Source of the DNA: Candidatus Poribacteria bacterium
Lineage (GTDB): Bacteria > Poribacteria > WGA-4E > UBA9662
Assembly: GCA_046582655.1 (NCBI GenBank)
Contig: JAYGDX010000259.1
Span: 5,250 to 69,249, forward strand
Length of the DNA stretch: 64,000 nt
Reading direction: 5' to 3'
In this document: in pieces, positions 1-64,000 of the stretch
How the letters are laid out: each line of letters begins with the position of its first letter
How positions within the stretch are numbered: position 1 is the stretch's first letter
Translations under genes and position numbers: made by a program
Notes under the pieces: model-generated
Told to the model about the DNA's origin: nothing
Database searches by the model: none
What the model saw: the letters and a program-made list of their open reading frames with translations, nothing else

Positions 1-581
1 TCAAAGACGTGCGCGGGGAGACGAATTGTGCGACCTCTATCAATTATCGCCTGGTTAATAGCTTGTTGTATCCACCATGAAGCATAGGTGCTGAATTTCA
101 CTCCACGTTCCCAGTCGAACCGGCTGGTTGCTTTGATCAAGCCGATATTTCCTTCTTGAATCAGATCTGTTAGATCTAAACCACGACCTTGATACCTTTT
201 AGCAATGTGAACGGAAAGTTTCAAATTCCCTTCAATGATGCGATCCCTCGCTACGGAGATTCGTGAAGTTATAATGCGAATTTGCTGTTGTAGGTCTATT
301 GTTTGAACCCACTTGTCCAGTACAAGGCTTTTATTATTTTGGGCGTCAAGTTTCTTTAGCGGCATCTGGCATTCTACTATACGTGTCTCCATCTTCTTGA
401 TTTTAGTAAAGAGATTCAATTCATCTTGGTATGATAAATCTGGAATACGTCCAATCTCACTCAGATAAATTTTCAGCATATCATTACTGTGGTCAGTCTG
501 GGGGTAGCGCTTTGGAAGAGCTGGAGGATGGCTGAAATCAATTAAAAAAGAATCCTGACAAATGTCGCCATCCGTTGGCAT
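1..581 (-). CDS. RNA polymerase sigma-70 family factor, 5' part only (C-terminus lies beyond the left window edge).
   Basis: The reverse-strand translation from the ATG at 579-581 reads [13 protein letters not shown]...[26 protein letters not shown]...[55 protein letters not shown]. These are the canonical region 1.2 and region 2 motifs of a primary or group-2 sigma factor. It is absent from the ORF track because it has no stop inside the window. Confidence 0.85.
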
Positions 582-878
582 AGGCTTGAATTCATCAGTA
601 GTCCCTTCAAGCTGGTCTCCAATTGATGTCATATTCCCTACTTTTTGCAGATATATTTGTTATCGCCTTACGAGCCAATTAATATTTGCATTACTTGATA
701 TTTTTATGCTGTTTCCATTTGGTGATTGTGAGCAAAATATATGCCGACTTCGAGACAATATAATCACTGCTTCCTTACCTATTGAAAAATTGCATGGTGG
801 TATGGGGTAGGAGTGTCTCTATTATGTGACAGTGTTACTCAGAAGTTTTAGCTTGCTCCCGTTTGAGGCCAAGCATTT

Positions 879-1430
879 TCATTTTCCGATGAAGTCCTGT
901 ACAAAAAAGCCGAGGTTTATGTTTCTGATTGATTCGATAAAAATGCCGAGATCACTCCCCCAACCGATGTCAGATCCCACTGTTTGTAAGTCCAGACTGG
1001 CCGAGTTGGTTAGGTACTTTAGATTTGCACCCACTGATATAATATCAGTCAGCACATAGCTATAGGTAAAGTGAAAGCTGTTACGGTTGACGGAAAGTTC
1101 ATCATCTTCAAATCCAATCTGTCCCCAGTCTATTCCTACTGCTGTTCGTTCAGTGCGTGGCAAGACGAGGCTCAAATAGTTGTGTCTGAGTTGACCAAAC
1201 AGTTTGGATGGACTTTGATTGAATTCAAAAGTGTATTCTTCAGACCGTGCGAGACCTCCAGGGTTTCGACGAATGGCAGCGCTACCTTCCGCTATAGCAA
1301 TGAACGTTCCACCCATACCAATCGGGCGGGCACCTATTTCTGGGTGTTCTTCTTTAGAGAAAGATGGTATCCCCCCTGACAAAATGAAAATCGCAAAATA
1401 ACAAAATAGCGTTTGATTTGACTTTACCAT
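879..1430 (-). CDS. Putative outer-membrane beta-barrel protein with a signal peptide and the motif GARPIGMGGTFIAIAEGSAAI.
   Basis: ORF 879..1502, with the start moved to the internal Met (MVKSNQTLFCYFAIFILSGG...) that gives a signal-peptide-like N-terminus. The mature part is rich in alternating hydrophobic residues, as in beta strands. No coding continuation is seen downstream in any frame, so the protein is short (183 aa). Confidence 0.5.
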   Translation of the reverse strand: MVKSNQTLFCYFAIFILSGGIPSFSKEEHPEIGARPIGMGGTFIAIAEGSAAIRRNPGGLARSEEYTFEFNQSPSKLFGQLRHNYLSLVLPRTERTAVGIDWGQIGFEDDELSVNRNSFHFTYSYVLTDIISVGANLKYLTNSASLDLQTVGSDIGWGSDLGIFIESIRNINLGFFVQDFIGK

Positions 1431-1483
1431 CTTTATAATGATATATACTATGCGCGAGCCAGAGGTTTTGTCAAGTCTACCTG

Positions 1484-2227
1484 GTGAGTATGGAATTAAC
1501 ACTAGTGAAACTTAACCAACTGTCATGGTCACATAAAATTGTTGTCAGTCTGTTTGTATTAATGATGGGGTACTCCTATCTCTTTGCCCAGCTTAACCTG
1601 CAAATTAACACGCGGCGGGCAGACGGGGATACAAGTGGCTTAGGCTTAGCAACAATCCGTGATATTGAGATCACTTACCGAGGAAATCGAGGACGAACCT
1701 TGCTTGGTAGCAAGATTAACGGTTCTATGGAGCAATATTTGTCAAGCCAAGAGGAAAAGATCTCTATCGAAGAGTGGATCGCACAAGGTCGTACAGAGCA
1801 GGGATATCAGGAAATCCAATATATATTTGAGGACAATTGCATTAGTTGCCATCCTTATGATGAACGCCCAGATTATCCTTTAGAAACTTACAAACAGGTT
1901 TATGCTTCTGCTGAACCTGATATGGGGCCGTCAATTGGGTGGCTGGCGCGATTTACACACTATCACGCTTTTGGTTTCGGAGTTTTCTCATTTTTACTTT
2001 CAATGATTTTCTTACTTACCTCCTTTCGTCCAACTATCCGACTGTTCGGTGCAGTACTCCCGTTTGTAGCCATGTTTATCGACATTACATCTTGGTGGTT
2101 AACCCGTTTGATTAGTCCCATCTTTGCCTACACTGTATATCTTGGTGGTATGTTGATGGCAATTTCGTTAGCAACCATTATCATTGGTTCGATCTACGAC
2201 ATCTGGTTTAGTCAAGTGACTGAATGA
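1484..2227 (+). CDS. Membrane protein with an N-terminal anchor, one CxxCH (CISCH) c-type heme-binding motif, and three or four C-terminal transmembrane helices.
   Basis: 247-aa ORF. The hydrophobic segments (VVSLFVLMMGYSYLF and FGFGVFSFLLSMIFLL, FGAVLPFVAMFIDITSWWL, IFAYTVYLGGMLMAISLATIIIGSIY) are read directly from the translation. The CISCH motif sits in the soluble middle domain. Confidence 0.6.
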   Translation: MSMELTLVKLNQLSWSHKIVVSLFVLMMGYSYLFAQLNLQINTRRADGDTSGLGLATIRDIEITYRGNRGRTLLGSKINGSMEQYLSSQEEKISIEEWIAQGRTEQGYQEIQYIFEDNCISCHPYDERPDYPLETYKQVYASAEPDMGPSIGWLARFTHYHAFGFGVFSFLLSMIFLLTSFRPTIRLFGAVLPFVAMFIDITSWWLTRLISPIFAYTVYLGGMLMAISLATIIIGSIYDIWFSQVTE

Positions 2228-2780
2228 TTAGAAGTTGTTTTAGAAGTAAAAAAATAAGTTTGCGTCGTTAAATGTCTTCTTCGTACTATGCTGTAAAAGG
2301 AAATTTTTATGGTATAAAGAGAAAAATTTATCGCGGGTGACCAATGGAAAGAAAACTTTGCGGATGGTAGTTTCGCTTCAGCTAAAAAGGGAGCTTCGGT
2401 GTTACAAAGAGCAAAGACGGAAAAGGTACGAAGTGGATGGTGGTATCTGATGGCAAGGGGATATGTACCCTTATTCTTTCGGTGCTGATTTCGATTCGGC
2501 CCCGCTGGGTGAGGTAAAGTTATTGGAAGGATTGCAGTTCCGAGAATTTGGCTTGGCCATCCCAAAAGAACTGGCTAGGATTATTGCTGGCCGACCCGCT
2601 CAGTGAAAGGTTCGGCCAGCGTGACCTCGAATTTGTTATGCCGAAGAAAAATGTCGGAATAGAGGTTGAATATGGCGATACGGGTATGATTGACTTGGAT
2701 ATGGTATGTCAGATGGCGCTAAAGAAGCAACGATAGCAAGGCAACGTCATTCCATATCGATGCCGAGGTACTTGGGTAAG

Positions 2781-4859
2781 TTAGAGTAGTTTGTCCAGGT
2801 CACCAACATCAGTTGTCGGTAGCTGGCAGGCGTAGTTCTGGCAAACATAGATCGTTGTCTTCCCATCAATTGACGTTTTGCTGGCTAGTAGCGGTATCAG
2901 TTCTTCAATTTTCTGCCTGTCTTCTGTATTTGGATTCAATAGGGCGACCACTTTATTAGGAACAAAGCGGCGATGGATATCCTTCAGAATTTCTTGTGTT
3001 TGTTCGCTTAATGGATTGCCGATGATAGCAATTTCTTTTGGAGTGTCAATTAGAAAATCAACTCCGCATAGCATCTGAGCTGATCCGGATGGTGCCGTTT
3101 TCATGGCGTGATCATAGAGTGAGAAAGTGGTCTTCGCTTTCTCAATCAAGTCGGGTTGGTTGAGAAGTATGGCTAGCCGTAACAGAACGTGAATAGCCAT
3201 TGAAGCACCGGACGGCGTAGCCCCATCATAAGCTGACTTGGAACGGACAATCAGTTCTGGATAATCTTTTCCGGTAAAGAAAAAACCGCCGTTTTGAGGA
3301 TCCCAGAATTGGCTGATCATGATTTGATTAAGTCGATCTGCTTCTCTCAGCCAGTAGGGATCAAAGCTGGCTTGATAGAGTTCGATTAGCCCTGCAATGA
3401 AATAGGAATAATCCTCTAAACAGGCGTTCAGATGACTCTTACCAGCGCGATGAGTTCGCAATAAATGCCCATTTTTTCGTACAAGTTCAGTCAGGATGAA
3501 TTTGGCTGATTTTTCGGCAGCTTCCAGATAGCGTAGATCACCCAGTATTTGGTAAGCAAGTCCCATGCTGCGGATCATTAAGCCGTTCCAACTAGTCAGG
3601 ATTTTGTCGTCTAGTCCAGGTTTGATTCGTTTGTCTCTGATCTCGAAAAGTTTCTTTTTACATCTATTTAGAATATTGACTAAATTAGCTTGATCAATTT
3701 TTATTTTTTTTGCATATAAGTCAGCCGGGGTTTTGACCCAGAGAATGTTTTGGTGCTCAAAATTGCCGTGGTCGGTGACATCGTAGAAATCGCAGAAAAT
3801 TTTGGCATCGGCTTGACCAAGAATCTGCTCAACTTCACCCGGTGTCCAGACAAAGAATTTCCCTTCCACTCCTTCACTGTCGGCATCCTGAGTGGAATAG
3901 AAACCACCATTTTGCTGATTGTACATTTCGCGTAAGACATAATCTAGTGTTTCTTCAACCACTTCTCGGTAAAAAGGTTTGCTGGTGGCTTGGAATGCTT
4001 CCAAATAAGCAACAGTCAGAAGTGAGTTATCGTAGAGCATTTTCTCAAAGTGGGGAACTAACCATATTTCATCAGTCGAATATCGGTGAAATCCACCTCC
4101 GAGTTGATCGTACATTCCGCCTCGCGCCATCTTTTCCAAGGTGAATTCGACTATATGCAGTGCCCGTGAGTTTCCTGATCTTTTCCAGTATCTCAATAAC
4201 AAAATCAATCCCATTCCGGGTGGGAATTTTGGTGCCTGACCAAATCCTCCATGTTGACTGTCAAATCGGTTTTGATAGTGATAGAAAGCCTGTTCGATAA
4301 TCTTGTCATCCAATAATAAATCGTCTACACTTTTCGGGTTAGAAATTTGGTTGATATGAGACACTAATTTTTCCGCTTGTTCATCAATATCTGCCCGTTT
4401 GTTTTGATAGGCATCCTTAACAGCCACCAGTAGTTTGGGAAAGCCGGGGCGTCCATACCGATCGTCGGGAGGGAAGTAGGTTCCGCCATAAAATGGTTTC
4501 CGATCTGGTGTCAAAAAGACTGTCATGGGCCACCCGCCGGAACCGGTCATAATTTGAACGGCACTCATATAAATCTCATCCAGGTCAGGTCGTTCTTCTC
4601 GATCGACTTTAATATTGATGTAGTGCTTATTCATGATGGCAGCAATCTCTTCGTTTTCGAAAGATTCCCGTTCCATGACGTGACACCAGTGGCAAGCAGA
4701 ATAGCCAATACTCAGCAGAATCGGTTTGTCCAGCTCTTTGGCTAGATTCAGCGCTTCTTCACCCCAAGGATACCAATCTACAGGGTTATGAGCGTGTTGT
4801 AACAAATATGGGCTGGTTTCATCGATCAATCGATTCGTGTGTTTAGGCGTGTTTTTCAT
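2781..4859 (-). CDS. Thioredoxin-domain protein of the DUF255/YyaL family (N-terminal thioredoxin fold plus a six-hairpin glycosidase-like domain).
   Basis: The 692-aa ORF begins ...[53 protein letters not shown].., the diagnostic N-terminus of this family. Its length and C-terminal region also fit. Confidence 0.9.
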
Positions 4860-5195
4860 GTTGGGAATCTATGCTTTTGCAATGCAATATTTGAAAAGTG
4901 AACTTGCAAATTTCCGACTATAGGCCAATAATGCTATGGCGATTATATCACCTTTCTGATGAAATGAGAAATCTGTTTACCAAATTGCATCTAGTAATCT
5001 ACTGTCTCTGATCTTTTCTAGAAATTGTACTATGGTAACTGCACACGAATTTTTACTTGTGATATACTGAGGATTGTTCTTTTGGAGATGTTCCTTTTGC
5101 TGCGTTTAGATGAAATGATTGCTGTTGGCATGAAGGATAAGTTCTTAGTACTATTACGATATTATCTAAGTTAAAATTGCAAAATAAGAATTGGG

Positions 5196-7097
5196 GTGCC
5201 CATGCAACCAAATTTGAACCAATCTACAGACGCTTTGTCAAATAATCAGATCATTTACTGGGATGAAGATGATCAGATTTCACACTTGTCACCTCAGGCT
5301 AGGCGCGTGGTACAGGTTGCTTGCGAATATGCCGATCGGTTTACTGATCCGAAAACAGGGATGGTTGAAGGGGATGAGCATCCGGGGCCAGATACTAGAT
5401 CCAGCTTATACTGTGCTATCGCCTTTCTGCTGAGTGGAGAGCCGAAAAGGATCAAAGCCGGCAAAGAACTATTGAAAAAAATTGGTAGCGCCGGAGGACA
5501 TTTCAACATGATGGCTGAGGCCTTGGCACTTGCTCAAATAGATCCGCTTCTGGATGACGAAGATCGGAAAAATTTCCATCAGGCAATTCGAGGCTTTATT
5601 GATTCAGATGGTGAGGATATTATGGCGGGCAGAAACATCAATATCCCGCTTGGTAACTGGACCGGACGAATTATAGCAGGTGTCATGTTTGATAGATTGG
5701 ATCATATTGATAGAGGGATCGAAGCACTTGAAAAGTTAACGGACATGGTTGCTGCACACGGCACTATCCCTGAATTTAACAGTCCTACCTATCACCCAGT
5801 AACGCTAATTTTACTGAGGATCATCTGCTTGTTCGGTGAGAAACGCACCATTCATCTGGCCGAGAAATTGGAGCGTCACCTCTGGTCTGAGATGGCGTGG
5901 CGATGGCACCCTAGAATTAAGCAGTTGTGTGGTCCATGGAGTCGAGCCTATCACGACAGTCTCTTCGGGGGATCGGGTATTGTCTTGATGCTGGCTGACA
6001 TGATGTGGGGGGCCTTCTATGATAAAGAGGTTGCTTATGATTATGAGCATGGTCATGATCATGCTTATGGTGGAATTCTCCCATTGTTAGCGCATCGTCA
6101 TCCGGTTGATGTCAGTGAAATCGCTTTAAGAAAAAAAACGCCAGTTACTATCACGGCATCGGCTGAACAGGCGATGGTCAAACTGGGAAACGAAGATGTG
6201 TTGACATGGATTCCTGGGGGCATTGCTGATCTAACAACTTGGATGGATGATAACCTTTCGGTTGGGACTGCGTCCCAAGCACATGTCCACGGTATGCAAA
6301 ACGGTAATTATATCGCTCAATGGACGCGAACTGGAAAACCAGTGGAGAAATTATCAGATTTGGGACAGGCGTTTGCTCGGTTTGTCCAAAACGGTAAAAG
6401 GCCAGGGACAGATGTTAGGAACCTATATCGGAACCATCATCATGGGGGTAACTTTGATATTGGCCCCAAACTTTGGGGCGATGATGGCCGTCCCTTTGCC
6501 ATTCAGTCCGGGCCGACGGCTTTGATCATATATTTACCGAAAAGGCAAGAAAGGTGGACTGTACAAACGTTAGAAGCGTTTGTGGTTTTTCCCAGATTGA
6601 ATACTATTGACGATGTAATTGTCAATAGTATTCAATCTGTTGACACCTACCAAGGGGCAGCCGAAGGCACGGTAGTCGTTCGAAGTGGTCATGCTTCACT
6701 GGGTCTTTGTTTCGTTGCCTGCGACCCTGAACTTACGACTCCAAAACTGGTAATCGAACGCCAAAACGATCATCTTTTTGTCGGATTACGTCTGATTGAG
6801 TTTCCGGATATGCGTGAATTGCCCGAATCGACTTACCGTCGTTATGGGGCCACGATTGGTGCTGAACTTCGTTATACGCCAAAGGGACAAGACGTTAGGA
6901 AATTGATCGAGGATCTGTCTACTGCCCGATTAACTGACCAATGGGAGATGGCAACCTTTGGTGGACCTCAGGAGGTTGAATTCCAGATTGGTACAACTCA
7001 GTTATACGGGCGTTTTGAACCGATCTCAGAAACCTGGTTACGACGGACCGTCACAGATCCGGTTGGTGATATCCGAAAAATTCAATTTACTAATTAG
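5196..7097 (+). CDS. Hypothetical cytoplasmic protein, possibly an alpha/alpha-toroid (heparinase II/III-like or alginate-lyase-like) fold.
   Basis: 633-aa ORF with no signal peptide. The segment NWTGRIIAGVMF...HGTIPEFNSPTYH resembles the N-terminal toroid region of heparinase II/III-like proteins; this is inferred from motifs only. It is the first gene of a tightly spaced plus-strand series (gaps of 47, 21 and 83 nt) running to 9561. Confidence 0.6.
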   Translation: MPMQPNLNQSTDALSNNQIIYWDEDDQISHLSPQARRVVQVACEYADRFTDPKTGMVEGDEHPGPDTRSSLYCAIAFLLSGEPKRIKAGKELLKKIGSAGGHFNMMAEALALAQIDPLLDDEDRKNFHQAIRGFIDSDGEDIMAGRNINIPLGNWTGRIIAGVMFDRLDHIDRGIEALEKLTDMVAAHGTIPEFNSPTYHPVTLILLRIICLFGEKRTIHLAEKLERHLWSEMAWRWHPRIKQLCGPWSRAYHDSLFGGSGIVLMLADMMWGAFYDKEVAYDYEHGHDHAYGGILPLLAHRHPVDVSEIALRKKTPVTITASAEQAMVKLGNEDVLTWIPGGIADLTTWMDDNLSVGTASQAHVHGMQNGNYIAQWTRTGKPVEKLSDLGQAFARFVQNGKRPGTDVRNLYRNHHHGGNFDIGPKLWGDDGRPFAIQSGPTALIIYLPKRQERWTVQTLEAFVVFPRLNTIDDVIVNSIQSVDTYQGAAEGTVVVRSGHASLGLCFVACDPELTTPKLVIERQNDHLFVGLRLIEFPDMRELPESTYRRYGATIGAELRYTPKGQDVRKLIEDLSTARLTDQWEMATFGGPQEVEFQIGTTQLYGRFEPISETWLRRTVTDPVGDIRKIQFTN

Positions 7098-7144
7098 AGT
7101 TGAGTTACTTATTAACACAATCCCAAGTGTGAAAGGAAGGATTT

Positions 7145-7921
7145 ATGGTAGATCAACGTAATATTGTTGGGATCGATGCCCAACAACTATTATCATCGCC
7201 GAAGGCCGTTGATTATTCAGGCATGGTACTGATTCCCAGCGGAACCTTTGAAATGGGCGGTCAAGAGATGGATAACGAACAACCTGTCCATACCGTCGAA
7301 ATTTCGGCTTTCTACATGGACGTTAGTCCGGTAACTGTTGGGCAGTATAGGCAGTTCGTTGAAGACACCGGATACAAAACGCCTAATTGGCGTGATATTT
7401 TAATCGATTCACCAACCGATGATCATCCAATTATCTATGTAAATTGGCATGATGCGATGGCCTATACACAATGGGTGGAGAAGAGGCTGCCGACAGAAGC
7501 AGAATGGGAATATGCTGCCCGTGGCGGATTGGATCGAGCTGAGTTTCCACGGCCAAACTTAGATGAAGATCCGCATAATAGTTCTGAATATGCCAATTAT
7601 TATGGAACGGTTCGCCAAACGAACATCGGTGGAACTTATCCGGCCAACGGTTATGGTCTAAATGATATGGCTGGGAATGTTTGGGAATGGTGTTTGGATG
7701 CTTATGAGCAGGAATTCTACGCTAAAAGTCCACAACGGAATCCTCTTGCTATTGGGGAAGATGAAACAGACGGGAATTTGATAAAACGCATGTATCGTGT
7801 GGTACGTGGTGGAAGTTGGAATAACTATTTCGGTGCGCTTCGCGTGGCTTTTCGTGGATACCAAGATTCTTTACGTGATTACGATTACAATGGATTTCGA
7901 TGTGTTTGCAGTGTCGTGTAG
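7145..7921 (+). CDS. FGE-sulfatase (SUMF1) fold protein that lacks the catalytic Cys pair of genuine formylglycine-generating enzymes.
   Basis: The 258-aa ORF has hallmark FGE-fold segments (MVLIPSGTFEMGG, YMDVSPVTVGQYRQFV, IYVNWHDAMAYTQW, NGYGLNDMAGNVWEWC, RVVRGGSW, GFRCV). The position that carries CHRSYCYRYR in true FGEs reads NNYFGALRVAFR, with no cysteines. The EgtB-type HX3HXE iron motif is also absent. Confidence 0.85.
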   Translation: MVDQRNIVGIDAQQLLSSPKAVDYSGMVLIPSGTFEMGGQEMDNEQPVHTVEISAFYMDVSPVTVGQYRQFVEDTGYKTPNWRDILIDSPTDDHPIIYVNWHDAMAYTQWVEKRLPTEAEWEYAARGGLDRAEFPRPNLDEDPHNSSEYANYYGTVRQTNIGGTYPANGYGLNDMAGNVWEWCLDAYEQEFYAKSPQRNPLAIGEDETDGNLIKRMYRVVRGGSWNNYFGALRVAFRGYQDSLRDYDYNGFRCVCSVV

Positions 7922-7942
7922 ATTAGGAAATTAGGAGGGTGG

Positions 7943-8698
7943 ATGGCCAATTCACAGGTTTTATCAACAGATCAAATCAGTTTTTTTAAAGAGAGCGGAT
8001 ACCTAATTCTAGAGAACTGCATTGAACCAGATCTTCTGGCGACTTGGCAGGAACAGTTCTGGTGGTGTTTAAATTCAAGCTTTGACGATCCGGACAGTTG
8101 GCCAACCGATCAAACTTTTATTGGTCGATGGCGTTTTACACCACCTTGTCCAAACATTAGTGCTGTTCCTATGGTTCAGGCTGCTGCTGATCAATTAAGT
8201 GGTGGCAATTTCATCGGTGGAGGTGGTGCCCCAATTATTAAGTGGCCGGATTCCGATGGTCAATGGTCGTTACCGAGGAGCAGCCATATTGATGGTTATG
8301 GCCCACCCTCCCAGCATCCGGAAGGCGGTTTAGTGCTTGGGGCAACCACCAATCTTCATGATGTTGAATCGAAAGGCGGCTGTTTTGTATACTGGCCAGG
8401 TAGCCATCTGTCAACATATGATTATCTCGTTCGGCATCCGGAGCAAATTAATGGCAGTTTTTTAGATAAGGAAGGTTGGAATTACACCGAATTCTCCAAG
8501 GGGTCTACTGATGGACCGACTGAATTTCACGCACCTGCCGGTACCGTCATCTTATGGCATGGGTTCATGTGTCACAACGGATCGCCGAATGTGAATACAA
8601 CGCCTCGCATTGGTATCTTTGGCCGCTGGCACTACAAAAAGCTTGAAGAGATGCGATATGACATTCTGGACGATCTCTGGAAACACTGGGGCATTTAA
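7943..8698 (+). CDS. Phytanoyl-CoA dioxygenase (PhyH) family Fe(II)/2-oxoglutarate oxygenase.
   Basis: The N-terminus FFKESGYLILENCI, an HxD motif (SSHIDGYG) and a distal His (WHGFMCHNGSPN) are all present in the 251-aa ORF. Confidence 0.85.
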   Translation: MANSQVLSTDQISFFKESGYLILENCIEPDLLATWQEQFWWCLNSSFDDPDSWPTDQTFIGRWRFTPPCPNISAVPMVQAAADQLSGGNFIGGGGAPIIKWPDSDGQWSLPRSSHIDGYGPPSQHPEGGLVLGATTNLHDVESKGGCFVYWPGSHLSTYDYLVRHPEQINGSFLDKEGWNYTEFSKGSTDGPTEFHAPAGTVILWHGFMCHNGSPNVNTTPRIGIFGRWHYKKLEEMRYDILDDLWKHWGI

Positions 8699-8781
8699 GC
8701 TTAAGCTTACAACTATGATTCAAACCAGTTAAACACTGGTCAAAAGCTACTTCAACAAGATCTCGATTAGGTCTCAGGTTT

Positions 8782-9561
8782 ATGAGTACGCTGTCAAAAC
8801 AGGAAATTCTTTTTTTTAAAGAAGAAGGCTATTTGGTTAAACGGGATGTCCTTGATCCTGAACTAATGGCATATGCACGCGAACGCTTATGGGAAGCGGC
8901 GCCTTCACAACTGAAGCGTGATCGGCTTGAAACTTGGATTGGCCCATTTGAAGAAAGGTGTGAAGATAAAATGTCGTATCGATCCGGATACCGGTGGAAT
9001 TATCGTCAACTTGGTGGTGAACCCTGGATGATTAGACTTCTACCTAAAAATCCATCGGTATGGTACATGGCGGAGCAACTATTGGGCAAAGGAATGCTAC
9101 GTGAACCAGATCGAGTTCGCGGTATTTATTGTACTTTACCCTACGGTGATGTGCCGAAAAAGCCAAGTGGTTGTCACGTTGATGGACATCCGTTTCATCT
9201 TGGTGTCGTTGGCTATATTGACGATGTCCCGCCGGAAGGTGGAGGGTTTATGGTCTGGCCGAAAAGTCACCTGAAGTTTTATTATGACTTCCATTCTCAA
9301 TATAGGACAGAACCAACCGATCAGTATGAAAAAGATCGAGCCTGTTTCAGTCAACAGGCAGGTGTTGATTGTCATGGTCGAGCTGGAGATATCGTCTTTT
9401 GGCATCATCGAGTTGGTCATGCCGCCGGTCATAACTATTCATGTCAGATTCGACAGGCGGTATTATATGATTTCAGAAAACAGGATATCGAACATACAAT
9501 GGAGGAATCCCCTTGTCAGAATATGTGGCGAGATTGGGCTGGTGTTGAAAGGAGTAGTTGA
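8782..9561 (+). CDS. PhyH-family Fe(II)/2-oxoglutarate oxygenase, paralog 2.
   Basis: The N-terminus FFKEEGYLVKRDVL, HxD (GCHVDGHP) and a distal His (WHHRVGHAAGHN) are present. The 259-aa ORF ends in a TGA stop. Confidence 0.85.
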   Translation: MSTLSKQEILFFKEEGYLVKRDVLDPELMAYARERLWEAAPSQLKRDRLETWIGPFEERCEDKMSYRSGYRWNYRQLGGEPWMIRLLPKNPSVWYMAEQLLGKGMLREPDRVRGIYCTLPYGDVPKKPSGCHVDGHPFHLGVVGYIDDVPPEGGGFMVWPKSHLKFYYDFHSQYRTEPTDQYEKDRACFSQQAGVDCHGRAGDIVFWHHRVGHAAGHNYSCQIRQAVLYDFRKQDIEHTMEESPCQNMWRDWAGVERSS

Positions 9562-9675
9562 TTCAAGAATCGTTTTTAATTATGTACTAGATGAATTTGA
9601 TCTGCCGAATTGAATATTCCAGTTCATACTTGTGCTTTATGATAGTGATTCTTATTTGACAAACTGTTTTTGAAT

Positions 9676-9705
9676 CACCTACTAAGAGCTAGGTGAAAAT
9701 TTTTG
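9676..9705 (+). terminator. Candidate intrinsic terminator: hairpin caccta-ctaagagc-taggtg followed by AAAATTTTT.
   Basis: A 6-bp perfect stem with an 8-nt loop, then an A4T5 run, lies 115 nt downstream of the PhyH-2 stop and upstream of the thioesterase-like gene. The stem is short, so this is weak. Confidence 0.3.
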
Positions 9706-9796
9706 CCTCAAAGATCATCTTAAGCTTCAGTTTGGTATCAGTATCAATAACCAGTAGATGAACGTCGAACTTGAAATTATTGGTCATTCCTAAGCA

Positions 9797-10240
9797 ATGC
9801 GTGATTACATCCAAAAAATTATAGATCAGGAAATTCCGATTGCCCGAAAAATGGGCATCAAGGTCAATTCTTATCTTCCCACCAGAATCGTCCTTGACAT
9901 TCCTCTTCGGGCTAACAGAAATCATCGGCATACTGCATTTGGCGGCAGTATCTATTCCGGGCTAGTTTTGGCCGGTTGGTGCCTTCTCATCGGAAATTTG
10001 CAAGCGAATAATTTAGCCGGGGATGTAGTAATCCAGAGAGGGGAGGTTGAATATTACAGACCGATAAATGATGATTTTGAAGTGGCTTGTGCTTTGGCTG
10101 ATATGGACCAAATTTCATCTTTTCTGGATAGATTTTCGCAGAAGGGTAAAGCCAAAATAATGCTTAATTCCACAATTAGGGTTAGAGATGAGTTACTGGC
10201 CGAATTTACGGGCAAATATGTCGCGTTGGCTAACCATTAG
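9797..10240 (+). CDS. Hotdog-fold thioesterase-like protein (YiiD C-terminal domain-like).
   Basis: The 147-aa ORF contains HTAFGGSIYSGLVLAGW... and then a conserved EV.Y core, typical of small PaaI/YiiD-type thioesterase-fold proteins. Confidence 0.65.
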   Translation: MRDYIQKIIDQEIPIARKMGIKVNSYLPTRIVLDIPLRANRNHRHTAFGGSIYSGLVLAGWCLLIGNLQANNLAGDVVIQRGEVEYYRPINDDFEVACALADMDQISSFLDRFSQKGKAKIMLNSTIRVRDELLAEFTGKYVALANH

Positions 10241-10969
10241 CTGTCGGTTTTTTGATACATTTTGATGGAATAACAATTTCCTCTTCAACCCTTCACTCCA
10301 TTCAATGGAGGTAACTCTAGACAGAACTCGATCTTTGTGTAACTAACATAGGTCTGATATAAACAATTGGGTGACAAAAATTTCAGCCATGACACCAACC
10401 TAAGGGTTTCAGGTAGAGCATACTGCTATCCAAATCTCTGATCCAAAGCTAATGGAAGGTCAGTTAGGTGTCATCTTGAATAGACTTTGTTGCCAACCTG
10501 AGTGCCAGATACAATTTCAAGTTCTTGACCCATCTTTGGTATCTACTTATGTTTATAAAGGTTACCAATCTTTGTTGGTTGAAGGAGAGAACGTCTGTTT
10601 CTATCTTCCTGCCGAAAATGCAATTTTTGTTCCTTTTGATCGATGGATGTTTAGCTAGGAAGGTCGCCCATCTCTATATTATCAGGAAGAGATATCTAAC
10701 AAAATTTATCATCTGTATTTGACACACTCATTAAGACAGAATTCCTATTACTATCAGGTAATTAGCCGCTATGGGGTCAAGGCAAAAGTCTTCATCAGGC
10801 ACAAGCAGATCCTTTGATGATCGTTTTGATGAAGCTGAGAGAGTGGAACCAATTATACCATTCTAAAGTTGTAAAGGGATGTAAAATCGGGCGACCTCAG
10901 GTGTGTAATCAGCTCGAACTGAAATTTTCCCTTCTAGGAGTGGTGCTGGATAAATAAGGGCGATTATCG

Positions 10970-12967
10970 TTATTCACCCAATGCGTAAACTACAAATTCA
11001 TGATTTTGATACAGTATGGGAAAGTTAAGTTGGTGCTCCTTACCTACCACGGCCAATGAAACACCATACTTTTCTCGCAGTTGCTGAAATCGTGCTTCAT
11101 TGAATGATTGGTAACCGTCAAGTTCTTCCATTCGTGACCACCAAATTTTGGCATAGCGCTCAGAGAAGACGCAAGGAGCACCGTCCTTCCAGTCACCAAC
11201 ACTGCTTCGGCGGGAGTGGATGCGAAATCCTGTTGTCTTGGGGGGAACGAAAAATGTTGATTCCACGGGTGTATTCGTCTTACACCACTGTCCCACATCA
11301 GCCCAACTACTAGGCGGCAATTTGCCCGGAAGGTTGACGTGATGTATCAGTTGTCCTCTTATTAGGACCTGATCCAGCTTGCTGGAATTGAGCATCAGAA
11401 GTGCTAGAACAGTAGTTAAGATTATACCTCCGGCAGCAAAATTTTCTACCTTTCTCAAGTTCCTACACTTGGCCAGAAAACCAACTAGCTTAACGAAAAT
11501 GAGTCCGGCTAACACCAGCCAGAAGATGTTCCAGCTTAACGCCTCAGCAAAGAATCGGCGAAAAGCCCAGATAACTGATAGCCAGATAACGCTCCCAATG
11601 ATGAGACTGATCCAAGTGAAAAGAGTCCTTCTCTTCGGGGCAGGGGAAAGGCGCGCAAAGTGAAAACAGATACACCAGCAGACTAGCGTGACACTTCCTA
11701 ATATCAACTGATGATGTGATCCACTTGTAAAAAGCGAGGCTACCAGGGCAATTATCAATGCGCCAGCCAGCGAACCGACAAACGGGCATGCGACACGAAA
11801 TGCGAAGTAAAATTTTATCGGCTGGTTGGTAGGTTGGCTGGCTAATGTGCTAATCGGGGATCTAGACTTTTGATAATGCTGAAACCCCTCCCACAAGAGC
11901 CAAGCGGCGTAAATCATTGATAAATTGACAATCAGGTGGAGGCCACGTAGTATCTGTAACTGTACGATGAGCGGTAGCGGATACCATTCAACAAATGCAC
12001 TACCGATGAAGAACAATCCAACGCAGATAACCACCACACCAAATGCCCAGAAGTTCGTCTGTGGAAAGATCGTGCTGTTTGTATTGGTATGAGTATCAGA
12101 TGGTCTTCTATGGCGAAAAAAGAGTATAGCTAGCAGAATAACTGTGTAAGCGACTAGCGATAGAAAGGCCTCGCGATTCCATACAGAAATGAAAATATAG
12201 CTATCGCGTTCTTTAATAATCTCTAGCCACTGTGGGTTGGATCGAGAGAAAGGACTTAAATCGGAGTGGCTAGCACGGTCGATCAGGAAAACGCGAATTA
12301 CTAGGGGAAGGATACAAACTGTAAACACGCCAAGTGCCTTCGCCGGCAAACGCCAGCTCTGACAAAATGTTTCAATTAATAATCTGAATCCTAACAGGGA
12401 AATTAGGGGGACCGCCGTAATCGGATGGATCAGGAAAACGACGCCGCAGATTATAGCGGCAAGTATAGACCGACCTCGGAAATAGGGGATCAGAAAGGCG
12501 ACTGCCAAGGGCATTGCTGTTGAGCGGAGAGTAAGGAAGATGTCTTGCGTAGCCGTGGCTGTTCCTCCAACAGGTTTGGGGATGACAAGAAAAAGCACGG
12601 CCAGCGCGGCTGCCCCGCGACTGTTGAAAAGATTCAAGGAAAGATGGTAAATCGCCCAAAAAAGCGCAAAACGTGTCAGTATATAACCAAGAAAGAAAAT
12701 CCATTCCAAGGGAAAGAATCGAGCCAACGTGGCCATAGCCAGTATCCAAAAATTGTACTCCCCCGATGGTTCATCGAACAGATAGTCTCTTGGAAAGAGA
12801 TCTGGGTTCACCAAGCGGTCAATCATCGGGATGTAAAACGCGTGGTCGTTGAAGCCGTAACGATAACCGTTGACCAGTAACCCGACAGCCGAGATCAGTA
12901 GGAGGAATACAATTACCCGAGGTTGTTTTTCGATTCGGATATTATTGGTTTGAGTTGACATGGTCAT
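10970..12967 (-). CDS. Large polytopic membrane protein of unknown function (665 aa, at least 12 predicted transmembrane helices plus a roughly 150-aa soluble C-terminal domain).
   Basis: Hydrophobic helices occur throughout the translation. The first extracytoplasmic loop, YRYGFNDHAFYIPMIDRLVNPDLFPRDYLF, is reminiscent of GT-C-type membrane glycosyltransferases, but no firm family assignment is possible. The stop is TAA. Confidence 0.7.
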   Translation of the reverse strand: MTMSTQTNNIRIEKQPRVIVFLLLISAVGLLVNGYRYGFNDHAFYIPMIDRLVNPDLFPRDYLFDEPSGEYNFWILAMATLARFFPLEWIFFLGYILTRFALFWAIYHLSLNLFNSRGAAALAVLFLVIPKPVGGTATATQDIFLTLRSTAMPLAVAFLIPYFRGRSILAAIICGVVFLIHPITAVPLISLLGFRLLIETFCQSWRLPAKALGVFTVCILPLVIRVFLIDRASHSDLSPFSRSNPQWLEIIKERDSYIFISVWNREAFLSLVAYTVILLAILFFRHRRPSDTHTNTNSTIFPQTNFWAFGVVVICVGLFFIGSAFVEWYPLPLIVQLQILRGLHLIVNLSMIYAAWLLWEGFQHYQKSRSPISTLASQPTNQPIKFYFAFRVACPFVGSLAGALIIALVASLFTSGSHHQLILGSVTLVCWCICFHFARLSPAPKRRTLFTWISLIIGSVIWLSVIWAFRRFFAEALSWNIFWLVLAGLIFVKLVGFLAKCRNLRKVENFAAGGIILTTVLALLMLNSSKLDQVLIRGQLIHHVNLPGKLPPSSWADVGQWCKTNTPVESTFFVPPKTTGFRIHSRRSSVGDWKDGAPCVFSERYAKIWWSRMEELDGYQSFNEARFQQLREKYGVSLAVVGKEHQLNFPILYQNHEFVVYALGE

Positions 12968-13140
12968 CCATTGAACTCAGAGCAATCGGGTTGGAAAGTT
13001 ATCCTCTGTTCGATTCCAATGTTTAAATGTTGTCATTGATTTGTTCCTTTTTGATCTAATTATTTGTCATCATGGCCGACGAGTGAACAATTGATTCTAC
13101 AGAATTCTAATTTCTTCTAATCCTTTCAGCCACACGTCTT

Positions 13141-15117
13141 TTATGCACCGGGTAAAGCATGACGGTAATCTACGCCGGTAAACATCCCAAGAATCGTCCA
13201 TATTCCAACAATACAATACTCACCTAGTATCAATCCTATAAATAATGGTTTATAGCGCCGATAGATGCTGATACCACCAGTTTTCAGTATCACGTACTTC
13301 AAAAGCCAGCCTATAAACATCGAAGACCAAAGAAAGTATGAAGAGTAGACTGCTCCCATCACATATCCAATTGGGTGAAGCTGCCACCAGATAAAATGAT
13401 GTCGCATCATCAGAAGCAAAGTCGTGATGCCGAACCCTAAAACCATGCTGTACACTTCGCCCCATTTTGTTCCCTGCGGATACTGGATTAAGGAAACAAT
13501 ATGGTTGAAGTATCTTGGCGCACCTACAAATGGTCCTCTTTGCAGATTCAGACCGCCTTTGTCGTAGACCAAAGGTAAAAAAGCGACATAGGAAACCCCA
13601 ATTGTAACCAGCATGGCTATTATCATTGCTGCTAACAAATCCCTTCGATTTAAGCTCACCGGATCGGTAATTTTGAAACCGTGCAGGATATTCGGCATCA
13701 TAATCTGTCCCCAGTCACGCATCATAACTCTTTGAAATCCTAAGAGCGTTAAACTGCTAGAGTCTATTTTTCGAGTGCCGACTGTTACTTCGAAATATTC
13801 TGAGGGATAAATTGGCGCTTGAATTAGCAGCATACCACCGTTGACCACCATCCATGTCAAGGAGGTAGAGATAATGAAAAAGATGATGATAATGCTTAAT
13901 GCTACCCATAGTGTCATCCCTGCGTATGTACATAGACAGCCGAGTAAAAGACAACCACCGATCAACCCTATCAGCGCCAACCGGTAAGATAACGGTTCGC
14001 TAGAATCGTCGATCTCGTTACTTCGTAATGACAAGGTTTTTTTCAAAATGTTTTTGAGATGAGATCTGCTTTTGACCAGGAAAGCGACAGTTAGGACCAG
14101 ATAGACTGACATGGTCTGACCTCTGGCGGAGATCCAGGGATTAATCGGAATCGAGTAAGTATTGATAATGAGATACTGAAGTTTGAAAAACAGAAAGAAA
14201 AACCAACAGCTAAACGAGACTTCCAAAGCAAGCAAATAGGTAATGCCGATAACAGAAAAGTAGAGAAACAACCTGAACTGGGGCCACCAACCCATTACAA
14301 TCCATGGTCTTCCGATAAATGGTTTATAGAGGTCGTATCGATTAGGAATACGAGGCAGAGCAGGAAAATACTCGTGCAGGCCGTTGAGTATGTGAAAGGT
14401 GGCGGCAATCAGAAAACCTATCCACATCAACTTTTTTTTAAACAACATGCTAAAAAGCTTGTTTTCAGCAGTGGAATAAACCATTTCCGCTGAAACAGAC
14501 GCCAGTGGAAAGTCGAATCGTTCATGTTCAACCCACTGTTTCCGCAGAATCACGGACAAACAAATAGTCACAAAATACAGAATGATGATAAAAATGCTCC
14601 AAGCGATAAGCGGTTTGGTCCAAACACTCCACGGAACTGACACATCGCCTTCGTAAAAATCTTCCACTGCCCTGATATCCCAGACTACCAGCCACTCTGG
14701 CAGGTGCGGGTGGAGGACTTCTTTCCATTCGTTCTCTGGTTTTGCAAGATAAAGAGGTGCCACCAAAAATGGTATCAAGAATCCCATCATCCCTTTAGAG
14801 GGAATGGCCGAACTGACCAACAGCATTATCCAGATTGTAATCAACTCTCCGGGGGTTAGTCTTCCACTTATAGGCATGGCTTTTTTTATAAATGGGTTGA
14901 TTCCAAAAGTGAGAAAAATCAACACAAATGCTGCTCCTAGAGGAAAATGACTGCCGGAGATTTCTGTGCCTTGAATATAATAATCGTTATAGGGCGTAAT
15001 TGCTGTTTGAACCACGGTGAATCCTAAACCTATGATAATAGCTCTAGGGCTCACCCTTGAAGTTAGCCGATTTTTCATCTTTCTCAAGTCATACGGAGAG
15101 TGAAGTGGACTAGACAT
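13141..15117 (-). CDS. Large polytopic membrane protein of unknown function (658 aa).
   Basis: The ORF has many hydrophobic segments and Trp/Tyr-rich interhelical loops. It sits 173 bp upstream of the 10970..12967 gene on the same strand. No recognisable catalytic motif is seen. Confidence 0.7.
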   Translation of the reverse strand: MSSPLHSPYDLRKMKNRLTSRVSPRAIIIGLGFTVVQTAITPYNDYYIQGTEISGSHFPLGAAFVLIFLTFGINPFIKKAMPISGRLTPGELITIWIMLLVSSAIPSKGMMGFLIPFLVAPLYLAKPENEWKEVLHPHLPEWLVVWDIRAVEDFYEGDVSVPWSVWTKPLIAWSIFIIILYFVTICLSVILRKQWVEHERFDFPLASVSAEMVYSTAENKLFSMLFKKKLMWIGFLIAATFHILNGLHEYFPALPRIPNRYDLYKPFIGRPWIVMGWWPQFRLFLYFSVIGITYLLALEVSFSCWFFFLFFKLQYLIINTYSIPINPWISARGQTMSVYLVLTVAFLVKSRSHLKNILKKTLSLRSNEIDDSSEPLSYRLALIGLIGGCLLLGCLCTYAGMTLWVALSIIIIFFIISTSLTWMVVNGGMLLIQAPIYPSEYFEVTVGTRKIDSSSLTLLGFQRVMMRDWGQIMMPNILHGFKITDPVSLNRRDLLAAMIIAMLVTIGVSYVAFLPLVYDKGGLNLQRGPFVGAPRYFNHIVSLIQYPQGTKWGEVYSMVLGFGITTLLLMMRHHFIWWQLHPIGYVMGAVYSSYFLWSSMFIGWLLKYVILKTGGISIYRRYKPLFIGLILGEYCIVGIWTILGMFTGVDYRHALPGA

Positions 15118-15271
15118 AAGGTCTCACCGCGTTTTATCTGAACTTGGGCCATGATTAAGCTCGATTTTACTGGTGTTCGATTTGTGTTGATCAGTGAGCC
15201 AAATGATGGAGCTCACTGATCGGTCTCTCAAGTTTTCTTTGGCGTTTGGTTTTGACTCACCGTTTTGGTAG

Positions 15272-15780
15272 TCAATGCTGACGTAGTGGATGATCTACTA
15301 GCAAAGACCAATCCGGTTGATCTTCCGGATTGTTGAGTGCTCCATGGGCGTTTCGGATAACTTGGCGTTGATTGTCGTACCAATCGCTGTAACTTGTGGC
15401 AGGATGCACATCGTCGTTTCGCATGACTAGTAGTTTTCGGAGTGAGTCATCTAGTTTTCTCCTGATTTTTCGGACTTTCGGCTTTTGCATCAAATTGTGC
15501 ATCTGAAGCGGATCGGTTTCTAGATCGTACAATTCTGTCAATCTATCTCTCCAACGTGTGTAGTTATGATGTGTTGTCCGAACACTATGTCATTCCTAAC
15601 CATCGACTCAGTAGTTGTGAGTGACACCAAAGTTCATGGTTAAGACAGCTTCCTGCTCAAACGTGCCTGACCTGCCCAGCCGAGCGTCTGAGAAATCGTA
15701 TCCTTCGATATTACGCGGAATTGGTAGATCTAAAAAACCATTTAACGATGGAAACAGATCAAGAGTCATGGAAATAAATT
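15272..15780 (-). pseudogene. Sulfatase C-terminal remnant (the N-terminal catalytic two-thirds is missing and the rest is frameshifted).
   Basis: One minus-strand frame gives ...TLDLFPSLNGFLDLPIPRNIEGYDFSDARLGRSG... (the sulfatase DLFPTLLDLAGIP...GRSL region) and stops at 15603. A second frame (ORF 15272..15541) gives NYTRWRDRLTELYDLETDPLQMHNL, the sulfatase ELYDL.DP.E..NL C-terminal motif. Upstream sequence is occupied by the end of gene 15893..18115. Confidence 0.6.
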
Positions 15781-15892
15781 GAAAAGCAATACCATGAGTA
15801 ACAACACTGCAGATACGTGCATTTTCCTGCCTTTGATCCTCCCAAAACGAGATCTTCGATGGATTTCCAGCATCCTTCCCAACGGAAGGGTA

Positions 15893-18094
15893 TTACCATG
15901 GAAAGTTGTAGGACGGTTTGTGGACGAAACGCTTTGTGGTGATGTCAAGCTTTATCTGCGACTGTGGTGGCAGGTGAACCGTCAAGCGTGTACCGTTTAC
16001 AGGCAGTGACGCCTCCTCCTCCAACTGAGGTTGGTACGCTGCGTCGGCAAACTCGTGCTCAGCGTAGGTACCGGCCTGAACAATTACGTCTTGTGAATGT
16101 GTGAGACTGAGGTTGAGCAGATGTAGGACAGTGCGATCCGACGCCAGCTCAGAAACCAGAGCTGCAACATCCGGTGGCAACCCCGGCCGCTTGTTCATCG
16201 GGTCGAAGTGACGTACGCGCGCCATCAGCAATCCACCGTTGTAGAATGGCAGTGGCGCACCCATGGTCAGGTTAACTAGCCCCTCGACGCTGACCGGATT
16301 GCGGTAGATAAGGCTGAACCCATCGTTTTCTTTCGGCTGATGCTGGCGAATCTCATCCAAGCGGCCGTTCACCTGCGCAATATTGTATTTCAGGATCTCT
16401 TCTGGATATGTCGGATATGTGCCGTCTAGATAAGCCTGCCAGGCGGCTTCGTGCCCACCGTGGTCCTTGGACATAAAACGGCTGATCGATTCGATCCTCT
16501 CCCAATCGCGGGACCAGCGTGCCTCAGGATCATGATTGCGGATTTTCTTAGAGCGCTCAAGGTCGGCCAGATCCATTGACATATTCCAGAGATGTGCCGG
16601 ACCAACCGGGTCCATGGGCATAAACTTAAACCAGCCGTTGACTTCTTGGCACGTCCCATCAGGATTTCGCAGAACCGGGAGGAACGACAGCGGTGCATTG
16701 ACCACCTTTTCTGGGTCGCCGTGCTTGTGAGGGACATAGACTGTATTATTCTTGGCGATACCTAACCCAATGAGCAAATCAATCTGGCTACGCAGCAGGT
16801 CGAGGTAGACGGAATCACCAGTCACCAGCAACGCATTTTCGGCGGCCATCCCCGTGGATTGAGCGTATCCGCCCCATCCATGGTAGACAGTCCAGCCGTA
16901 GTAGCCACCATGCCACTTGCCGTTGATGTATTCACCAATCTTGCCTGATAAGCCGACATTGTCGGGCAAGATCCCCCCGTTCTCCTGCACTCTCTTGATC
17001 CAAGCGTTGGTATATTCCGTGATCCACGTGCGATACTTATCCTCACCCGTGGCCAGGAAAGCGTTGAGCATAAGGCTAGTAACAGCCAGGTTGATAGGAC
17101 CATCGCCACGTCCCCACCGGGCATGCGCTACTGCTGCCATCTTCTTCATGTTATCATCTGCGTTCAAATCGGCGTAGCTAGCAATACCTGGCACATCGTA
17201 GAACGGAAGTCCATAGTGCTCCATAGTCCAGACGTACTCCCAAGGCTTGTCGGGCGTCCACGGTAGCGGCCCGTTGCTGCCAGTTTGGGTGTTGAGGATC
17301 AGTTTGTGGTCAGGATCGTAGTTTTTCACGTCGGGATTTTCGTTCAGGTAGAGACCAGCGAAACGCTGAGCACGATCAATAAATTTTGGGTCGGATGGAT
17401 CGGCTAAGCATAGCATATAGAACAGGTGACAACCTTCACCGAGATGAAACCAGTCGCCGCAGCGGTGGAACTCATTGTCCAGAGTGCCGTTGTCGGCAAA
17501 GTGACGAGTGATGGCCTCCCACTGTCGCTTGGCAAGTGGGAGGAAACGGGCATCGCCACCGAGCGCGTAGAACGTTGGCCAATTGTGGAACGTCTCGTAA
17601 GAATCGTCCAGTTTGCCCCAACAATTGTACCGGAAAGAACCATCGTCCTTCAGGTACTTCTCAATGAATACGTCGACGGATGTGTTCATCTGGTCGATAA
17701 GCTGTCGCTGTAGCACAGCCCATTCCGGAGGTTGGTCGAATGTCATGGTTGCATCAATGTGCGGGATGACACGGTCATTAGCTGCCCAACACCAGCTTGA
17801 GCAACTGAACACGAGGATTACTGCCAGAATACACCCAATTGTTTTGCCAAGTCGTGATCTGCCATATCTGGTCATATATTCCTCGTTATGTTTCAATTTA
17901 GCACAGTTAGGTATTAATTGATTCGCTCGAACTGGAAGCCGCGCGAGGCATCTTGAGCGTCCATGCGTAAAAGTCGAACTGCCCGGCCATATCCTTACCC
18001 ATTCTTGTTGTGTTAGTCGCGCGATAGCGAAAGCAGGTAGGAGAAAAAGTATAGCTGTGGTCAGCACCGACAGTCGCTTGAGTATGTGTGTCAT
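15893..18094 (-). CDS. Hypothetical secreted protein of about 730 aa (start uncertain between 18094 and 17875).
   Basis: The long ORF has two consecutive signal-peptide-like segments. MTHILKRLSVLTTAILFLLPAFAIA begins at the ATG at 18094 (RBS ACGGAGA). MTRYGRSRLGKTIGCILAVILVFSCSSWCWA begins at the ATG at 17875 (RBS GAGGAA). The Trp/Gly-rich body (GGYYGWTVYHGWGGY) suggests a carbohydrate-active enzyme, but it is unassigned. Confidence 0.65.
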   Translation of the reverse strand: MTHILKRLSVLTTAILFLLPAFAIARLTQQEWVRIWPGSSTFTHGRSRCLARLPVRANQLIPNCAKLKHNEEYMTRYGRSRLGKTIGCILAVILVFSCSSWCWAANDRVIPHIDATMTFDQPPEWAVLQRQLIDQMNTSVDVFIEKYLKDDGSFRYNCWGKLDDSYETFHNWPTFYALGGDARFLPLAKRQWEAITRHFADNGTLDNEFHRCGDWFHLGEGCHLFYMLCLADPSDPKFIDRAQRFAGLYLNENPDVKNYDPDHKLILNTQTGSNGPLPWTPDKPWEYVWTMEHYGLPFYDVPGIASYADLNADDNMKKMAAVAHARWGRGDGPINLAVTSLMLNAFLATGEDKYRTWITEYTNAWIKRVQENGGILPDNVGLSGKIGEYINGKWHGGYYGWTVYHGWGGYAQSTGMAAENALLVTGDSVYLDLLRSQIDLLIGLGIAKNNTVYVPHKHGDPEKVVNAPLSFLPVLRNPDGTCQEVNGWFKFMPMDPVGPAHLWNMSMDLADLERSKKIRNHDPEARWSRDWERIESISRFMSKDHGGHEAAWQAYLDGTYPTYPEEILKYNIAQVNGRLDEIRQHQPKENDGFSLIYRNPVSVEGLVNLTMGAPLPFYNGGLLMARVRHFDPMNKRPGLPPDVAALVSELASDRTVLHLLNLSLTHSQDVIVQAGTYAEHEFADAAYQPQLEEEASLPVNGTRLTVHLPPQSQIKLDITTKRFVHKPSYNFPW

Positions 18095-18433
18095 AGTTAG
18101 TCTCCGTTTTGGCATCTAAATCGTGGTGTTTCAGAAACAGCATCTGCACCACCTATCTTTCGGGGTCAACGTTGATCTTCGGCACAAAATATGATTCCCG
18201 TGGAATCAACCATACAATTAAGTTGCAGTAAATGCCAAATGCACCCAATTCACTTTTAAGTTAAATTACATTAATTCGTTCAGATTGTCTAAATTGGCAT
18301 GCTGAAGCAGGATAGCCCCTTGACCTGGAACAAGGTAACCAGATTGATCGATGCTTTAAACATCATATGGTTGGTTCGAACGTGGACCATGAATTAGCTA
18401 CTGTTCCCTTCTGGATCAAAGAAAAAAGATGGG

Positions 18434-19399
18434 TTACCTAATCTTGATCTTCACCAAATAGATGCTTGTCTTTCCTTCATGTGATGAGTAGTAGCTCATC
18501 CACAACAGGTCATCGTGCCATACCAACCCTGGATAGCTGCAATCACCACCGCTAGGCACCGTGAGAACAGGTTCGTAACTGTCTCGCCTCATGCGGGCAA
18601 GAACAGTGGTTGGCTTTTCGCCAGAGCGTCGTCCAGCTGCCCATAGCCCACCATCTGGCAGGCGGATAAAGTTGGGGCCACCAATGTTCTCTTCCATTTT
18701 AGTCCACGACCATTTTGTGTAGGGCTGACGGCTTGTACCGATCCAGTGGGGTCGTGTAAGAGCAATCATCTCACCACCGGGCAAGAACCGGAGCGTCGTT
18801 TCGCTGGCGTTCCAAGTATTGTTAGGTAGGCGGAACTCGGTGATCCACTCCCAATCAAGAGCATCACGGCTACGATACAACATACACCTCCGTGGGTCGC
18901 GACCTTCACCCAGTTTGCTGACACCCCATGCCCAACCGTCCTGCCAGGTTACACGCCAAAGCCAGTGATCTTCGGCCAAGAGTTTTCTTGGTTCGGTCCA
19001 ATCGTAGCCATCCTTGGAGAACGCCACTCGCGGCGACCGAGTCTGGCAGGTACCTCGGGCATCATAGACGCTACCTCCCATGATCAACATCAAACGATCG
19101 CTAGGCATGATAGAGAGTTTGGGATCCCGTAAGTCAGTCCCTTTCTGTTCAAGCGATGCTGCCGACTTCCAGCAGTCCCCATTCTCCGACATGATTATCC
19201 TTATTGTACCGTTGCTACCTCCATGGTCTTGAGCCTCACGGAATGTACACCACCAGCGATTGCGAAAGTAAATCAAATCGGTGAAAGCGCTGTGTGGGGC
19301 GCGATCCCAAATTTTTCTGGCCGAAACGATATTCGGTTCCTCTGCCTCGAGCAATTGTGAGATCGTAGTAAACAAACAGGTTAGGAAATTGGTTATCAT
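18434..19399 (-). CDS. BNR-type sialidase/neuraminidase-like glycoside hydrolase family protein.
   Basis: The 321-aa ORF has the N-terminal region ...KIWDRAPHSAFTDLIYFRNRWWCTFREAQDH.., characteristic of BNR_2 exo-alpha-sialidase-like proteins. It also has an ATG start and a signal-like N-terminus. Confidence 0.7.
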   Translation of the reverse strand: MITNFLTCLFTTISQLLEAEEPNIVSARKIWDRAPHSAFTDLIYFRNRWWCTFREAQDHGGSNGTIRIIMSENGDCWKSAASLEQKGTDLRDPKLSIMPSDRLMLIMGGSVYDARGTCQTRSPRVAFSKDGYDWTEPRKLLAEDHWLWRVTWQDGWAWGVSKLGEGRDPRRCMLYRSRDALDWEWITEFRLPNNTWNASETTLRFLPGGEMIALTRPHWIGTSRQPYTKWSWTKMEENIGGPNFIRLPDGGLWAAGRRSGEKPTTVLARMRRDSYEPVLTVPSGGDCSYPGLVWHDDLLWMSYYSSHEGKTSIYLVKIKIR

Positions 19400-20167
19400 T
19401 GTTTTTTTCCCTACTCGAAATATTGAGAGTGTAGCACAACTCTCAGTTCAATGTCATCCATTCCCAAACACATATTGGTATAAAGAGCTCTGATGGTCTC
19501 GAATCGGCAAGTCATAATCCACCGTCACAAATTCGGCTTTACACATGATGATGCATATGGAATAACAGTGCATTTCTCTGATCGTCTGGTCCTAGGCTTT
19601 GTGCCGATGTGCACACCAATGTGCCCAGAGGGAAGTGCATCATTGTGGTTGGCCACTTGAGTTCGGCATGAATCGTATCTGGACTTTCCGTCTACGTTTA
19701 CTGGGTTTGTCAATTCTACAACCAATACCAAGGCCATCGTAGTGAAAAGGATCTGAGGACGCGCTGATAACCAAGCCTGTTTCTAGGAGATGGCATATTT
19801 GACGACTAGCAAGTGACAGCAGCCCAGTATGCCATTGAAGTCTAGTTCAAACCATTGTGGGCGATATGTATAGCTTTGGGTTACTAGCTTCTAGCTGGAA
19901 AGAAGTGATATGTTTCGCTGTTTTGGAACCTGGTCTTTTTTGCTTGAAAATTATCCGACTCTTTGTATGTACCGCTGTTGGGATCTTATTGTGTGTAAAT
20001 AAGATTGGGCGAAAAAAACAGTCTGATAGGATCTTCACCAAGGCGGCAATAATTAACGATGACTATATATATCAAGAAAACCTGCTCGCCTAGTTTAGTT
20101 AACTCGACTATAATGAACGTAGTTTGTGGCTAAATTTAGGTTCATATTACATATGGGGTTTGACACA

Positions 20168-20198
20168 GATCGAGTGCGAGTTAGAGACGCACTCGATC
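20168..20198. promoter_or_regulatory. Perfect 11-bp inverted repeat, GATCGAGTGCG-N9-CGCACTCGATC.
   Basis: The repeat is read directly from the sequence, 65-95 nt upstream of the amidohydrolase start (20263). No T-run follows, so it is more likely an operator or 5'-leader structure than a terminator. Confidence 0.3.
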
Positions 20199-20262
20199 CT
20201 GTAAGCAAGACCAACGGAGAAATGAGCTGGGAGTTACTCAACCGGATACCTCTCGGAGTGGT

Positions 20263-21327
20263 ATGACAGCGGGATCTCTATCGCTGATCGATGCCGACGT
20301 GCATAATTACACTCGCTCGGTTGACGATTTGATGCCGCATTTGTCAGAGCGATGGAAGGCCTACATCGTCCAAGGCGGGTTCAAAATGCCGGGGGTGAGC
20401 TTGTATCCGAAAGTGTACGCACAGGCTGCACGACGTGACGCGATTCCCTATGAGGGTGGGGTTGCTGGCTCTGAGCCAGAATTTGCAAAAGAACAGCTGC
20501 TCGATATGTGGGGAATTGACTACGGAATCCTGAATCCGCTGATCGGTGTGCCGCAGATCAAGAACCCCGACCTCGGACGAGCTTTGATGCGAGCTGTCAA
20601 CGACTGGACAAAGACTGACTGGCTCGATTCTGATCCGAGGTGGCTTGGCTCAATCTTGGTCCACCCTGGTGATCCGGAAGGGTCAGCGAAAGAAATACAT
20701 CGTCTCGCAGATGACAGGCGTTTCGTCCAAGTACTGCTGATGGCTCGCTCTAGCATGCCCTATGGAAAGTGGCAGATGGATCCTATCTATGAAGCTGCGT
20801 GCGGAGCCGAATTGCCAATTGGGATTCACTTTGGTGGAGGGGGCGATGTTCCGATCACAGCTGTGGGATGGCCATCATATTATATCGAGGACCACACGGG
20901 AATGGTACAGGCTTTTGAGAGCCAGGTGATCAGCTTAGTCTGTGAAGGCACCTTCGTCAGGTTTCCTAAATTGCGGGTCGTCCTGATCGAAAGTGGTTTC
21001 GCCTGGCTGCCAGCACTGATGTGGCGTCTCGACCAGAACTATCGTGGGCTGCGTGATGAGGTGCCATGGCTTAAGAAACTACCGAGTGAGTACATTCTGG
21101 AACACTTCCGAGCGACAACGCAGCCGATGGAAGAACCTCCAAATCTACAGCATCTCGTGCAGATTCTAGATATGATCGGTTCGGACGATTTCCTAATGTT
21201 TGCGACGGATTATCCTCACTGGGACTTTGATGCACCGAATCAGGCAATTCCGAACGTGATCACGGGTGAATTACGAGAAAGAATTATGTGGAAAAACGCT
21301 GCCGTGTTCTACGGGCTGGGGTCGTAA
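20263..21327 (+). CDS. Amidohydrolase-2 family (ACMSD-like) metal-dependent hydrolase.
   Basis: The 354-aa ORF shows LIDADVHNY near the N-terminus, the Asp/His-rich TIM-barrel segments GIHFGGGG and FATDYPHWDF, and the overall length and pattern of PF04909 proteins. Its TAA stop abuts the ATG of the next gene (TAAATG). Confidence 0.85.
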   Translation: MTAGSLSLIDADVHNYTRSVDDLMPHLSERWKAYIVQGGFKMPGVSLYPKVYAQAARRDAIPYEGGVAGSEPEFAKEQLLDMWGIDYGILNPLIGVPQIKNPDLGRALMRAVNDWTKTDWLDSDPRWLGSILVHPGDPEGSAKEIHRLADDRRFVQVLLMARSSMPYGKWQMDPIYEAACGAELPIGIHFGGGGDVPITAVGWPSYYIEDHTGMVQAFESQVISLVCEGTFVRFPKLRVVLIESGFAWLPALMWRLDQNYRGLRDEVPWLKKLPSEYILEHFRATTQPMEEPPNLQHLVQILDMIGSDDFLMFATDYPHWDFDAPNQAIPNVITGELRERIMWKNAAVFYGLGS

Positions 21328-21699
21328 ATGCCTGTATCTAGCCAGAATCACGATGTTGGGCAAGTCGACGCGTTCGAATCAGGAAGACCCTACGTCGTTT
21401 GTGTGGCAGGCAGGGATGTGGTTCTCGTCCGGCGGGGAAATGAGTTCTTTGCGATTCGGGACGTGTGTCCCCACCACGGAGCGAAACTATCCGATGGCCT
21501 GTTGACAGGAGAAGTATCAGCTAGCCGGCCTGGCGAGCAACCCGAACTGCTGCGTAAGGATGAGTTCCTAGTGTGTCCCTGACATGGTTGGAAGATTGAT
21601 GTTCGTACGGGGTGTTCATCGCTAGAGCCGGATTGCATCAGGGTAAGACGGTATGGCGTTCACATCGAGGGGGGACGTGTTCTTGTGGCTCTCTCGTGA
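21328..21699 (+). pseudogene. Rieske [2Fe-2S] ferredoxin (NirD-like, about 123 aa) interrupted by an in-frame TGA at the conserved Trp of the CPWHGW box.
   Basis: ORF 21328..21582 contains Rieske box 1 (CPHHGAKLSDG) and ends ...LVCP-TGA (21580-21582). The same frame continues HGWKIDVRTG...YGVHIEGGRVLVALS to a TGA at 21697-21699. A single TGG to TGA change would account for this. Confidence 0.7.
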
Positions 21700-22100
21700 A
21701 AACAAGATAATTTGAATCGACTGACGAAACTCGAATTCCCATGGCTTCAATTCCAACTGGTGATGAAATCGTCCACTTGGAAATTCTCCAGCATATGGTT
21801 CATTTCATATCGGCTCTTGACCCCCTGAAAAATGGTTAGTCGCTACTTTGCTCGATACCTGAAAATTTAGAGGTTAAGCAGAAAGGCAAGAACTTTCATG
21901 TTGTTAGACATGCAGTGGTGAATAAAATTGGGTTAGTGCTGTCCAACCATCGCAGAAATTCGTTAAAACCGGCATGAGGATGAAAACAAATATTGGGTAT
22001 CTGTTGAGCGTAAAGTATTCGGGCAGTCGAGTTCTATGAAGTAGCTCCAGTTTGAAATCGAGTATCCGCTGATTGAATACCGGCATGGCACCTCATCCAA

Positions 22101-22232
22101 CTACTCAGAGGTCGGAGGGATGTCCTGCCAGTCTACCCAAGGGGCATGGTCTCTAGCTTCCAACTCATGGTGCAGGCGTTGAGCGAACTCTATATCTTTA
22201 CGCAAATAAGAGATGAATACGTCGGACATCAT
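22101..22232 (-). pseudogene. TIR-domain N-terminal remnant (43 codons then TAG).
   Basis: The minus-strand translation from ATGATG at 22232 reads MMSDVFISYLRKDIEFAQRLHHELEARDHAPWVDWQDIPPTSE. This is the classic DVFISYSRKD...L...G..VWvDwedI start of bacterial TIR domains. No TIR continuation is detectable in any frame downstream. Confidence 0.5.
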
Positions 22233-22501
22233 TTAGTTGACCTCAAGCATACAGCATATCGGCATTATCAGTTCAAAACCAAGATTTCATACTTTGCTTT
22301 TTCCTTGGCAGTCAACTGAGGGGTGGCTCGACTTTCAGTGATTTGCAATAACTCTTCAATGTCTGTAATGTAGATTTGGACAATGCCATTTGCTCTCTTT
22401 GATATTCGATTAGAAAAGAAGCCCATGGGAGCTAAGCAAGGATATACAAAGTTAGATTGGAAATCCCAGTTTAACTGGAAGTACTTGAGAAGGGGAATAC
22501 C

Positions 22502-23082
22502 ATGCCGGGAAATCCTATTTTTGTGTTTGCAGTCTTAATTTGCTTGATGGCAAGTGTGTCGTGTGCTTACGAACATGCGGGAAATATAACTGGCTGGAAC
22601 CTCTATGGGACATGCCAGAATGAAATAACTTTTAACTGTACAAACCAACAAATAATAAAAATAAATATTTTAACCGACAATATATTTCGGGTGAGATTCT
22701 CCGCCGATGGGTCACTACCAGCTTCAAGGATGATTGGACAATGGAATCTTGTACGTTCGAACAACGGTTTTCCCACCCCGACTTTACTGCTGTGGATGAG
22801 GAAAAGGCTGTTTTGATAAACACAGCAGAACTCGAGATAAAAATAGATAAAAGTCCTTTCCTCATTAGCATTTTCGACAGAGAAAACCGCTTAATAGCTA
22901 AAAAAGCGCTTCCCTGGGAATGGGCAGCGATGGTGATGCCTATTTACAAATGGATTAGCTTGCTGATGAGCACCTTTTTGGTGTGGTTGAGGGACTCGGT
23001 GCGATAAAACGAGATGTTCCTTTTGAAGCAGCGAAAATTTCAAGCATAGAACTGCATGGGATAGAACCCAAAGAAGGGTGAT
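22502..23082 (+). pseudogene. GH31-like (alpha-glucosidase/xylosidase-type) N-terminal remnant, frameshifted and truncated.
   Basis: Three successive reading frames carry the fragments. Frame A (22502..22816) has a lipoprotein-like signal plus IIKINILTDNIFRVRFSADGSLPAS. Frame B (22741..23007) has DKSPFLISIFDRENRLIAKKALPWEW. Frame C (22971..23082) has HLFGVVEGLGAIKRDVPF (compare YGLGE). The fragments end where the converging MFS gene begins. Confidence 0.45.
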
Positions 23083-23097
23083 AACTCTGGGCCAAAC

Positions 23098-24306
23098 TTA
23101 TATTGTGTTTTCTAAAGGACTTTGCGGTTCCTTACCGAATATATGGGTGATTAAAGCAGCCAAAAGGGCGATAATGGATGAAATCCTAAACATCACAAAT
23201 CTACCGTGTGTTTTTTCAATCCCACCACATATTTTCCCCCCGATCATCCCACCCAATCCCCAAACAATACCACTGTATAAAGTTTGTCCACTGGCACGAA
23301 CCTGATCCGGCAACATGGTACTGATGAAGTTAACGATTCCAATATGAAAGGCAGTATAAGTTAGCGCATGAAAAAGTTGCAGAAACAAGATCGCGATTAT
23401 TGATGGTTTCAGCGAATAGAAAAATAATCTCATGGCCATACCTAGCATACCGATAATCACTATCCATTTTATTCCGGTCCATTTTATTAGATTACCGATA
23501 ACAAACATCATCCCAATCTCTGATGCAACGCCTAATGCCCAGAAGAATCCCTGTGAACTGTCAGGGACTCCAAGATCTTCAAGATAAATTGAAAAGAAAA
23601 TATAATAAGCCTGCATAGCTGCCCTGGCCATTAACCCTGTAATCAAAGTTAATACAAAGTTGACGGTGATAAAGCGGTTGAGCTGGTTCCATTTGAAAGG
23701 TTCTCTAACCTCCACTTCAGCAGGATTTGGAATCATCAGTACCCACACGACACCTAATAACCTAAAAGTACTGAAAAATATAAATACCGATAATAGTCCA
23801 TAGCCAAACTCTGAGGTGATGTTTCCCTCGAACTCGTCCTTAATCATCAACTTAAATAGGAGCATTGAAATTCCAATTCCAATCGATCCCCAAAGTCGTA
23901 TTCGGCCGTAGTCGCCCCCATGTTGCTTAATGAAACCCAACGTCAGTGCATCATTGATCGGGGCAACAGGCGTTTCCAAAAAGGAAAAAAGCATAATAAT
24001 ACCCAATATAGCATAATAGTTTTTTGTAAAAAGCAACAATGGGTATACCAAACTGGCAGACAAGAAAAGCAGAGCTATGATTCGTCTCATGTCCTTGACT
24101 GAATCAGCAACAATCCCCCAAATTGGCGAGGAGAATATGCTCATGAATGAAAAGATGGCAGCAACGGTTCCAAGCTGCGAACTATTTAACCCCGCACGCT
24201 TTAGGTAGAGATTCATGTAGATGAGTATTCCACTTTTTGGACTAAGCGAAATAAAGTGGAGCAAGCTATAATGGCGGCGGGAACTTTTATTAGTAATTTC
24301 TGTCAT
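23098..24306 (-). CDS. Major facilitator superfamily transporter.
   Basis: 402-aa ORF with about 12 hydrophobic helices and the MFS loop motif (GIVADSVKDMRRII). The start is ATG and the stop TAA. Confidence 0.85.
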   Translation of the reverse strand: MTEITNKSSRRHYSLLHFISLSPKSGILIYMNLYLKRAGLNSSQLGTVAAIFSFMSIFSSPIWGIVADSVKDMRRIIALLFLSASLVYPLLLFTKNYYAILGIIMLFSFLETPVAPINDALTLGFIKQHGGDYGRIRLWGSIGIGISMLLFKLMIKDEFEGNITSEFGYGLLSVFIFFSTFRLLGVVWVLMIPNPAEVEVREPFKWNQLNRFITVNFVLTLITGLMARAAMQAYYIFFSIYLEDLGVPDSSQGFFWALGVASEIGMMFVIGNLIKWTGIKWIVIIGMLGMAMRLFFYSLKPSIIAILFLQLFHALTYTAFHIGIVNFISTMLPDQVRASGQTLYSGIVWGLGGMIGGKICGGIEKTHGRFVMFRISSIIALLAALITHIFGKEPQSPLENTI

Positions 24307-24400
24307 TGGAAGAATATATTTCAGCCAGAAGCTTGAAACTTCAAAGAAATTAGATTTGATGTAATGCCTATAGCATACAGGAAGTAACGAATGGACTAAC

Positions 24401-25792
24401 TCAAGACCGGTAAGCTTCCCAAAAGGCTTGTCCTTGTTCCTGTATGTCTCCGTATTCAGTTTGCCACTGCTTAAGTTCGTTTCTTAACCGCTTTAGTGTT
24501 TCTATATATTGACCATTATTGCTCAAGTTAACAGTTTCTCGCGGATCGTTTAACAAGTCAAAGAGCTGTGTTTGAGCATGTCTGTCACCGACAACATATT
24601 CAATCAATTTATATTGTTGATCACGGATACCCCTCTGCAGTCCTTCGTAGGCAAAGTGCAGGTATTCTCGAATTTGTTCCGCTGGTCGTTCAAGATGAGG
24701 AATCAAGCTTTTGCCCTCTACTGTTTTTGGATATTGAATCCCGATTAAATCACAGAGTGTCGGAAAAATATCGATCAGGTAAGTTAATGCTTTTCGCCTT
24801 TCGCCTGATGGGATGTTAGGGCCAGCTAGAATGAGGGGAACATGTACACTGTGATCATAAACATTTTGTTTGCCCATTAAACCATGTTGACCAATCGCCA
24901 GTCCATTATCACCAGCGAACAGTATAATTGTGTCATCTAGAATTCCTTTCTCTTTTAGTTTGTTCATTACTCGACCGACAGCTGCATCCAAATGGCTAAT
25001 CATGGCATAATATTCGGCAATGTGTCGTTGTACCTCTGATTTGGTTCGGGGAAATTCTGCCAGCAGTTCATCGCGCCCTTTCATCCAACCGTTGTCGAAT
25101 GGATGCTCCGGCACGAAATTCTCAGGTATCTCGATTTTTCGCGGATCATACATCTGTAAAAAATCTTCCGGCATACTCCGCGGATCGTGGGGTGCCATGA
25201 ATGAAACATAGGCGAAGAAGGGGGTATCATCGGATTGGTTCTCAATAAAGTCGATAGTTGCCTCAGTGAACAGGTCGGTAGAGTGTTTACCTGCGGTGAT
25301 ACGGTCGCAACGTTGCCAACTGACGTGGTTGTTGCTATGCGGATTATCGATTTTGGGATTGATGGGATAATTGCCGGTTGGATCATAATCGCAGGCAGGA
25401 ACATTCCAGTGATCCGCCATTCCACCAAAGAAAATCTCGGCTCCGGCATTAAAACTTCGGGCATAAGAACGGATGCCGTTATGCCATTTCCCAGTACCGA
25501 ACGAAGTATAACCTGCCTGTTGAAGCGTTTCACCTAACAGGGCATGTTCCTCTGGTATAGATTGCCCCTGCCGGTCAAGATGATAGAGTGTTCGTCCGGT
25601 ATGAAGCATTCCGCGGCTGGGCATACATACCGCTCCACATGATCCGCCCATGATGTAACTGTTAACAAATGTTGTTCCTTGAGATACAATTTGATCGAGA
25701 TTCGGTGTGGAAATCTCAGGGTTATTGACACTTCCAATTGTGTCAAATCGTTGGTCATCTGTGAAGAAAAAAACGATATTCGGTTGATCCAT
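24401..25792 (-). CDS. Cys-type sulfatase (arylsulfatase family), with no signal peptide.
   Basis: The 463-aa ORF starts MDQPNIVFFFTDDQRFD and has the active-site signature SCGAVCMPSRGMLHTG (C-x-P-s-R-xxx-L-TG). It ends with a TGA stop. Confidence 0.9.
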   Translation of the reverse strand: MDQPNIVFFFTDDQRFDTIGSVNNPEISTPNLDQIVSQGTTFVNSYIMGGSCGAVCMPSRGMLHTGRTLYHLDRQGQSIPEEHALLGETLQQAGYTSFGTGKWHNGIRSYARSFNAGAEIFFGGMADHWNVPACDYDPTGNYPINPKIDNPHSNNHVSWQRCDRITAGKHSTDLFTEATIDFIENQSDDTPFFAYVSFMAPHDPRSMPEDFLQMYDPRKIEIPENFVPEHPFDNGWMKGRDELLAEFPRTKSEVQRHIAEYYAMISHLDAAVGRVMNKLKEKGILDDTIILFAGDNGLAIGQHGLMGKQNVYDHSVHVPLILAGPNIPSGERRKALTYLIDIFPTLCDLIGIQYPKTVEGKSLIPHLERPAEQIREYLHFAYEGLQRGIRDQQYKLIEYVVGDRHAQTQLFDLLNDPRETVNLSNNGQYIETLKRLRNELKQWQTEYGDIQEQGQAFWEAYRS

Positions 25793-26164
25793 GAATTTAT
25801 TCCTTTCCTTTCAATCCACACTTCTGTTGAAGTAAGAACATGTCCTTCAGTGCCCTGTCTGAACGGGCATCAGTATCAAGGATCTGCTTTAGTATAATCG
25901 TATATTGACCAAATTAGTAGCAGATAAACCATGTAGACTTGAAGACCGAGCATCAAGTTACCCGTTAGACTCCAATAATTTTATTGACCTTAGATCTGAA
26001 AATAGTTAAGATATGTTGCGTTTTGATAATTGGATCTTAGGGCAATTGTCGATTAACATTTACAAGCACTTTTTCGCGCAAAAATTGAAATTATAGTAGT
26101 ATAAGGAGCAAGTCTGAATGCCATCTTTTAGCGGGACTGGCTATTTGACTTCTGTAGGAGCTTT

Positions 26165-27061
26165 ATGGGATTAAGTCAAGAACAACTCCAACATTTTAAA
26201 GAAGAAGGTTTTTTACTAATTCGGGATGCTTTAGCCGATAGCGATCTGGATTCGGTCATTCGGGAGTACGAAGAACACATTGATCAACGGGCTAGAGAAT
26301 TGTTAGATCAAGGTAAACTTTCACGACTCTATAAAGATCAGTCCTTTGAACGTCGGCTTGTCTGCATTTGTCGGGAGAACAATGAGATCTATTCTGAACT
26401 TGATATTATGCACTTACGTGGTAAAGCTTCCTTTGATTTTCTGCGCAACAAAAATCTGATGAAAATCGTGACCTCTATCGTGGGTACAGAAATTACTTGT
26501 AGTCCGGTCCAGCATATCCGTGCCAAATTGCCGGTGGGCTTGACCCCAGAAGGGGCTGACGCCCATGTCGCTCCATGGCACCAAGATGCTGGGGTAACAT
26601 GGGAAGAAGCAGATCCCTACTTTATCCTGACGGTTTGGATTCCTCTGACCGAAGCAACCGAAAAAAACGGTTTTTTGCAAATTATTCCACGTGTCCATGG
26701 TATTGGGCTTTTGGCACATCACTCTAAAGCTGGGGTCGGAACTACCATTATTGATGAGGAAATACCACCACAGGCAATGTTGAATTTACCCATGCAAAAG
26801 GGAAGTGTTCTGCTAATACATAAGGAAACACCTCATCGGTCAACACCCAACCAATCTGATACTGTCCGTTGGAGTATGGATCTTCGGTATCAGAAGACTG
26901 GCACGCCAACCGGACGTCCCTTCCATCCGGATTTTGTCGTTTATAGCCAGTCCAATCCAGGTTCGGTACTGGACGATCACGAACAGTGGAGGAATATGTG
27001 GATTCAGGCACTTGAAAACAGTAGAGGCGTCCAAGCTCATCGTTGGTCACAAAAAAGTTAA
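26165..27061 (+). CDS. PhyH-family Fe(II)/2-oxoglutarate oxygenase, paralog 3.
   Basis: The N-terminus FKEEGFLLIRDAL, HxD (WHQDAGV) and a distal His (HKETPHRSTPN) are present in the 298-aa ORF. Confidence 0.85.
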   Translation: MGLSQEQLQHFKEEGFLLIRDALADSDLDSVIREYEEHIDQRARELLDQGKLSRLYKDQSFERRLVCICRENNEIYSELDIMHLRGKASFDFLRNKNLMKIVTSIVGTEITCSPVQHIRAKLPVGLTPEGADAHVAPWHQDAGVTWEEADPYFILTVWIPLTEATEKNGFLQIIPRVHGIGLLAHHSKAGVGTTIIDEEIPPQAMLNLPMQKGSVLLIHKETPHRSTPNQSDTVRWSMDLRYQKTGTPTGRPFHPDFVVYSQSNPGSVLDDHEQWRNMWIQALENSRGVQAHRWSQKS

Positions 27062-27134
27062 AGGACATTATTGGTTTTCTTACCAAGCAACTTGTGGTCC
27101 TGTCTTACAATTTGCAAGAAGAGTATTGTAATTA

Positions 27135-27908
27135 TTAAACACTAGCAATATATCCTCCATCCACAACTAATGATGTCCCTGTAATCCATTCAGCATCATC
27201 TGAGGCGAGAAAAACTGCGGATCGCGCAATATCCCTCGGTAGACCAAAACGCGGCAAAGGGGTTCTTTGTCGAACTTCTTCAATCTGATCCAGCGTGAGA
27301 TAGTCTTGAATAGCGGTCTCAATATAGCCCGGGCATATAGCGTTAACGGTGATGTTTTCTTGCGCGACTTCCAGCGCCATATCCCGAGCCATATTGACGA
27401 CCGCAGCCTTAGCTGGAGCGTATGCTGGTCCTGCGCCGCCTCCGTAGGCGTGGACAGAAGCAATCTGAATTATCCGTCCATACTTAGATTTTCTCAAATG
27501 TGGAATAGCAATTTTTGTAGCAACAAAGATAGAACGCAAATCGACACCAACCACTTTATCCCAGTCAGCAATTGAAATTTCTTGGCTGTTTCCGGGTATG
27601 TGTATACCCGCGTTATTGACAAGTATATCCAGCCCACCAAAATGTTCCACCGTTTTCTGGATCAGGAGATCAACCTGGGAGTCATCAGCCATATCTGTTT
27701 GAACAAACAAACCTTGGGCACCGAGTTTCTCAATTTCTTCGACCGTAGGCGTTATTGTATTTTTTTCGTGATATTTACCACGACTTGGAGCCTCTTGAAT
27801 ATCAGTTACCACGACTTGAGCTCCTTCACGAGCGAATTCAGTTGCTATCCCTCGACCGATTCCCGAACTCCCTCCGGTTACGATGGCAATTCGATTCTCT
27901 AGCAGCAT
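27135..27908 (-). CDS. Short-chain dehydrogenase/reductase (SDR) family oxidoreductase.
   Basis: The cofactor motif TGGSSGIGRG, the NNAG motif and the catalytic YxxxK (YAPAKAAV) are all present in the 257-aa ORF. Confidence 0.9.
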   Translation of the reverse strand: MLLENRIAIVTGGSSGIGRGIATEFAREGAQVVVTDIQEAPSRGKYHEKNTITPTVEEIEKLGAQGLFVQTDMADDSQVDLLIQKTVEHFGGLDILVNNAGIHIPGNSQEISIADWDKVVGVDLRSIFVATKIAIPHLRKSKYGRIIQIASVHAYGGGAGPAYAPAKAAVVNMARDMALEVAQENITVNAICPGYIETAIQDYLTLDQIEEVRQRTPLPRFGLPRDIARSAVFLASDDAEWITGTSLVVDGGYIASV

Positions 27909-28261
27909 ACAAACCTCTTAGGTGAAGCGTCTTATGGTATGAAATGACTTCTTAATTAGGAAACTTTCTGAGTCAATGTAAGCCAAAATACCAGTTATAA
28001 TAAATTATTTGGTGTTACCAGTAGCACGCAGAGATAGCGCAACCTTCAGAGGGCCAAAGGAATTTATAAAACATAAGGGCAAAAAACAGGGTTGATTAAT
28101 ATCAGTATAGCGCCACTGAATATAGTACATGACGGGGCATCAGGGAATCGAAGCGTAATAGGATAGCAAAAGATAGTTTTGGGTTCCTTTATATCGAACA
28201 ATTCCCAAATACCAGATTAACCCAATAAGCTTACAATTAGGCAATCCGCTTAACTTAATTG

Positions 28262-30741
28262 CTAGAATTGCACCGATATAGATGCATTAATTCTGCGTCC
28301 AAAACCATAAAATATCTTTGTTGTTTCTGCATTATGTTCTTTCCCATCAATTCCATCACTGGCATAGGCAGTATCAAGTAGGTTTAGGATATGCAGACCG
28401 AAGACTAGATTATAACTCGACAGCTCCATACTGTAACCGGCGTGTAAATCAAGCAATGAAACAGAGTCTAATTTATATGCGTCATCCCTTGTCTTGTTAT
28501 TTCTGTTTTCAGGATTAAAGGCAGCATAGTGGTTATCGAAGTATTTAAGTACGCCAGTAATCCCTAAATCCGCAATTGGAGTTAGATTAATCCTTCCAGA
28601 AACTTGCGTTTGAGGCGCGTCACCCACATGCAGCCCATCAGAATAGATTTTAACATCGTATGTGTCTTTACGTCCGTAATCATCTGTTACTGTGGCAGCG
28701 ACGTCTCCACTCCAAACCCAGCTTCCAATTAACATTGAGCCTCCTAACGAAACTAATTCATTTAGTATGAATAAGCCATCAAGCTCTATGCCGCTGTGGT
28801 TGGCATTCAGTCCTTGAATGTTGTAGATGTTTCAACCGTCATCTTTCCCTTTGCTAGTTCTTACGAGTGCTTTGTCCTGCCATACTGTATAGTAGTAATC
28901 TATATCCACGATATATTTACTTGAACGATAACCCGTACCTAATTCAAAAGCTGTGATCTTTTCATTCTTAGCTTCCGGATTAACCGTATTATTATAATTC
29001 AAGTAAACATTATGGAAGTTAGGCGCAATTGATAAACTGCCGATATTTCCGAACACATTTATCTGAGAGTTAACGTTATAGTTAGCACCAACCTTTGCAG
29101 CGTATCCAGGGAAATTGGCCGTCTCAGACATTTTCTCTTCCGGTTCGTAATTGAAAGGATCCTCCCTCTGGTATTGAGTGTTTGAAAAAGCCAACGACCT
29201 GAAGGCTGACAGCGTATCCGTCTTATATTCAGTTTGTCCAAATTCCCCAATCCATTTATTGTAGCCGGTATTGAAATAAGCGATTTTATCCCCAACTTTA
29301 GCGGCGTTACCATCTGGTACATTTTTATCACTGTAATCAACGTAGTAATCTCCACCGAGCAAGTTTTGAACCTCTCGATAGTGAATGCCAGAATAAGCTC
29401 GGGCATCAATTCCACCACTTAATGTTATTTGATTTGTCAACAAGTGATTGAGCGATGAGATAACCCCATACCAGTTATGATGGTTTACCGATGCCCGAAT
29501 GATATACTTCGAGCGTTTTTCAGACTTCGAAAACATATGTTCCATCGTCCCCATGTTTGGGATTGATGTATTTCCAATTTTTTTCTCATCATCCCCATCA
29601 TCCCACCTTAGTATAACCACGTGAGTTGAGTGGCCCCGTACCACCGCCACGGCCATTAGAACCATAGATACTGTAGATAGCTTTGCTTTATTGCCAACCT
29701 TCCAATACCAGTTCAAGTTATAAACTGGTTTGTGATAATAGTTGGTACGACTGTTGATCAACCATTTTCCACCGACCTTTTTAAGTAACTGAATATTTCC
29801 ACCAAACAACGCGCTGGAAATGAAGTCCATAGACTCACCACCATAAGATCCTTCTTTCATTAAATTTCTTGCATCATCGCCTACATATCCCCAACCACTT
29901 CCTGTGGAACCGCTATTAACTTTGCGGTCGTCTGGGCTACCGTATCTAGTATCGTAATTAAAAGATTCCCAGTCCTTGGCAGTGTGTTTATTATCTCCGT
30001 CGCGTTGCCCATGCTGCTGAGGCGCTCCAAGAAGTGTAAAATCAAATGAATGATTACCAAAGGTCTTATTGGCGGTGAAAAAGTAAGAGTACGCATCCGT
30101 CCATGTTCCATCTACATAACCATTCCCGGTTTTCTTTTGTAACAGAAATGATGTTGCGATGTCGTTATTCAATTTACCGGTGGAGTAAGACAAAGTGGTC
30201 TTCAAAAAACTTTGAGAACCAAATTCTTGTTTAAAGGTACCACCCTTTTTCATATCAGCAGCAGAGGTAAGGACGTTGATAGTTCCACCAACCGAAGCAA
30301 TAGCGAAGTTACTGGCTCCTAAACCTCGTTGCACTTGAATAGAATTAGTAACATCACTCATTCCATCCCAATTGGACCAGTAAACCCAGCCATTTTCCAT
30401 ATCGTTAACAGGGACTCCATTAATTCTGCCACGTTTCGCTGATTAAATCCGCGAACATTAACTCGGCTGTCTCCTGATCCACCATCCGACATCGAAGCGT
30501 AAACGCTAGGAGTCTCACTCAATATCATTGGTAAATCTCGCGAAGCGAGCCTGTCACTTAAATCAGATTTGCTAACATCAGAAAAAGCAACAGGAGTTTC
30601 CCTGACTGTGGCTCGATTGGCTATAACACTAATTTCTTCCAATTCTATTTCTGTAGGTTCTTCGACATTTTCTTTTTGTCCAAAAGCCGAGAATGTAGAA
30701 ATCATTGACACAAAAAAGATTAATATGGAGAGCTTTTTCAT
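28262..30741 (-). pseudogene. TonB-dependent receptor (about 810 aa) disrupted by a -1 frameshift near 30419-30425 and an in-frame TGA at 28832-28834.
   Basis: Three ORFs are collinear. 30358..30741 has the signal peptide plus plug (RVNVRGFNQRNVAE). 28832..30400 has the barrel and starts MENGWVYWSNWDGM. The join requires one extra nt within ttaatt (VAEL|NGVPVNDMENGW). The barrel ORF ends ...KGKDDG-TGA, and the same frame continues NIYNIQGLN...GSMLIGSWVW (ORF 28262..28735), ending with the typical terminal ...ISVQF. Confidence 0.75.
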
Positions 30742-31036
30742 CCTTAAAATGAGTTTCCTTACCTGATGTAGAATTTAAATGTTAGATTGATCGGTGTATT
30801 CGAATATCAAGTATAATTTGAAGTTAACGGGGGAAATACCATCTTGAAAATTAGAAGTCAAGATATTTTGTTAACTTGTTAATTTTGTTATGGATTTGTG
30901 ATTTTAAAAAATGTGAAAAACCTTAGCTGTACTTTTTTGGCTAATGATGGACTGCTAATGAAGATCCCCAAATTAAGAAGGTTAGAAACTATAAAATGTC
31001 TTTCTGTAGTAGGGGCCGCACATGTTTAAATTTAAT

Positions 31037-32467
31037 TTATTTTAGCAATTCGTAAAAATCTCGATCTCCACGAATATTGTCGAAAGCAGTATCTATCTTT
31101 AACAGTTCAGTTGCTTCATGTCCAACAAGACTTATCGCTTGCTGAAGAGAACTTATAGCTAATCCTTTTTGGTTATTTAGTGAATACATGCGCGCTAAGC
31201 TATAGTAACCTTTTCCATACTCGGGATCAATACGCATAGTTTCGTTCAAGTGATTAATGGCTTTATCGATCAGGCCTTTGTTTGCGTAAATTATTCCTAA
31301 ATTATAGTGAGCAGAGATGCTATAAGGATTAATAAGGATAGCTTCTTTTAGGTGATAAATAGCTTCGTCAATTTTCTGGTTTTGGTCATAAGCAATATCT
31401 GCTAGCATAAGGTGCGCTTTCTCATAATTCGGGTTGACGCGAATAACCTCTCGCATGTGATGAATAGCCTGGTCCGGATTTCCTTGTTTACTATAGATAG
31501 ATCCCAAATTGTAATGCGCCTGTAAAAAGTCGGGATTGATGCGAATAACCTCTCGCATATGATGAATAGCCTGATCCGGATTTCCTTGTTGTTGATGAAA
31601 AGTCCCTAAATCGTAGCGGCCATATTCATCATTAGGGTTGATACGGATAACTTCTTGGTAGACCTTGATAGCTTTATCTAACTCTCCATGTCGAGAATAA
31701 ACTAGGCCAAGGTTGACATGCGCTTCGAACAAATTGGGATTGATACCAATAGCTTGTTCATACATTTCAATGGCTTTTTCGATTCTGCCCTGTTCAGAAT
31801 AGGCAACGCCTAGATTGACGTAGGATGAGGCATCTTTGGGATTGATACGGATGACTTCTTTCAGGTGATGAATAGCCTCGGTTATCTTGGCTTGCTCTCC
31901 ATAAACTATTTCACTCAATGAACGGTGCGTTTCCTCATGGTTGGGGTTGATGCGGACAACCTCCTTTAAGTGATAAACGGCCTTTTGAATTTCACCCTTT
32001 ACCTTATAGCAATTGCCTAAACTCAGGTGCGCACGGTAGTAATCAGGGTTAATCTGTATTGCTTTTTGATACTCTTCTATTTTATCTTCGGTTTCCTCCA
32101 AAACCTGCCCTATTAAATAGTGATAAATCTCATTTCCCGGATGTTGTTTAATTTTCGCCCGATATTCATTGATAACCTGATTGGATCTTCCTTGTTCCGC
32201 CATGAGATGGATATATTCAAGATGAGCTTTTAAATGCAGTTGATCTATCCGAATGGCATTCTTAAATTCCTCTATCGCTTTCCGTGGGTTTTGCTGTTTT
32301 ATACTGGCTCCAAGCTCGTAATGATTTTTTGCTGTTTCATGTAGATTAACTTCATCTTTTTTCTCATAGGATTTGATTTTCTTATCGACACAACTAGTCG
32401 CAACTATAAGAAAACATACCGTCAATATTAGATTTGAAAGAGGAAGCCTAATGGATATATTTTTCAA
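31037..32467 (-). CDS. Tetratricopeptide-repeat lipoprotein.
   Basis: 476-aa ORF with a signal peptide and lipobox (LIVATSC). About ten 34-residue TPR units recur (AI..Y.EAIRINPN... and A..NLG..Y). The start is TTG. Confidence 0.8.
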   Translation of the reverse strand: MKNISIRLPLSNLILTVCFLIVATSCVDKKIKSYEKKDEVNLHETAKNHYELGASIKQQNPRKAIEEFKNAIRIDQLHLKAHLEYIHLMAEQGRSNQVINEYRAKIKQHPGNEIYHYLIGQVLEETEDKIEEYQKAIQINPDYYRAHLSLGNCYKVKGEIQKAVYHLKEVVRINPNHEETHRSLSEIVYGEQAKITEAIHHLKEVIRINPKDASSYVNLGVAYSEQGRIEKAIEMYEQAIGINPNLFEAHVNLGLVYSRHGELDKAIKVYQEVIRINPNDEYGRYDLGTFHQQQGNPDQAIHHMREVIRINPDFLQAHYNLGSIYSKQGNPDQAIHHMREVIRVNPNYEKAHLMLADIAYDQNQKIDEAIYHLKEAILINPYSISAHYNLGIIYANKGLIDKAINHLNETMRIDPEYGKGYYSLARMYSLNNQKGLAISSLQQAISLVGHEATELLKIDTAFDNIRGDRDFYELLK

Positions 32468-32577
32468 AATACAGCCTAACTAGTATCAGAAATTACTATT
32501 GTTTTAGATATCGAGGGACGGTGGAAAGTTTTAGTGAACAGGAACTGCAATCATCGGACAGTAAAGGGGGCTATTCT

Positions 32578-32967
32578 TCAATCTGAATCGCACACGTCGG
32601 AGTCGCACACTGCCCGGCTCAAGCGGTACCGATTCTTGGCAATAATCAAGTAAAAAATCTTACAAATCCTGTGAATTCCCGGAACAACATAGATCCACGC
32701 AATATATTGGGACCAACGCAGACGTCGATAGATTTGGTAAATGGCATCAGCCCCGCAAAATGCTTTACCCTGTTGATCAATAAATCGCATTCCTGCATGT
32801 GATTGGAATTCAATGAGTTGTGGATAGGCAATATACAGGTCGGAATCCTGGTTGGGAATATAATTGAATTGTCCCGCTTTGGCTTGGCTCCGAATTCTTT
32901 GTATGGCGTTGATGCAAAAATTGCATTGGCCATCATAGACAATTAAAGGCTTTTCTGGTTGACGCAT
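32578..32967 (-). CDS. Thiol-disulfide oxidoreductase DCC (DUF393) family protein.
   Basis: The N-terminal motif PLIVYDGQCNFCINAI is the signature of DCC-family proteins. The start is taken at the internal ATG (MRQPEK...). The C-terminus ends in an imperfect duplicated tail, VCDSDVCDSD. Confidence 0.8.
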   Translation of the reverse strand: MRQPEKPLIVYDGQCNFCINAIQRIRSQAKAGQFNYIPNQDSDLYIAYPQLIEFQSHAGMRFIDQQGKAFCGADAIYQIYRRLRWSQYIAWIYVVPGIHRICKIFYLIIAKNRYRLSRAVCDSDVCDSD

Positions 32968-33030
32968 ATTTTCCTCATTATGTTTTAGGGCCAAGGATTT
33001 AGGTGCATACTGAAATACAAGTGTTTCATA

Positions 33031-34737
33031 TCACATTTTTTCTGGTGCCGAAATTCCTAACAGTTTCAAGCCGTTCGAAATCACAATCTGTACGCATCTA
33101 ACAAGCACAAGTCGCGACTGCGTTAAATCCGGATGATCCATGTCCAACACGCGAAACTTATTATAGAATGTATGAAAGTGTGATGAAAGCTCGTACAGAT
33201 AATTGGGGACACGGTAAGGTTCACGCTCTTCCGCAGCATTCAAAATGACTCCCGGATAGCCTGCCATTTTTTTAATAATTTGTGCCTCTTCATCAACGGT
33301 CAGGAGATTAAGGTCGACTTGATTAATCGGCAGCTGATCAATGTTTCGATCTTTCATCTCACGAAAGATACTGCAACACCTTGCATGTGCGTACTGGACA
33401 TAGAAACTTGGGTTATCATTAGCACGTGTGACAGCCAGCTTGACATCGAAATCGAGGTGACTGTTGTTGGTTCGATTCAGAAAAAAATATCTGGCCACAT
33501 CAACTGCGAACTGTTCTCCTACTGTCTCCGCCAGTTCATCTATCAACTGGTTTAGGGTATAAAGATGACCTTTTCGTTTTGACATTTCAACGCGGCTTCC
33601 ATCCTGATGAACTAAATTAACCTGTTGGACAACAAGTCCTTCAAACCGGTCGGCACTATATCCAAGGGCATTGATTAGATGATCAAGATGAACGATGTGC
33701 CCTTGATGATCAGGTCCAAGGATATCAATCAGCAAATCAAAACCGCGATCGAATTTGTCACGGTGATACGCGGCATCTGGAACGAAATAGGTGAACTCGC
33801 CATCACTTTTAATGACAACACAATCCTTGTCATCACCAAATTCAGTCATTTGAAACCAGATGGCGCCCTCTGCTTCATAAAGTAGTTTCTTTTTCGTAAA
33901 GATTTCTATAATTTGTTCAGGTTTCTTAGTGTCACGAATTACCTGTTCACTTGTCCAAACATCAAATTCAACACCAAATCGTTTCAACGTTGACTTCTGT
34001 CCATCTAGTAAGCGCTGAATCCCGATGTCTTTGAACTTATCGATTCGAGCAGCTTCATCTAATTGTAAATATTGATCTCCTTCACTTTCAACTATCAATC
34101 TAGCTATATCAATCAGATACTCGCCATGATAACCATCTTCTGGGATTTTTAGTTCTTCTCCGCCTAGCAACTGACGGTAGCGAACATCAATTGACGCGCC
34201 GAGGCGTTCCACTTGCTTACCAGCATCATTAACATAGAACTCACGAATTGCATCGTAGTTAGCAACATTGAGCAAATTTACGAGTACATCCCCAACCGCT
34301 GCTGCCCGGCCACTAACAATATTGAGAGGTCCTGTGGGATTAGCACTTACGAACTCCACCAGAATTCGCTTTCTTGCACCGTCCTGCGACCGACCGTAGC
34401 CTTCACCTTGGTGAATAATGTGTTCTAATGTTTTGTAAAGACAATCTTCTGAGATGAAGAGGTTGATGAAACCTGGTCCAGCAATCTCGACTTGACGTAT
34501 CAATGGATCGTTAGCCAAATGGTTAACGATAATCCCAGCTATCTGCCTTGGCGGCATTTTCGCAGTTTTTGACAGCGACATGGCAATCGGTGTTGCGATA
34601 TCACCATGCTCCGGATTCTTTGTCGGAGAAAATACAATGTCGGGTATAATATCAAGAGAGATTTCAGCATGGTTTATTGCCTGTTGAATGGCAGCTCTTA
34701 GTACTTCGCTGACCCGCAGCCTAACTTGGTCAATCAA
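33031..34737 (-). CDS. argS: Arginine--tRNA ligase.
   Basis: The 568-aa ORF has the class-I HIGH region (ANPTGPLNIVSGR) and a KMSK-like segment (MSKRKG). The C-terminal DALR anticodon-binding region ends ...LLGISAPEKM. The start is TTG. Confidence 0.95.
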   Translation of the reverse strand: MIDQVRLRVSEVLRAAIQQAINHAEISLDIIPDIVFSPTKNPEHGDIATPIAMSLSKTAKMPPRQIAGIIVNHLANDPLIRQVEIAGPGFINLFISEDCLYKTLEHIIHQGEGYGRSQDGARKRILVEFVSANPTGPLNIVSGRAAAVGDVLVNLLNVANYDAIREFYVNDAGKQVERLGASIDVRYRQLLGGEELKIPEDGYHGEYLIDIARLIVESEGDQYLQLDEAARIDKFKDIGIQRLLDGQKSTLKRFGVEFDVWTSEQVIRDTKKPEQIIEIFTKKKLLYEAEGAIWFQMTEFGDDKDCVVIKSDGEFTYFVPDAAYHRDKFDRGFDLLIDILGPDHQGHIVHLDHLINALGYSADRFEGLVVQQVNLVHQDGSRVEMSKRKGHLYTLNQLIDELAETVGEQFAVDVARYFFLNRTNNSHLDFDVKLAVTRANDNPSFYVQYAHARCCSIFREMKDRNIDQLPINQVDLNLLTVDEEAQIIKKMAGYPGVILNAAEEREPYRVPNYLYELSSHFHTFYNKFRVLDMDHPDLTQSRLVLVRCVQIVISNGLKLLGISAPEKM

Positions 34738-35200
34738 TTTTTATCCCAAATCCATCGTCATCAAAAATAAAATCATCAAGTTCGAAGTCGTCAAGTTCGT
34801 CATATTCTTCGTCAATCTCATAGTTGACTTCTATGAGATTAGTATTGATTTCTGGTAACTCAATCTCCAATGCGTCAGACCAAAGCCGTTCTAAATCATA
34901 AGTTTTCCGTTTTTCATGCAGGAAAATATGCACCACAACATCAACGTAATCAAGAAGAATCCAGTCTCCTTTACGCTGACCTTCCCGATGCCATGGTCGC
35001 TGATCCCACCTTTCCCTAATATCTTCTACTACCTTTTCGGATATTCCTTCAACTTGCCGGTTCGAGTTCCCACTACAGATGACAAAAAAATCCGTGAATC
35101 CACCAAGCTCCCTGAGATCAAGGATTCTGGCATCTTCGGCACGCCGACTTAACGTAGCAATGGCCGCAGTTTTTGCCATCTCTAGTGCATCATTTTCCAA
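34730..35200 (-). CDS. rsfS: Ribosomal silencing factor RsfS (Iojap).
   Basis: The 156-aa ORF contains ...ILDLRELGGFTDFFVICSGNSNRQV...GDWILLDYVDVVVHIF.., the RsfS core. It has an acidic C-terminal tail. Confidence 0.9.
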   Translation of the reverse strand: MENDALEMAKTAAIATLSRRAEDARILDLRELGGFTDFFVICSGNSNRQVEGISEKVVEDIRERWDQRPWHREGQRKGDWILLDYVDVVVHIFLHEKRKTYDLERLWSDALEIELPEINTNLIEVNYEIDEEYDELDDFELDDFIFDDDGFGIKID

Positions 35201-35203
35201 TTT

Positions 35204-35791
35204 TTACTTCTCTCTTTTTTTATCTAATAAACGAAGTACAGTGTTGTAAACATCAATGGTATTCGGATGAATTAACACATTGTCTTCGATTTGTCTGATA
35301 ATTTTGTTTCGGGCTACTTCGAGCATTGCTGAATCGAGGTCAATCTCTGCGATTTTATAAACATCACCTGCAACTTGATAGTTTCGTTTCGGTTCACAAA
35401 AATCAGCGACATATAGGATCTTGTCAACTAGTGACATCCTTTTAGCACCGGTAGTATGATTTCGAATGGCATTGAGTATATCTGGATCTGTTATACCAAA
35501 ATGATCTTTTGCATATTCAGCACCAATTTTTGCATGCAACAATGCTGGATTTTCTTTCTCGATTTGGTCAAGTTTTATCTGGTATTTTTTTGAGAGTTCG
35601 ATCAATATTTTATCGTCTATCCACTTGACGCAATCGTGCAAAAGTGCGGCTAGTTCTACTTTTCGAAGATCTACTTCATATTTAGTGGCAAAATTCATCG
35701 CTGTGTCACGTACTGATAGCACATGCTCAAAACGTGTTGGTTTAAGTTTTTCTCGTAAAAATTCCTTGATCTGCTCAAGCCTTCTTTTCAT
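35204..35791 (-). CDS. yqeK: HD-domain bis(5'-nucleosyl)-tetraphosphatase YqeK.
   Basis: The 195-aa ORF has the HD motif (ALLHDCVK), and it sits in the conserved nadD-yqeK-rsfS arrangement. Confidence 0.85.
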   Translation of the reverse strand: MKRRLEQIKEFLREKLKPTRFEHVLSVRDTAMNFATKYEVDLRKVELAALLHDCVKWIDDKILIELSKKYQIKLDQIEKENPALLHAKIGAEYAKDHFGITDPDILNAIRNHTTGAKRMSLVDKILYVADFCEPKRNYQVAGDVYKIAEIDLDSAMLEVARNKIIRQIEDNVLIHPNTIDVYNTVLRLLDKKREK

Positions 35792-36029
35792 CAGTGATGC
35801 AATCGTCCTCTACCTCATCAGGTAAGAAGTCTGCTAAAGCTTCTTCATCTTTGGTCGTCAACTCCTCGCCTGTAATTGGTGAACTAATTTGGTATTCCTC
35901 ATTGAGCCACCTAGCAAGATCAATCTGCTTGCAACGTGAACTACAAAATGGAAAATATGGAGGAAATTGTTCACCTTTTTGATACACAAAATCGAACTTT
36001 TCTTCACAGATGCTACATTCTTTTTTCAT
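35775..36029 (-). CDS. yacG: DNA gyrase inhibitor YacG-like zinc-binding protein.
   Basis: The start is taken at MKKECSICEEKF..., avoiding overlap with nadD. The C4 zinc motif CSIC...PFCSSRCKQIDLARWLNEEYQI matches the YacG consensus (CP.C.....PFCS.RC..IDLG.W) and is followed by an acidic tail. Confidence 0.7.
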   Translation of the reverse strand: MKKECSICEEKFDFVYQKGEQFPPYFPFCSSRCKQIDLARWLNEEYQISSPITGEELTTKDEEALADFLPDEVEDDCITDEKKA

Positions 36030-36049
36030 CTTTTGATGGGAAATCCCTG

Positions 36050-36631
36050 TTATATGAAAAGTCTGTGTTTGGCGATATATTCTGCCACTTGTGATGGGAT
36101 GAGGTAGCGTATTGAGCGGTTTGAACAAATTCTATCCCGAATGTCAGTAGCAGAAATTTCTATCTCTGGAATTTGAAAGATCTCAACTCGGCTGATAATG
36201 TCATGCGGCACTTTTGACAATGGATAGCCAGGACGTGTAGTGGCGATAAAATGACAGATGTTTAGAATCTCATCCCAATCTTTCCAGATCTTAAATTCTA
36301 TCAATGAATCCGCGCCAATAATCCATGCTAATTCACAATCATTCCCATAAAGTTCTTGTAACTCCCTGATTGTTTGGATTGCGTATGATCGTCCTTTGCG
36401 GTCTAACTCGATCCTCAGCACATCAAAATGTGGATTATCTGCAACTGCCATTCGAGTTATTTCATAGCGATGTTCTGAATCAATAATATCATGTGCTCCT
36501 TTGTGCGGAGGACGTGCAGATGGAATAAATAATACGTGATCATAGTTGAGTTTATCACGCACCTGTTCAGCGCTAATTAAGTGTGCATTATGAATTGGGT
36601 TAAATGTCCCTCCCATAATTGCAATTTTCAT
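36050..36631 (-). CDS. nadD: Nicotinate-nucleotide adenylyltransferase.
   Basis: The 193-aa ORF starts MKIAIMGGTFNPIHNAHL (the (H/T)xGH nucleotidyltransferase motif), and its length and later ISAT motif fit NadD. Confidence 0.9.
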   Translation of the reverse strand: MKIAIMGGTFNPIHNAHLISAEQVRDKLNYDHVLFIPSARPPHKGAHDIIDSEHRYEITRMAVADNPHFDVLRIELDRKGRSYAIQTIRELQELYGNDCELAWIIGADSLIEFKIWKDWDEILNICHFIATTRPGYPLSKVPHDIISRVEIFQIPEIEISATDIRDRICSNRSIRYLIPSQVAEYIAKHRLFI

Positions 36632-36873
36632 GGAATTTCTATGTACTAGCGTACACTTTACAATGTTATTGAAACGCTAAGGGATTTTCTTAGAAATAAC
36701 AGCAAGATCAAAAAAACGTGTCTTTGAGCTGAATTGAACAACAATATTAGAATTAACTATAATTAACATTATAACCTAATTTTGGTGATTTATGCCAAAG
36801 CGAAACGTTCGATTTTGATTTTGAATTGACAACTAAAAGATGAAATTGTTAAACTAATTTCATAGGATCACCT

Positions 36874-37551
36874 ATGAAAAGCACAATTGTTCTCTTCTGC
36901 ACAATTTCTCTCCTTACTGGTTTTCTCGGTGGATGGAGGAGTCTAATTAAGGCAGGGAATAAAAGCTACAAGACTGGCAATTTTACAAAAGCCAAGAAAA
37001 TATATCAATCTGCGATTGATACCAAGCCGGATGAACCGATATCGAACTATAATTTAGGAGTAGCGCTTTATCAGAACAAGGAGTTTGATCAAGCAGAAAA
37101 ATATTTCCTGAAATCTATAAACCAGCTAACACTGGGAAAACAAAACAAAGCATACTACAATCTGGGGAACTCACAGTTTCAAATGGGTAACTTTGAGGAT
37201 GCCATTCGGTCCTACAAATCAGCTTTACGCAACAATCATGTAGATTTGGACTCCAAGCATAATCTTGAGCTCGCGCTTGAAAAATTAGCCCAACAGCAGC
37301 GAGATCAAGAATCATCAAACAACCAAGAACAAGCCAATAACGAAAATAAGGATGGCAACCAAAACCAACAGCGGCAGAATTCAAAACAGCAACAACAAAA
37401 TCAGATAGCCCCCGATGTGCAGAAGATGTCGGAAGCAGACGCAATTCGGCTGTTAGAAGCTCTGAAAAATGATGAGCATGAAATTCGTAGGCAGATTTTA
37501 CGCCGGCAAATTGCACGGCAGAAACTCCCAAGCTCTGACAAGGATTGGTAA
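36874..37551 (+). CDS. BatC-like TPR protein with a signal/anchor sequence and a Gln/Asn-rich low-complexity tail.
   Basis: 225-aa ORF with an N-terminal hydrophobic segment and two or three TPR units (YNLGVALYQNKEFDQAEKYF and YYNLGNSQFQMGNFEDAIRSY). The tail is Q/N-rich (QQRDQESSNNQEQANNENKDGNQNQQRQNSKQQQQNQ). Confidence 0.65.
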   Translation: MKSTIVLFCTISLLTGFLGGWRSLIKAGNKSYKTGNFTKAKKIYQSAIDTKPDEPISNYNLGVALYQNKEFDQAEKYFLKSINQLTLGKQNKAYYNLGNSQFQMGNFEDAIRSYKSALRNNHVDLDSKHNLELALEKLAQQQRDQESSNNQEQANNENKDGNQNQQRQNSKQQQQNQIAPDVQKMSEADAIRLLEALKNDEHEIRRQILRRQIARQKLPSSDKDW

Positions 37552-39328
37552 GACATTTCTCAGTCAACAACATTCCAGCTTTAGATTTCAGTTATTATGC
37601 CTGGTATTTTTCATCTTCAGTTCGTCAGGGTTCGGGCAAAGCACATCTGTATCTGCAACTCTTACACCAGAAACGATTGCTGTTGGTCAAAGCGGCACCT
37701 TTAAAATCACCGTATCAAGTAACAGGCGATTAGAAGCGATTAAACCTCCAGAGCTTGGTTCCTTATTGCCTTCCAGTTTTTACGCCTTCTATCTCGGAAC
37801 GCAGAACCAGTACAATACCATCAACACACAAATGTCTGTGTCGAAAACGTGGTCTTATTCTGTGATCCCGCAAAAAGAGGGCTCATTTACAATTCCAGAT
37901 ATTGTTTTTCCACTTGATGGTAAAAATTACCAAACGCGGCCGATTACTATCACAGTTACGCCGAGGATCCAACCACGAAACCAAACTGATCCTCAAAAAC
38001 GTACTTGGTCTCGGAATTTATTTAATGATCCTTTTTATGGTGGTACTCAAAAAGTTGAAGCCAGTATCGACAATCAATCTCCGTATGTTGGAGAGCAAAT
38101 TACCTATACTTTTCGTTATTTACACACGGCGGTTCTCCCTAGTATCGATTCTCCCAAGTACCAATCTCCGCCTATGAATCGGTTTTGGAAGTCCCAATTG
38201 GGACAACAGGAATCCAAGATAGAAGTCATTAGCGGTACACAGTTTCGGGTGGCAGAAATTAAAACTGCCCTGTTTCCTATGATGACTGGTAGTATCACAA
38301 TTGACCCCGCCACACTTTCCTTGCCAACCTCGATTGGACTTAGCAATTGGTCTACTCCTAGGCAGTTAACGACCGAGGCTATTAAGGTTGATGTACGTCC
38401 TCTGCCAGAAACAGGCAAGCCAACTAGCTTTGAAGGTGTAGTTGGGAAATACCGAATTACATCAGAAGTGGATCAAGCTAAAGTTAAAGTTGGTGAAGCA
38501 ATAACGATGCACGTTAGAATTTCTGGTACTGGTAATATTGAAACTCTACCGGAATTAAAAACACCTGAGATGATTGATCTGACAATTTATGATCCTAAGA
38601 TCACAGATGTTACACAGGATACAGATGGGAAAATTCAAGGGAGTCGGACCTACGAATATGTCATTATTCCATCGAAATCAGGCCGTTTTACAATTCCGGT
38701 AATCGAGGTTTTCTATTTTGATCCTGACAAGGAAAAATATGAAATTATGTCTACTAATCAGATTTTACTACAGATTTTGCCTGGAACTACAATTGAATCT
38801 AAGATTACTTGGTCGGATTCATCAACGTCAGCCACCAATGAAATGAACACTGAAACGGGGCTGTATAAGATTTTCGCTTGGAGTTTTGGTGTTCTATTTA
38901 TTGGTGTTATAGGCATAATTTACAGAATCAGGGTTTATAACCACCAGCAAAGTCAGGTAGACCAACCGAAATTGCAGCAACAGAATGCTTATACGAATGT
39001 GCTTACAATACTTGATCAAGCCCAATCTTTTACCGACCTCGCAAATGCCATCTACAATTACGTTGGTGATAGTTTTGATAATAGCTCGGTTGGACTCAAT
39101 CCAGAAATTGTAAAACAACAACTGCGTTTGGGAAATGTACCGGAATTGTCTATTGATGAAATAGTAAGAATTTTAAGGGAATGTGACATGGCTAGATTTA
39201 CTCCAATTACTAGTCAGGATAGTGAGCTAAAAACAGCAGTGGAACAAGCGAAAAATGTACTTGAAAAGATTAAAGAAGAACTAGGTGAGAAAGGGTACGC
39301 AAAACATGCTAATAAAGTTTCAAGATAA
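37469..39328 (+). CDS. BatD-like protein: signal peptide, large extracytoplasmic domain, single C-terminal transmembrane helix.
   Basis: 619-aa ORF. The hydrophobic leader is FQLLCLVFFIFSSSGFGQS, and a single transmembrane helix (LYKIFAWSFGVLFIGVIGIIY) lies near residue 480, followed by a cytoplasmic tail. The only ATG start overlaps the batC-like gene by 83 nt, so the true start may be a downstream non-ATG codon. Confidence 0.65.
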   Translation: MMSMKFVGRFYAGKLHGRNSQALTRIGKTFLSQQHSSFRFQLLCLVFFIFSSSGFGQSTSVSATLTPETIAVGQSGTFKITVSSNRRLEAIKPPELGSLLPSSFYAFYLGTQNQYNTINTQMSVSKTWSYSVIPQKEGSFTIPDIVFPLDGKNYQTRPITITVTPRIQPRNQTDPQKRTWSRNLFNDPFYGGTQKVEASIDNQSPYVGEQITYTFRYLHTAVLPSIDSPKYQSPPMNRFWKSQLGQQESKIEVISGTQFRVAEIKTALFPMMTGSITIDPATLSLPTSIGLSNWSTPRQLTTEAIKVDVRPLPETGKPTSFEGVVGKYRITSEVDQAKVKVGEAITMHVRISGTGNIETLPELKTPEMIDLTIYDPKITDVTQDTDGKIQGSRTYEYVIIPSKSGRFTIPVIEVFYFDPDKEKYEIMSTNQILLQILPGTTIESKITWSDSSTSATNEMNTETGLYKIFAWSFGVLFIGVIGIIYRIRVYNHQQSQVDQPKLQQQNAYTNVLTILDQAQSFTDLANAIYNYVGDSFDNSSVGLNPEIVKQQLRLGNVPELSIDEIVRILRECDMARFTPITSQDSELKTAVEQAKNVLEKIKEELGEKGYAKHANKVSR

Positions 39329-39818
39329 AGCACCACAAATTGATCAATCCGTGTATATTGCGGAAGGAGTCAAGATTATTGGCGACGTTACAATCGGGGC
39401 TGAAGCCAGTGTCTGGTTTAATTGCGTGTTACGAGCTGATATTGATTACATCAGAATTGGTCAACGTACAAATATTCAAGATGGAACAATTATCCACTTG
39501 GATCATGGATTTCCTTGTATCATTGGTGACGACGTAACGATTGGTCACCGAGCAATCATTCACGGTTGCACCATTGACAATGGTGCCATGATATCAATGG
39601 GGGCAACCATTCTCACGGATGCGCGAATTGGGAAAAATGCGATTGTTGGTGCGGGTGCTGTTGTGTTGGAAGGTCAAGAGATACCTCAAGGTTGCGTCGC
39701 AGTTGGCATACCAGCTAAGATTAGACGTGAGATAATGGAAGTTGATATTGATCGGATTTCCAAAGGAAAAGATGAATACATAAGATTAGCGAAACTGGCA
39801 AGGAAAAATCATGATTGA
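39306..39818 (+). CDS. Gamma-class carbonic anhydrase family (hexapeptide-repeat, YrdA/PaaY-like) protein.
   Basis: Left-handed beta-helix hexapeptide repeats are present (IGDVTIGAEASVWFNCVLRAD..IGQRTNIQDGTIIH..IGDDVTIGHRAIIHGCTI). The three metal-binding His residues align with the gamma-CA pattern. The ATG at 39306 has a GAGAAAGGG RBS. Confidence 0.85.
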   Translation: MLIKFQDKAPQIDQSVYIAEGVKIIGDVTIGAEASVWFNCVLRADIDYIRIGQRTNIQDGTIIHLDHGFPCIIGDDVTIGHRAIIHGCTIDNGAMISMGATILTDARIGKNAIVGAGAVVLEGQEIPQGCVAVGIPAKIRREIMEVDIDRISKGKDEYIRLAKLARKNHD

Positions 39819-40437
39819 GGACACAAGCATAGGACAACAAGATGTCAAACAAGTTGGTTTCTTTCTCTATGATGACATGAATCCGCTTGATTTTGCAGGA
39901 GCTTTTCAAGTATTTGCCTCAGTCAACCGAATTCGTCCGGGCGTCATGCAAACCTTTACCTTTGCGCTGCGGTTACAACCGATAAGGTGTGTGAATGGCC
40001 TCATTATTACTCCGGAGAGCACCTTTTTGGACATTATAAAAATTGATCTAATGATTGTACCAGGAGGAGAAGGTCGAAAGGTTCCAATGGCAAATCCGAT
40101 GATTCAGAGGCAACTTAGGAAACTGGCTAACCAGTGTGAATTTGTAGTTGGTGTTTCTACCGGCACACTAATTCTTGCTGCAGCAGGTATATTACGCGAA
40201 CGTCAGGCTACAACTCATTGGCTGGCCTTAAAAGAGCTGCAAGAACGAGACGATCTCATCCCATATAATTCATCGAAAATCGTACGTGCTGGGCGGATTC
40301 TTACTTGTGCTGGCAGCAGCTTAGCAATTGATACATCAATCTATATCATCCAAGAAACTTATGGGAAACATCTTGCAGACGAAGTTAGATCATTAATCGA
40401 ACACCAACATGCAGAAGTACCTATGATGGCTTTCTAA
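39811..40437 (+). CDS. DJ-1/PfpI family (class I glutamine amidotransferase-like) protein.
   Basis: The 208-aa ORF has the family-typical nucleophile elbow with Ser in place of Cys (VVGVSTGTLILAAAGIL; the family nucleophile is usually Cys). Its start overlaps the previous stop (ATGATTGA). Confidence 0.8.
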   Translation: MIEDTSIGQQDVKQVGFFLYDDMNPLDFAGAFQVFASVNRIRPGVMQTFTFALRLQPIRCVNGLIITPESTFLDIIKIDLMIVPGGEGRKVPMANPMIQRQLRKLANQCEFVVGVSTGTLILAAAGILRERQATTHWLALKELQERDDLIPYNSSKIVRAGRILTCAGSSLAIDTSIYIIQETYGKHLADEVRSLIEHQHAEVPMMAF

Positions 40438-40440
40438 TTT

Positions 40441-41841
40441 TTAATCGTCTTTGTTAATGCGGAGCCATGTCGGAATTTCGATGTCTGTGCCAACGTCGTT
40501 CGGCCTATTTTGGTTTGCTTGTTCGCCAGGTTGTCTGGCAGGTTCTTGGGTACGCATCATTTCCGGCAGATCGAGAGTTTCAGAAGCTGGTGCCGAAGCA
40601 AACTCTCTGTCATCATTGCTCTTTGGCTGATTAGCTTGATCTCTATCGAATGATCGGCGGTTGAACCTCGAATCCCTGCGAGAATTTGGTCTGGATCGGT
40701 GCGAATCACGCGAATCACGCGAATCACGCGAATCACGCGAATCACGGGAGGTATGGCGCGACCGATCTGAGAAACGGTTACTCTGACCAAAACGGCCTAA
40801 AAACTCACTTGAATCTCTAACATCCGCAGATGTATCTTGGTTGTATGAGCTGCCATGCTCAAAACCGGTAGCAATAACGGTGATATTGATTTCGTCATCG
40901 CTAAGGTTATCGTCATAAGTTAAGCCAAAAATGATGTTATCCGTGTCCGATTCTGCAGTAATAACGTCCATGGCATCGTTTAATTCTTGCATGGCCATAT
41001 GTGATGGTCCTGTCAGGTTAACTATAATGCCAGTTGCTCCAGAAATACTGCTTTCCTCAAGCAATGGAGAAGATATAGCATTTTGAGCCGCAACTTGAGC
41101 ACGGCTGTCACCAGCACCTCGGCCAATGCCCATCAACGCGCTTCCTGAATCTTCCATAACAGTTTGTACATCAGCAAAATCAAGGTTAATTTCACCCGGA
41201 ATAGTTATCAGGTCAGAAATGCTCTGCACAGCATTCAGTAATACCTCATCTACCATACTAAAGGCAGCACGCAAAGCGACATTCTGATCCACGTATTCAA
41301 TTAAACGCTCATTAGGAATGACAATTACGGAATCGGTGTTCTCGCGAATTTCCTCCAGTCCCTCTATCGAGTTATCGCCCCGGCGACGACCTTCAAAGTG
41401 GAATGGTCGGGTTACAACACCAATTGTTAATGCCCCAGCTTCTCTTGCAAGTCCTGCAATAATCGGAGCCGCACCGGTCCCTGTCCCACCTCCCATGCCG
41501 GCGGTCACAAAAACCATGTCTGCTCCTTCAACAATGGCCTTTAATTTGTCACGGTCTTCATCGGCAGCTACGCGGCCCTTCTCAGGATTTGCGCCCGCGC
41601 CTAATCCTTGTGTGGTCGTAGCACCAATCTGGACTCGCATAGCGTTATGGCAGGTTGTTAATGCTTGAAGATCGGTGTTCACTGCATAAAACCCCACTCC
41701 AGTCAGGTTGGCTTCAATCATGCGCTTAACCGCATTATTCCCACCACCACCAACACCAATTACCTTGATCCTCGCAGAACCGATTTGCTCATCTTGTTCC
41801 ATATCGAAGTCGATCATGCTTGCGTCTAATTTCGGGTCCAT
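40441..41841 (-). CDS. ftsZ: Cell division GTPase FtsZ.
   Basis: The tubulin signature GVGGGGNNAV and GGGTGTG are present, with a C-terminal linker and a conserved C-terminal peptide (DIEIPTWLR). The start is probably MDPKLD (41841) or MIDFDMEQ (41817). The linker carries an (SRD)5 repeat. Confidence 0.95.
   Translation of the reverse strand: MDPKLDASMIDFDMEQDEQIGSARIKVIGVGGGGNNAVKRMIEANLTGVGFYAVNTDLQALTTCHNAMRVQIGATTTQGLGAGANPEKGRVAADEDRDKLKAIVEGADMVFVTAGMGGGTGTGAAPIIAGLAREAGALTIGVVTRPFHFEGRRRGDNSIEGLEEIRENTDSVIVIPNERLIEYVDQNVALRAAFSMVDEVLLNAVQSISDLITIPGEINLDFADVQTVMEDSGSALMGIGRGAGDSRAQVAAQNAISSPLLEESSISGATGIIVNLTGPSHMAMQELNDAMDVITAESDTDNIIFGLTYDDNLSDDEINITVIATGFEHGSSYNQDTSADVRDSSEFLGRFGQSNRFSDRSRHTSRDSRDSRDSRDSRDSHRSRPNSRRDSRFNRRSFDRDQANQPKSNDDREFASAPASETLDLPEMMRTQEPARQPGEQANQNRPNDVGTDIEIPTWLRINKDD
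40701..40745. repeat. Perfect 9-bp tandem repeat, gcgaatcac x5, inside the ftsZ linker (encodes SRDSRDSRDSRDSRD).
   Basis: Read directly: gcgaatcacgcgaatcacgcgaatcacgcgaatcacgcgaatcac. It is in frame within ftsZ. Confidence 0.95.
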
Positions 41842-41986
41842 TGTATTTTGGTCACATCTGGTAACGCACGTAACCAAGCCTCCTATACCTTAATCGTCAA
41901 CTATCAAAAATTAAGTGAATTCTGTGATTATAAAACAGCAATATTAGTAAAGTCAACAGGTTTTTGAAATGAACTCAGTGGAAGAT

Positions 41987-43228
41987 TTAAAAGTAGTCAC
42001 TGAACCAGTTTTTCATCTGTGATAGAATTTGATTAAATCGATCTTCTCCCTTGATGAAAGATTTTCCATCTGCCACATGATGATTTTGTGATCCCAACAT
42101 TACCAGTCCAACGCCGGTAGCATAAACAGGACTGTTGACTTTATCGATTAATCCTTTTAATGGACGTGGATACCCTACCCTGACTGGACATGGAAACACT
42201 GGCTCTGCTAACTCAACCATACCATTTATTAGTGAAGTCCCTCCAGTCAGTACAAGACCTGCAGGGACTTCAACGCCACTTTTCTTTATCTCTTGGTGTA
42301 TTAGATTTAGTGTTTCTTCCATACGACATTGGACGATTTCAGCTAGGAATTCTCTTGGCACAAATTGCGGTCTATGGAGCCCACCAACTGTGGGTATTTG
42401 GATCGTCTCATTTGGATCAACCATATCTACCAAGGCACATCCTTTGAGGTGTTTGAGTTGAATAGCATCATCAGGCGTCATCTTTAACAACTGGGCAATA
42501 TCATGCGTTAGGTTATCACCACCTATTGATAGTACCTCGGTATGGCGTAACGAACCATCCTTATAAACTACAGTATCTGTTGTTCCTCCACCAATGTCAG
42601 CTAAAGCTACACCAATCAACTTTTCTTCTGCGTTCAAGACCGATTCTGCAGAAGCTATGGGCTCCAACACAACAGATTCAACCGCCATGCCCGCGTCATT
42701 CACGCATGTTGTAAGGTTCTTAACAGCACCAACTGCTCCAGTAATGATGTGTACGTAAGCTTCAAGACGAACGCCGGACATACCAATAGGATCTTTAATT
42801 CCATCCTGATTATCCACTTTAAAGCGTTGACGTAAGGACATAATCTCTTCTCTGTCAGCGGGAATAGCAACTGCTTTAGCTGCGTTAATTGCACGGTCAA
42901 TATCAGATTGCGTGATCTCATGTCCCTCACCTGAAACTGCAACAATTCCGTGTGATGTTTGTCCCATGATGTGACCACCAGCAATCCCAACGTGGGCGGA
43001 TCCGATTTGAACTCCAGACATTAACTCAGCGGCGGAAACTGCTTCGCGAATTGCTGCCGTCGTCAGTTCCATGTCAACCACGATACCACGTCGTAGCCCT
43101 CGAGAGGGAGCAGTACCGACACCGCGAATCTCAATCTTCTCAGGATCTCCTTGCCAAGTGTTTCCGATGATCACGGCAATTTTGCTTGTTCCAATATCTA
43201 GGCCAACAACAATATAATCAGTTGCCAT
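41987..43228 (-). CDS. ftsA: Cell division protein FtsA (actin-like ATPase).
   Basis: The 413-aa ORF starts MATDYIVVGLDIGTSKIAVIIG and contains DIGGGTTD, the actin-fold phosphate motifs. It lies between ftsQ and ftsZ. Confidence 0.95.
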   Translation of the reverse strand: MATDYIVVGLDIGTSKIAVIIGNTWQGDPEKIEIRGVGTAPSRGLRRGIVVDMELTTAAIREAVSAAELMSGVQIGSAHVGIAGGHIMGQTSHGIVAVSGEGHEITQSDIDRAINAAKAVAIPADREEIMSLRQRFKVDNQDGIKDPIGMSGVRLEAYVHIITGAVGAVKNLTTCVNDAGMAVESVVLEPIASAESVLNAEEKLIGVALADIGGGTTDTVVYKDGSLRHTEVLSIGGDNLTHDIAQLLKMTPDDAIQLKHLKGCALVDMVDPNETIQIPTVGGLHRPQFVPREFLAEIVQCRMEETLNLIHQEIKKSGVEVPAGLVLTGGTSLINGMVELAEPVFPCPVRVGYPRPLKGLIDKVNSPVYATGVGLVMLGSQNHHVADGKSFIKGEDRFNQILSQMKNWFSDYF

Positions 43229-44054
43229 CTTGCTTCTTCTCCATTAAGTACACAGCATCTTCAAATCTAAAATCTAAATACACTCCCATCCGCTTTTTAG
43301 CTTGCTTTGCTTGTTTTAGATGTTGGAAAAACAGTTTAAGTCGGTTAACACCAATCACAAGCTGATCCGAAGATAATAGAATCAAGGGCATATTTCTCAG
43401 CCGAACGCGAATTCGATCCGTTTCACTTGCATCAATAGAATCCAGTTCGGAAAAGATTTCTTCTGCTCTTTTCTGGATTAGGTCTAAAACTTTTAAGCCA
43501 GTTTGAACCTGCTCGGACACTAATTGACTACCCAATTCAGCACTCTTACCGATAATTTTTACCAGTGAACTGTGCGAAAGATCGGGCAAATTTAGGTATT
43601 CTAGCACATAACCAGACCGGTCGACAATCATAAAAAGCGGTTTTTTTTCAATTATACATGGGATTTTGGCAGTTTTTTTCCGTTCTGTAATGTTTATTGA
43701 TACAGTTTTCAAGAGATAATGTTTTGAAACAACTGCTTCCTTGATATAATTTAGTTTCTCAATACGTGCTGCAATCTCTTCCTCTGAAACCTGATGAATG
43801 AGGTCACGATTTATTTGTAACCCTGAAGAATTAACAATTTTATCTTGCGTATAAAGTTCGTTTCCCTGAACAGAGATTTCCTCTAGCTGCAAAATGCTGC
43901 TGTTTAGGATTATGCTGTTTACATGTGAAAAAGCAATAATAATTACCAATGCTAGCCAAATAAGCTGACTGATGTTAGTTTTTTCATAAGTTCGTGTGTC
44001 TAAGGACTCGGTAGCCAGCGGTGGAACATATAGTTGTGGAGCATAGATTCTCAT
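43218..44054 (-). CDS. ftsQ: Cell division protein FtsQ (POTRA-domain protein).
   Basis: 278-aa ORF with a single N-terminal transmembrane helix (LIWLALVIIIAF) and a periplasmic POTRA-like region. It sits in the canonical murC-ftsQ-ftsA order, and its ATG overlaps the murC stop (ATGA). Confidence 0.8.
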   Translation of the reverse strand: MRIYAPQLYVPPLATESLDTRTYEKTNISQLIWLALVIIIAFSHVNSIILNSSILQLEEISVQGNELYTQDKIVNSSGLQINRDLIHQVSEEEIAARIEKLNYIKEAVVSKHYLLKTVSINITERKKTAKIPCIIEKKPLFMIVDRSGYVLEYLNLPDLSHSSLVKIIGKSAELGSQLVSEQVQTGLKVLDLIQKRAEEIFSELDSIDASETDRIRVRLRNMPLILLSSDQLVIGVNRLKLFFQHLKQAKQAKKRMGVYLDFRFEDAVYLMEKKQDGN

Positions 44055-45415
44055 TTTTTTAACTGATCCAATAGCTTGTAACCAACTCGCCAGATATCGC
44101 CAGCACCCATAGTGATGACGATGTCATTGGGCTGGACAATATCAATTAAATGATTAACAATCTGATCTTTCGATGGCATGTACGTTACGTTTTTGTGTCC
44201 GTTGGCTTCAATTGCTATAGCCAGTTTCTCCCCAGTCACACCCTCAATCGGTGCTTCATCTGCAGCGTAAATCGGTGCAACAATGAGAACATCACTCTGA
44301 CTAAATGACTTTGAAATCTCATCAGTGAGACGACTGACCCGACCGTATCTATGTGGTTGGAAGATAGCAATTATGCGTCGATCGTAACTGTCGCGTATAC
44401 CATTTAAAGCAGCTTTTAGCTTGGTTGGATTGTGGGCATAATCATCAACAATGATAATATCTTGAACTTCCCCTAAAATTTCGAAACGCCGATGCACTCC
44501 ACGAAACTCTTCAAGTGCATCTGTAACTTGGCTGAATGGTAAGTCCATCTGGAGCCCAGCCGCAATTGCAGCTAATGCATTGGATACATTGTGTTTTCCT
44601 GGCATCTTCAAATGAATTTGGCCAAGTAGATCCCCATACGCTAAAACAGAAAAATGTGACGCTGGTCCATCATGTTTGATGTCTGTTGCCATGACATCAG
44701 CCTTTGTCTCGATGCCATAAGTACAGTAACGTCTTTCAATCTGCGGTATTATCTGGCGGATATTTACTTGATCTAAACAGACGATCGCCGAACCATAAAA
44801 TGGAACTTTGTTGATAAAGTTCAGAAACGCCTGGCCTATTTCCTCAACATTGTTGTAGTAATCCAAATGGTCCGCGTCAATAGATGTGACAACAGCGATA
44901 GTCGGGAAGAATTCCTTAATTGACCCATATGCTTCATCTGCTTCAACTACCATCAGCTCACTATTTCCAATGCGTGCATGACTTCCCAAACTTACCAGTT
45001 TCCCTCCCACAACTACGGTTGGATCTAATTCTTCCAAAACGGCGGCCGTCATAGCAGTTGTTGTCGTCTTTCCATGAGTGCCACTAATAGCAATACTAAA
45101 TTTCATCCGCATAATTTCCGCTAGCATCTCTGCTCCACGAATGATGGGGGTTTTTTGCTCATGTGCGGCAACAATCTCTGGATTCTCTGGCGGAATAGCG
45201 GGAGAGACAACCACAACATCTGCGTTTTGTATCTGTTTGGCAGAATGCTTCTCATAAATATCCGCTCCAATTTTCATCAAATGGTCTGTTACTTCTGTTG
45301 AACGCAGGTCAGATCCAGAGACTTTGAATTCAAGGTTCACTAGTATTTCAGCAATACCGCTTAAACCTGCGCCACCAATTCCAACTATATGGATGTGTCT
45401 TGTTTTTCCAAACAT
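44051..45415 (-). CDS. murC: UDP-N-acetylmuramate--L-alanine ligase.
   Basis: The start is taken at MFGKTRHIHIVGIGGAGLSGIAE, the MurC N-terminal signature. The Mur-ligase P-loop GTHGKTTTT is present. Confidence 0.95.
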   Translation of the reverse strand: MFGKTRHIHIVGIGGAGLSGIAEILVNLEFKVSGSDLRSTEVTDHLMKIGADIYEKHSAKQIQNADVVVVSPAIPPENPEIVAAHEQKTPIIRGAEMLAEIMRMKFSIAISGTHGKTTTTAMTAAVLEELDPTVVVGGKLVSLGSHARIGNSELMVVEADEAYGSIKEFFPTIAVVTSIDADHLDYYNNVEEIGQAFLNFINKVPFYGSAIVCLDQVNIRQIIPQIERRYCTYGIETKADVMATDIKHDGPASHFSVLAYGDLLGQIHLKMPGKHNVSNALAAIAAGLQMDLPFSQVTDALEEFRGVHRRFEILGEVQDIIIVDDYAHNPTKLKAALNGIRDSYDRRIIAIFQPHRYGRVSRLTDEISKSFSQSDVLIVAPIYAADEAPIEGVTGEKLAIAIEANGHKNVTYMPSKDQIVNHLIDIVQPNDIVITMGAGDIWRVGYKLLDQLKK

Positions 45416-45428
45416 AATAATATTACAC

Positions 45429-46526
45429 TTACATAAAATTATAAATTGACTCAGCAATAATTCGCCCTGCGTCAGAATTACCAAGTTTATGGCTTGCTTG
45501 GGACATGCTATCCAGCCTTGCCGAATCAGTAATAATATTGATTATACAGTCTGCTAGTATCTTACCATCTATTTTAAATTGATCTAAAACAATTCCTGCA
45601 CCTTTATTAGCTATTGTTTTAGCATTAGCTAGTTGATCATTTCCCGCGGCATAGGGAAGTGGAATAAATATAGCAGGAATTCCACAAGCGGTAATCTCCG
45701 AGACTGTCATCCCCCCAGCACGACATACCATTAGATCTACGATGCTATAAATTTCTTCTATTCGATCAAAGTAGGATTGTACCACGCTCTTTACCGATGA
45801 CTTATCGTATTTACCGACGACAATCTGCAGATCTTGTCTCCCAGTTTGATGTATCAACTGAAAATGTTGGTTGTGACATTCAAGATATTTCAGTGCCTCG
45901 ATTATCAGTGAGTTAATTGCCTTAGCACCTTGACTGCCACCCATAACAAAAATTGTTTTGAGGCTGGAATCAAGCCCCAACTTCTCGTAAGTATTCAGAC
46001 TGCGTTTAACAGCTGAGATCGATCGACGTATTGGGTTTCCAGTTAACATGACAACATTAGAAGGAAAATACGATGCAGCTGCTTCCAGCGCTAAGTAAGC
46101 CATACGAGCCCAGGTTCCCGCTATTCGATTCGTGAGTCCAGGTGAAGCGTTTTGTTCTTGTAGAAAAGTGGGGATTCGATGGATCCAAGCAGCTAAGAGT
46201 ACTGGCCCAGAGACATATCCTCCTGTTCCAACAACAGCATCCGGTTGAAGCTTAGCCAGAAGTTGGAAGGATTTTATAATTCCCAACAACAACTTTGTAA
46301 TTACTGGGAACCATTTCAATGTCAGCTTTCGTGGAAAACCCGCAATTGAAATTGGTAGAAATTGGAACCCATTTTGCGGTACCACTTTCGATTCAAGTTG
46401 AGTTGCTCCGCCGATAAAAATAATGTCGATATTTGAATCGATTAGCTGCAATTCTTTTGCGATACCTATTGCGGGGTAAACATGTCCACCTGTTCCACCA
46501 CCAGCAATAACAATTCTTGGGTTCAT
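45429..46526 (-). CDS. murG: UDP-N-acetylglucosamine--N-acetylmuramyl-(pentapeptide) pyrophosphoryl-undecaprenol N-acetylglucosamine transferase.
   Basis: The 365-aa ORF starts MNPRIVIAGGGTGGHVYPA (G-loop), and the C-terminal GT28 domain is present. Confidence 0.95.
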   Translation of the reverse strand: MNPRIVIAGGGTGGHVYPAIGIAKELQLIDSNIDIIFIGGATQLESKVVPQNGFQFLPISIAGFPRKLTLKWFPVITKLLLGIIKSFQLLAKLQPDAVVGTGGYVSGPVLLAAWIHRIPTFLQEQNASPGLTNRIAGTWARMAYLALEAAASYFPSNVVMLTGNPIRRSISAVKRSLNTYEKLGLDSSLKTIFVMGGSQGAKAINSLIIEALKYLECHNQHFQLIHQTGRQDLQIVVGKYDKSSVKSVVQSYFDRIEEIYSIVDLMVCRAGGMTVSEITACGIPAIFIPLPYAAGNDQLANAKTIANKGAGIVLDQFKIDGKILADCIINIITDSARLDSMSQASHKLGNSDAGRIIAESIYNFM

Positions 46527-46534
46527 CAGTTCGT

Positions 46535-47716
46535 TCAGACATCTTCATGCAGATGTCGTGATATGTTCAGTAAGATTCCAACGGAAATTAGGGTCATTAC
46601 CAAAGAACTACCTCCATAACTGATAAAAGGTAAGTTGATTCCTTTAGTTGGTAAAAGCCCCGTAGTAACTCCAATGTTTATTACCGATTGGAGGCCAATC
46701 TGAGTGATTATACCAAGCGAAATTAAACTTGCAAATTGATCCGTTGCATAGGTTGCGATGTAGATACCACGCCATACGAACAGCATAAAGAGCAAAATAA
46801 GGGTTATTGTTCCTAGAAGACCAAGTTCCTCTCCCACGATGGCAAAAATAAAGTCATTATGTGGATGCGGTAGGAACATCAGTTTATAAATACTATTCCC
46901 TATACCAGCACCGGTTATACTACCAACGGCTAATGCGTTTAGAGACTGTGTCACCTGATAGTTTGTATCATAAGGATTGGAAAACGCACGTACATAGTCT
47001 TGTATTCGCTGCATTTTGTAATTATCACCCTGCATCCATATAAAAACAAAGAACCCTGCAATCACGCCAACCAGAAAAATTTGTGATATTCGCGCTCCAC
47101 CAGTTATCAAAAGTAGTATTATAACCAAGCTTAATAGTACGGCAGATCCAAAATCAGGCTGAACATATAGAAGAAAAAAGACCAAAGCGAGGATAATTAG
47201 ATTAGGCAGTATTCCCTGCGTAAAGCTTTTAATCCGTTCATGTTTGCTAATGAGGAAATTTGAAGTGTAAATAATCATCCCTAACTTTACTAATTCAACT
47301 GGTTGAAAACCGAAACCTCCCAGTCGAATCCACCGATGAAACTTCATCCCCGACCTCGACTGAACATAATAGCCCAACGGTGTAAAAACCAGTAGCAAAA
47401 TAAGGATGGAAAGTCCAAGTATCCCCTTTGCGTGTTTAGCGTAAAATTGGTAGGGTATCAATGACACAGCCATCATCAGACCTAAACCGCTAACGACTGC
47501 AACCAGTTGGACTTTGAAATAACGGAGACCATTACCATTATAAGTTTGATCTATGAAAGCATTTCCGGTACTGTAAACCATTACAAGCCCAAAACTGACA
47601 AGACACAAAATTAAAAACAGAAACAGTTGATCGATCTGCTTTACAAAGCCAAAAGATGGATTAACCGGTAAAGGGGGATTATAAGATTGGTTGTTTACTG
47701 TGGACCTTAGATTCAA
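46535..47716 (-). CDS. ftsW: SEDS-family peptidoglycan glycosyltransferase FtsW.
   Basis: 393-aa polytopic ORF with FtsW/RodA motifs (e.g. GIGNS) and the conserved C-terminal loop. It lies between murD and murG. The start is TTG, so the coordinate is approximate. Confidence 0.9.
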   Translation of the reverse strand: MNLRSTVNNQSYNPPLPVNPSFGFVKQIDQLFLFLILCLVSFGLVMVYSTGNAFIDQTYNGNGLRYFKVQLVAVVSGLGLMMAVSLIPYQFYAKHAKGILGLSILILLLVFTPLGYYVQSRSGMKFHRWIRLGGFGFQPVELVKLGMIIYTSNFLISKHERIKSFTQGILPNLIILALVFFLLYVQPDFGSAVLLSLVIILLLITGGARISQIFLVGVIAGFFVFIWMQGDNYKMQRIQDYVRAFSNPYDTNYQVTQSLNALAVGSITGAGIGNSIYKLMFLPHPHNDFIFAIVGEELGLLGTITLILLFMLFVWRGIYIATYATDQFASLISLGIITQIGLQSVINIGVTTGLLPTKGINLPFISYGGSSLVMTLISVGILLNISRHLHEDV

Positions 47717-49076
47717 GTTGGGTTACTACTTTCCGAAAAGTCTGCCCACGTTCTTGGTAATCTTCAAACATGTCAAAACTGGCGTTGGCTGGTGAGAGGA
47801 GAACTACGTCTCCAAGTTCTGAATGTTCATAGGCAAGGTGAACAGCAGCGCTCATATCTGTAGTGTTTAAAGTAACGATATCTTCTGAAAGCGCGTTTCG
47901 GATTATTTGGGTGCGTCCACCCAGCAGAATAACTTTCTTGACTTTAGATTGAATCAGTCCGATAAGTGGCTCATAATTATTACCTTTATCGTAGCCTCCC
48001 ATAATCAATATAATTGGAGCCTCAATTGATTCAAGCGCAGCACGAACGGCGATGACATTGGTTGCCTTCGAATCATTAATAAATCGAATGCCGTTCACTT
48101 CTCCCACGAATTCAAACGCATGTGCCAGAACAGGATAATTTTGGGGCACGAAATTAATCACTGTTGATCTAATATCGCTAGGCGAGATTTCAAAGATTTG
48201 GGCAACTGCAATCGCGGCCAACATGTTTCGGATGTTGTGTCTTCCTTTCAGACGGATTTCGCTGATGTGACACACGCGAGTCAATTGGTCTTGCCAGTTT
48301 ATCCAGATTTCATCGTTTCGCAAAAAGGAGCCTATCTTAGGCTCAGTGGAATCAGAAAAGTAGACTGGCTTTGCCCTAGTGTTATTGGCAAAACTTAGCA
48401 CTTTCGAATCTCCAGCATTTAAGATGATCCAATGATCGTCTGTTTGGTTTTGACAGATATTTTGCTTTATCTCCTGATAGCTCTGCATTGTTTGATGACG
48501 ATCTAAGTGGTCACGGGCTATATTCAGTACCACACTAACTAATGGACAGAAATTAATTGTTGTCTCTAACTGAAAACTACTTACTTCTGCAACTACGATA
48601 TCATTTGTCACTAAACGTTGCACATCATTTGAAAGGGGATTACCAATATTACCAGCCACGCAAACTGTTCCGAAGGCTCCCCTCTTAAGTAATTCTCCTG
48701 TAAGTATGGTAGTCGTTGATTTTCCTTTGGTTCCGGTAATAGCAACGATTGGTGTGCGACATACGCTAGCAGCTACCTCCAATTCTCCTCGGATAGGTAT
48801 TCCTTCATGTTTAGCTTGAACCAGAATCGGAATGTCTAGCGGCACACCAGGTGATACAACGAGCATATCTTTGTTCTTTATGCATTGTGGCTTGTGTCCA
48901 CCCAGCAGAAAATCGATATCTAAGTCACTGAGGGCATCAATTTCGGTCTTAAGTTGATCGGCAGATTTTGGATCAGTAACGCACAGGTTAGCACCCAGAT
49001 CATGTAGTAGTCTGCTTACAGCAATACCACTCCGACTCAACCCAAAAACTGTAATTTGCTTACCTTCGAATTTCAT
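47679..49076 (-). CDS. murD: UDP-N-acetylmuramoylalanine--D-glutamate ligase.
   Basis: The start is taken at the ATG MKFEGKQITVFGLSRSGIAV, the MurD N-terminal signature. The Mur-ligase P-loop GTKGKSTTT is present. Confidence 0.9.
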   Translation of the reverse strand: MKFEGKQITVFGLSRSGIAVSRLLHDLGANLCVTDPKSADQLKTEIDALSDLDIDFLLGGHKPQCIKNKDMLVVSPGVPLDIPILVQAKHEGIPIRGELEVAASVCRTPIVAITGTKGKSTTTILTGELLKRGAFGTVCVAGNIGNPLSNDVQRLVTNDIVVAEVSSFQLETTINFCPLVSVVLNIARDHLDRHQTMQSYQEIKQNICQNQTDDHWIILNAGDSKVLSFANNTRAKPVYFSDSTEPKIGSFLRNDEIWINWQDQLTRVCHISEIRLKGRHNIRNMLAAIAVAQIFEISPSDIRSTVINFVPQNYPVLAHAFEFVGEVNGIRFINDSKATNVIAVRAALESIEAPIILIMGGYDKGNNYEPLIGLIQSKVKKVILLGGRTQIIRNALSEDIVTLNTTDMSAAVHLAYEHSELGDVVLLSPANASFDMFEDYQERGQTFRKVVTQLESKVHSKQPIL

Positions 49077-49119
49077 CAGCAACCTACTTTACTGGTAGTT
49101 CACAGTATTCAGAATGGAT

Positions 49120-52100
49120 TCACTTCTTAATAACTATTTTTTGCCTGTCTGTATGGATTCCATTAACTCGCAGCATGACAAAATACATGCCGCTAGCAAC
49201 GATATCACCATTCAGGTTTCGGCCGCTCCAGTAAGCAGCTCGATCTCTCGTACGATAACTGCCAGCAGATTTGGATCCAAGTTCAATTTGACGCACAATC
49301 TGACCGTCCAATGAATAGATCAAAATGGAGATATCTGCCAATATAGCGACGTCAAATGGAATCCAAGTATCAGGATTAAAAGGATTGGGGTAGTTTGGCA
49401 ACAATCTAGATTTGGCTGGATGGAATTCTTCCACTTGTGCTAGGACCTGATCGATTAGTTTCGAGGCTAGTGCTACGGCGTTTGGATTACTGAATTTTGA
49501 GGCGACTAGAATGAGGTCAAATAGGTCCACAATCCCGTCGGTATTTACGTCAGATTTCCCGTTGAATCCCTGATTGATTCTGTTTCCGAAATCCTTGGCA
49601 ACAAGCACGAGATCAGTAATGTCCACAACACCATCATGATTTATATCCCATTTTAAAAAAACAGGTAGCTGAATTGCTGGGGTTATCCGACTCCAACTCC
49701 GGCTCTCAAGTTGCGCGTTATTAATTGCTTTTATTCTTCCGTAGTAATTACGTTCATGCTTCCCAACGAAGCTATAATTTGTTTTGCTACCATCTATTTG
49801 TTCATCAACAATCAAGTCTAAGAATATGCGCGTGTCAGTATCAATCTGAACATGATAAAGTGCAATTCCACTCAAATCTTTAACTGGTTTCCATTTTAGC
49901 GTAATTTGATTATTTGATGTTTCCCAACTGATGTTCGACACCATTTTTGGAGGAGAACTATCGATTCTAAATTCAAAGTGACTGGTCTCAGTCCAATATC
50001 CAAGCTGATCCTTGGCTCGAACGTGAACCCACCAAATCCCATCGTTGAGTCCAGAAAACTTTAACTTATTGTTTTTTACCATTAAATCCGGAAAATTGTC
50101 AGGGATGTTTTTGGGGCGATGATCAAGTACAAAACTATACTTCCGGCCATTTTGGTTTTCTGGGATGGTAACTAGGTCCATCTTGGGAGAATCGCTGCTA
50201 TACCATCTATCTGATTTTGGGTGCGTCGTCGACGATATTTGTGGTGGTTGCAATGGTGTGTGATCAACTATAACGTATTTTGCGCTGTTAACTGTGCTCA
50301 CCCCTCCATGTGAGTCCGTTGTGACTGAACGTAAGTGATATTTTCCGTCCTTAATAAAGATGGTTTGCCATGTATATGATTTTGTGTCGCTGGTGATGTT
50401 CTTTGTAATTAATTTGGCAAATTGATCATTGAGAGAGTCATTGTAATAATAAAGATCGATGGTAAAATCGTCCCCTTCTGGATCCTGTGCTTGCCAATCC
50501 ACTTTGAAGGATTTGTCAGAAATCGCATTGTCGGTTGGTATAACGAACTTAAATTCTGGACTTGTGTTTGGCCGTGGCGGGGTATGGTGAACCTTATAAA
50601 TCTCCTTTAAATTTAATATTTCAGGAAATTCAAGTTCCTGCCAGGCCACTGCAATGCCAATAATGTTCTTCGGTCTTCGCTCAACTAAAATTCGCCAAAC
50701 TAAGTCAAATTTATCATCAATATTATCATCATCAATACCAAGGGTCATATCTATGGAATCCGAAGTGTCAAACACATCCCAAAGAATACTGGCTATAGTC
50801 CCTTCAACAACTGATCCATCTTTGTTTTGGCCTTTTCCGTTGTTACTGCCTGTCCACCAATTGTTTGCTTCAATGTTAGGGGTTGCCTCCCCCCATCTTC
50901 CGGTTACGTTTAGAGCACGGTCATCGACTGCGGCCTCGCAGAATTCAGCCCATCCTTCGCTAAAAGCAAATTCGAGGTCCGATACAGTTTCGAGTCGGTG
51001 TGGCATTTGATGATTTCCGCGCGGTACCTGTTCATATTGATAGTCATAAGCTGCCATCATAACGGAATGACCATATTCATGGTACATCGTGACATTACGC
51101 CATTGATCAACCCCAGCAGCAATTCTGATTTCTTCCCCAGTAATTTTACCTCCAAATTGATTGGCATAGTAATATGAAAAACGTCCTGAATCCGGCCAAA
51201 CGACTCGGATGTGATCCCGACTCCAACCTAGCCGGTTTAGGAAAAAATTATGCGCTCTCTGGATGGCATCATAGATATTTCCGAGCGCGCGATTCGGATT
51301 CCGATCATCCAGTACCACATCAATAACAACCTCCCCTTCTTCCACGTTTTGAATTATCTCCGACCTGATTTCGTAGATCTTCTTCCGGCGATCGCTTATG
51401 GATAACAAGTCATTACTGAATCGAACCCCAACGACCAAGTTGGGAATCTGATCCTTATCAAGTCCTGGAAGATCATTAAAAAAGTATGAACCTTGATCAT
51501 CAGCGTACGTTTCCGCCACGATAATTTGGTTATTATATAGTATAACTTTCGAGTTTTGGATTGGTTTCTCGATTTTTTCATTGTCATTGAAATAACTAAC
51601 TTTTCCGTGAACGTTAACTTGACCAATTTGCTCAGCCCAATGCCGTTGTTTGACACGTGACTGTAAGATATCGCCTCCAGAAAATCGATCTGGAGGGTAG
51701 GTCAGGACTTCTGCAGATGCTGTAGATGAACGCAGATAAAGATAGAAATGCTCAGCAACTGGCCTGTTGTATAAGTCAGTAAAGTAGATAGATGCTTGTA
51801 ACGGGTATTGACCTGGTTTATCGACCAAAAAACTTACACGAAATTCCGTATCTGATCGAGTGGGCAAGTAAACATAGTCAAAGGCATCTGGTGATTGAGG
51901 GGTGATTCCACGAGGCAGTCTGAACAGGACTTGACAGACGATATTCTTATTGAGATTTGAATCAATTGATAAAATCAGCGTAGTGTTTTCACCAACCCTC
52001 GGTGCATAAGCAAGTTCTAGATGACCGTTAACACTAGGGGAATAATGCCTGTATGCAGATATATTCGTGGGGCCCAAAGCTAACAGGAATAGGACTATTA

Positions 52101-52125
52101 GAGAAAAAAAACGCACTTGAGTCAA
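49120..52125 (-). CDS. T9SS-secreted multidomain protein: signal peptide, putative zinc-metalloprotease domain (HEYGH), Ig/FN3-like repeats, two dockerin type-I repeats, and a C-terminal T9SS sorting domain.
   Basis: The 1001-aa ORF has MYHEYGHSVMM...EGWAEFCE (an HExxH motif plus a downstream Glu). Dockerin repeats DINHDGVVDITDLVLVAKDFG and DVNTDGIVDLFDLILVASKF are present. The C-terminus NYPNPFNPDTWIPFDVA...ISILIYSLDGQIVRQIELG...GMYFVMLRVNG...KIVIKK is the Por_Secre_tail pattern. Confidence 0.8.
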   Translation of the reverse strand: MTQVRFFSLIVLFLLALGPTNISAYRHYSPSVNGHLELAYAPRVGENTTLILSIDSNLNKNIVCQVLFRLPRGITPQSPDAFDYVYLPTRSDTEFRVSFLVDKPGQYPLQASIYFTDLYNRPVAEHFYLYLRSSTASAEVLTYPPDRFSGGDILQSRVKQRHWAEQIGQVNVHGKVSYFNDNEKIEKPIQNSKVILYNNQIIVAETYADDQGSYFFNDLPGLDKDQIPNLVVGVRFSNDLLSISDRRKKIYEIRSEIIQNVEEGEVVIDVVLDDRNPNRALGNIYDAIQRAHNFFLNRLGWSRDHIRVVWPDSGRFSYYYANQFGGKITGEEIRIAAGVDQWRNVTMYHEYGHSVMMAAYDYQYEQVPRGNHQMPHRLETVSDLEFAFSEGWAEFCEAAVDDRALNVTGRWGEATPNIEANNWWTGSNNGKGQNKDGSVVEGTIASILWDVFDTSDSIDMTLGIDDDNIDDKFDLVWRILVERRPKNIIGIAVAWQELEFPEILNLKEIYKVHHTPPRPNTSPEFKFVIPTDNAISDKSFKVDWQAQDPEGDDFTIDLYYYNDSLNDQFAKLITKNITSDTKSYTWQTIFIKDGKYHLRSVTTDSHGGVSTVNSAKYVIVDHTPLQPPQISSTTHPKSDRWYSSDSPKMDLVTIPENQNGRKYSFVLDHRPKNIPDNFPDLMVKNNKLKFSGLNDGIWWVHVRAKDQLGYWTETSHFEFRIDSSPPKMVSNISWETSNNQITLKWKPVKDLSGIALYHVQIDTDTRIFLDLIVDEQIDGSKTNYSFVGKHERNYYGRIKAINNAQLESRSWSRITPAIQLPVFLKWDINHDGVVDITDLVLVAKDFGNRINQGFNGKSDVNTDGIVDLFDLILVASKFSNPNAVALASKLIDQVLAQVEEFHPAKSRLLPNYPNPFNPDTWIPFDVAILADISILIYSLDGQIVRQIELGSKSAGSYRTRDRAAYWSGRNLNGDIVASGMYFVMLRVNGIHTDRQKIVIKK

Positions 52126-52262
52126 TTCAATCTGAATTTAAGTATCACTCGAAACCTATATAGTTGGGAGAAGTACTTGCTTTACTAAACTTAATGTTAT
52201 CAAGTATACTTCACGTGTCAGAACGATTTCAATCTACATACCAAATAGACAAAGTTGAACCT

Positions 52263-53333
52263 ATGAACCACATTGATAAAATTGGCTTGATAGGTGTTGC
52301 TCACCCGCATTCTATCGCTCACCTGAAGACTCTTCGTTGGATAGATCAAATTGTGGATATACCAATCTACGATCCCGACGAATCTGCGATTCGCAATGCC
52401 AAAGAGGAAATTGGCGACAAAATCGGAGAAATATATACCGATCTCGACAGCTTACTTAACCGAACAGACGTGCCAATTATGTTCGTATGTCTGCGAAATG
52501 ATCAAACTCCAGACGTCTTAATCAAATGTGCCGATGCAGCAAAGCATATCATTGTAGAAAAACCGGTTGCAACGTCGGCTGAAGCATTCAAACCGGCACT
52601 TGATACAATTGAGAAAGCTGGTCTTAAAATGACGGTTTGTTTTCAGAACCGTTACCATCCGATGGTACAAGAGATCTTTAATTTAATCGGCGAAGGAATT
52701 TTGGGCACACCGATGTCAATTGAGATGCGGATGATTACATCCCAGGTTAGATTTCGCGATCCTGATCACTGGTTATTCCAGAAGGAACTTTCCGGTGGTG
52801 GCATTTTATCATGGTTAGGATGCCATTATCTAGACATGGCGTGTTACTTTATGCGAGACCGTGTCAGCGAAGTAAGTGCAATTGTGGCAACAAACAGTGG
52901 AGAGTCAATCGATGTCGAAGATACTGCCTCGCTCTCTTTTCGATTTAGTAGTGGCTCAGTTGGCAGTCTGCACGTAGGTTATATGTTACCATTCAGTGGG
53001 TCGGGTTATATGGGGCCTAGCTACGACACGTACATTGCAATTCGTGGGACAAAAGGCAACATTGTATGGAATCCGTTTGAAATGGAAAAGCCACTTACAG
53101 CTGAGAGTACGATAGTGGCATGGGAAACGTCACCGCATCGCGTTTTTCATCATCAGCTACCAGCATGTGATGCCTACGGTGGAATACACGGCGTAAAATT
53201 CGTGACTGATTTTTTAGACACAATTGCTTCTGAAAAGCAGCCAGCAGTGAGTGGTAACGATATGATGCACGTTTTGGAAATTCTAGATGCCGCTTACGAA
53301 TCAGACGCAACCGGCAGAAGAATTAATATTTAG
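52263..53333 (+). CDS. Gfo/Idh/MocA family NAD(P)-dependent oxidoreductase.
   Basis: The start is taken at MNHIDKIGLIGVAHPHSIAHL (Rossmann G-x-x-G-like), and a C-terminal dimerisation/catalytic domain follows. The upstream TTG in the ORF track is less likely. Confidence 0.85.
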   Translation: MNHIDKIGLIGVAHPHSIAHLKTLRWIDQIVDIPIYDPDESAIRNAKEEIGDKIGEIYTDLDSLLNRTDVPIMFVCLRNDQTPDVLIKCADAAKHIIVEKPVATSAEAFKPALDTIEKAGLKMTVCFQNRYHPMVQEIFNLIGEGILGTPMSIEMRMITSQVRFRDPDHWLFQKELSGGGILSWLGCHYLDMACYFMRDRVSEVSAIVATNSGESIDVEDTASLSFRFSSGSVGSLHVGYMLPFSGSGYMGPSYDTYIAIRGTKGNIVWNPFEMEKPLTAESTIVAWETSPHRVFHHQLPACDAYGGIHGVKFVTDFLDTIASEKQPAVSGNDMMHVLEILDAAYESDATGRRINI

Positions 53334-54376
53334 TTACTGTCAGCTAATTCAAATGATTCTAGTTCAAATTCAATTTCGACGGTTATTTCTCCACGTGTTT
53401 GCATTTGCGTAAACTTGACGAGACCCACGTCAGGTGCCAGCCATTTCTGTACAACCGTCTGGTCAAGGTCCTGATTGAACAATTTCCATGAGAAGGATTC
53501 TTGCACCTGAAAAACGCTATTGAAAGTTCCTGCAGGAACGGTTAAATTCTCCTCAGAAATGACCTCGAACTCATCTGAACCACCACCTATTGGGAAAAGC
53601 TCAGGTGTTAGTTTCGCTTGGAAGCTTTGTTGCCATTGGTTGCCGGGAATCAGTGGGAAACGATAAAGTGACAAAAAAGGTACAAACATGATAGTATCTT
53701 CTGTGCCAGAAGTAACATTTTGTGCGTACTGAAGTATCTCAATAGGTTTGTTGTTTTTGTCAACATTTCGACCTAGATAGGAAAAATTATAAATCCGCCA
53801 TTCCTGATCCTGGTTGGCAGGGTCAGCTAAATTTGGGTCATATTCTGGTAAATTTGGGTCGTATTTACTCAGCACGTAACTCGGAACAGTCCGGTTTTTT
53901 TCTAACTGAATTTGGATTTTATCAATAATCTCGAATACAATTTTGTTTTTCTTATTATGAACGTTGCTATAAGTCCATACATTGCCTACAGAAAGTGGGT
54001 AGTAATCACCAAGACGTGTTTTCCAGACCTGAATAATGAGTAATCCATTCGTTGATTTGCTTCCATCGCTGACGTTCACATTAATCTGAAAACGTCTTTC
54101 TTCTTTTGGTGCAATCCAAGTAGCACCATTACCATCGCCCTGAATGGAGCCTCCTGTTGATGACCATCGGAAGAACATCGGGTCATCTTCGATATCATAT
54201 GCTTCTAGGCGAATTGTGAGTTTTGATCCCGGTTCAACGATGTTTGATTCCGACTTAAGTAATTTAATCTTTGGGGCATAATTCTTATGTCGATCTGAGA
54301 TTTCATCGCTACAACTGGTTATAATAACTAGCCAGATCGTTAACAAAAGAAATATATACTGCTTAACAGCAAGCAT
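53330..54376 (-). CDS. Hypothetical lipoprotein with an Ig-like N-terminal domain.
   Basis: 348-aa ORF with a signal peptide and lipobox (VIITSC) and a GAGGAG RBS. The beta-rich body has no assignable catalytic motifs. Confidence 0.7.
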   Translation of the reverse strand: MLAVKQYIFLLLTIWLVIITSCSDEISDRHKNYAPKIKLLKSESNIVEPGSKLTIRLEAYDIEDDPMFFRWSSTGGSIQGDGNGATWIAPKEERRFQINVNVSDGSKSTNGLLIIQVWKTRLGDYYPLSVGNVWTYSNVHNKKNKIVFEIIDKIQIQLEKNRTVPSYVLSKYDPNLPEYDPNLADPANQDQEWRIYNFSYLGRNVDKNNKPIEILQYAQNVTSGTEDTIMFVPFLSLYRFPLIPGNQWQQSFQAKLTPELFPIGGGSDEFEVISEENLTVPAGTFNSVFQVQESFSWKLFNQDLDQTVVQKWLAPDVGLVKFTQMQTRGEITVEIEFELESFELADSN

Positions 54377-54488
54377 CTAAAGCTCCTCGACGAAACCGCA
54401 GTTATTGAAACGCTCGTTTAATTAGGAAGATGACAGATGATACGTGAATTACATTTTGGCAAGAATTTAGTAAGCAGGAGATGGATTG

Positions 54489-55010
54489 ATGATAATGCTG
54501 GTCGACGGATACAATCTATTACATAACCTTCCAGAGTGCACTTATGATCTAAAACATGATCTTGAAGCTACGAGGGATTACTTAATTGGTAAACTTAGTC
54601 GCTATGCCTCTGACTATGATGTAGAGGTGAGGGTGGTCTTTGACGCCCATTATACCAATCATCTGAAAACTTCGATTAAGAAACAAGTGGGAATCAGAAT
54701 TGTTTACACAAAAACTGATGAAACAGCAGATAACTACATTATCAACTGGATCAAAAAGTACCACCAAGGTAAATACATTGAAGTAATAACTTCTGATCAA
54801 GGACTAAGTCGAGCTGTTAAACAGTTGGGTGTCACCACCCGCAAGACAATCGAATTTGACGATACTTGCAGTCAGTCGAATTCTGTTTTGGGTCAAAAAA
54901 GAAAACTTGGTTCTGCCATATTAAACAGCGAACCATTGCTTGGGGATCGGATTGGAAAATCAGCTTTTAATGACTTGAAAGAGCTGAAACGAAAACTGGA
55001 AGGGAAATAA
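54489..55010 (+). CDS. NYN-domain protein, YacP/Rae1-like putative ribonuclease.
   Basis: The N-terminus MIMLVDGYNLLHNLPE matches the LVDGYN start of YacP-type NYN/PIN-like domains. An acidic residue lies after the FDAH segment. The ATG has an AGGAG RBS 9 nt upstream. Confidence 0.7.
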   Translation: MIMLVDGYNLLHNLPECTYDLKHDLEATRDYLIGKLSRYASDYDVEVRVVFDAHYTNHLKTSIKKQVGIRIVYTKTDETADNYIINWIKKYHQGKYIEVITSDQGLSRAVKQLGVTTRKTIEFDDTCSQSNSVLGQKRKLGSAILNSEPLLGDRIGKSAFNDLKELKRKLEGK

Positions 55011-55013
55011 ATG

Positions 55014-56546
55014 TCATCCTCCAATGTTTAACTCGCGGATTAGCCGGGATAGGTAGGTCCGCTGAATATCCAAAACCTCGGCCGTTTTGGATCGATTACC
55101 GTCATTCTGTGCTAACATATATTGGATGTATTGTTTCTTGAATCCCCGTTGGGCATCTTCCAGTGCCAAAGTCTTGTTGGGTATTTCACTCTTACTCCAA
55201 TTTTTACGCAGGCTCAGTGGTAAATCTTCCACTTGGATTTCTTCATCTTTTCCCAACACCACAGCATGCTCAATAGCATTCTGTAGTTCACGAACGTTTC
55301 CAGGCCACGTATGGGTCATCAGGATTTGAACAGCGTCTGGACTAAATCCAGTTTTCATCCGTTTCATTTCCCAACTATATTTATTCAAAAAATGTGACGC
55401 CAATCTTAGTATATCTTCAATTCGTTCGTGAAGCGTCGGTAATCCAATCGTAATCACGTTCAATCGATAATATAGATCTTCACGGAAACTGCCCTGTTTT
55501 ATCTTTGATTCAATATCTTGGTTGGTAGCCGAAATGATACGAGCATCGCAATTGATTGGCGCTGTTCCACCGACTCGGTAAATTTGTTGGTCTTGCAAGA
55601 CTCGCAATAACTTCGCTTGCAGACCAATCTGCATATCTCCAATCTCATCCAGAAACAGAGTGCCTTGGTTGGCCAGTTCAAACCGACCTTCCTTGCGACT
55701 TGTCGCACCAGTAAAAGCACCTCTCTCATGGCCAAAAAGTTCACTTTCAAGAAGATTGTCGGGTAAAGCCGCACAATTGACTGGAATAAAGGGCTTTTTT
55801 GCTCTTGAGCTTGCGTTGTGAATAGATTGCGCAATTATTTCCTTACCTGTACCACTTTCCCCACGGAGCAAAACAGTTGAACTTGTCTGAGCAACTCGCT
55901 CTGAGAGTTCTAATACCTTACGCATCTTTGGGCTAGATCCAATGATATCTTGAAACTGTGTATGGTTTGTCCCTAGTTCATATCGCAGCGTTTGGTTTTC
56001 ACGCTGTAGAAAATTATGTAGATGCGCATTTTCCAACGCGATCCCGGCCGCATTAGCTACAACTTCAGTCAGATATAAATTTTCTTCGGAAAAAGGCTGA
56101 CTATCAGCTTTGTTTAACAGTTGAATCGCACCAATAATCCGATCTCGTGTCATGATCGGGACGCACATCATCGTTGTCGCAGCAAAATCCAGCTTCTCGG
56201 CGATGGATATAGCGTGCTCCTTTTCTTTTCGGGCATCTTGTGTAATTAGGGAGGTTCCTTCTTTCACAACAGATCCAACTATGCCTTCACCTATTTCAAG
56301 AACAATTTCTTTGATTTCTTCGCTCTTTTCACCAGTTGCCGTTGCGACGTTAAGTCGTTGCTTATCATCATCAAGTAACCATATTGAACTTGCACTTGCT
56401 TCCACCACAGTAGCCAATTCTGATAAGACCAAATCAAGGATCTCTTGTATGTCCAGAGAGGAATTAACCGTGTGGCTAATATCAAGCAAAGCATGATATT
56501 GGCCTGACGATATACAATCAACAATTTGCTCTTTTCTGTCTACCAT
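55014..56546 (-). CDS. Sigma-54-dependent transcriptional activator with an N-terminal GAF domain (Fis family).
   Basis: The N-terminal half is GAF-like. The AAA+ sigma-54 interaction domain has Walker A (GESGTGKE), the GAFTGA motif ([10 protein letters not shown]), Walker B (LFLDEIGDM), and a C-terminal Fis-type HTH. The ATG at 56546 has an AGGGGGGA RBS. Confidence 0.9.
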
Positions 56547-56694
56547 GGATATCCCCCCTAACCAACACAATTCCTAACTAAGTATAGCAAAATCAGTTTG
56601 CCAAAGCAAGCTTAGAAACCACAGGTCCTCTGGATGATTAGGAAACTTAATGTTCGGTACGATTACCGTAAATTCTGATATATCTTGTTCATTG

Positions 56695-56726
56695 CTTGTA
56701 GGTTCTCTATCTTGTAGGTTCTCTAT
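56695..56726. repeat. Perfect 16-bp tandem direct repeat, cttgtaggttctctat x2.
   Basis: Read directly from the divergent intergenic region between the sigma-54 activator (start 56546) and the GT4 gene (start 57093). Confidence 0.9.
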
Positions 56727-57092
56727 GTTATTGTCCAATATCCCATGTTGTAGAGAAGGGGTTCTTCTAAAGATTTTTAATTTGTGGGAACCTTAGATAG
56801 TCTCATTCTTCAAAGAACATAATGGTTGAACCCAAATCTGTTTATACGATATAATATAAACTATAGTTCAGAGGTAGATATATGACCGTGCGAAGCTCCA
56901 GTTTTTCATTTTCTGATTTGTTTTTTTCAGGTTTTCGGTTCCTTGATCATTTGATGATTCATATTCGGTATTAATGCACATAAAATTTCAATGGTTGCTA
57001 TTTGGATCTATTGATTTTTGCTTGTGATTTTGCGATTGTTCTATTCTCGATAAATCATTGATGGTTCGCCTCTATTCTGAATTACGGAGCTT

Positions 57093-58214
57093 ATGGGCAA
57101 AATTAGTGTCTTGTATTTGACTTTGTATGGGTCTCGAGTTGGTGGTGGTGAAGTACAGTATGAGTATTTAATTAAAGGGCTGGATCGGAAAAGATTTCAT
57201 CCGATTGTCATTTGTCCGAGTCGGGGAGATCTTGTAGAAAGTTTCATTTCAGAAGGAATCCCAACACATATCCTTAAACTGCCAAGATGGTTGCACATTC
57301 AATCGATTCTTACAAAAAGACTCGCAACTCAAAAAATAGTCCGATTTGCAAGAGAAGCAGACATTGATCTTATTCATTCAGATTACCGGATGAATCCTTA
57401 TATGCTTGCTGTCCGCCGAGAGCTTTCTATACCAAATGTTTTTCATGTCCGAAGCAACATGCGTGAAAAACATGCAAAATGTTACTCTCTCAGGCAGGCA
57501 TCTTCAGCGGTTTCAATTGGCTATAAATATCGAGATGCACTTATTCAGGATGGCATGCCGGAAGAGAAAATTGAAGTCATTTTCGATGCCGTCGACATCA
57601 GCAAATTTAAGCCGGAAAGATCGAAGACAAACATTCTCGTGCAGGAGTATGCACCTAATGCCAAAATGTTAGTTGGACTTGTCGGGCGTATTGAATTAGC
57701 CAAACGACAACTTGATTTTCTCAGGATTGCAAAAGATATACTTTCATCCGGTCGAGAAGCACATTTTTTTGTCATTGGTGATATTTATTCTAAGCAATAT
57801 CTCTATAAGCTAAAAGCTTTTTGTGCCCAAAATGAGCTTAATGCACACGTCACCTTTGCGGGACGACGGAACGACATGCCGGCTGTGCTGGCATCCCTCG
57901 ATTGCTTGGTAACACTTTCAGGTGGATCAGTTATGATTGAAGCCATGGCATGTAGCATCCCGGTTATCTTCGCCACTTCAACTGATCCATCAAAATTGCA
58001 CATTGTACAACATAACGAAACTGGCATTGTTGTACCGGAGACGAGTCTTAACTTCGTTACAAAGGCAGTCATTGCTCTGATTGATAATCCGAATTTACGG
58101 AGTACATATGGGATTGCTGGGCGTCAACGCGTTGAAACACACTTTAGTGTTACCCAGATGATCCAGAAGACAGAAGAGGTATATCAGAAGTTAGTTTCCT
58201 CAAAGAACTCGTAA
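57093..58214 (+). CDS. Glycosyltransferase family 4 (GT-B, Glycos_transf_1).
   Basis: 373-aa ORF. The N-terminal GT4 donor-side domain (GGGEVQY) and the C-terminal EX7E-like region (GGSVMIEAMACSIPVI) are both present. Confidence 0.85.
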   Translation: MGKISVLYLTLYGSRVGGGEVQYEYLIKGLDRKRFHPIVICPSRGDLVESFISEGIPTHILKLPRWLHIQSILTKRLATQKIVRFAREADIDLIHSDYRMNPYMLAVRRELSIPNVFHVRSNMREKHAKCYSLRQASSAVSIGYKYRDALIQDGMPEEKIEVIFDAVDISKFKPERSKTNILVQEYAPNAKMLVGLVGRIELAKRQLDFLRIAKDILSSGREAHFFVIGDIYSKQYLYKLKAFCAQNELNAHVTFAGRRNDMPAVLASLDCLVTLSGGSVMIEAMACSIPVIFATSTDPSKLHIVQHNETGIVVPETSLNFVTKAVIALIDNPNLRSTYGIAGRQRVETHFSVTQMIQKTEEVYQKLVSSKNS

Positions 58215-58385
58215 TCAATCACCAAAATGTAGGTAATGGATTAATGATCTCAGATTTGGCGAACCTACTAGTTGGGTTTTAAGTTTACAAAACGTTAAAA
58301 TTATACTTCTGTTGCCAGTTAGTTCGATCAAGTGTAGAGGTTTGAAATTATTTGGTATTTAATATTAACCTGAGGAGAGAATAGT

Positions 58386-61300
58386 TTGAGAATCTTGAGA
58401 ATCTTGGCAACCTTAGTTCTTGTGCCTGCAATTTCTTGGGCACAGAATCCTCTGATTGAAAATGGATCATTTGAGTTTGGTACTGAATCTCCGCAAGGGT
58501 GGGGACTTTCAAATGAGGCCTTCGGTAAATGGGAACTTTTTGGTGAAACAGGAGAACGTTGCATTTCAATTAGGGGGGATGGGAAGCCGGGAGATCTTTC
58601 CTTTTGGCGATCTTCAACAAGTTCGATTTTGCCGCACCAAGTTTACCGCTTGAACTTCTCGGTGAAGGGATCAGCAGAAGCTGACGGTGGGACTGCCGTG
58701 GTAGGGTCAAATCTTATAACACGTGATTTAGTTGTCGGAACAGATTGGCAACGGCATGAATTGATATTTACAACGCCTATCAATACACTTGGCGCTTTCC
58801 TTCGCTTTGGCCAATATGAAACTAAAGGGAAGATTTTCTTCGATGATGTTGGTTTGATTGATATTACTCCGATCCCTCGTACAAGACACGATTTAGATCT
58901 AGGTGAAGGGGAATTAATTCACGGCGGGATATATACTTTCCGGCCAGATTATACCAGTATGACCAGTAACACATCACGGAATTTGGTCAGACATAGCGCC
59001 TATTTCAACACTGACCGCTGGATTTTGCCAAAAGATTCAGAGATCGTTTATCGGCATGATTTGCCTGGCTATCAGCAGATCGAAGGGGCGATAAGTGTCC
59101 AGGCCAATGTACACGATGGAGGCGAATGTATTGTTGAAATAGGAGTAGATGAAAGTAACTGGACAGTTGTTGGTAAGGTCAGCCAATCTGGCACTCAAAC
59201 TTTCTTACTTCTAGACGATATTCTTCCAGCTGAAGATATTTATGTGCGCTTGCGTTCAACTAATAAGGCCGAAGTCCTGAGTTATGAGTACCGAAGTGAA
59301 ATTGATGATGCTGAGCTTGATCTAATAGGAGAAACCCACTACGCTGAGGTCAGTATTCCGTTTAATTCAGTAGCTGTCGAATTTGAAACGGTTGGTGACT
59401 TAAAAACAGGCGATAAATACAATGAAGTAAGTCTGTTGATTGCCAACCTTCAAGACTTCGCAGTTGAATTAGAAACCTCTCTTGCTATTCAAAAAAAGGG
59501 TGATGGGGAAGCCAAACATTTTGGGACTAAAGTGGTGTACATCGGTTTTTCCGAAACTTGGCGTGTGCGGTGGCCGAGTTATGAGCTCATTGAAGCCACT
59601 GACTATGTGATGACTGTTCAGATAAAAGATATTTTTAATGGTGACACAGTCTATAAGGCTATACTTCCATTTAGTGTCTCCTCGCTTTATGATGCCAATT
59701 TTGGAATATTGCTTGGACAGACTGAAACTGTGGGGGCTATCTGGTGGACAGATGGTGCAAATAAAATCAGCCGTGACCGCGCTATACCTAAAAGGGTTGA
59801 ATCGCTGGTTAGGTTGTCTGCTGCCAAGAATGAGTCCGAATCGTTTCAGTTGGTTATTACCCCTGACCGGTCTTTGAACCAGTTACGTGTCCAATCCAGC
59901 AGTCTAATTTATAATACTAATGAAATACCAGCTGCGAATGTAGAATTAGCAACAGTTAACTACGTTCTGGTACAGAATCCGACGGACGAGAGTGGTTCAA
60001 GAGGATATTGGCCAGATCCGATTCTTCCTCACAACCAACCGGTACAACTGAATCCGGGGCAGAACTATCCGTTCTGGATTACTATCCGGGTGCCGAAAGG
60101 CATTGCCGCGGGAAAGTACCGGGGATCGATATCAATTACCGGTGCCATGGGGCCACCTCCCCCACCTAAAGTTGCTAAGGAACAGGTTGAGACGCAACAA
60201 GTTACTCAAACCGTCCGTGGCGTACAAAAAGATAGTGATTGCGAGAATTTCTCAGGAGAAATGGGATCAGATCTTGAGTTAGAACAGTTTTTTGCTGCTT
60301 CTAACTTGGCTAAACGGGATTCTAACCCTGAGGAAGGAGCCTTGTGGTCTGAAACTTTTGAAATTGAACTACAGGTTTGGGATTTTGAGTTGTCTGACGA
60401 TACCCACATTCAGTCCGCTTTTGGAATTGATCCCGATAGTATTAGGCAGTACCATCACCTTGAAAATCAAGGTGAGCTTGAGACGGTTTTAGGTAAGTAC
60501 TATCAAAATTTTGCAGATCATCGCATCTCACCAATAAATCCGATGGCGTTGCATCCAATTCAAACTGACTTTGAAGGTCACTGGTGGGAAGGTGGTGAAA
60601 TTATCGACACAGATAAAGCTGAAGGTCTTTTCAGCATACGAGTTGAGGACGGTCATAAGGATCGAGATTCTTTCGCAATCGGCAAAAAACTGATTTCGGT
60701 GGATTCAACCAAAACTTATGAATTTGGTTTTTTCGTAAAAACTGCTGAGAAGAGGCAACCGTACGAGGTCAACATTCTATGTTATGATAAGAATGGAAAG
60801 ATTTTGCGTGAGGTTTCATTTGATTATGTCGGGCGTGGCATCTGGCAAAAGGAAGAAATACGTATTGGCTCTTTACCGCAGGGGACAGAATCAATAACAG
60901 TGAAACTTTCACCTGTTCAATTGACGGATTCTGGAGTGGAAACCGGTATTGCCTGGTTTGATCGATTATCGTTATATGAAGCATCGCAAAGCATGAATCT
61001 AATCCCTGATCCTAATTTTGAAAGATTGATTTCTGATTGGAATATAACTCTGGATACAGCGAGTTTTGAATTGGCTGCCAGAAATTACGTCGATGGATTA
61101 CGATTTAATGCTTTCCAAATTCCGCTGGAAGGATCAGGATTCAGCAATTCTTACGAAAGAACTGTCGGAGTCATTGAAAATTATGAATCAGGGTCGTCTG
61201 AATATGAAGTTCTTTTTTCGGGCTATTTAGCCAAACTGGAGAACTATCTTGAACAGAATGGTTGGTTAGACAAGGCCTATGTATTTTGGTTTGATGAACC

Positions 61301-62060
61301 GGAGCAAAAAGACTATGGCTTTGTCAGAACAGGAATGGATCAAATTGGCGACTCAGCTCCCAAACTAACCCGTATGCTGACTCATGGTGTTGATCCAGAA
61401 TTAGCAGGTAGCGTTGATCTGTGGTGCCCACTCACTCCCAACTTCAATCCAGTTTTAGCCCAAGAACGAAAGGCTGCAGGGGATAAGATTTGGTGGTCAG
61501 TACGTAATGCTCCAAAGTCTCCTTACGCAGGGCTTTTTATCGATCATCATGGTATCGAAATGCGAATGTGGCTATGGCAAACATGGAAATATGGTCTGGA
61601 CGGAATTTATATCTGGAATACAAATTATTGGATGAGCCCGCTTTTGCATTCCGATGATAGATTACAAAACCCATACTTAGATCCAATGAGTTATCAATCC
61701 GGTTATGGCTTGCCAGTAGGTTATGTAGGTTACTGGGGTAATGGCGACGGTCGCTTTCTTTATCCTCCTATGGAAGCATTGGAAGGATATAAATCAATTG
61801 AGGGACCAGTCAACTCGATTCGCTGGGAAATGCTTAGGGAAGGTATTGAAGATTATGAGTATTTCTGGATGTTGAAGGACCAAGTTGAAAAGCTCAAAGC
61901 TGAGGATCCTGAGAATCAACTTCTTCGTGAAGTGGAAGGATACCTCATAATACCCACAAGCATCGTTTCCAATATGACAGAATTCACTAAGGTCCCAGAG
62001 TTGCTTTCCACACATCGAACAGACGTTGCCCAATCAATTGAAAAGCTATTATACCGTTAG
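58386..62060 (+). CDS. 1224-aa secreted protein: signal peptide, CBM4/9-like carbohydrate-binding modules, Pro-rich linker, and a C-terminal DUF4091-like (GH123-associated) putative glycoside hydrolase domain.
   Basis: The start is TTG with a strong GAGGAGAG RBS. The signal peptide is LRILRILATLVLVPAISWA. The N-terminal modules open NGSFE..G...W like CBM_4_9, and the linker reads GPPPPPKVAKEQVETQQ. The C-terminal segment YVFWFDEPEQKDYGF...DLWCP...WWSV...GLDGIYIWNTNYW resembles DUF4091. There is no T9SS tail. Confidence 0.75.
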   Translation: MRILRILATLVLVPAISWAQNPLIENGSFEFGTESPQGWGLSNEAFGKWELFGETGERCISIRGDGKPGDLSFWRSSTSSILPHQVYRLNFSVKGSAEADGGTAVVGSNLITRDLVVGTDWQRHELIFTTPINTLGAFLRFGQYETKGKIFFDDVGLIDITPIPRTRHDLDLGEGELIHGGIYTFRPDYTSMTSNTSRNLVRHSAYFNTDRWILPKDSEIVYRHDLPGYQQIEGAISVQANVHDGGECIVEIGVDESNWTVVGKVSQSGTQTFLLLDDILPAEDIYVRLRSTNKAEVLSYEYRSEIDDAELDLIGETHYAEVSIPFNSVAVEFETVGDLKTGDKYNEVSLLIANLQDFAVELETSLAIQKKGDGEAKHFGTKVVYIGFSETWRVRWPSYELIEATDYVMTVQIKDIFNGDTVYKAILPFSVSSLYDANFGILLGQTETVGAIWWTDGANKISRDRAIPKRVESLVRLSAAKNESESFQLVITPDRSLNQLRVQSSSLIYNTNEIPAANVELATVNYVLVQNPTDESGSRGYWPDPILPHNQPVQLNPGQNYPFWITIRVPKGIAAGKYRGSISITGAMGPPPPPKVAKEQVETQQVTQTVRGVQKDSDCENFSGEMGSDLELEQFFAASNLAKRDSNPEEGALWSETFEIELQVWDFELSDDTHIQSAFGIDPDSIRQYHHLENQGELETVLGKYYQNFADHRISPINPMALHPIQTDFEGHWWEGGEIIDTDKAEGLFSIRVEDGHKDRDSFAIGKKLISVDSTKTYEFGFFVKTAEKRQPYEVNILCYDKNGKILREVSFDYVGRGIWQKEEIRIGSLPQGTESITVKLSPVQLTDSGVETGIAWFDRLSLYEASQSMNLIPDPNFERLISDWNITLDTASFELAARNYVDGLRFNAFQIPLEGSGFSNSYERTVGVIENYESGSSEYEVLFSGYLAKLENYLEQNGWLDKAYVFWFDEPEQKDYGFVRTGMDQIGDSAPKLTRMLTHGVDPELAGSVDLWCPLTPNFNPVLAQERKAAGDKIWWSVRNAPKSPYAGLFIDHHGIEMRMWLWQTWKYGLDGIYIWNTNYWMSPLLHSDDRLQNPYLDPMSYQSGYGLPVGYVGYWGNGDGRFLYPPMEALEGYKSIEGPVNSIRWEMLREGIEDYEYFWMLKDQVEKLKAEDPENQLLREVEGYLIIPTSIVSNMTEFTKVPELLSTHRTDVAQSIEKLLYR

Positions 62061-62071
62061 GTGCTTAAGGA

Positions 62072-64000
62072 TCAAAGCATGCTAATTGGGTCAATGTCCA
62101 CAATTAGCTCGATACTCGTTGGTGCCAAATTAGTCCGTGTTGATTGATTCATAGCTTGGATTGTCTCTCGAAGATCATCAGAACTTTCACACCTTAGTAA
62201 CAGGTGCCAGCGGTGCTTAGCCTTAATCTTGGCTAATGGCGCGGCAACTGGTCCTCGGATCTCAACATTAGGAAAACGATCTGTCCGGATTGAATCCAGA
62301 ACACTTCGCAGATCATTGGCAGTGCTAATGACCTCTTCTTCTATAGTTCCCCGCACCAGAATTGTTGCTGCATGACTTAGAGGTGGGTAGTTTAATTCCT
62401 TCCGAAACACAATTTCCTGGTTATAAAAACCAGCATAATCATGGTTCTTAGCGGCTTGGATGCCGTAGTGATCTGGCATATAGGTTTGGACAATAACTTT
62501 CCCTCCCAATTTACTCCTGCCAGATCGACCTGCAACTTGTGTGAGCAAATTAAATGAACGCTCACTGGCACGGAAATCAGGTAAATTCAGGGCAGTATCT
62601 GCAATGATAACACCAACCAGCGTAACGTTTGGAAAATCCAGTCCTTTCGCTATCATCTGAGTACCAACAAGTATATCAATTTCTTGATTGTTAAATTGAT
62701 CTAATATTGTCTGATGCGCATTTTTCCGTGATGTAGAATCGGTATCCATTCGTTGAGCTTTTGCCTGAGGGAACGCTCTCAATACTTCTTGTTCAACCCG
62801 TTCAGTTCCCAACCCAAAATAGCGAATGTTTTCACTTGTGCAATCAGGACAACTTCGGGGGGGGGGGCTCTCCGCACCGCAGTGGTGACAAACTATCTGT
62901 TGCTTACTAAAATGGTAGGTCATTGACACTGAACAGACATCACACTTTTCAACATGACCACAATTTCGGCAGAACACATAACTTGAATAACCGCGTCGAT
63001 TCAGAAACAGAATAGTTTGTTCATTTCGCATTAATCGATCTGTAATTGCTGTCCGCAGAGATCTCGAGAATATAGAGTGATTCTTGGATTTCAATTCCTC
63101 ACGCATATCGATAATTTCTACCTTTGGCATCTCAATACCACCGATACGTGACGGCATCGAGATTAAATGGAACTTTTCTTTCTCAGCATGGTAGAAACTT
63201 TCGAGCGACGGCGTCGCCGTTCCTAAGACAACAGTACAATTTTCTAATTTCGATCTTTGAATCGCCACATCACGCGCATGATAACGCGGTGACGAATCCT
63301 GCTTGTAGGATGTTTCATGTTCTTCATCTATCACAATCAGTCCGAGATTGGGAACTGGTGCAAAAATCGCTGATCTGGCTCCAATGACAATCGATGCCTT
63401 ACCTGAACGGACACGCAGCCATTGATCATATCGCTCACCATCAGAGAGACGACTATGTAAAACGGCAACATCTACTCCAAAACGACCAACAAAACGAGAG
63501 ACAGTCTGTGGTGTCAATGATATCTCAGGAATCAGAATAATCGCTCCTTTCTTCTTACTTAGGACTCTCGCAATAACTTGTAGATAGACCTCTGTTTTGC
63601 CACTACTTGTCACCCCATGTAACAGAAACGTTTTAGGTAGGCTGGTTTCAATCGAATGATGAATCTTTGCTACTGCATTGATCTGATCGGAGTTAAGAGT
63701 GAGCGGCTCCGTATTTTCGATTGGCTTGGAATCCCACGGATTTCTGGTAATTTCAATCGACTGCAATTCGACCAGATTCTTTTTTTCTAAGGCTTGAAGC
63801 GTTGTCAAACTGGTGTTAGCGGTTTTCAATAGTTCTGCACTGGAAATTGGTAACCTGTTATAAACAGATATCAGGGTACGAAGTATCTCAGCCTGCTTAG
63901 GCGCACGCTGAAGAGTTGATGTTATTTCTTGGTTGATTTCAGCAATTGGTTTAGCCAGAGCAACGAAAGTAGCATATTGCTTTTGAGAAGTAGGCCGAAA
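62072..64000 (-). CDS. priA: Primosomal protein N' (replication-restart helicase PriA), N-terminus beyond the right window edge.
   Basis: The DEAD/H helicase core has Walker A (GVTSSGKTEVYL) and DEEH, plus the PriA-specific Cys-rich zinc-binding insertion (CRNCGHVEKCDVC...CHHCGAESPPPRSCPDC). The reading frame stays open upstream of the first listed codon (a TTG) to position 64000. Confidence 0.9.
   Translation of the reverse strand, partial: FRPTSQKQYATFVALAKPIAEINQEITSTLQRAPKQAEILRTLISVYNRLPISSAELLKTANTSLTTLQALEKKNLVELQSIEITRNPWDSKPIENTEPLTLNSDQINAVAKIHHSIETSLPKTFLLHGVTSSGKTEVYLQVIARVLSKKKGAIILIPEISLTPQTVSRFVGRFGVDVAVLHSRLSDGERYDQWLRVRSGKASIVIGARSAIFAPVPNLGLIVIDEEHETSYKQDSSPRYHARDVAIQRSKLENCTVVLGTATPSLESFYHAEKEKFHLISMPSRIGGIEMPKVEIIDMREELKSKNHSIFSRSLRTAITDRLMRNEQTILFLNRRGYSSYVFCRNCGHVEKCDVCSVSMTYHFSKQQIVCHHCGAESPPPRSCPDCTSENIRYFGLGTERVEQEVLRAFPQAKAQRMDTDSTSRKNAHQTILDQFNNQEIDILVGTQMIAKGLDFPNVTLVGVIIADTALNLPDFRASERSFNLLTQVAGRSGRSKLGGKVIVQTYMPDHYGIQAAKNHDYAGFYNQEIVFRKELNYPPLSHAATILVRGTIEEEVISTANDLRSVLDSIRTDRFPNVEIRGPVAAPLAKIKAKHRWHLLLRCESSDDLRETIQAMNQSTRTNLAPTSIELIVDIDPISML

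Follow-up and report, generated by a model that had tools for sequence, protein, structure and literature searches.

The DNA analyzed here (the window) is a stretch of 64,000 nucleotides in which two neighboring genes, referred to as A and B, encode polytopic membrane proteins. The host of both genes is a Candidatus Poribacteria genome. The features discussed are as follows.

10970..12967, minus strand: gene A, 665 aa, downstream gene of the pair, an intact ORF for a polytopic membrane protein
12968..13220, minus strand: the 173-nt spacer between B and A together with the final ~80 nt of B, a block that stays with A where B has been lost
13141..15117, minus strand: gene B, 658 aa, upstream gene of the pair, an intact ORF for a polytopic membrane protein
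15272..15763, minus strand: remnant of a sulfatase gene, ~140 C-terminal codons interrupted by three in-frame stops and lacking the catalytic N-terminal part
23098-25792: a sulfatase followed by an MFS sugar symporter (MFS LacY / nucleoside-H+ symporter-like)

The list of ORFs places A and B on the same strand with a gap of 173 nt, and a first-pass annotation of this DNA had located the two intact ORFs exactly. Alignments with homologs suggest that the true start of B may lie ~13-21 codons downstream of 15117, because the homologs align from residue ~22. Both proteins are polytopic in AlphaFold models and both are strongly conserved: in other Poribacteria, A has 30 relatives and B has more than 629. 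The annotation had seen no recognizable signature in either protein. This stands for named families, and an NCBIfam scan of A and B returned no family; profile searches of PDB sequences with family alignments of both proteins gave chance-level matches only. It does not stand for Pfam, which gives DUF6798 for A, and DUF6785 and DUF6784 for B. A search of the literature on these three domains found no paper.

The AlphaFold model of A has the GT-C membrane fold, with an N-terminal module of several transmembrane helices, a long first extracytoplasmic loop and juxtamembrane helices, as had been suggested for the downstream protein from its letters. There are ~15 transmembrane helices in total, followed by a soluble C-terminal DUF6798 domain at ~540-665. 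The loop YGFNDHAFYIP...DRLVNPDLFPRD and the soluble C-terminal domain (~125-150 aa) singled out in the first-pass annotation are both present in this 665-aa protein. The Pfam match to DUF6798 spans residues 554-616 (49.3 bits, E 3.9e-13, above the gathering threshold of 26.9 bits), and the domain is carried by 83/83 sampled members of the A family; in another protein (P0027) it is fused to a GH10 domain. An insertion of four helices (~386-501) is missing from some homologs. Among 22 close relatives, the loop-1 aspartates D41 and D61 never vary, and D65 is conserved in at least 90%. In a wider set of 83 sequences, reaching down to 21% identity, conservation of D61 is still at least 90%. This conservation places D61 (and D41/D65) most likely at the active site.

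The nearest known systems to A are the GT-C enzymes STT3/PglB/AglB, PMT, ArnT, ALG and Aft. Unlike these, A falls below the Pfam threshold for PMT_2 (PF13231; 16.3 bits, E 0.012, gathering threshold 26.1 bits), has no WWDYG motif in its C-terminal soluble domain, where only a conserved DWKDG at 592-596 is found, and carries DUF6798 as that domain. Matches to PMT_2 do occur in 9/22 close members (E≤0.1, best 3.6e-5) and in 3/83 members of the broad family (E≤0.01, best 3.7e-7). From the model and the conserved residues we infer that A is most likely a lipid-linked sugar transferase of a large, uncharacterized GT-C family. The donor for A would be a sugar linked to polyprenyl phosphate, and the acceptor would face the periplasm. 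A GT-C-fold protein could also be a non-catalytic scaffold (PIG-U/GAB1-like), or a polymerase- or ligase-like protein (EpsG/Wzy), and we regard such a role for A as unlikely. With A read as a transferase, the several thousand proteins labeled ‘DUF6798’ are now placed among the GT-C glycosyltransferases. LamG_3 genes found upstream of A homologs in two loci (L001, L005) were considered as partners of A and set aside, as the same genes are common beside B homologs and elsewhere in Poribacteria.

Gene B is matched by DUF6785 over residues 24-521 and profile positions 2-498 of 498 (488.4 bits, E 3e-146, threshold 25 bits) and by DUF6784 over residues 556-651 (105.8 bits, E 1.5e-30, threshold 26.4 bits). 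A Foldseek search with the model of B (pLDDT 89) matched HvYS1 (PDB 7wsr/7wst) only, with a TM-score of 0.63-0.71. The model contains the core and scaffold domains of the YS1-type fold and ~15-16 membrane helical segments. By this structural prediction, the fold of B is the one seen in the OPT/Yellow-Stripe superfamily (TC 2.A.67), whose members are proton-coupled importers of elevator type. Basic residues conserved in B are R192, K312, R351, R379, K482, R572, K607 and R620. The plant protein HvYS1 is a proton-driven symporter of the iron-phytosiderophore complex, for which an elevator-like mechanism has been proposed (PMC9691689). OPT members are widespread in prokaryotes, where genome context predicts peptide transport (PMC3061005).

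The resemblance between B and these transporters lies in the fold. Identity is ~10-12%, the Pfam OPT family matched 0/64 members of the B family at E≤10, and the HvYS1 structure 7wsr was not recovered by profile searches of PDB sequences. The OPT topology of 16 TMS is made of internal repeats (Gomolplitinant and Saier 2011); a profile-profile comparison of B with itself detected no internal repeat (best repeat probability 0.8%). Unlike YSL transporters, B and its relatives are bacterial, largely from Poribacteria, and annotated only as DUF6785/DUF6784, and they lie among genes for sulfatases and sugar-acid enzymes, not those of peptide or metal-chelate metabolism. The DUF6785/DUF6784 family is large and expanded in Poribacteria.

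These folds bear on the proposal in the first-pass annotation that the tandem pair forms a two-gene system for envelope glycosylation or polymer export, with A as GT-C transferase and B as its flippase- or polymerase-like partner. The fold of A, the shared strand and the short gap are all compatible with such a system, and the adjacency already existed in the ancestor shared by the window and four related contigs, in which a relic of B persists. The part assigned to B does not fit, since its fold is that of an OPT/YSL importer and not of MOP/Wzx, GtrA, Wzy or SEDS proteins. Conservation of the adjacency, on which the annotation had staked the proposal, is also absent from other genomes: 0/80 Poribacteria B loci have an A homolog within 10 kb, and 0/22 other A-bearing contigs carry an intact B. 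The four related contigs (L004, L096, L101, L105), in which A is 81-91% identical and intact, have lost B by a deletion that left only its last ~80 nt. They align with the window at ~76% identity in blastn with a common breakpoint at window position 13220; in L004 the relic corresponds to residues 633-658 of B (tblastn), and L096 is syntenic with the window on the far side of A. The conserved partner of B is a sulfatase, as described below. It is therefore very improbable that A and B make up one such system, and as a search for an undescribed glycosylation or export system the practical outcome is negative.

The kind of system that had been envisaged is the CsbB/GtrB-GtcA-YfhO type. In this form of extracytoplasmic glycosylation, a GT2 enzyme makes the polyprenyl-phosphate sugar, a flippase moves the sugar and a GT-C enzyme transfers it. 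The surroundings of one A homolog (L003, 41% identical), with Bac_transf, GT2 and YfhO-like genes, resemble it, and Bac_transf and GT2 as neighbors in L003 are the one hint from gene context that A would use a polyprenyl-phosphate-linked donor. The window differs: genes for a GT2, a Bac_transf or a GtrA-like flippase are missing from the vicinity of A, and B is not of flippase type. A polyprenyl-phosphate sugar transferase near the pair, which the annotation had proposed to look for, was not found among the flanking genes scanned (~2.8-32 kb of the window). These flanks contain DsbH-like, FGE, PhyH, thioesterase, amidohydrolase, sulfatase, MFS and SDR genes. Among the ORFs scanned at 33-52 kb are arginyl-tRNA synthetase, BatD, a dcw cell-division cluster (40-49 kb) and a dockerin-domain protein; neither set includes genes relevant to A.

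The block at 12968..13220 is kept beside A in lineages without B, and therefore it probably carries the promoter of A. It includes a weak promoter-like site at 13087-13059, and scanning the region for promoters and terminators gave nothing informatively above shuffled background. Based on these genome comparisons, the best reading is that A and B are functionally independent neighbors rather than one system.

Analysis of B homologs across Poribacteria points to a different association. In 55/80 loci a sulfatase gene lies directly upstream of the B homolog on the same strand, including 34/38 loci in a clade at 48% identity and 21/35 in a clade at 66%. At the other positions of the same 80 loci sulfatases account for 15/1007 genes (1.5%), so that the pairing is ~46-fold above background; the loci come from related genomes and these counts are not independent events. 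The gap between the sulfatase and B has a median of 109 nt, and some of the genes overlap. All of the partner sulfatases (55/55) have CTPSR at ~residue 53 and are of the Cys-type. None of the 55 has a signal peptide, other than two loci in which the longest-ORF call appears to be over-extended at the 5' end, and they are predicted from sequence to be cytoplasmic. Other neighboring genes belong to carbohydrate and sulfate catabolism. An MR_MLE (enolase-superfamily) dehydratase is present at +1 or +2 in 26 loci of the 48% clade, GHL10 is found among the neighbors, and in two loci (L008/L009) the B homolog is embedded in a gene cluster that encodes sulfatases, arylsulfotransferases and a fucosidase.

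Because B has the fold of an importer superfamily and the homologs in its two large sister clades are placed just downstream of a cytoplasmic sulfatase, often with a dehydratase next, we infer that the most likely role of B is uptake of a sulfated metabolite, which would then be desulfated in the cytoplasm. The cargo would be small, organic and sulfated. Sulfated sugars, sugar acids or oligosaccharides derived from the matrix of the sponge host are the probable candidates, and the partner sulfatase would remove the sulfate once the molecule had entered the cytoplasm. This arrangement is similar to sulfated-glycan operons in the polysaccharide utilization loci of marine bacteria, where a sulfatase is coupled to a transporter and followed by sugar-acid catabolism. 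It differs from them in that the transporter belongs to an OPT-fold DUF family, not to the MFS, ABC or TonB/SusCD types, and in that the linked sulfatases are predicted to be cytoplasmic.

A more conventional view of B would be that of a canonical OPT importer of oligopeptides or metal-chelates, with the neighboring sulfatase reflecting inherited synteny and not function. The cargo of its sole structural relative and the peptide transport predicted for prokaryotic OPT members are in line with this. So are the distant B paralogs (~30% identity), which lack sulfatases and instead adjoin an ABC-2/GldG-like transporter or follow gltX; from these unrelated contexts it follows that sulfated substrates are not the rule for the entire B family. 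Inherited synteny accounts poorly for a pairing so far above the local sulfatase background, and for its presence in two B clades that are ~50% identical to each other, with partner sulfatase subfamilies only ~30% identical and other flanking genes that differ. In addition, the neighbors are MR_MLE, GHL10, fucosidase and arylsulfotransferase genes rather than peptidases or siderophore genes. Conventional OPT cargo thus seems rather unlikely for B.

The direction of transport must also be considered. Linkage to a cytoplasmic sulfatase would fit removal of a product equally well, and secondary transporters are able to run both ways, so B could be an exporter of sulfate, of the desulfated product or of a sulfated metabolite. 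Yet a cytoplasmic sulfatase needs its substrate to be imported, and the operon contains no conserved importer besides B. Characterized OPT/YSL members are proton-coupled importers, and the analogous sulfatase and MFS pair in the same window (23098-25792) points to uptake. Export by B is accordingly judged improbable. Taken together, the explanation that we consider likely is that A and B are independent, with B a putative importer of sulfated metabolites and A a putative GT-C transferase.

Poribacteria are dominant, uncultured symbionts of sponges with large repertoires of sulfatases. We know of no explanation for how sulfated substrates reach those of their sulfatases that lack signal peptides. 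The OPT/YSL fold of the abundant DUF6785/DUF6784 proteins, along with their linkage to cytoplasmic sulfatases, provides a testable candidate for this uptake step. A tentative proposal, to which we give somewhat less than even weight, is that the family is an unrecognized branch of the OPT/Yellow-Stripe superfamily, expanded in Poribacteria and recruited to import sulfated host metabolites for dedicated cytoplasmic formylglycine sulfatases. If true, the OPT fold would gain a new class of substrate beyond peptides and metal-chelates, and a main uptake route for sponge symbionts feeding on the sulfated matrix of their host would be identified.

In the six loci nearest to the B of the window (~72% identity) the upstream sulfatase is absent, a point against this association. 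The window itself retains the partner sulfatase as a decayed pseudogene remnant beside an intact B, a point in its favor. Within the remnant, an ORF at 15272-15541 (89 aa) matches Pfam SGSH_C, and tblastn of B-linked sulfatases against the window aligned ~15440-15763 with sulfatase residues ~330-475 (E 4e-8 to 1e-6). The stops TGA, TAG and TGA are read in frame directly from the sequence. With its sulfatase gone, the B protein of the window may have changed in role or be on the way to loss.

Two intact genes lie in tandem on the same strand and encode proteins of 665 and 658 amino acids, here called A (downstream) and B (upstream); the spacer between them in the ORF listing of the window is 173 nt. 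Judging by the names of homologs and by the 80 best matches among genomes, the window comes from Candidatus Poribacteria, a group of uncultured symbionts of sponges. The first-pass annotation, which described the pair correctly, called both proteins unassignable and suggested that, if A is a GT-C enzyme, B could be its flippase- or polymerase-like partner in an envelope glycosylation or polymer-export system. Half of this stands: the GT-C reading of A is upheld, and the role given to B and the idea of a joint system are not.

Features of the window
5196-9561, plus strand: cluster of a 633-aa protein (no Pfam match), an FGE-type formylglycine-generating enzyme and two PhyH-type dioxygenases
7145-7921, plus strand: the formylglycine-generating enzyme of this cluster
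10970-12967, minus strand: A, intact ORF, 665 aa
13141-15117, minus strand: B, intact ORF, 658 aa
15272-15763, minus strand: sulfatase pseudogene, C-terminal ~140 codons left, three in-frame stops
15893-18115, minus strand: 740-aa ORF, no Pfam match, abutting the truncated sulfatase and ending at 15893
23098-25792, minus strand: intact sulfatase (Sulfatase + SGSH_C), then an MFS_1_like / LacY / nucleoside-H+ symporter-type transporter
26165-27061, plus strand: third PhyH
40441-49082, minus strand: standard dcw cell-division and peptidoglycan cluster (murD, ftsW, murG, murC, ftsQ, ftsA, ftsZ)
49120-52125, after the dcw cluster: dockerin-domain protein, 1001 aa

In Pfam, B matches DUF6785 over its full length (E 3e-146), with DUF6784 as a second domain (E 1.5e-30), and A has DUF6798 at its C-terminus (E 4e-13), along with a PMT_2 match below threshold (E 0.012). 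Searches of NCBIfam, PDB sequences and the literature add nothing to these assignments for either protein. A structural model of B, built from an alignment extended with a paralog clade of ~30% identity, has a pLDDT of 89.4 and a pTM of 0.91. Its sole Foldseek matches are 7wst and 7wsr, both of the Yellow Stripe 1 transporter HvYS1 (probability 1.00, TM-score 0.63-0.71). HvYS1 is a proton-driven symporter with core and scaffold domains, for which an elevator mechanism has been proposed; no structural homolog of the fold was known at the time the structure was determined (PMC9691689). Proteins of the OPT family are widespread in prokaryotes (PMC3061005). Pfam OPT has no match at E<=10 in any B-family member scanned, and a search for an internal repeat in B found none. 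The structural matches make B a transporter of the OPT/Yellow-Stripe fold, a link invisible at the sequence level, and B is therefore neither unassignable nor flippase- or polymerase-like. We have not found this placement of DUF6785/DUF6784 on the OPT/YSL fold in the searchable literature.

The gene context of B was analyzed by clustering all ORFs of 80 B loci into families. A same-strand sulfatase (PF00884 + SGSH_C) lies immediately upstream of B in 55 of the 80; elsewhere in these loci, sulfatases account for 15 of 1007 genes. Sulfatase and B are separated by a median of 109 nt, with a 4-nt overlap in some pairs. The pairing occurs in 34/38 loci of the clade of B homologs 48% identical to the window protein and in 21/35 of the 66% clade. 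Between the two clades the sulfatase subfamilies share only about 30% identity and the other flanking genes differ, so the coupling is either ancient or was assembled twice. This cross-clade argument is stronger than a binomial P, which overstates independence among loci from related genomes. In all 55 partner sulfatases the CTPSR formylglycine motif falls at about residue 53. The catalytic domain stands at the very N-terminus with no signal peptide before it, so the enzymes are predicted to be cytoplasmic; the exceptions are two loci where the longest-ORF call appears over-extended at its 5' end. In the 48% clade GHL10 precedes, and 26 loci have an enolase-superfamily (MR_MLE) dehydratase at +1 or +2. 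The B homolog of L008/L009, with 51% identity, is embedded in a cluster whose genes share one strand and encode four sulfatases, two arylsulfotransferases, an alpha-L-fucosidase, and a glycyl-radical enzyme with its activase. No sulfatase is present at the six loci nearest to the B of the window (about 72% identity); three of these carry a convergent paralog of the DUF6785 family instead. More distant paralogs (about 30% identity) occur in unrelated contexts, so the substrate range of the family is probably broad. This conserved coupling to putatively cytoplasmic sulfatases in Poribacteria, also not found in the searchable literature, is together with the fold assignment the more interesting outcome of the analysis.

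The window itself holds a decayed copy of the canonical sulfatase-DUF6785 pair. Directly upstream of B, an 89-aa ORF (15272-15541) matches SGSH_C, and partner sulfatases of other loci align through their residues ~330-475 to window 15440-15763, across the three stops; the catalytic N-terminal two-thirds is missing. This remnant occupies the very position that intact sulfatases take ahead of B homologs in other Poribacteria. The neighboring 740-aa ORF, which has a single tblastn match among the first 89 loci (L001-L089), lies in a stretch with a G+C content of 0.53 against about 0.43, the sole markedly rich one in the window; the ORF may be a later insertion or a horizontally acquired gene that displaced the 5' part of the sulfatase.

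From the fold, family memberships and gene linkage, we infer a pathway in which B would be a proton-coupled importer of a small sulfated organic molecule, the partner sulfatase would strip its sulfate in the cytoplasm, and downstream enzymes (dehydratase, reductases) would catabolize the product. The sulfatase-MFS pair at 23098-25792 shares this sulfatase-then-importer layout and, by analogy, supports such an import-then-desulfate principle; its sulfatase is probably cytoplasmic, as its domain begins at residue 4.

Several genomes have at least two B homologs (for example OZ241378.1, OY282374.1 and CBDBPM010000002.1, with two matches each), and at L010 (11983-13989, minus strand), L011, L044 and L007, which are among the loci of about 72% identity, a second, about 30%-identical DUF6785 paralog is convergent just downstream. 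More than 570 B matches come from species-representative genomes, and Poribacteria show a strong expansion of the family. The contig of a 75%-identical B fragment bears the label of a Gammaproteobacteria MAG (JAKZRU010000111.1); since every other close match is from Poribacteria, this is probably a binning error, not horizontal transfer. PhyH genes recur beside B homologs (ORF family 10).

Adjacency of A and B is not conserved. No A homolog was present within 10 kb on each side in any of the 80 Poribacteria B loci, and the B gene was absent from six contigs bearing A homologs (41-81% identity) and from 15 further A loci in a metagenome scan. The partner is also missing on the contigs of an 83% A homolog and a 73% B homolog. 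In L096, which is one of the metagenome loci and is syntenic with window block 2781-10240 beyond A (YiiD-like thioesterase, two PhyH, FGE, 633-aa protein and DsbH-like protein; 86-95% identity), other genes occupy the place expected for B. L004, L096, L101 and L105 (A 81-91% identical) still have the 173-nt spacer and the final ~80 nt of B, and their homology to the window begins at one identical breakpoint, 13220. B therefore stood beside A in their common ancestor and was lost by a single deletion that kept A intact with its upstream region. Deletion of B beside an intact A is direct evidence that A is independent of B in cis, and the two do not form one system; a lack of conserved adjacency is what the first-pass annotation had itself named as refuting its proposal. 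Between the window and L096, A is only 81% identical but six flanking proteins 86-95%, so A seems to change faster than the genes around it.

The AlphaFold2 model of A (22 homologs, pLDDT 76, pTM 0.83) and the conserved aspartates of its first loop make it a candidate GT-C-fold enzyme. This loop (residues 34-86, after TM1) is modelled with two short helices, and its D41 and D61 are invariant among close relatives. When 1.84 billion cluster representatives were searched by profile, 4531 relatives came up at E<=1e-3, of which 428 reached E<=1e-30. Among 83 sampled from these, with identity down to 21%, all have DUF6798, three match PMT_2 and one GtrII, and D61, H181, R341, R582, R587, D595, G596 and W609 are at least 90% conserved. 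As the WWDYG motif is absent, A was not filed as an oligosaccharyltransferase. Given an N-terminus of positive charge and a count of about 15 TM helices, DUF6798 is probably periplasmic; residues about 386-501, absent from some homologs, form four helices, an even number, so the domain stays on the same membrane side. The fusion of DUF6798 to a GH10 domain in P0027 fits a carbohydrate-facing role. A is most likely a periplasm-facing transferase using a lipid-linked sugar, with one contextual support in L003, where a 41%-identical homolog adjoins Bac_transf, GT2 and YfhO-like genes. This locus (228-9516), the sole context found that resembles an envelope glycosylation locus, also has a Ser/Thr kinase and a methyltransferase, and its A homolog has no four-helix insertion. 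Several A homologs are directly preceded by genes for small Laminin_G_3 (concanavalin-like) proteins (L001 6897-9725, L005 7811-8611, L006 694-1458), which also occur, as ORF family 7, downstream of B in some loci; these may be surface proteins abundant in Poribacteria, or possible targets of glycosylation.

Follow-up and report, generated by a model that had tools for sequence, protein, structure and literature searches.

The smpB-tmRNA locus together with an integrase is a classic integration site of mobile elements, and TIR-WD40 genes are typical cargo of defence islands. What defines a flexible genomic island is that the strains of one species differ by its presence or absence or by its replacement. 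Bacterial pseudogenes and the remnants of genes, which gather in variable parts of the chromosome, were the subject of a survey (Liu, Harrison, Kunin and Gerstein 2004; PMC522871). Here we analysed a stretch at positions 15272-30741 of a window of 64,000 nucleotides from a pelagic (free-living) 'Candidatus Poribacteria bacterium'; the window is the whole DNA that was studied. At least five dead genes are interspersed with healthy ones in this stretch. It is probably a species-specific patchwork, made of debris left at rearrangement junctions and of one receptor gene that erodes in place. The features are:

15299-15880, minus strand: 3' remnant of a sulfatase gene, about residues 267/294-466 of an enzyme of about 467 aa
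15893-17875, minus strand: DUF8034 protein of 660 aa with signal peptide, intact (Pfam PF26099; GC 53%)
18434-19399, minus strand: 321-aa protein with the NCBI name exo-alpha-sialidase, intact (GC 52%)
19400-20262, no strand: divergent intergenic gap of 863 bp (GC 43%)
20263-21327, plus strand: Amidohydro_2 protein of 354 aa, intact (Pfam, E 3e-36)
21328-21699, plus strand: small Rieske [2Fe-2S] ferredoxin, 123 codons (NCBIfam ferredoxin-subunit matches)
22035-22232, minus strand: 5' fragment of a TIR-WD40 gene, about 60 codons (Pfam TIR_2 and Poribacteria homologues)
22268-22462, minus strand: 3' tail of another TIR-WD40 gene, the last 40-65 codons and stop, directly upstream of the 5' fragment
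22502-23078, plus strand: 5' fragment of a GH31-type glycosidase gene, signal peptide and N-terminal beta-sandwich
23098-24306, minus strand: MFS transporter, intact (Pfam)
24401-25792, minus strand: sulfatase, intact (Pfam)
26165-27061, plus strand: PhyH-type dioxygenase, intact (Pfam)
27135-27908, minus strand: SDR, intact (Pfam)
28262-30741, minus strand: probable TonB-dependent receptor pseudogene (TBDR homologues and DNA alignment to contig L021)

The broken set consists of the sulfatase 3' third, the TIR-WD40 fragment, the GH31 5' fragment, the TonB-dependent receptor and a TGA allele of the Rieske gene. All five lesions named by the original prediction were recovered, at or near the positions given there. 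The density of intact coding sequence was 56% in the stretch compared to 90% in the rest of the window. All 5-6 broken loci of the window, which has about 50 loci in total, fall among the 13-14 loci of the stretch, corresponding to a hypergeometric probability of 2e-4 to 7e-4 in a post hoc calculation. The background rate of broken genes was taken from the 48.5 kb of the same window outside the stretch, which hold 36 intact-looking genes; the three largest intergenic gaps there were devoid of Pfam remnants. The GC content of the genes between 15.9 and 21.7 kb (block B) was 52-55% as against 43% for the whole window, and that of the broken genes was 41-44%.

Because the window derives from a metagenome-assembled genome, the frameshifts and stops could in principle be errors of assembly or consensus in a poor MAG, and repeat-rich genes nearby, a TPR gene at 31.4-31.6 kb and the FtsZ linker, do vary between assemblies. 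Yet the stretch was matched at 99.5% identity or more by 12 or more independent contigs from metagenomes or MAGs, and because they reproduce it the lesions are not assembly errors. Six collinear contigs (L001-L006) from independent assemblies of different projects were at least 99.9% identical and carried every lesion of the window except the Rieske TGA. The lesions were also present in three more divergent contigs from other strains (99.5-99.8% identity). The same gene calls (127/115, 522/509/473 and 157 aa) were seen again in many deposited records. The housekeeping genes of the window are intact, as had been claimed, and its core genes are free of frameshifts. For the lesions common to strains assembly error is refuted, in line with the earlier view that poor sequence quality was not the cause, and we give this explanation practically no weight. 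All sampled contigs were collinear, and those found via P0262 and P0204 had the same arrangement. Since exact identity of a protein was the criterion for picking contigs, within-species diversity is under-sampled near the probe genes.

Three of the broken genes are truncated. In tblastn searches with intact sulfatases (P0121-P0126), positions 15817-15299 of the minus strand gave an ungapped alignment (49% identity, E 7e-51) with residues 294-466 of a sulfatase of 467 aa. This sequence is interrupted by three stops in frame (15610, 15598 and 15592) and matches Pfam SGSH_C (E 5e-5), so that the sulfatase remnant that had been proposed is real. The N-terminal 293 residues, i.e. the catalytic two thirds, are missing, and no formylglycine Cys/Ser motif is present. 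The closest database relatives were merely 47% identical, and no close orthologue was found.

The TIR remnant was likewise borne out. Positions 22232-22104 of the minus strand match positions 1-39 of 122 of the TIR_2 profile with an E-value of 2e-6, which is over the gathering score, and TIR-WD40 proteins of Poribacteria have N-termini that agree with the fragment at 83-88% identity. At 22101-22103 a Trp codon has become a stop, which is followed by a frameshift and then by the truncation. Beside it we found the tail of a second TIR-WD40 gene: the C-terminal 40-65 residues of P0163-P0182 matched 22462/22393-22271 of the minus strand at 48-71% identity in tblastn, and positions 11864-11991 of contig L023 showed 78% nucleotide identity to this tail. 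No complete TIR domain is encoded by the fragments between 22035 and 22462. The adjoining tail and head resemble a junction that may have originated from a tandem gene pair. Thus the second of the two long non-coding gaps that had been reported, 21700-22500, is not empty, as it holds the TIR-WD40 fragments. The first, 19400-20262, stood as a gap of 863 bp; a Pfam scan of all stop-free fragments detected no gene remnant in it. In one strain 21 bp of this gap, at 20119-20139, are deleted.

The GH31 fragment spans three reading frames (22502-22771, 22771-22965 and 22962-23078) and ends 20 nt from the stop codon of the MFS gene. Taken separately, its pieces gave a weak Pfam match (E 0.024), and exhaustive phmmer with one frame piece returned the piece itself and one weak unrelated match. 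A reconstruction of 194 aa with two frameshifts corrected matched Gal_mutarotas_2 with an E-value of 4e-7 and 30.9 bits, the gathering score being 27. We therefore accept the predicted GH31 remnant, an assignment that depends on this one Pfam match, barely over threshold, after frameshift correction. The (beta/alpha)8 catalytic domain is absent from the fragment.

The fourth broken gene, the TonB-dependent receptor, has homologues in thousands of TBDRs, and an 826-aa reconstruction aligned with them end to end. For this gene a frameshift and a nonsense codon had been predicted, which correspond to a 4-nt deletion and a TGA; we add four more lesions, bringing the disabling lesions to six, i.e. 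four indels that shift the frame, one deletion of 113 nt and the TGA. All lie on the minus strand:

about 30426, minus strand: 4-nt deletion
about 29669, minus strand: 1-nt deletion
about 29607, minus strand: 1-nt insertion
about 29583, minus strand: 1-nt deletion
about 29535, minus strand: 113-nt deletion
28832-28834, minus strand: TGA nonsense codon

A 3-nt deletion at about 30170 is harmless. The lesions are nested among the strains. The 4-nt deletion and the +1 insertion are common to all sampled strains, the further 1-nt deletions and the 113-nt deletion to most of them, and the TGA is confined to the main clade, with P0257 having Leu at this position. P0276, P0277, P0279, P0280 and P0285 stay in frame across 29669 and are terminated beyond the +1 insertion, and P0283 carries an additional, different frameshift. 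In the sister lineage the gene also adjoins the SDR gene (contig L021, 87.6% DNA identity). There it exists as an uninterrupted allele of 866 aa (P0289) and as an independent TAG allele (119 + 738 aa) that was present in at least two assemblies. Programmed frameshifting or a receptor split into plug and barrel was considered and rejected, given the out-of-frame stretches, the 38-codon deletion and the stop in the barrel as well as the uninterrupted 866-aa allele of the sister lineage. Compared to the sister lineage the receptor had a dN/dS of 0.117 at a dS of 0.50; therefore it was constrained until recently and its decay is recent. The data support the view that the receptor is a pseudogene which appears to decay stepwise across the strains and independently in the sister lineage.

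The latest lesion concerns the Rieske gene, the start of which abuts the stop codon of the amidohydrolase gene. A TGA at 21580-21582 splits the second Cys/His cluster-binding box, giving CP*H instead of the consensus CPWH. Consequently the CxH ... CxxH ligands are not found in one frame in the window, while CPWH is intact in TGG alleles. Base 21582 is A only in the window and in L004; it is G in L001, L002, L003, L005 and L006, and in L024 and L025 the Rieske protein of 123 aa is intact. The TGA allele is thus found in the window and in one of eight other assemblies. Recoding of TGA was discarded because other strains have TGG at the same site. The Rieske nonsense codon that had been predicted is therefore present in the window, yet it is polymorphic, with TGG in most other assemblies. 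The nonsense allele has been acquired recently and is still segregating.

We then turn to the genes that remain intact. Comparison with sister species yielded dN/dS values of 0.08-0.17 (0.083-0.169) for the 321-aa gene and for the MFS, sulfatase, PhyH and SDR genes, i.e. purifying selection on five of the eight intact genes; no orthologue was found for DUF8034, amidohydrolase and Rieske. The 321-aa protein had no sequence match in Pfam, NCBIfam or PDB; its orthologue in the Tara contig L023 showed 84.5% nucleotide identity and a dN/dS of 0.107. For DUF8034, the reading frame of which remains open upstream to 18115, searches of PDB and NCBIfam were without result. Its homologues are distant with 37-46% identity, as judged by four matches to a chimeric query of four block B proteins with which self-matches were not recovered. 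The dead pieces pooled had 4.18 segregating sites per kb, similar to the 4.48 of intergenic DNA, as against 1.97 in intact coding sequence (Fisher p 0.028). This neutral-like diversity suggests that the dead pieces evolve without constraint.

The relatives locate the breakpoints, which coincide with the remnants. The block MFS-sulfatase-PhyH-SDR is syntenic in the Poribacteria MAGs L007, L008 and L022 with about 83% nucleotide identity, and homology to them is limited to 23108-27963. L023 is homologous only at the 321-aa gene (19430-18419) and at the two pieces of TIR-WD40, the order of which is different there. A scan of metagenome contigs returned a single locus of the same species as L008. 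The ancestral arrangement was not found in any relative recovered, hence we infer junction debris from the ends of homology, and on this basis the truncations probably arose at rearrangement junctions.

We thus propose that working, selectively maintained gene blocks, namely DUF8034, the sialidase-like gene, amidohydrolase-Rieske and MFS-sulfatase-PhyH-SDR, were juxtaposed by deletion and illegitimate recombination. What is left of the sulfatase (its 3' third), of the TIR-WD40 genes (a tail joined to a head) and of GH31 (its 5' fragment) would be gene ends stranded at the breakpoints, and this debris would later have gained stops and frameshifts. In a separate event a complete native TonB-dependent receptor was probably inactivated in place and then eroded step by step. 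The Rieske nonsense allele, still segregating, would be the newest lesion. The genes with higher GC were possibly acquired. The higher GC is no proof of transfer; the 321-aa gene and its orthologue in a sister species have diverged to a normal degree.

The original prediction had explained the stretch by relaxed selection on a glycan- and aromatic-utilisation island, for example after a niche shift. In this reading the whole island became unneeded and decays gene by gene. The 5-6 dead loci within 15 kb, the fresh polymorphic nonsense codon of the Rieske gene and the independent loss of the receptor in the sister lineage would fit, as would the 11 non-synonymous versus 10 synonymous changes found within the species in intact genes. 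But the low dN/dS of the five testable intact genes speaks against island-wide relaxation, as do the conservation of the four-gene block in two other species and a SNP density in intact coding sequence that is half that of the dead pieces. Nor do the broken genes form a single decaying functional set, being defence-type TIR-WD40, receptor, GH31 and sulfatase genes of unrelated function, and the small Rieske ferredoxin and the Amidohydro_2 protein are the sole basis for the predicted aromatic utilisation. Moreover, three dead loci are not full-length genes with point lesions but truncations exactly at synteny breakpoints, which suggests scars of rearrangement or deletion rather than products of gradual decay after a niche shift. 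We consider such decay unlikely. Selection may instead have favored the loss of the receptor, e.g. as an escape from a docking phage or toxin, with the other debris being incidental and a recent sweep accounting for low diversity at 14-28 kb. The purifying selection on the receptor until recently and the independent null alleles in two lineages, with several different ones among strains, agree with this, and so does the diversity of 0.65-0.79 differences per kb at 14-28 kb compared to 1.6-3.0 in the flanks of the same contigs. On the other hand, neutral decay of a dead gene also predicts nested lesions, the low diversity is confounded by contig retrieval and equally low at 34-40 kb, and the intact allele still persists in the sister lineage. 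We hold selected loss to be improbable.

The stretch might also go back to a mobile or defence island that was once integrated and has since lost its mobility genes by deletion. TIR-WD40 genes, here fragments only, and the higher GC at 15.9-21.7 kb point in this direction, as do sister species, where the MFS-sulfatase-PhyH-SDR block adjoins smpB-tmRNA and then an integrase. Yet integrase, transposase, relaxase and phage domains were absent from all ORFs and stop-free fragments, which agrees with the claim that mobile-element genes are missing. The window had no tRNA, tmRNA or Rfam matches; flanking direct or inverted and terminal repeats were absent, the repeat search giving only chance-level matches of 16-26 nt; and plasmid megablast with the whole stretch gave no match. 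Furthermore, the region is fixed in all sampled strains and not variably present. An island relic is accordingly a doubtful explanation, and we favor the patchwork of junction debris with an eroding receptor.

The phenomenon is an ordinary one that is unusually well documented in this stretch, and its value is more practical than conceptual. Clustered frameshifts and stops in a MAG of an uncultured lineage can be genuine and species-wide, and public metagenome contigs alone suffice to tell in which order the lesions arose. As regards Poribacteria, an outer-membrane receptor now appears dispensable in the free-living clade, which keeps the adjacent sulfatase, transporter and oxygenase genes. 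The receptor pieces, which now stand in the databases under the names 'hypothetical protein' or 'TonB-dependent receptor', should be annotated as a single pseudogene.

Among known systems, integrative islands targeted to tmRNA or tRNA genes resemble the four-gene block of sister species with its smpB-tmRNA-integrase border. Unlike them, the window has neither tmRNA nor tRNA, no integrase or other recombinase and no att-like flanking direct repeats; of their hallmarks it shares the atypical base composition (52-55% versus 43% GC). With the flexible islands or regions of genomic plasticity of marine bacteria the stretch has in common that it is species-specific, holds glycan-related, transport and surface- or defence-type genes and lacks obvious mobility genes. 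It differs in being collinear in every sampled strain; no presence/absence or replacement polymorphism was seen among these contigs, a sample biased toward identical probe proteins. The stretch differs from the bacterial pseudogenes of variable regions (PMC522871) in base composition, as its intact genes are those with atypical GC and its broken genes resemble the host (41-44% GC). The two are alike in that truncated, frameshifted or nonsense copies of known families stand in a region of unconserved gene order, with a deletional bias and a stepwise build-up of lesions.

The stretch at 15272-30741 holds gene remnants among intact genes, arranged as follows:

End at 15117: DUF6785 gene, intact
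15817-15299, minus strand: sulfatase remnant, an ungapped alignment with a 467-aa sulfatase over its residues 294-466 (49% identity, E 7e-51)
15893-17875: DUF8034 gene, intact
18434-19399: 321-aa sialidase-like gene, intact
20263-21699: Amidohydro_2 and Rieske ferredoxin genes, translationally abutting
22462 to 22035, minus strand: TIR-WD40 pieces, i.e. the last 40-65 codons of one gene, a 40-nt spacer and the first ~60 codons of another
22502-23078, plus strand: GH31-type remnant, signal peptide and N-terminal beta-sandwich in three reading frames
23098-27908: MFS-sulfatase-PhyH-SDR block, intact
28262-30741: TonB-dependent receptor pseudogene

Intact coding sequence accounted for 56% of the stretch, pseudogenes for 26% and non-coding DNA for 18%. 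In the remaining 48.5 kb of the window 36 genes appeared intact and coding density was 89.8%. The housekeeping genes argS, nadD, ftsZ/A/Q/W, murC/D/G and priA are among them, as originally predicted, and no Pfam remnants were found in the three largest gaps outside the stretch. Against this background the post hoc chance of all five to six dead loci falling in the stretch was 2e-4 to 7e-4; the predicted count of at least five inactivated genes was correct, yet too low. The gene 3' of ftsA (40441-41877, minus strand), without a Pfam match in precomputed annotations, is a true ftsZ, with matches to Tubulin (E 5e-48) and FtsZ_C. Its called length ranged from 383 to 469 aa across assemblies with alignments breaking at 40710-40737, a pattern suggestive of polymorphism through an indel or repeats, with the C-terminal linker as the probable site. 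In the TPR gene at 31037-32467, two contigs of the same species (L001 and L002) broke or differed at 31400-31600 with clustered mismatches and overlapping alignment blocks; the cause is probably collapse or expansion among TPR repeats of near-identical sequence and not true point variation.

Exact-sequence look-ups traced the window to MAGs and metagenome contigs of 'Candidatus Poribacteria bacterium' from open-ocean water and a hydrothermal plume, an origin consistent with the free-living Pelagiporibacteria clade that PMC8546597 describes. Independent assemblies yielded six contigs (L001-L006) that run collinear with window 13098-34306 and are 99.91-99.96% identical to it; contigs of three more divergent strains (L024-L026), with 99.5-99.8% identity, were collinear too. 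With the exception of the Rieske TGA, every lesion described here was common to all nine. This rules out errors of assembly or consensus for the shared lesions, and the original prediction was right not to blame poor sequence quality.

In the left part, the sulfatase remnant lacked the catalytic two thirds and had three in-frame stops inside seven codons. The 5' TIR-WD40 piece showed a frameshift and a Trp-to-stop change, and the GH31-type remnant reached the Pfam gathering score only once frameshifts were corrected (E 4e-7). The DUF8034, 321-aa and Amidohydro_2-Rieske units had a GC content of 52-55% versus 43% for the whole window; the spacers between them were AT-richer. One of these, the predicted long gap at 19400-20262, measured 863 bp and contained no recognisable gene remnant. 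The called length of DUF8034 differed by gene caller (617, 660 or 733 aa). Upstream of its likely start, 80 further open codons (17876-18115, minus strand) included a segment resembling a second signal peptide, MTHILKRLSVLTTAILFLLPAFAIA, which may be the beginning of yet another lost gene for a secreted protein.

In the Rieske gene TGA replaced the Trp codon of the second Cys/His box (CPWH) in the window and L004 only. The codon is TGG in L001, L002, L003, L005 and L006, and the 123-aa protein is intact in L024 and L025, so the nonsense allele is a polymorphism of recent origin. A second polymorphism of this gene, T>C at 21634 (Cys to Arg), occurred in at least one compared contig.

The reconstructed receptor (826 aa) matched thousands of TonB-dependent receptors. 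Alignment to L021, a sister-lineage contig with 87.6% nucleotide identity, revealed a 4-nt deletion in the plug, single-base indels in a -1/+1/-1 series, a 113-nt deletion in the barrel and a TGA where L021 has Leu. Thus the predicted frameshift and nonsense codon were both present, but as part of six disabling lesions rather than two. Against L021 the receptor had a dN/dS of 0.117 (dS 0.50), indistinguishable from the 0.105 of the SDR gene next to it; the receptor was thus under constraint for nearly the whole divergence and died recently. Strain alleles order the lesion events: in several contigs the frame was correct through 29669 with a stop right after the +1 insertion, one MAG (GCA_012963625.1) had every internal lesion but Leu in place of TGA, and another strain carried one additional, different frameshift. 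The sister lineage has both an intact allele of 866 aa and an allele in which TGG independently became TAG; the TAG, present in at least two assemblies, lies 30 nt from the position of the window's 4-nt deletion.

Is the stretch an island under relaxed selection, as originally proposed? Between-species dN/dS of its intact genes was low (MFS 0.169, sulfatase 0.083, PhyH 0.094, SDR 0.089, 321-aa gene 0.107). Within the species (12 contigs) intact CDS had 1.97 segregating sites per kb; the densities were 4.18 for dead pieces and 4.48 for non-coding DNA. Compared with CDS, Fisher p was 0.028 for the pseudogenes and 0.006 for pseudogenes pooled with non-coding DNA. Overall the stretch is not hypervariable; the same contigs showed 0.65-0.79 differences per kb relative to the window here versus 1.6-3.0 in flanking core DNA, the figure for the stretch being biased downward by retrieval through exact protein identity. 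Window 1-13000 was, within the species, several-fold more diverse than 14-40 kb (2-11 differences per kb), with hot spots at 5-6 kb (a 631-aa gene without Pfam match) and 10-11 kb (an intergenic gap).

In two other Poribacteria species (L007; L008/L022) homology to the window was limited to 23108-27963, with smpB-tmRNA-integrase on one side of the block and unrelated genes on the other. In L021 the receptor still adjoins the SDR gene. In L023, another relative, an intact TIR-WD40 gene of 662 aa comes after the 321-aa gene, an order unlike that of the window, and homology ends no more than 30 nt from gene borders. The truncated genes thus sit at the ends of homology, and the remnants are probably scars left when deletion or illegitimate recombination brought the blocks together. 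Relaxed selection probably concerns only the receptor and perhaps the Rieske gene as well; the other dead loci are, judging from these alignments, probably debris at junctions of conserved, constrained blocks. No integrase, transposase, tRNA or boundary repeat was found in the stretch, which bears out the predicted lack of mobile-element genes. In L007 (11603-13923) and L008 (11847-13158) MFS-sulfatase-PhyH-SDR is followed by smpB, the tmRNA gene (tag ADTELALAA) and a DUF6538/phage-integrase gene, a tmRNA-targeted island absent from the window. Less than 20 kb from the sulfatases the window has three paralogous genes for PhyH-type dioxygenases and one FGE-sulfatase gene (7145-9561, 26165-27061), and PhyH genes are also near a DUF6785 paralogue in L023; the pattern suggests that PhyH, sulfatase and DUF6785 genes recur together in pelagic Poribacteria.

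What the stretch shows is a known kind of phenomenon, of interest for its clean decay record, resolved at population level, in an uncultured lineage. For many prokaryote pseudogenes a pattern of 'failed horizontal transfer' has been reported (PMC522871). Here we see the opposite, the broken genes having host-like GC and the genes of atypical GC being intact.

Follow-up and report, generated by a model that had tools for sequence, protein, structure and literature searches.

Amidohydrolase-related dinuclear oxygenases (AROs) are O2-activating Fe2 or Mn/Fe monooxygenases, which were first found bioinformatically via their adjacency to small Rieske ferredoxins (rFds), namely AibG and SfbR, proposed to act as electron mediators (PMC10811679, PMC7782822). 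PMC13154177 describes AROs by two signatures, an N-terminal D-x-H and a C-terminal D-x-P-H-x-[D/E], and gives in its Table 1 a low-potential (Mn-preferring) subclass, L-ARO, with a hydrophobic gamma1, a hydrophilic gamma2 and an aromatic gamma4 residue; this subclass is the one reported there to co-occur with rFd partners. An AlphaFold3 (AF3) model of SfbO4:SfbR4 in the same source places the ARO gamma5 residue between the two metal centres, where it makes a pi-stack with Trp85 on the surface of SfbR; mutation of gamma5 abolishes the EPR perturbation (PMC13154177). Electron transfer from the rFd to the ARO is proposed in this literature on the basis of the EPR results and the AF3 model.

The locus described here lies in a 64-kb stretch of DNA from Candidatus Poribacteria, the whole of which was analysed and is called the window. 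Similar to the SfbR/AibG type (PMC10811679, PMC13154177, PMC7782822), it has a small Rieske gene directly downstream of an ARO gene, with the ligand boxes C-P-H ... C-P-W-H in its intact form. Unlike the SfbR/AibG type, it comes from Poribacteria and has a premature stop at the interface Trp.

A Rieske ferredoxin gene beside a putative oxygenase gene

The features of the upstream gene are as follows.

20263 to 21327, plus strand: ARO gene (amidohydrolase-related dinuclear oxygenase, 354 aa); its TAA abuts the Rieske ATG
20296 to 20304, plus strand: N-terminal metal-ligand motif D12-V13-H14, with a hydrophobic gamma1 (Val); motif as given in PMC13154177
21208 to 21228, plus strand: C-terminal signature D316-Y-P-H-W-D321 followed by F322 (gamma5); gamma4 is Trp

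A profile search assigns the product of this gene to PF04909 (E = 3e-36). Searched against the PDB, it aligns over its full length with 8SM7 (E = 5.9e-88), SfbO (8SM6, 1.6e-75) and AibH (6M1W/8FUL, about 1e-67 to about 1e-72), and also with 8SM9 and 8SM8. Both ARO motifs are present; the C-terminal one (D316-D321) agrees with the definition, which asks for about 200 or more residues ahead of it, and its DYPHWD aligns with the DYPHWD of 8SM6 and 8SM7. An earlier sequence-only reading of this DNA had taken the gene for an amidohydrolase-2; it is instead a putative ARO oxygenase, with the Rieske protein as its putative electron mediator. That reading contained neither the oxygenase identity of the neighbour nor the interface role published for the Trp (PMC13154177).

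The Rieske product has 123 aa when intact, below the 250 aa by which rFds are delimited in PMC10811679, and its gene directly follows the PF04909 gene, in line with the shared transcription unit that is asked for there. The ARO of the window shares D-V-H, D-Y-P-H-W-D and an aromatic gamma5 with the low-potential AROs SfbO (8SM6), 8SM7, 8SM9 and AibH2 (6M1W/8FUL). To judge by its gamma1 (Val), gamma4 (Trp) and gamma5 (Phe) residues, it may belong to the L-ARO subclass. F322 (gamma5) is the predicted contact for the Rieske Trp85.

Relatives at 71%, 54% and 42% identity, Hyphomicrobiaceae among them, keep the two genes as a pair in which the stop of the first abuts or overlaps the start of the second. 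A promoter and terminator scan around the ARO-Rieske pair gave nothing beyond shuffle expectation. The ARO gene is surrounded by genes for sulfatases, PhyH-type dioxygenases, an MFS transporter and an SDR, a neighbourhood that hints at catabolism of sulfated or branched organics. In the contigs that hold the 71% orthologue (L008-L011) and in L044, all Poribacteria-like, the pair likewise lies among PhyH-family genes, three to four per 12 kb, and in L044 a PhyH gene is located directly 3' of the Rieske gene.

The opal codon in the second cluster-binding box

Within the Rieske gene the following features are of relevance.

21328 to 21699, plus strand: rFd gene, 123 codons when intact, interrupted here at codon 85; natural terminator TGA at 21697-21699
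21328 to 21582, plus strand: 84-aa open ORF of the window allele (protein P0031, identical to NCBI MFP6723098.1)
21466 to 21474, plus strand: first cluster-binding box, C47-P-H49
21574 to 21585, plus strand: second cluster-binding box, C83-P84-(W85/stop)-H86
21580 to 21582, plus strand: premature opal codon TGA; the polymorphic base 21582 is A here and G in the intact allele (Trp85), and the next base is C (UGA-C)

The start codon of the gene at 21328 directly follows the TAA of the ARO gene (TAAATG, 21325-21330), as the sequence-only reading had described. The frame reads MPVSS...CPHHGAKLSDG...EFLVC83-P84-TGA-H86-G-W88-KIDVRTG...LVALS and stays open for 38 codons past the premature TGA. Translated with the stop masked, it matches PF00355 with 50.6 bits (gathering cutoff 20.3, E = 1.9e-13), so that the Rieske identity proposed earlier is upheld. 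The same reading had suggested an alignment with orthologous Rieske proteins; in this alignment the public orthologues of 123 aa all have Trp at the stop position and are collinear with the read-through product to its last residue. The profile match together with the collinearity past the stop indicates homology across it, not a chance open frame, and the claim of a TGA at a conserved Trp in a frame that runs on to the C-terminus is thus borne out.

Trp85 is kept in all orthologues down to 42% identity. The sequence-only reading had called this Trp invariant, which applies to close relatives, all of which carry it. However, among 20 aligned homologues the more distant Rieske ferredoxins show R, L or A, and the closest solved structure to the Rieske protein, CarAc (3gce), reads CPLH. 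By this alignment the Trp of the CPWH box is a feature of the clade and is not invariant among Rieske ferredoxins.

The best PDB sequence matches of the Rieske protein are ferredoxins of dioxygenases, namely CarAc 3gce, NDO 2qpz, TodB 3dqy and BphF 1fqt/2e4p, which have the same fold and ligand motif. In contrast to the window protein, these lack an insertion of about 17 residues between the boxes, have L or another residue in C-P-x-H, and partner Rieske oxygenases, whereas the Rieske protein of the window partners an ARO. For comparison with the published interface, SfbO was rebuilt from the 8SM6 alignment, which led to a natural protein of 97% identity (P0164), and the adjoining Rieske gene (L047:5133-5498) was read. 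It translates as ...IIKC83-P84-W85-H86-QW..., and this SfbR orthologue aligns end to end with the window Rieske protein, CPWH on CPWH (E = 4e-19), but at only 31% identity. On this alignment the TGA codon of the window is the published interface Trp85, mapped on the SfbR orthologue and not on UniProt A0A540VG88 itself. The position of Trp85 at the ARO interface accounts for its conservation in ARO-linked Rieske proteins and not in dioxygenase ferredoxins.

The two alleles differ accordingly in their cluster site. The TGG allele (P0030) has all four ligands of the C-x-H ... C-x-x-H motif and the surface Trp of C-P-W-H, as have all close orthologues, whereas in the window allele the set is incomplete: the 84-aa fragment, as translated from the window, retains C47, H49 and C83, and after C83-P84 the stop takes the place of the Trp, with the ligand H86 and the C-terminal strands missing. 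A second, compensating Rieske copy was looked for in the 64-kb window and none was found.

Descent and distribution of the opal allele

All sequences compared in the following are metagenome consensus sequences, which may be chimeric between strains. A sister population (L031-L040, mostly from TARA and other open-ocean assemblies) is 98.3-98.9% identical to the window. Its codons 25, 85 and 103 are CGT, TGG and CGC, and more distant orthologues read likewise. Because TGG is present in the sister population and in all orthologues, TGG is ancestral and TGA derived; on these alignments the TGA allele is younger than the split of about 1.5% from the sister population. Two further codons of the gene are derived in the window.

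21400 to 21402, plus strand: derived Cys25 (TGT); ancestral Arg (CGT) in the sister population; first step
21634 to 21636, plus strand: derived Cys103 (TGC); ancestral Arg (CGC), kept in L004 and the sister population; second step

The alleles can be placed in a series of single steps.

R25/R103/W85, ancestral: protein P0032, 14 contigs
C25/R103/W85, by R25C (21400 C>T): protein P0033, 11 contigs
C25/C103/W85, by R103C (21634 C>T): protein P0030, 18 contigs
C25/C103/stop, by W85* (21582 G>A): protein P0031, 12 contigs

In this series W85* comes last, after R25C and R103C, and the three derived changes are nested. All nine TGA loci that could be retrieved have A at 21582 on the C25/C103 background, and TGA is never seen on either of the intact-allele backgrounds with Arg103 (P0032 and P0033; about 25 contigs). 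Its confinement to the most derived haplotype points to a mutation within the genealogy, not to random miscalls.

The Rieske gene differs from that of the sister population by 0 synonymous and 3 nonsynonymous changes, compared with 9-10 synonymous and 4 nonsynonymous changes in the ARO gene and 7 and 1-2 in the next gene. Fisher p for the Rieske gene versus its neighbours is 0.05 (ARO), 0.02 (ARO and hyp321) and 0.10 (all five neighbouring genes), which hints at relaxed constraint on the Rieske gene, though the statistics are weak.

The ARO protein is found, 100% identical, in 44 index blocks of public contigs. Six of the contigs that encode it match the window at 99.95-99.97% identity over 11 kb, each with TGG at codon 85; these stem from data on hydrothermal plumes of the Lau Basin or their background (Abe and KiloMoana occur in the contig names; BioProject PRJNA234377, cited in PMC7367891). 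Counted over the Rieske gene, seven contigs other than the window have TGG and are otherwise identical or nearly so, and over 11-20 kb their identity to the window is 99.8-99.97%. An exact-sequence lookup places the 84-aa product on 17 contigs. The 10 places listed come from 10 different samples, namely JGI Lau_10095404, ANAN14-1 SAMN02727535, three SANC23-1 samples, ERZ1643211, ERZ23796794, contig ICM0366MP2231 and two Logan runs. The assemblies with the TGA allele were made by different pipelines (JGI, MEGAHIT k127, SPAdes NODE, Logan, GenBank MAG), and MFP6723098.1, the GenBank MAG protein with the same 84-aa sequence, is labelled Candidatus Poribacteria. An exact-pattern DNA scan of the collections metagenome_contigs and genome_contigs for allele counts gave 0 matches, these collections apparently being without this population.

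The sequence-only reading had offered, as one option, a very recent TGG to TGA nonsense mutation. A nonsense mutation in this direction is supported by TGG as the ancestral state. However, "very recent" has to be qualified for an allele that is widespread, occurs on several flanking backgrounds and is not private to one assembly; the opal allele is a widespread segregating allele. The SNVs 21952 and 22593 are in incomplete linkage with 21582, and over 17 kb the window is nearer to one TGG contig (4 SNVs) than to two TGA contigs (7 and 15 SNVs). Recombination may have carried the TGA allele to several backgrounds, or the contigs are chimeras of strains; since consensus contigs from mixed strains can be chimeric, we do not press the recombination reading.

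The most divergent TGA carrier, L013 (99.81% identity to the window), has lost 12 bp in frame from the SDR gene (27376-27387), which leaves 253 of 257 aa, and 2 bp between genes at 18400-18401. Among other variants of the Rieske gene, P0039, on one contig of 1.5 kb, has TGG in place of the natural TGA terminator, which lengthens the protein to 180 aa, and P0040, on a single short contig, is frameshifted after residue 95; each is a rare variant or an error. L007 (protein P0001, a 579-bp contig and cluster representative) has 8 base differences from the window, five of which are G-T or C-A transversions that lead to unusual residues, for example D52Y within the conserved RD-CPH box. The private differences of L007, all of them transversions of this type, are probably low-coverage or oxidative-damage errors. 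The lengths given for a DUF8034 gene, which range from 617 to 740 aa, are a matter of gene calling, and L003 (660 aa) and L005 (733 aa) have no sequence difference there.

The 1.4 kb downstream of the Rieske gene (21700-23097) contains no intact gene, only remnants. These comprise, on the minus strand at 22101-22232, a TIR_2 fragment (E = 1.5e-8) that covers positions 1-38 of a profile of 122, and, on the plus strand, two short ORFs at 22502-22816 and 22741-23007, which lie in adjacent frames; the second of these ORFs has a weak match to a GH31 N-terminal domain (E = 0.017). Two sites at which the close contigs vary, SNVs 21952 and 22593, fall within this region. Elsewhere in the window, an 89-aa ORF (15272-15541, minus strand) matches only the last ~36 positions of SGSH_C (25 bits, below cutoff) and is probably the remnant of the C-terminal part of a sulfatase gene.

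Probable loss of function and the alternatives

The opal allele occurs in many independent metagenomes beside the intact one, it is derived from TGG, and TGA is a normal terminator in this DNA. Most probably, we are dealing with a real, naturally segregating loss-of-function or strongly hypomorphic TGG to TGA allele at Trp85 of an rFd that partners an ARO. We infer the loss of function from the loss of the ligand. Termination at codon 85 would leave an 84-aa fragment without His86, the fourth [2Fe-2S] ligand, and without about a third of the fold. With H86 missing, the Rieske cluster would not be ligated and no [2Fe-2S] cluster would assemble on the fragment, which would deprive the oxygenase of its dedicated electron supply. 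The Rieske gene appears to close a two-gene unit, with only remnants downstream, so that a polar effect is unlikely. Low-level insertion of Trp at UGA-C by near-cognate tRNA-Trp may make the allele leaky and not null. The succession R25C, R103C and W85* amid gene remnants may represent an accessory oxidation module that is drifting toward loss in a part of a deep-sea Poribacteria population, be it under drift or under selection. Four of the five TGA contigs covering the ARO gene have it intact, which suggests that a loss of the module would be at an early stage or partial, and that the module is not obviously abandoned. In one TGA contig, L016 (JGI Lau_10095404), 20 bp are absent from the ARO gene (20537-20556), causing a frameshift, with an ATC microhomology at the junction; found in this single contig, the deletion may be a genuine second hit to the operon or may have arisen in assembly. 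An apparent split of the ARO gene in L028 is a scaffold gap of Ns and no lesion.

In kind, this is an ordinary population variation in a new member of the ARO-rFd family. Like other segregating nonsense alleles and young bacterial pseudogenes, it involves one transition in a non-essential accessory gene, with the intact allele coexisting and decayed genes nearby. However, this one comes from many independent environmental assemblies and not from isolates, and affects a residue with a specific published role. A gene inactivation would thereby be caught segregating in an uncultivated deep-sea bacterium, with the lesion on the very Trp proposed as the bridge between the Rieske cluster and the metal site of the ARO. 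Populations in the wild would then contain a natural knock-out of an ARO electron mediator, which could be used to test how far AROs depend on their Rieske partner. For annotation, the gene is to be treated as a strain-variable pseudogene or truncated allele, not as an error, a selenoprotein or a sign of an unusual code, and the neighbouring "amidohydrolase" as a putative dinuclear oxygenase.

It is also possible, albeit unlikely, that the stop is leaky or tolerated, such that a near-cognate tRNA-Trp reads UGA-C and restores Trp85, and that the resulting hypomorph is tolerated or maintained by selection. This would explain the wide distribution of the TGA allele, which is found on several backgrounds. 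UGA is the leakiest stop codon of E. coli, where it is read by near-cognate Trp and Cys tRNAs and where the fourth base modulates termination (PMC5373646), but what holds for termination in E. coli may not hold for Poribacteria. Since the codon of His86 dictates the C that follows the stop, the UGA-C context is no evidence of design. Poole et al. (1995) reportedly found UGA-C to be the weakest termination signal of E. coli. The part 3' of the stop is unchanged in all carriers, with no further change at 21583-21699 in any of them; however, the intact 117 nt carry no weight, since no change is expected at a diversity of only ~0.05%. No SECIS-like or stimulatory fold was found in the 74 nt from the TGA (MFE -15.9 versus a shuffle mean of -18.7 kcal/mol, z = +1.0). 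A stop at codon 85 was found in no other lineage, which leaves programmed readthrough unsupported. Readthrough had been named as an option in the sequence-only reading; the leaky context speaks for it, the missing downstream structure and the missing stops in other lineages do not, and the balance settles it in neither direction.

The ARO protein is identical across dozens of assemblies. One may speculate, at long odds, that the opal allele persists at appreciable frequency across ocean basins in one of two ways: either readthrough at UGA-C is frequent enough to feed a catalytic electron shuttle, or the ARO has no strict need of its dedicated Rieske partner in vivo. If true, either would let nature itself test, by genetics, the ARO:rFd electron-transfer model, which is still speculative.

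We also regard as quite improbable that the loss is adaptive, with a null allele that is favoured, through iron saving or the removal of a costly oxidation, and is rising rather than drifting. The three successive radical derived changes with zero synonymous ones are consistent with this idea, as is the TGA allele being the consensus in many samples, and one TGA contig also has the 20-bp frameshifting deletion in the ARO gene. However, this deletion is confined to the one contig, and the counts are too small to tell selection from drift.

Very little favours a sequencing, base-calling or assembly error in the window. The window differs by a single base from its closest contigs, the site lies in a G/C-rich context (CCCTGGC), and the six Lau Basin TGG contigs, if taken alone, would suggest an error. 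Against this, 17 contigs, drawn from at least 10 samples and put together by several assemblers, have this base in their consensus, and it is absent from both Arg103 backgrounds, in about 25 contigs. The base-call or assembly error considered in the sequence-only reading is thereby refuted, and we retain the segregating nonsense allele as the explanation of the stop.

A second in-frame TGA, which that reading had noticed in a TonB receptor gene, is real (28832-28834, minus strand) and precedes the last 157 codons of the gene. However, it stands at a Leu position in a variable loop, where distant relatives have D, P or a gap, and in a gene that is itself decayed. All close contigs share this TGA except L013, which has TTA (Leu); the nearest relative, P0044 (80% identity), also has Leu. 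The TonB-dependent-receptor-like gene lies in pieces at 28262-30705 (minus strand), whereas its relatives have 840-970 aa with CarbopepD_reg and Plug domains. Its Plug ORF (30358-30705) is in a different frame from the barrel ORF (28832-30400), with an overlap of 43 nt, and the gene also appears to be frameshifted.

The stop codons of the 42 long ORFs in the window are TAA in 23, TGA in 14 and TAG in 5, and TGG codons number 313. ArgRS, PriA, FtsW, MurC and FtsQ all close with TGA where their domains are complete, and the Rieske gene also has TGA as its natural terminator. In ArgRS the DALR domain reaches position 117 of 117 on the last residue before the TGA, and in PriA the PriA_C domain reaches 95 of 95. 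The earlier statement that TGA is a genuine stop here and recoding unlikely agrees with these counts. Similar to selenoprotein genes and to genes read with UGA-reassigned codes (tables 4 and 25), the Rieske gene has an in-frame TGA in a conserved redox motif; unlike them, it has no SECIS that could be found and no homologues with Cys, and it lies in a window where TGA serves as a terminator throughout. Neither tRNA genes, suppressors included, nor Rfam families were found in the 64-kb window.

Although the codon lies beside metal ligands and TGA read as Trp would yield the wild-type protein, recoding of TGA as selenocysteine, or its reassignment to Trp or Gly, has a negligible probability as judged from this one 64-kb window, because the two in-frame TGAs stand for two different amino acids (Trp in the Rieske gene, Leu in the TonB receptor), housekeeping genes and the Rieske gene itself end in TGA, Trp is regularly written TGG, P0039 runs on once its natural stop is TGG, a SECIS-like fold was not found, the aligned homologues have Trp at codon 85 and never Cys, and a TGG allele coexists in the same population. 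The TGA at 33031-33033, considered as a third candidate for read-through, is the true end of ArgRS; directly after it, in the same frame, follows a separate gene for a DCC1-like thiol-disulfide oxidoreductase (32581-33030, minus strand).

Follow-up and report, generated by a model that had tools for sequence, protein, structure and literature searches.

Strain-nested lesions in a TonB-dependent receptor gene of deep-sea hydrothermal-plume Candidatus Poribacteria

Three collinear ORFs of 127, 522 and 157 aa lie on the minus strand between positions 30741 and 28262 of the window, by which we mean the whole 64-kb stretch of Candidatus Poribacteria DNA analyzed here, and they raise the question of whether they are separate genes, one gene that is read through its interruptions, or the remains of one. 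An exact look-up identifies these pieces with the NCBI proteins MFP6723105-107 (from a MAG of a Candidatus Poribacteria bacterium), which public records label "Plug domain-containing protein," "TonB-dependent receptor" and "hypothetical protein." Our analysis indicates that the locus is very probably the pseudogene of a TonB-dependent outer-membrane transporter, without function and in progressive decay, in free-living deep-sea hydrothermal-plume Candidatus Poribacteria. Judging by their titles and abstracts, the papers that we found on Poribacteria, TonB-dependent receptors and plume MAGs do not appear to deal with this locus.

The whole pseudogene occupies 28262-30741 (minus strand, as for all of its parts below), bounded by the original start codon (ATG) and stop codon (TAG), and is collinear with P0148, an uninterrupted 866-aa protein on L006, whose sequence is ~87% identical to the window at the nucleotide level. 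A tblastn comparison of P0148 with the window returns two HSPs, one in frame -2 and one in frame -1, which together cover residues 1-866, and tblastn found no second copy of the gene in the 64 kb. Downstream of P0148 are the SDR and PhyH genes that also follow the window copy, and P0148 is thus a true ortholog; ~130 nt of upstream sequence is also conserved between the two. Given this conserved stretch and the open 522-aa ORF, transcription of the locus may persist.

The 127-aa ORF (30358-30741) covers the first half of the plug, preceded by a predicted signal peptide and a TonB-box-like sequence, EEISVIANRA. The latter resembles the consensus acidic-x-hydrophobic-V-hydrophobic-x-A and is a candidate TonB box. 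From the ATG at 30741 the plug frame extends to ...RVNVRGFNQRNVAE, and the ORF is genuine coding sequence only to ~30426, its final ~22 codons being out-of-frame read-through. At the other end, the C-terminal barrel segment beyond an in-frame TGA (28262-28831) appears in other annotations as a hypothetical protein of 157 aa that starts at 28735. The ancestral frame terminates in ...RRINASISVQF, as it does in the ortholog, so that the terminal aromatic residue (Phe) of the outer-membrane beta-signal is present; the ORF ending in ISVQF stops at 28265 and is followed by TAG at 28262-28264. What the window lacks is a single continuous frame for plug and barrel, which are instead spread over three ORFs and two frames and interrupted by an in-frame TGA and hidden indels.

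The family assignment draws on several lines of evidence. With a conceptually repaired protein as the query, thousands of TonB-dependent receptors were retrieved, the closest being P0001 (82% identity) and P0002, the latter an ORF of 522 aa that differs little from that of the window. A scan of genome contigs with P0001 for close orthologs gave only distant Bacteroidota relatives (36-38% identity), and the close relatives came from exact cluster look-ups. The 127-aa piece matches the Pfam Plug domain PF07715 (E=9.7e-7, 29.7 bits against a cutoff of 23.9) over positions 2-59 of 107, covering only part of the profile because the frame breaks, and P0148 matches it over positions 2-107 (E=6.2e-13). 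A direct PDB sequence search with the ortholog gave no match, and a profile of 25 family members matches solved TonB-dependent receptors. The AlphaFold model of P0148 (pLDDT 78.9, pTM 0.81) matches PqqU, FhuA, YncD, FoxA, FecA and BtuB over the full length with E values of 1e-32 to 1e-25, and its TM score against solved transporters, normalized to the target, reaches 0.84. By this model, a C-terminal barrel of the 22-strand type that encloses the plug is predicted for the intact ortholog only.

The ortholog thus resembles known TonB-dependent transporters (PqqU, YncD, FhuA, FecA, BtuB) in its Plug match, in the superposition of its model over the whole length and in its terminal Phe. However, it shares only 11-14% sequence identity with the solved transporter structures, and its barrel is longer than those of siderophore receptors, with large loops. 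Much closer is an uncharacterized receptor subfamily of ~900-940 aa from Marinimicrobia, Cloacimonadota and Bacteroidota (P0004, P0072, P0095, P0099), with 40-58% identity over plug and barrel and the shared invariant motifs INGVPVNDMENGWVYWSNW, APQQHGQR, NYYHKP, YGSNGRGGGTGPL and SVNHHNWYG. Most of these relatives have an N-terminal CarboxypepD_reg domain (PF13715), whereas the Poribacteria orthologs (866 aa) do not, and begin with the signal peptide and plug. No NCBIfam equivalog scored at cutoff, the only plug matches being sub-threshold ones to BtuB and MxcH, and therefore no substrate can be assigned.

We mapped the lesions by aligning the DNA with the intact ortholog on L006 and with its near-identical relative L001. 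The first-pass annotation placed a frame change in the plug, and the alignment bears this out, with a break at 30425/30426. The cause is not the one missing nucleotide that had been proposed but a 4-nt deletion: relative to the ortholog, which reads GCAG, then TCCT, then AATTAATGG, the TCCT is missing, in the window and in every pseudogene-clade locus that covers the site. VAVLINGVP of the ortholog becomes VAE/INGVP: the Val-Leu of VAVLINGVPVND is lost, and the frame changes immediately ahead of the invariant INGxPVNDME, in what is a plug strand of the ortholog model. INGVPVNDMENGWVYWSNW, with which the conserved sequence goes on, is read in the -1 frame.

The plug and barrel pieces had also been described as collinear and individually well conserved. 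Collinearity stands, but the middle segment is not clean, as the 522-aa piece carries four extra frame-breaking indels. After a harmless in-frame 3-nt deletion at ~30169, a 1-nt deletion with its junction at 29668-29669 (ACAGTA-TCTATGG) throws the invariant YGSNGRGGGTGPL strand out of frame; in the ortholog model, this strand holds the invariant Y362, S364, G366 and G368-370. A 1-nt insertion follows at 29606-29608, where the window has CTAAGGTGGG and the ortholog CTAA-ATGGGG, and this insertion is common to the whole pseudogene clade. Next is a 1-nt deletion in a run of seven A (29578-29584), giving GAGAA-AAAAATTGG in place of GAGAAGAAAAGATGG. Finally, a 113-nt deletion with its junction at 29534-29535 changes the frame and takes with it ortholog codons ~406-443, a surface-loop region that in the ortholog model has short helices and lies between two long barrel strands. 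The 522-aa ORF consequently reads the out-of-frame SMVLMAVAVVRGHSTHVVILR and IGNTSIPNMGTMEHM where the ortholog has YGSNGRGGGTGPLNSRGYTK and NWKYINPKHGDDGTY, and is short of 38 codons; P0001 carries the sequence that it misreads, ...KLSTILYGSNGRGGGTGPLNSRGYTKWGDGDKEKKRWKYINPKHEDDGTYDWEDM...(38 residues)...FSKSEKRSK. The four mid-gene indels total -114 nt, and so the 522-aa ORF remains open. That it does so across four indels is chance.

The TGA reported in the barrel is present in the sequence at 28832-28834. It corresponds to codon 677 of the ortholog, where a barrel strand begins in the ortholog model, and removes the last nine predicted barrel strands. At this site the strains L007 and L018 read TTA (Leu) and the ortholog reads TTG (Leu), which gives Leu as the ancestral residue, and the TGA is a young T-to-G change from the Leu codon TTA. 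We also considered TGA as a Trp or Gly codon, which had been prompted by several TGAs in an alternative mid-gene frame, and rejected this, since that frame was created by the indels. TGA reassignment and selenocysteine were likewise rejected, given that TGA is a common stop in the window (14 of the 42 long ORFs) and that relatives have Leu at the site. Thus, rather than having been inactivated twice, as first described, the gene carries at least six disabling lesions (the 4-nt deletion, -1, +1, -1, the 113-nt deletion and the TGA). The barrel coding sequence alone is broken five times, and the window copy is a relic of the TonB-dependent transporter family, a non-working member whose barrel cannot form.

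The substitutions tell of a change in constraint. Between the window and L006, dN/dS (Nei-Gojobori) is 0.12 over the whole gene with dS 0.50, and 0.17, 0.10, 0.24, 0.11 and 0.11 in successive pieces. Within the pseudogene clade, 30 changes are nonsynonymous (two of them nonsense) and 5 synonymous, against 110.5 nonsynonymous and 193.5 synonymous changes between the window and the ortholog. The ratio of 30:5 is consistent with the neutral expectation of 78% nonsynonymous (p=0.41) and rejects an omega of 0.12 (p=1.5e-11), and a McDonald-Kreitman-type Fisher test of clade against divergence gives p=1.7e-8; the clade SNP counts are small, most coming from one divergent strain, L018. Across 13 sequences (the window and 12 loci), the flanking SDR gene (774 bp) has no SNPs and the flanking PhyH gene (897 bp) has 2. 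An amino-acid relative-rate test against outgroups showed no significant excess on the window branch (18 changes versus 11 on the L006 branch, p=0.26), which indicates that the inactivation is recent compared with the split between the sister lineages and adds nothing independent in favor of relaxed selection. Judging from the substitution counts, the gene was under strong purifying selection until recently, and the changes after inactivation are neutral. This switch from a dN/dS of 0.12 to neutrality is a clear one.

It could be argued that the fragments keep a function, with the 522-aa ORF or separate plug and barrel pieces expressed and used, perhaps as an outer-membrane protein that is split or shortened. 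The pieces are, after all, annotated by NCBI as CDSs, and a later 1-nt deletion gave the main clade a long open frame again. However, frame restoration of this kind is a one-in-three chance that needs no selection, and the substitutions within the 522-aa ORF are neutral. The ORF has neither signal peptide nor plug, misreads the invariant YGSNGRGGGTGPL strand, is without the 38 codons, and in the model stops nine barrel strands early; moreover, the truncation differs among strains. We therefore regard retained function of the fragments as very unlikely, and it is more probable by far that the decaying gene gives no functional product.

A second concern is that the gene is intact in the organism and the breaks are sequencing or assembly errors at A/T-rich or homopolymer sites. 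The window does derive from a MAG, and one of the lesions sits within the 7-A run at 29578-29584. However, at least 21 contigs have the same 127/115 + 522 + 157-aa pieces, and the count for P0124, the 522-aa form, taken by itself is likewise at least 21. Their sources are Lau Basin plume metagenomes (Abe, Kilo Moana, Tui Malila), other ENA and Logan assemblies and NCBI MAGs; some of the 21 contigs re-assemble the same Lau Basin reads, so that the truly independent datasets number fewer than 21, probably five or more. In a 16-sequence alignment inspected column by column, each shared lesion recurs in every one of the 13 close loci with sequence at its site, and the flanks (ArgRS, DCC1-like, TPR, SDR, PhyH) are common to those contigs that extend far enough. 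Identical lesions thus appear across differing projects, assemblers and samples, next to flanking genes that are undamaged in the same contigs, and among strains the lesions nest as on a tree. In addition, deletions of 4 and 113 nt and a T-to-G transversion are atypical of sequencing error. The first-pass annotation had named a systematic sequencing problem at A/T-rich sites as its alternative, and because all the lesions recur in independent assemblies, this alternative is removed; we consider an artefact highly improbable.

Least credible of all, and to our minds close to impossible, is programmed recoding, under which ribosomes would shift by -1 between plug and barrel and then pass the TGA, by read-through or by inserting Sec, Trp or Gly, so as to make a full-length receptor: although the plug and barrel frames share a 43-nt overlap (30358-30400) and the required shift is indeed -1, no X XXY YYZ heptamer occurs in the ~20-nt stretch where the shift must fall to keep INGVPVND, the downstream RNA fold does not surpass that of shuffled sequences (z=0.15), the intact ortholog and all other homologs are continuous here, with 4 more nucleotides in the orthologs, the four further indels would still garble the barrel, and the TGA is a regular stop codon of this genome segment at a site that encodes Leu in close strains and in the ortholog. 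The earlier statement that there is no frameshift signal at the junction agrees with this search for both heptamer and structure. The view of the locus as a pseudogene therefore not only holds but is stronger than first claimed, with at least six lesions that recur, neutral changes and an intact ortholog that is continuous.

The nesting of lesions among strains allows their order to be read. The strain L018, which is basal, and several variants with a 98-aa ORF do not have the 1-nt deletion at 29668, and share the 4-nt, +1, -1 and 113-nt lesions. L018 also has eight private lesions, of which seven are indels (-3, -1, -1, +1, -1, -17 and +2 nt) and the eighth is a TGA in place of Trp123. We infer that the ancestral gene encoded a protein of ~866 aa with a signal peptide, plug and large beta-barrel, and that the 4-nt plug deletion, the +1 insertion, the -1 deletion and the 113-nt deletion were in place in the common ancestor of the present population. 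The main clade then acquired the further -1 deletion (29668/9), which reopened the 522-aa ORF by chance, and later still the TTA-to-TGA nonsense mutation arose in a subclade that includes the window, with other strains picking up private lesions.

Loss of the gene is not confined to this clade. In the sister lineage, whose members are 99.6-99.9% identical to each other, we observed three allelic states. The first is the intact copy on L006, the sole intact copy found. The second has a TGG-to-TAG change at codon 120 and was seen in L001 and L022, from two samples. The third combines a +1 insertion at codon ~70 (L019, L020) with a CAA-to-TAA change at codon 139 (L019, L020, L021); L021 begins downstream of the codon ~70 site, and the loci with this allele include one from a Tara Oceans sample. 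This one gene has therefore been inactivated independently at least three times across two sister lineages that are ~87% identical at the nucleotide level.

Such recurrent loss may simply be consistent with a gene that has become dispensable. It is also conceivable, if rather unlikely, that loss of the receptor was favored by selection and more than merely tolerated. Selected loss would fit escape from a phage or bacteriocin-like toxin that uses an exposed receptor, or a recent niche shift that removed the substrate, and the knock-outs would then be a sign that antagonists in the deep ocean put pressure on an outer-membrane receptor. In this lifestyle, the transporter had presumably become dispensable or its loss beneficial.

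In other respects this is an ordinary pseudogene, and the recurrent loss is the only notable point. Like other bacterial pseudogenes, it has multiple lesions nested among strains, a neutral ratio of nonsynonymous to synonymous changes, and pieces annotated as short CDSs; the sole oddity by comparison is that the sister lineage has two independent null alleles beside an intact one. In a marine bacterium that is free-living and uncultured, the locus provides a small, well-resolved case of a gene that decays step by step, with strains that record the order of the lesions. There is also a practical consequence, since annotation as three genes inflates gene and transporter counts for pelagic Poribacteria; the locus should be annotated as one pseudogene.

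The locus lies between two kinds of neighborhood. To its right are core genes (ArgRS, RsfS, a cytidylyltransferase-family protein, BatD and FtsZ), and to its left accessory-type genes (SDR, PhyH dioxygenases, sulfatase, MFS transporter, amidohydrolase and FGE-sulfatase), with a GC-rich block at 15.9-21.6 kb inside this left accessory part. From the sulfatase, FGE-sulfatase, GH123, GH31 and MFS genes in the neighborhood, one might guess at a sulfated glycan as the substrate of the receptor. We found no tRNA genes as possible island flanks. Decay had been suggested to be under way in the accessory stretch, with a TGA in a Rieske gene cited in support, and both points are upheld. The small Rieske [2Fe-2S] gene (21328-21699, plus strand) has a genuine nonsense allele, a TGA at 21583-21585 where the second cluster-binding motif, CPWH, has its Trp. 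This allele is polymorphic among strains: at least 12 contigs have the 84-aa form, and more than 40 have the intact 123-aa form. The second sign of decay nearby is the N-terminal remnant of a GH31 glycosidase (Gal_mutarotas_2 / DUF4968; 22502-23007, plus strand), which is frameshifted and truncated. The GH31 remnant adjoins the Rieske gene.

Independent null alleles of the TonB-dependent receptor ortholog are found in the sister lineage alongside one intact copy, as seen when the loci L001, L022 and L019-L021 are compared with L006, the sister-lineage locus that carries the intact gene. One of these null alleles has a TAG at codon 120, and another combines a TAA at codon 139 with a +1 insertion at approximately codon 70. 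At L019 and L020, the PhyH gene downstream of the receptor also appears to be fragmented (76 and 117 aa, compared with 209 aa).

Directly upstream of the receptor pseudogene in the window lies a TPR-repeat gene (31037-32467, minus strand), whose product is 476 aa. In strains that are otherwise near-identical (L009-L013), the corresponding product is 462 or 510 aa where the gene is unsplit, and in some of these strains the gene is split into pieces of 354 and 139, 338 and 156, or 372 and 139 aa. These differences between such closely related strains suggest frameshifts within the repeats or altered repeat number.

The small Rieske [2Fe-2S] gene (21328-21699, plus strand) carries a TGA (21583-21585) in place of the Trp codon of its second cluster motif, CPWH. 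The resulting 84-aa null allele is present on at least 12 contigs and falls into one 90% cluster with the intact 123-aa allele, itself present on more than 40 contigs; the TGA is thus a nonsense allele that is polymorphic between strains. Together with an Amidohydro_2 gene and two ORFs of 740 and 321 aa, neither of which has a Pfam match, the Rieske gene belongs to a block (15900-21600) with 50-56% G+C, as against ~41% in other parts of the window. Horizontal transfer may have brought in this block as an island; within the window, no tRNA genes were found.

A further degraded gene is located at 22502-23007 (plus strand), where two short overlapping ORFs jointly give a match to a GH31 glycosidase N-terminal domain (Gal_mutarotas_2 / DUF4968), and the remainder of the enzyme is absent ahead of the MFS gene at 23098. 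Its 88-aa piece recurs on 45 contigs, and it is therefore a fixed gene remnant.

Elsewhere, the gene content of 2781-9561, 24401-25792 and 58386-62060, which comprises a sulfatase, an FGE-sulfatase, several PhyH-like dioxygenases, a DUF255/GH88-like protein and a 1224-aa GH123 protein, points to sulfated-glycan degradation. This content may hint at sulfated glycans as the putative former substrate class of the receptor.

Follow-up and report, generated by a model that had tools for sequence, protein, structure and literature searches.

A conserved, predicted secreted zinc peptidase with dockerin and T9SS-type tail domains upstream of murD in an uncultured marine Candidatus Poribacteria bacterium

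Kamke et al. (2014, PMC3909097) reported proteins with C-terminal TIGR04183 tails from poribacterial single-cell genomes but found no Por structural genes there. The passengers described there are WD40, LRR, and other eukaryote-like repeats; a peptidase passenger is not described, and a text search of that paper returned 0 occurrences of “dockerin” or “cohesin.” Among the papers that we found on Poribacteria and dockerin, cohesin, or T9SS, PMC3909097 alone was relevant. In Ca. Stygibacter (Cloacimonadota), dockerin-bearing peptidases occur with a cohesin protein that has a T9SS-type C-terminal domain, and the authors read this set as a cellulosome-like surface complex (PMC8542988).

Here, we analyzed 64,000 nucleotides of a Candidatus Poribacteria contig (the whole stretch is called the window below), in which a gene for a 1001-aa protein lies directly upstream of murD. 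The gene is genuine and conserved, its product being a predicted secreted zinc protease of an uncultured marine Poribacterium, and it is ordinary overall. We propose that it is probably a surface or extracellular zinc endopeptidase of pelagic Candidatus Poribacteria, brought next to murD by a rearrangement, with an adjacency that is most likely incidental. As a separate observation, GC content peaks at 16-22 kb of the window; an rRNA operon behind this peak was rejected, with no Rfam match at gathering thresholds and no tRNA by ARAGORN.

Domain architecture, C-terminal tail, and dockerin of the protease

The longest form of the protease ORF starts at TTG 52125; database homologues are 998 aa long, which implies a start three codons downstream. 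Read from the N-terminus, the protein has a signal peptide, a pair of beta-sandwich domains, a catalytic domain with the HExxH...E motif, three domains of Ig/Fn3 type, a dockerin, and a T9SS type A-like tail:

49120..52125, minus strand: secreted multidomain metallopeptidase gene, 1001 codons (ORF call)
52054..52125, minus strand: Sec-type signal peptide, aa 1-24 (...LALGPTNISA, cleaved before YRH), read from the sequence, with a low-pLDDT N-terminal helix in the model
51310..52035, minus strand: two N-terminal beta-sandwich domains, aa 31-141 and 155-272 (model, paralogue comparison)
50590..51288, minus strand: thermolysin-fold catalytic domain (clan MA, gluzincin), aa 280-512
49720..50556, minus strand: three Ig-like/Fn3 spacer domains, aa 524-620, 629-721, and 733-802 (weak Pfam matches, model strands, Foldseek)
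49486..49653, minus strand: type I dockerin with two Ca-binding repeats, DINHDGVVDITD and DVNTDGIVDLFD (Pfam and sequence)
49123..49410, minus strand: beta-sandwich at the C-terminus, a putative sorting domain of T9SS type A / FlgD-Ig type (NYPNPFNPxTWIP...)

No lipobox Cys could be read in the signal peptide, and the protease would be exported by Sec. The whole-protein structure model reached a pLDDT of 80.5. A residue-by-residue comparison found that both N-terminal beta-sandwich domains accompany the catalytic domain in paralogue architectures, and the spacers gave weak Kre9_KNH, Big_13, and fn3 matches as well as Foldseek matches to Ig/Fn3 arrays. Many Candidatus Poribacteria assemblies encode members of this conserved family, and the only names given to them in public records are “hypothetical,” “dockerin domain-containing,” and “T9SS sorting domain-containing.”

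The tail (aa 906-1001) is placed like a T9SS type A sorting domain: it forms beta-sandwich strands in the model and occupies the extreme C-terminus of a protein with a Sec signal. An earlier note on this DNA, made from the sequence alone, had called it a Por_Secre_tail, and the TIGR04183 profile agreed (24.5 bits on the whole protein and 30.4 bits on the tail alone; cut-off 23), with PF18962 just under its cut-off of 27 at 25.3 bits. The note's further step of treating the host as a T9SS organism is not established, given that the host belongs to Poribacteria, for which PMC3909097 reports tails without Por structural genes. The only candidate for T9SS machinery in our analysis was a sub-threshold PorV/PorQ-like gene in sister lineages (80.3 bits; cut-off 90), and this gene is truncated by a deletion in the window strain.

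It is possible, if on balance doubtful, that the tail is a FlgD-type Ig-like module with a surface-binding or structural role and no T9SS signal, the protein leaving the cell by another route (type II or an unknown pathway) and being anchored by its dockerin. In the PDB, the tail profile indeed matched FlgD Ig domains best (E 2.7e-7), with PorU (6za2, E 0.019) and PorZ (5m11, E 0.2) behind them, but all 17 of the 17 family tails tested passed TIGR04183, with a best E of 1.4e-10. The reported lack of Por structural genes (PMC3909097), the deletion of the PorV-like gene in the window strain while its protease gene stays intact, and the existence of shorter paralogues (~570 and ~720 aa) that keep the dockerin as their end without a tail all fit such a module; sister lineages nevertheless have the PorV/PorQ-like barrel, many unrelated passengers end in the same cassette, as with sorting signals, and the tail, placed at the extreme C-terminus, is the best conserved part of the protease (mean column identity 61%, against 54% overall). 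Our preferred reading is that the C-terminal domain would direct outer-membrane passage or anchoring of the protease.

Pfam Dockerin_1 (PF00404) matched aa 827-876 (28.2 bits; gathering score 22.9), and canonical DxNxDGxVDxxD repeats lie at aa 827 and 859, so that the two type I repeats named in the earlier note are both present. The tandem segments DINHDGVVDITDLVLVAKDFGN and DVNTDGIVDLFDLILVASKFSN have the ~22-residue arrangement of a DxNxDGxxxxxD loop and a helix; in the model, helices were placed at ~835-843, 867-875, and 880-890 with moderate pLDDT. The cassette of dockerin and tail recurs on other poribacterial passengers, among them an M23+YWTD protein and LRR+cohesin proteins.

Cohesin-bearing partners, which the earlier note took to be implied by the dockerin, are a matter of inference. 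A narrow profile found no cohesin in the window or in 0.7 Mb of pelagic-lineage loci, and besides the protease gene no tail, dockerin, or cohesin gene was found in the window. Related genomes do encode proteins with cohesin, dockerin, and tail (P0066 and P0067), and the cohesin proteins seen there bear a single cohesin rather than a tandem. A search seeded with the P0066 cohesin returned only frameshift fragments of this LRR-cohesin-dockerin-tail family, all from low-coverage long-read assemblies and uninformative for the pelagic lineage. The protease dockerin may bind a cohesin-bearing surface protein, of which the LRR-cohesin-dockerin-tail family would be an example. We consider unlikely a wider scheme, a poribacterial cell-surface network of cohesin-dockerin pairs and T9SS-type tails served by non-bacteroidete or highly divergent machinery, in which the protease would be a conserved component that, in the pelagic lineage, heads the murD-ftsZ transcription unit and ties surface proteolysis to growth.

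The dcw cluster and the protease-murD spacer

Fragmentation of the dcw cluster is common outside rod-shaped model organisms. The window does not contain the contiguous canonical cluster mraZ-rsmH-ftsL-ftsI-murE-murF-mraY-murD-ftsW-murG-murC-ftsQ-ftsA-ftsZ; murD to ftsZ alone is present, with these features at and around its upstream end:

40441..49082, minus strand: 3' half of the dcw cluster, murD, ftsW, murG, murC, ftsQ, ftsA, ftsZ (profile searches)
49077..49119, minus strand: spacer of 43 nt from the protease stop codon to the murD ATG (sequence)
52203..52232, minus strand: strongest sigma-70-like promoter match ahead of the protease gene, TTGAAA-18-TATACT (10/12, a consensus match only)

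In the profile searches, murD (47679-49082, minus strand, probable ATG at 49076), ftsW, murG, murC, ftsA, and ftsZ (40441-41877, minus strand) scored above curated equivalog cut-offs, and ftsQ passed two Pfam domain models only. The mraZ-to-mraY half had been described as lacking, and our searches of the window agree. Performing tblastn with poribacterial queries, we found no ftsI, murE, murF, ddl, or mraY in the 64 kb, the MurE and MurF queries giving just paralogous matches to MurC and MurD; family scans covering most ORFs of at least 120 aa, and ORFs of mraZ or ftsL size only in part, found no mraZ-to-mraY gene. Solitary mraY genes were found on marine contigs with a GC content of 0.40, which fits a split cluster; GC and level of divergence are all that tie these contigs to the window lineage, and their assignment to the exact window genome was set aside.

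The earlier note had placed murD 38 nt downstream of the protease. Strand and closeness stand, and the gap is 37 nt to the TTG start used in that note and 43 nt to the likelier ATG at 49076. Because the 43-nt spacer has no terminator-like hairpin and its layout (short, with a TAGGT ribosome-binding-like motif before the start codon) is conserved in four lineages, read-through or co-transcription from the protease into murD is plausible from the sequence, and some read-through would be likely. Sigma-70-like sites in this region are no more numerous than in shuffled sequence.

We regard it as quite unlikely that the adjacency is functional, with the protease expressed alongside murD-ftsZ and working on the envelope in growth or division, for example by processing surface-layer or wall proteins. 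Both genes lie on the same strand across a terminator-free 43-nt spacer, and the junction is kept across four lineages whose protein identity falls as low as 78%, but the orthologue is unlinked to dcw genes in three contexts of more distant genomes. The absence of the canonical dcw promoter region on the mraZ side from the locus would fit such a role; against it, the same break occurs without the protease in another lineage, L006. Moreover, dockerin, sorting tail, and Ig spacers make up the architecture of an extracellular enzyme, and our searches, Pfam and NCBIfam profiles included, revealed no resemblance to known cell-wall hydrolases. The adjacency of protease and murD is most likely incidental.

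The catalytic domain

The metalloprotease-like HEYGH...E motif of the earlier note is present, with HEYGH at aa 349-353 (nt 51067-51081, minus strand) and the third ligand Glu390 within SEGWAEF (nt 50941-50961, minus strand). H349, E350, H353, and E390 are invariant in an alignment of 26 homologues at 36-84% identity (residue numbers follow the ORF; the alignment runs one residue lower), a family-wide conservation of HExxH and a downstream Glu that is characteristic of clan MA(E). We re-modelled the catalytic region (aa 272-520) alone, as the fold search with the whole protein was swamped by the Ig/Fn3 arrays. The resulting model (pLDDT 81.3, pTM 0.85) shows the catalytic domain with the two-lobed, thermolysin-like fold of clan MA(E).

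The whole protease reached no peptidase family at E 0.01 in Pfam or NCBIfam, and 14 catalytic domains scanned at E up to 10 gave noise only. Searching the PDB with the catalytic region, by sequence and by profile, gave no match or just a chance match to TIM18, and a Foldseek comparison with thermolysin-like gluzincins gave no significant match. Membership of the sequence families M4, M36, and M1 was ruled out, there being no family-profile match, and the protease therefore belongs to the clan at the level of the fold only. The second His and the Glu are 36 residues apart in the protease; this spacing is 19 residues in thermolysin.

An adhesin reading, in which the HExxH domain would be a binding module without catalytic activity, is highly improbable: the four motif residues and ~60 further positions of the 249-residue catalytic domain are invariant among 14 to 26 homologues, and a distant homologue at 26% identity retains HEFGH...TEGWAEF, even though the protease carries many Ig/Fn3 domains and a dockerin and such proteins exist (compare the T9SS-dependent inactivated M6-like family in NCBIfam). 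As an active enzyme, the protease would degrade extracellular protein at the cell surface.

Origin of the junction and comparison with known systems

Four independently assembled relatives (ERZ27286455, ERZ838136, and the MAGs NP41, PBXZ01000090, and SP142, PAQF01000013) share the protease-murD junction with the window; they differ in sample and assembler and show 78-84% identity to the window at the protein level. With the junction reproduced in these alternative assemblies, GC content flat across it, and nothing found in favor, an assembly artefact (a misassembly had been raised in the earlier note) or a recent strain-specific insertion at ~49.1 kb has virtually no probability. The 23-kb gene order from priA through BatD is the same in three relatives (L002, L004, and L005), whose proteases are 78-84% identical to that of the window, similar to murD at 79-86%.

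The dcw cluster is intact in three other poribacterial lineages (L007, L008, and L009), with ftsI-murE-murF-ddl-mraY-murD in the distant L007, and is broken at the mraY|murD boundary in the window lineage and in L006 (62% MurD identity), where a creatininase gene lies upstream instead. In the three contexts examined, distant protease orthologues adjoin priA, DUF3108-like, or GFO genes, never murD, and these same genes flank the protease in the window, among them:

53330..54376, minus strand: DUF3108-like lipoprotein gene (profile search, comparison with L034)

In L034, another marine lineage, a DUF3108-like homologue lies directly upstream of the protease orthologue and overlaps it. Because the cluster is intact in the distant Poribacterium and the distant orthologues lie away from murD, the joining appears lineage-specific. 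The gene order thus points to an old genome rearrangement that would have broken the dcw cluster at the mraY|murD boundary and brought its murD-ftsZ block into the original neighborhood of the protease, leaving the protease ahead of murD. The earlier wording, that the protease was “inserted” upstream of murD, fits less well: the neighbors of the distant orthologues and the break without a protease in L006 indicate two joined blocks rather than a drop-in.

Other split dcw clusters likewise keep a canonical 3' block (murD-ftsW-murG-murC-ftsQ-ftsA-ftsZ) with the 5' genes apart; the difference is that intact and broken states both occur within the phylum Poribacteria. For pelagic Poribacteria the split serves as a neat lineage marker, without being surprising biology.

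As to catalysis, the protease is 8-14% identical to the thermolysin-like gluzincins of MEROPS clan MA(E) (M4 thermolysin/pseudolysin, M36 fungalysin, and M1 aminopeptidases). The analysis defines a gluzincin sequence family with ~1,200 representative clusters, unmatched by any Pfam or NCBIfam model, and offers a functional reading for a conserved family of Poribacteria, that of a zinc peptidase of thermolysin fold that would be exposed on the outside of the cell.

The T9SS-dependent metallopeptidases of Bacteroidota (for example NCBIfam NF038113 T9SSA_dep_M36 and NF052323 T9SSA_dep_M6i) are likewise secreted zinc peptidases with a type A sorting end, and the tails of the protease family cross-match both models. 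Unlike them, the protease belongs to another catalytic family, has a dockerin just before its tail, and comes from a phylum, Poribacteria, in which the machinery was not found. It shares both phylum and C-terminal domain with the TIGR04183-tailed repeat proteins of Kamke et al. (2014, PMC3909097), and it sharpens the point made then: Poribacteria carry numerous Por-type tails, in this case joined to dockerins, but have no reported Por machinery. Ca. Stygibacter is similar in belonging to a Gram-negative candidate phylum and in having dockerin-bearing hydrolases, peptidases among them, with a putative tail-anchored scaffoldin. In Poribacteria, by contrast, dockerin and tail share one polypeptide, and the cohesin is single, not in tandem repeats, and was seen only in related genomes outside the pelagic lineage.

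The protease gene and its surroundings

The protease gene is the longest minus-strand ORF within 49120-52125 (1001 codons), and it lies on the same strand as murD (TIGR01087, 399.8 bits) at a gap of 37 nt, or 43 nt if measured to the likelier murD ATG at 49076. After murD the canonical order continues with ftsW, murG, murC, ftsQ, ftsA and ftsZ, each far over its curated cut-off except ftsQ, for which only two Pfam domain models passed. A GFO/IDH/MocA oxidoreductase gene (GFO) lies upstream of the protease on the other strand, and GC is flat across the protease-murD junction (about 0.41-0.42). The earlier note had described the division/cell-wall (dcw) cluster as lacking its upstream half. This is correct, since ftsI, murE, murF, ddl and mraY were absent from the 64 kb by tblastn with proteins of L007, a more distant Poribacterium (MurE and MurF queries matched only the paralogous MurC and MurD), and from family scans of most window ORFs of at least 120 aa.

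Homologues of the protease come nearly all from Candidatus Poribacteria, and the closest genome matches of MurD are the Candidatus Poribacteria MAGs NP41 (86%) and SP142 (79%). Poribacteria are divided into sponge-associated and free-living members (PMC8546597); the source fits a free-living pelagic lineage, as its GC is about 0.40-0.43 and the sources are marine metagenomes. Near-identical proteins are already in databases under three names: "hypothetical protein", "dockerin type I domain-containing protein" and "T9SS type A sorting domain-containing protein".

Read-through transcription from the protease into murD, as had been proposed, is a plausible prediction because the 43-nt spacer contains no terminator-like hairpin and is alike in four lineages, where TAGGT precedes the start codon. 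The 121 nt around the spacer show no more folding than shuffled sequence does (z = 0.02). About 80 nt ahead of the protease start is a sigma-70-like site (TTGAAA-18-TATACT), a kind of match that occurs here no more often than in shuffled sequence. An internal murD promoter is a possible alternative to read-through.

Elsewhere in the window, GC rises to 0.50-0.56 across 16000-21500, against about 0.41 around it; no tRNA or rRNA lies nearby. This stretch may be horizontally acquired. A TonB-dependent receptor is apparently split into three consecutive ORFs (28262-30741, minus strand), which could reflect frameshifts or a pseudogene. Several PhyH (phytanoyl-CoA dioxygenase) family genes are present (7943-9561 and 26165-27061), as they are in the poribacterial loci L031, L001 and L033.

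Features of the GC-rich stretch and the split receptor
15893-18115, large ORF without family match, 740 aa
18434-19399, large ORF without family match, 321 aa
20263-21327, Amidohydro_2 gene
28262-28735, minus strand, C-terminal barrel fragment of the receptor
Middle ORF, minus strand, 522 aa, middle part of the receptor, no match
30358-30741, minus strand, plug domain of the receptor

The catalytic domain and its family

Residues 1-520 of the protease matched no Pfam or NCBIfam family and no PDB sequence. Among 26 aligned homologues (36-84% identity), H349, E350, H353 and E390 do not vary (residues as numbered in the ORF, one higher than in the alignment). E390 lies within (N/S)EGWAEF, and about 60 further positions of the catalytic domain are likewise invariant. 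AlphaFold yielded confident models of the whole protease (pLDDT 80.5) and of residues 272-520 (pLDDT 81.3, pTM 0.85). Foldseek with the catalytic domain returned nothing significant; its weak top matches were ACE and ACE2, both gluzincins.

Structural comparison of the modelled catalytic domain (scores)
Thermolysin, 14.3 (195 residues, 3.0 A)
Pseudolysin (LasB), 13.5
An M36 fungalysin, 13.1
M1 aminopeptidases, 10-12

On its predicted fold, we place the domain in the clan MA gluzincins, and outside M4, M36 and M1 because the sequence profiles of those families fail on it. When searched against 1.84 billion representative proteins, the catalytic-domain profile matched 1,221 clusters at E <= 1e-3 (374 at E <= 1e-10), which span many architectures, and some homologues derive from archaeal MAGs. 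The family is of considerable size, and neither Pfam nor NCBIfam has a model for it.

Dockerin, C-terminal tail and the T9SS question

Profile searches supported the dockerin and C-terminal domain calls. Pfam Dockerin_1 scored 28.2 against a gathering score of 22.9 (residues 827-876), and both 22-residue repeats show textbook calcium-binding loops. The whole protease passed TIGR04183 narrowly (24.5 vs 23) and the tail by itself did so clearly (30.4 bits), and the model matched 17/17 tails of the protease family and cassette relatives; Pfam PF18962 fell just under its cut-off (25.3 vs 27). Against PDB sequences, the tail profile best matched FlgD Ig domains (E 2.7e-7) and, more weakly, the tails of PorU (6za2, 0.019) and PorZ (5m11, 0.2). 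No part of the protease is better conserved than the tail, whose mean column identity is 61% vs 54% overall.

The model orders the domains as signal peptide, two beta-sandwiches, catalytic domain, three Ig/Fn3 domains, dockerin and tail. In pairwise comparison, paralogues of about 720 aa retain the catalytic module, one Ig domain and the dockerin, and those of about 570 aa the catalytic module and dockerin, both without the tail; a distant 1028-aa relative has neither dockerin nor tail. The dockerin-linker-tail cassette also terminates unrelated passengers, namely an M23 peptidase with YWTD repeats (P0065) and large LRR proteins that also bear cohesin (P0066 and P0067). The dockerin thus constantly accompanies the catalytic module, and the cassette acts as a portable module for surface display would, which makes a cohesin-dockerin interaction plausible. 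No cohesin was found in the window or in the pelagic-lineage loci examined, and the cohesin search retrieved only fragments of the P0066 family. Many database "cohesin" proteins of 100-230 aa (L032 and the search matches) are not small adaptor proteins but frameshift fragments of this one LRR-cohesin-dockerin-tail family, deriving from long-read assemblies of low coverage (about 4x).

The protease had been called a T9SS cargo. Tail homology predicts this role for the protein; for the organism, a T9SS is unproven. Kamke et al. 2014 (PMC3909097) reported TIGR04183 tails in Poribacteria but did not find the Por structural genes; the other literature we found does not address the point. One candidate gene is at the edge of the window:

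879-1502, minus strand, truncated PorV/PorQ-family-like gene, 207 aa (NF033709 47.8 bits, cut-off 90)

In sister lineages (L036 and L037) this gene encodes 693-697 aa, scores 80.3 bits, also under the cut-off of 90, has an extra C-terminal half with a GDCDD motif, and is followed by a 290-aa ORF, a CHASE2 histidine kinase and a sigma-54 response regulator. Relative to L036, the window lacks 5.7 kb comprising most of the PorV-like gene and these three genes, with a junction at about 885-895 and about 10 nt of microhomology. This is a real strain-level deletion, because two independent JGI contigs (L035 and L038, 97% identity) have the same junction. The PorV-like barrel thus occurs in the group yet is dispensable in a strain whose protease is intact; we regard it as a hint that decides neither for nor against a T9SS.

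Origin of the protease-murD adjacency

An assembly artefact at the junction, with mraY directly upstream of murD in alternative assemblies, was rejected: the protease-murD junction recurs, without such an mraY, in ERZ27286455, ERZ838136, NP41 and SP142. The gene order of the window (priA, GH123, GT4, sigma-54 activator, NYN, DUF3108-like, GFO, protease, murD to ftsZ, DJ-1, hexapeptide transferase, BatD) is matched in ERZ27286455, NP41 and SP142, except for NYN, undetected in L005, and ERZ838136 agrees up to its contig end; the proteins share 78-97% identity. The window priA ORF (62072-63829, minus strand, 585 aa) aligned only to the C-terminal part of the relatives' 823-827-aa PriA. An in-frame stop precedes its listed start, and the missing N-terminal part would lie towards or past the window end.

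The split between mraY and murD is derived, because L007 (MurD 51%) has a contiguous ftsI-murE-(hydrolase)-murF-ddl-mraY-murD. In L006 (MurD 62%) the cluster breaks at this point too, with a creatininase gene upstream instead. None of the distant protease orthologues (43-46% identity) is in the vicinity of murD: in L001 and L033 they follow priA and precede a divergent DegP-like gene, and in L034 the orthologue is placed between DUF3108-like and GFO genes. The flanks of the window protease likewise hold priA, DUF3108-like and GFO genes, which is most simply explained if the protease stayed in its own neighbourhood and the murD-ftsZ block joined it. Two marine lineages have a DUF3108-like lipoprotein gene linked to the protease (window 53330-54376, minus strand; L034 4043-4783); the L034 copy, on the same strand as the protease gene, shares 25 nt with its start, hinting at a functional partner.

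A solitary mraY between hslVU and maf on marine contigs of GC 0.40, not proven to come from the window lineage, suggests further dcw fragmentation. The DUF6785/DUF6784 membrane protein of the window (13141-15117) also has a counterpart next to a solitary mraY in L027-L030.

The features described in the earlier note are real and its domains correctly named. The finding is of two things, a secreted gluzincin that is conserved in Poribacteria and carries a dockerin and Por-type tail, and a lineage-specific dcw rearrangement; neither is a new kind of system. The new points are modest: a fold-level assignment for a family without a Pfam or NCBIfam model, a dockerin-tail cassette that recurs in a phylum for which no T9SS is reported, and sequence evidence for a dcw split fixed in the pelagic lineage.
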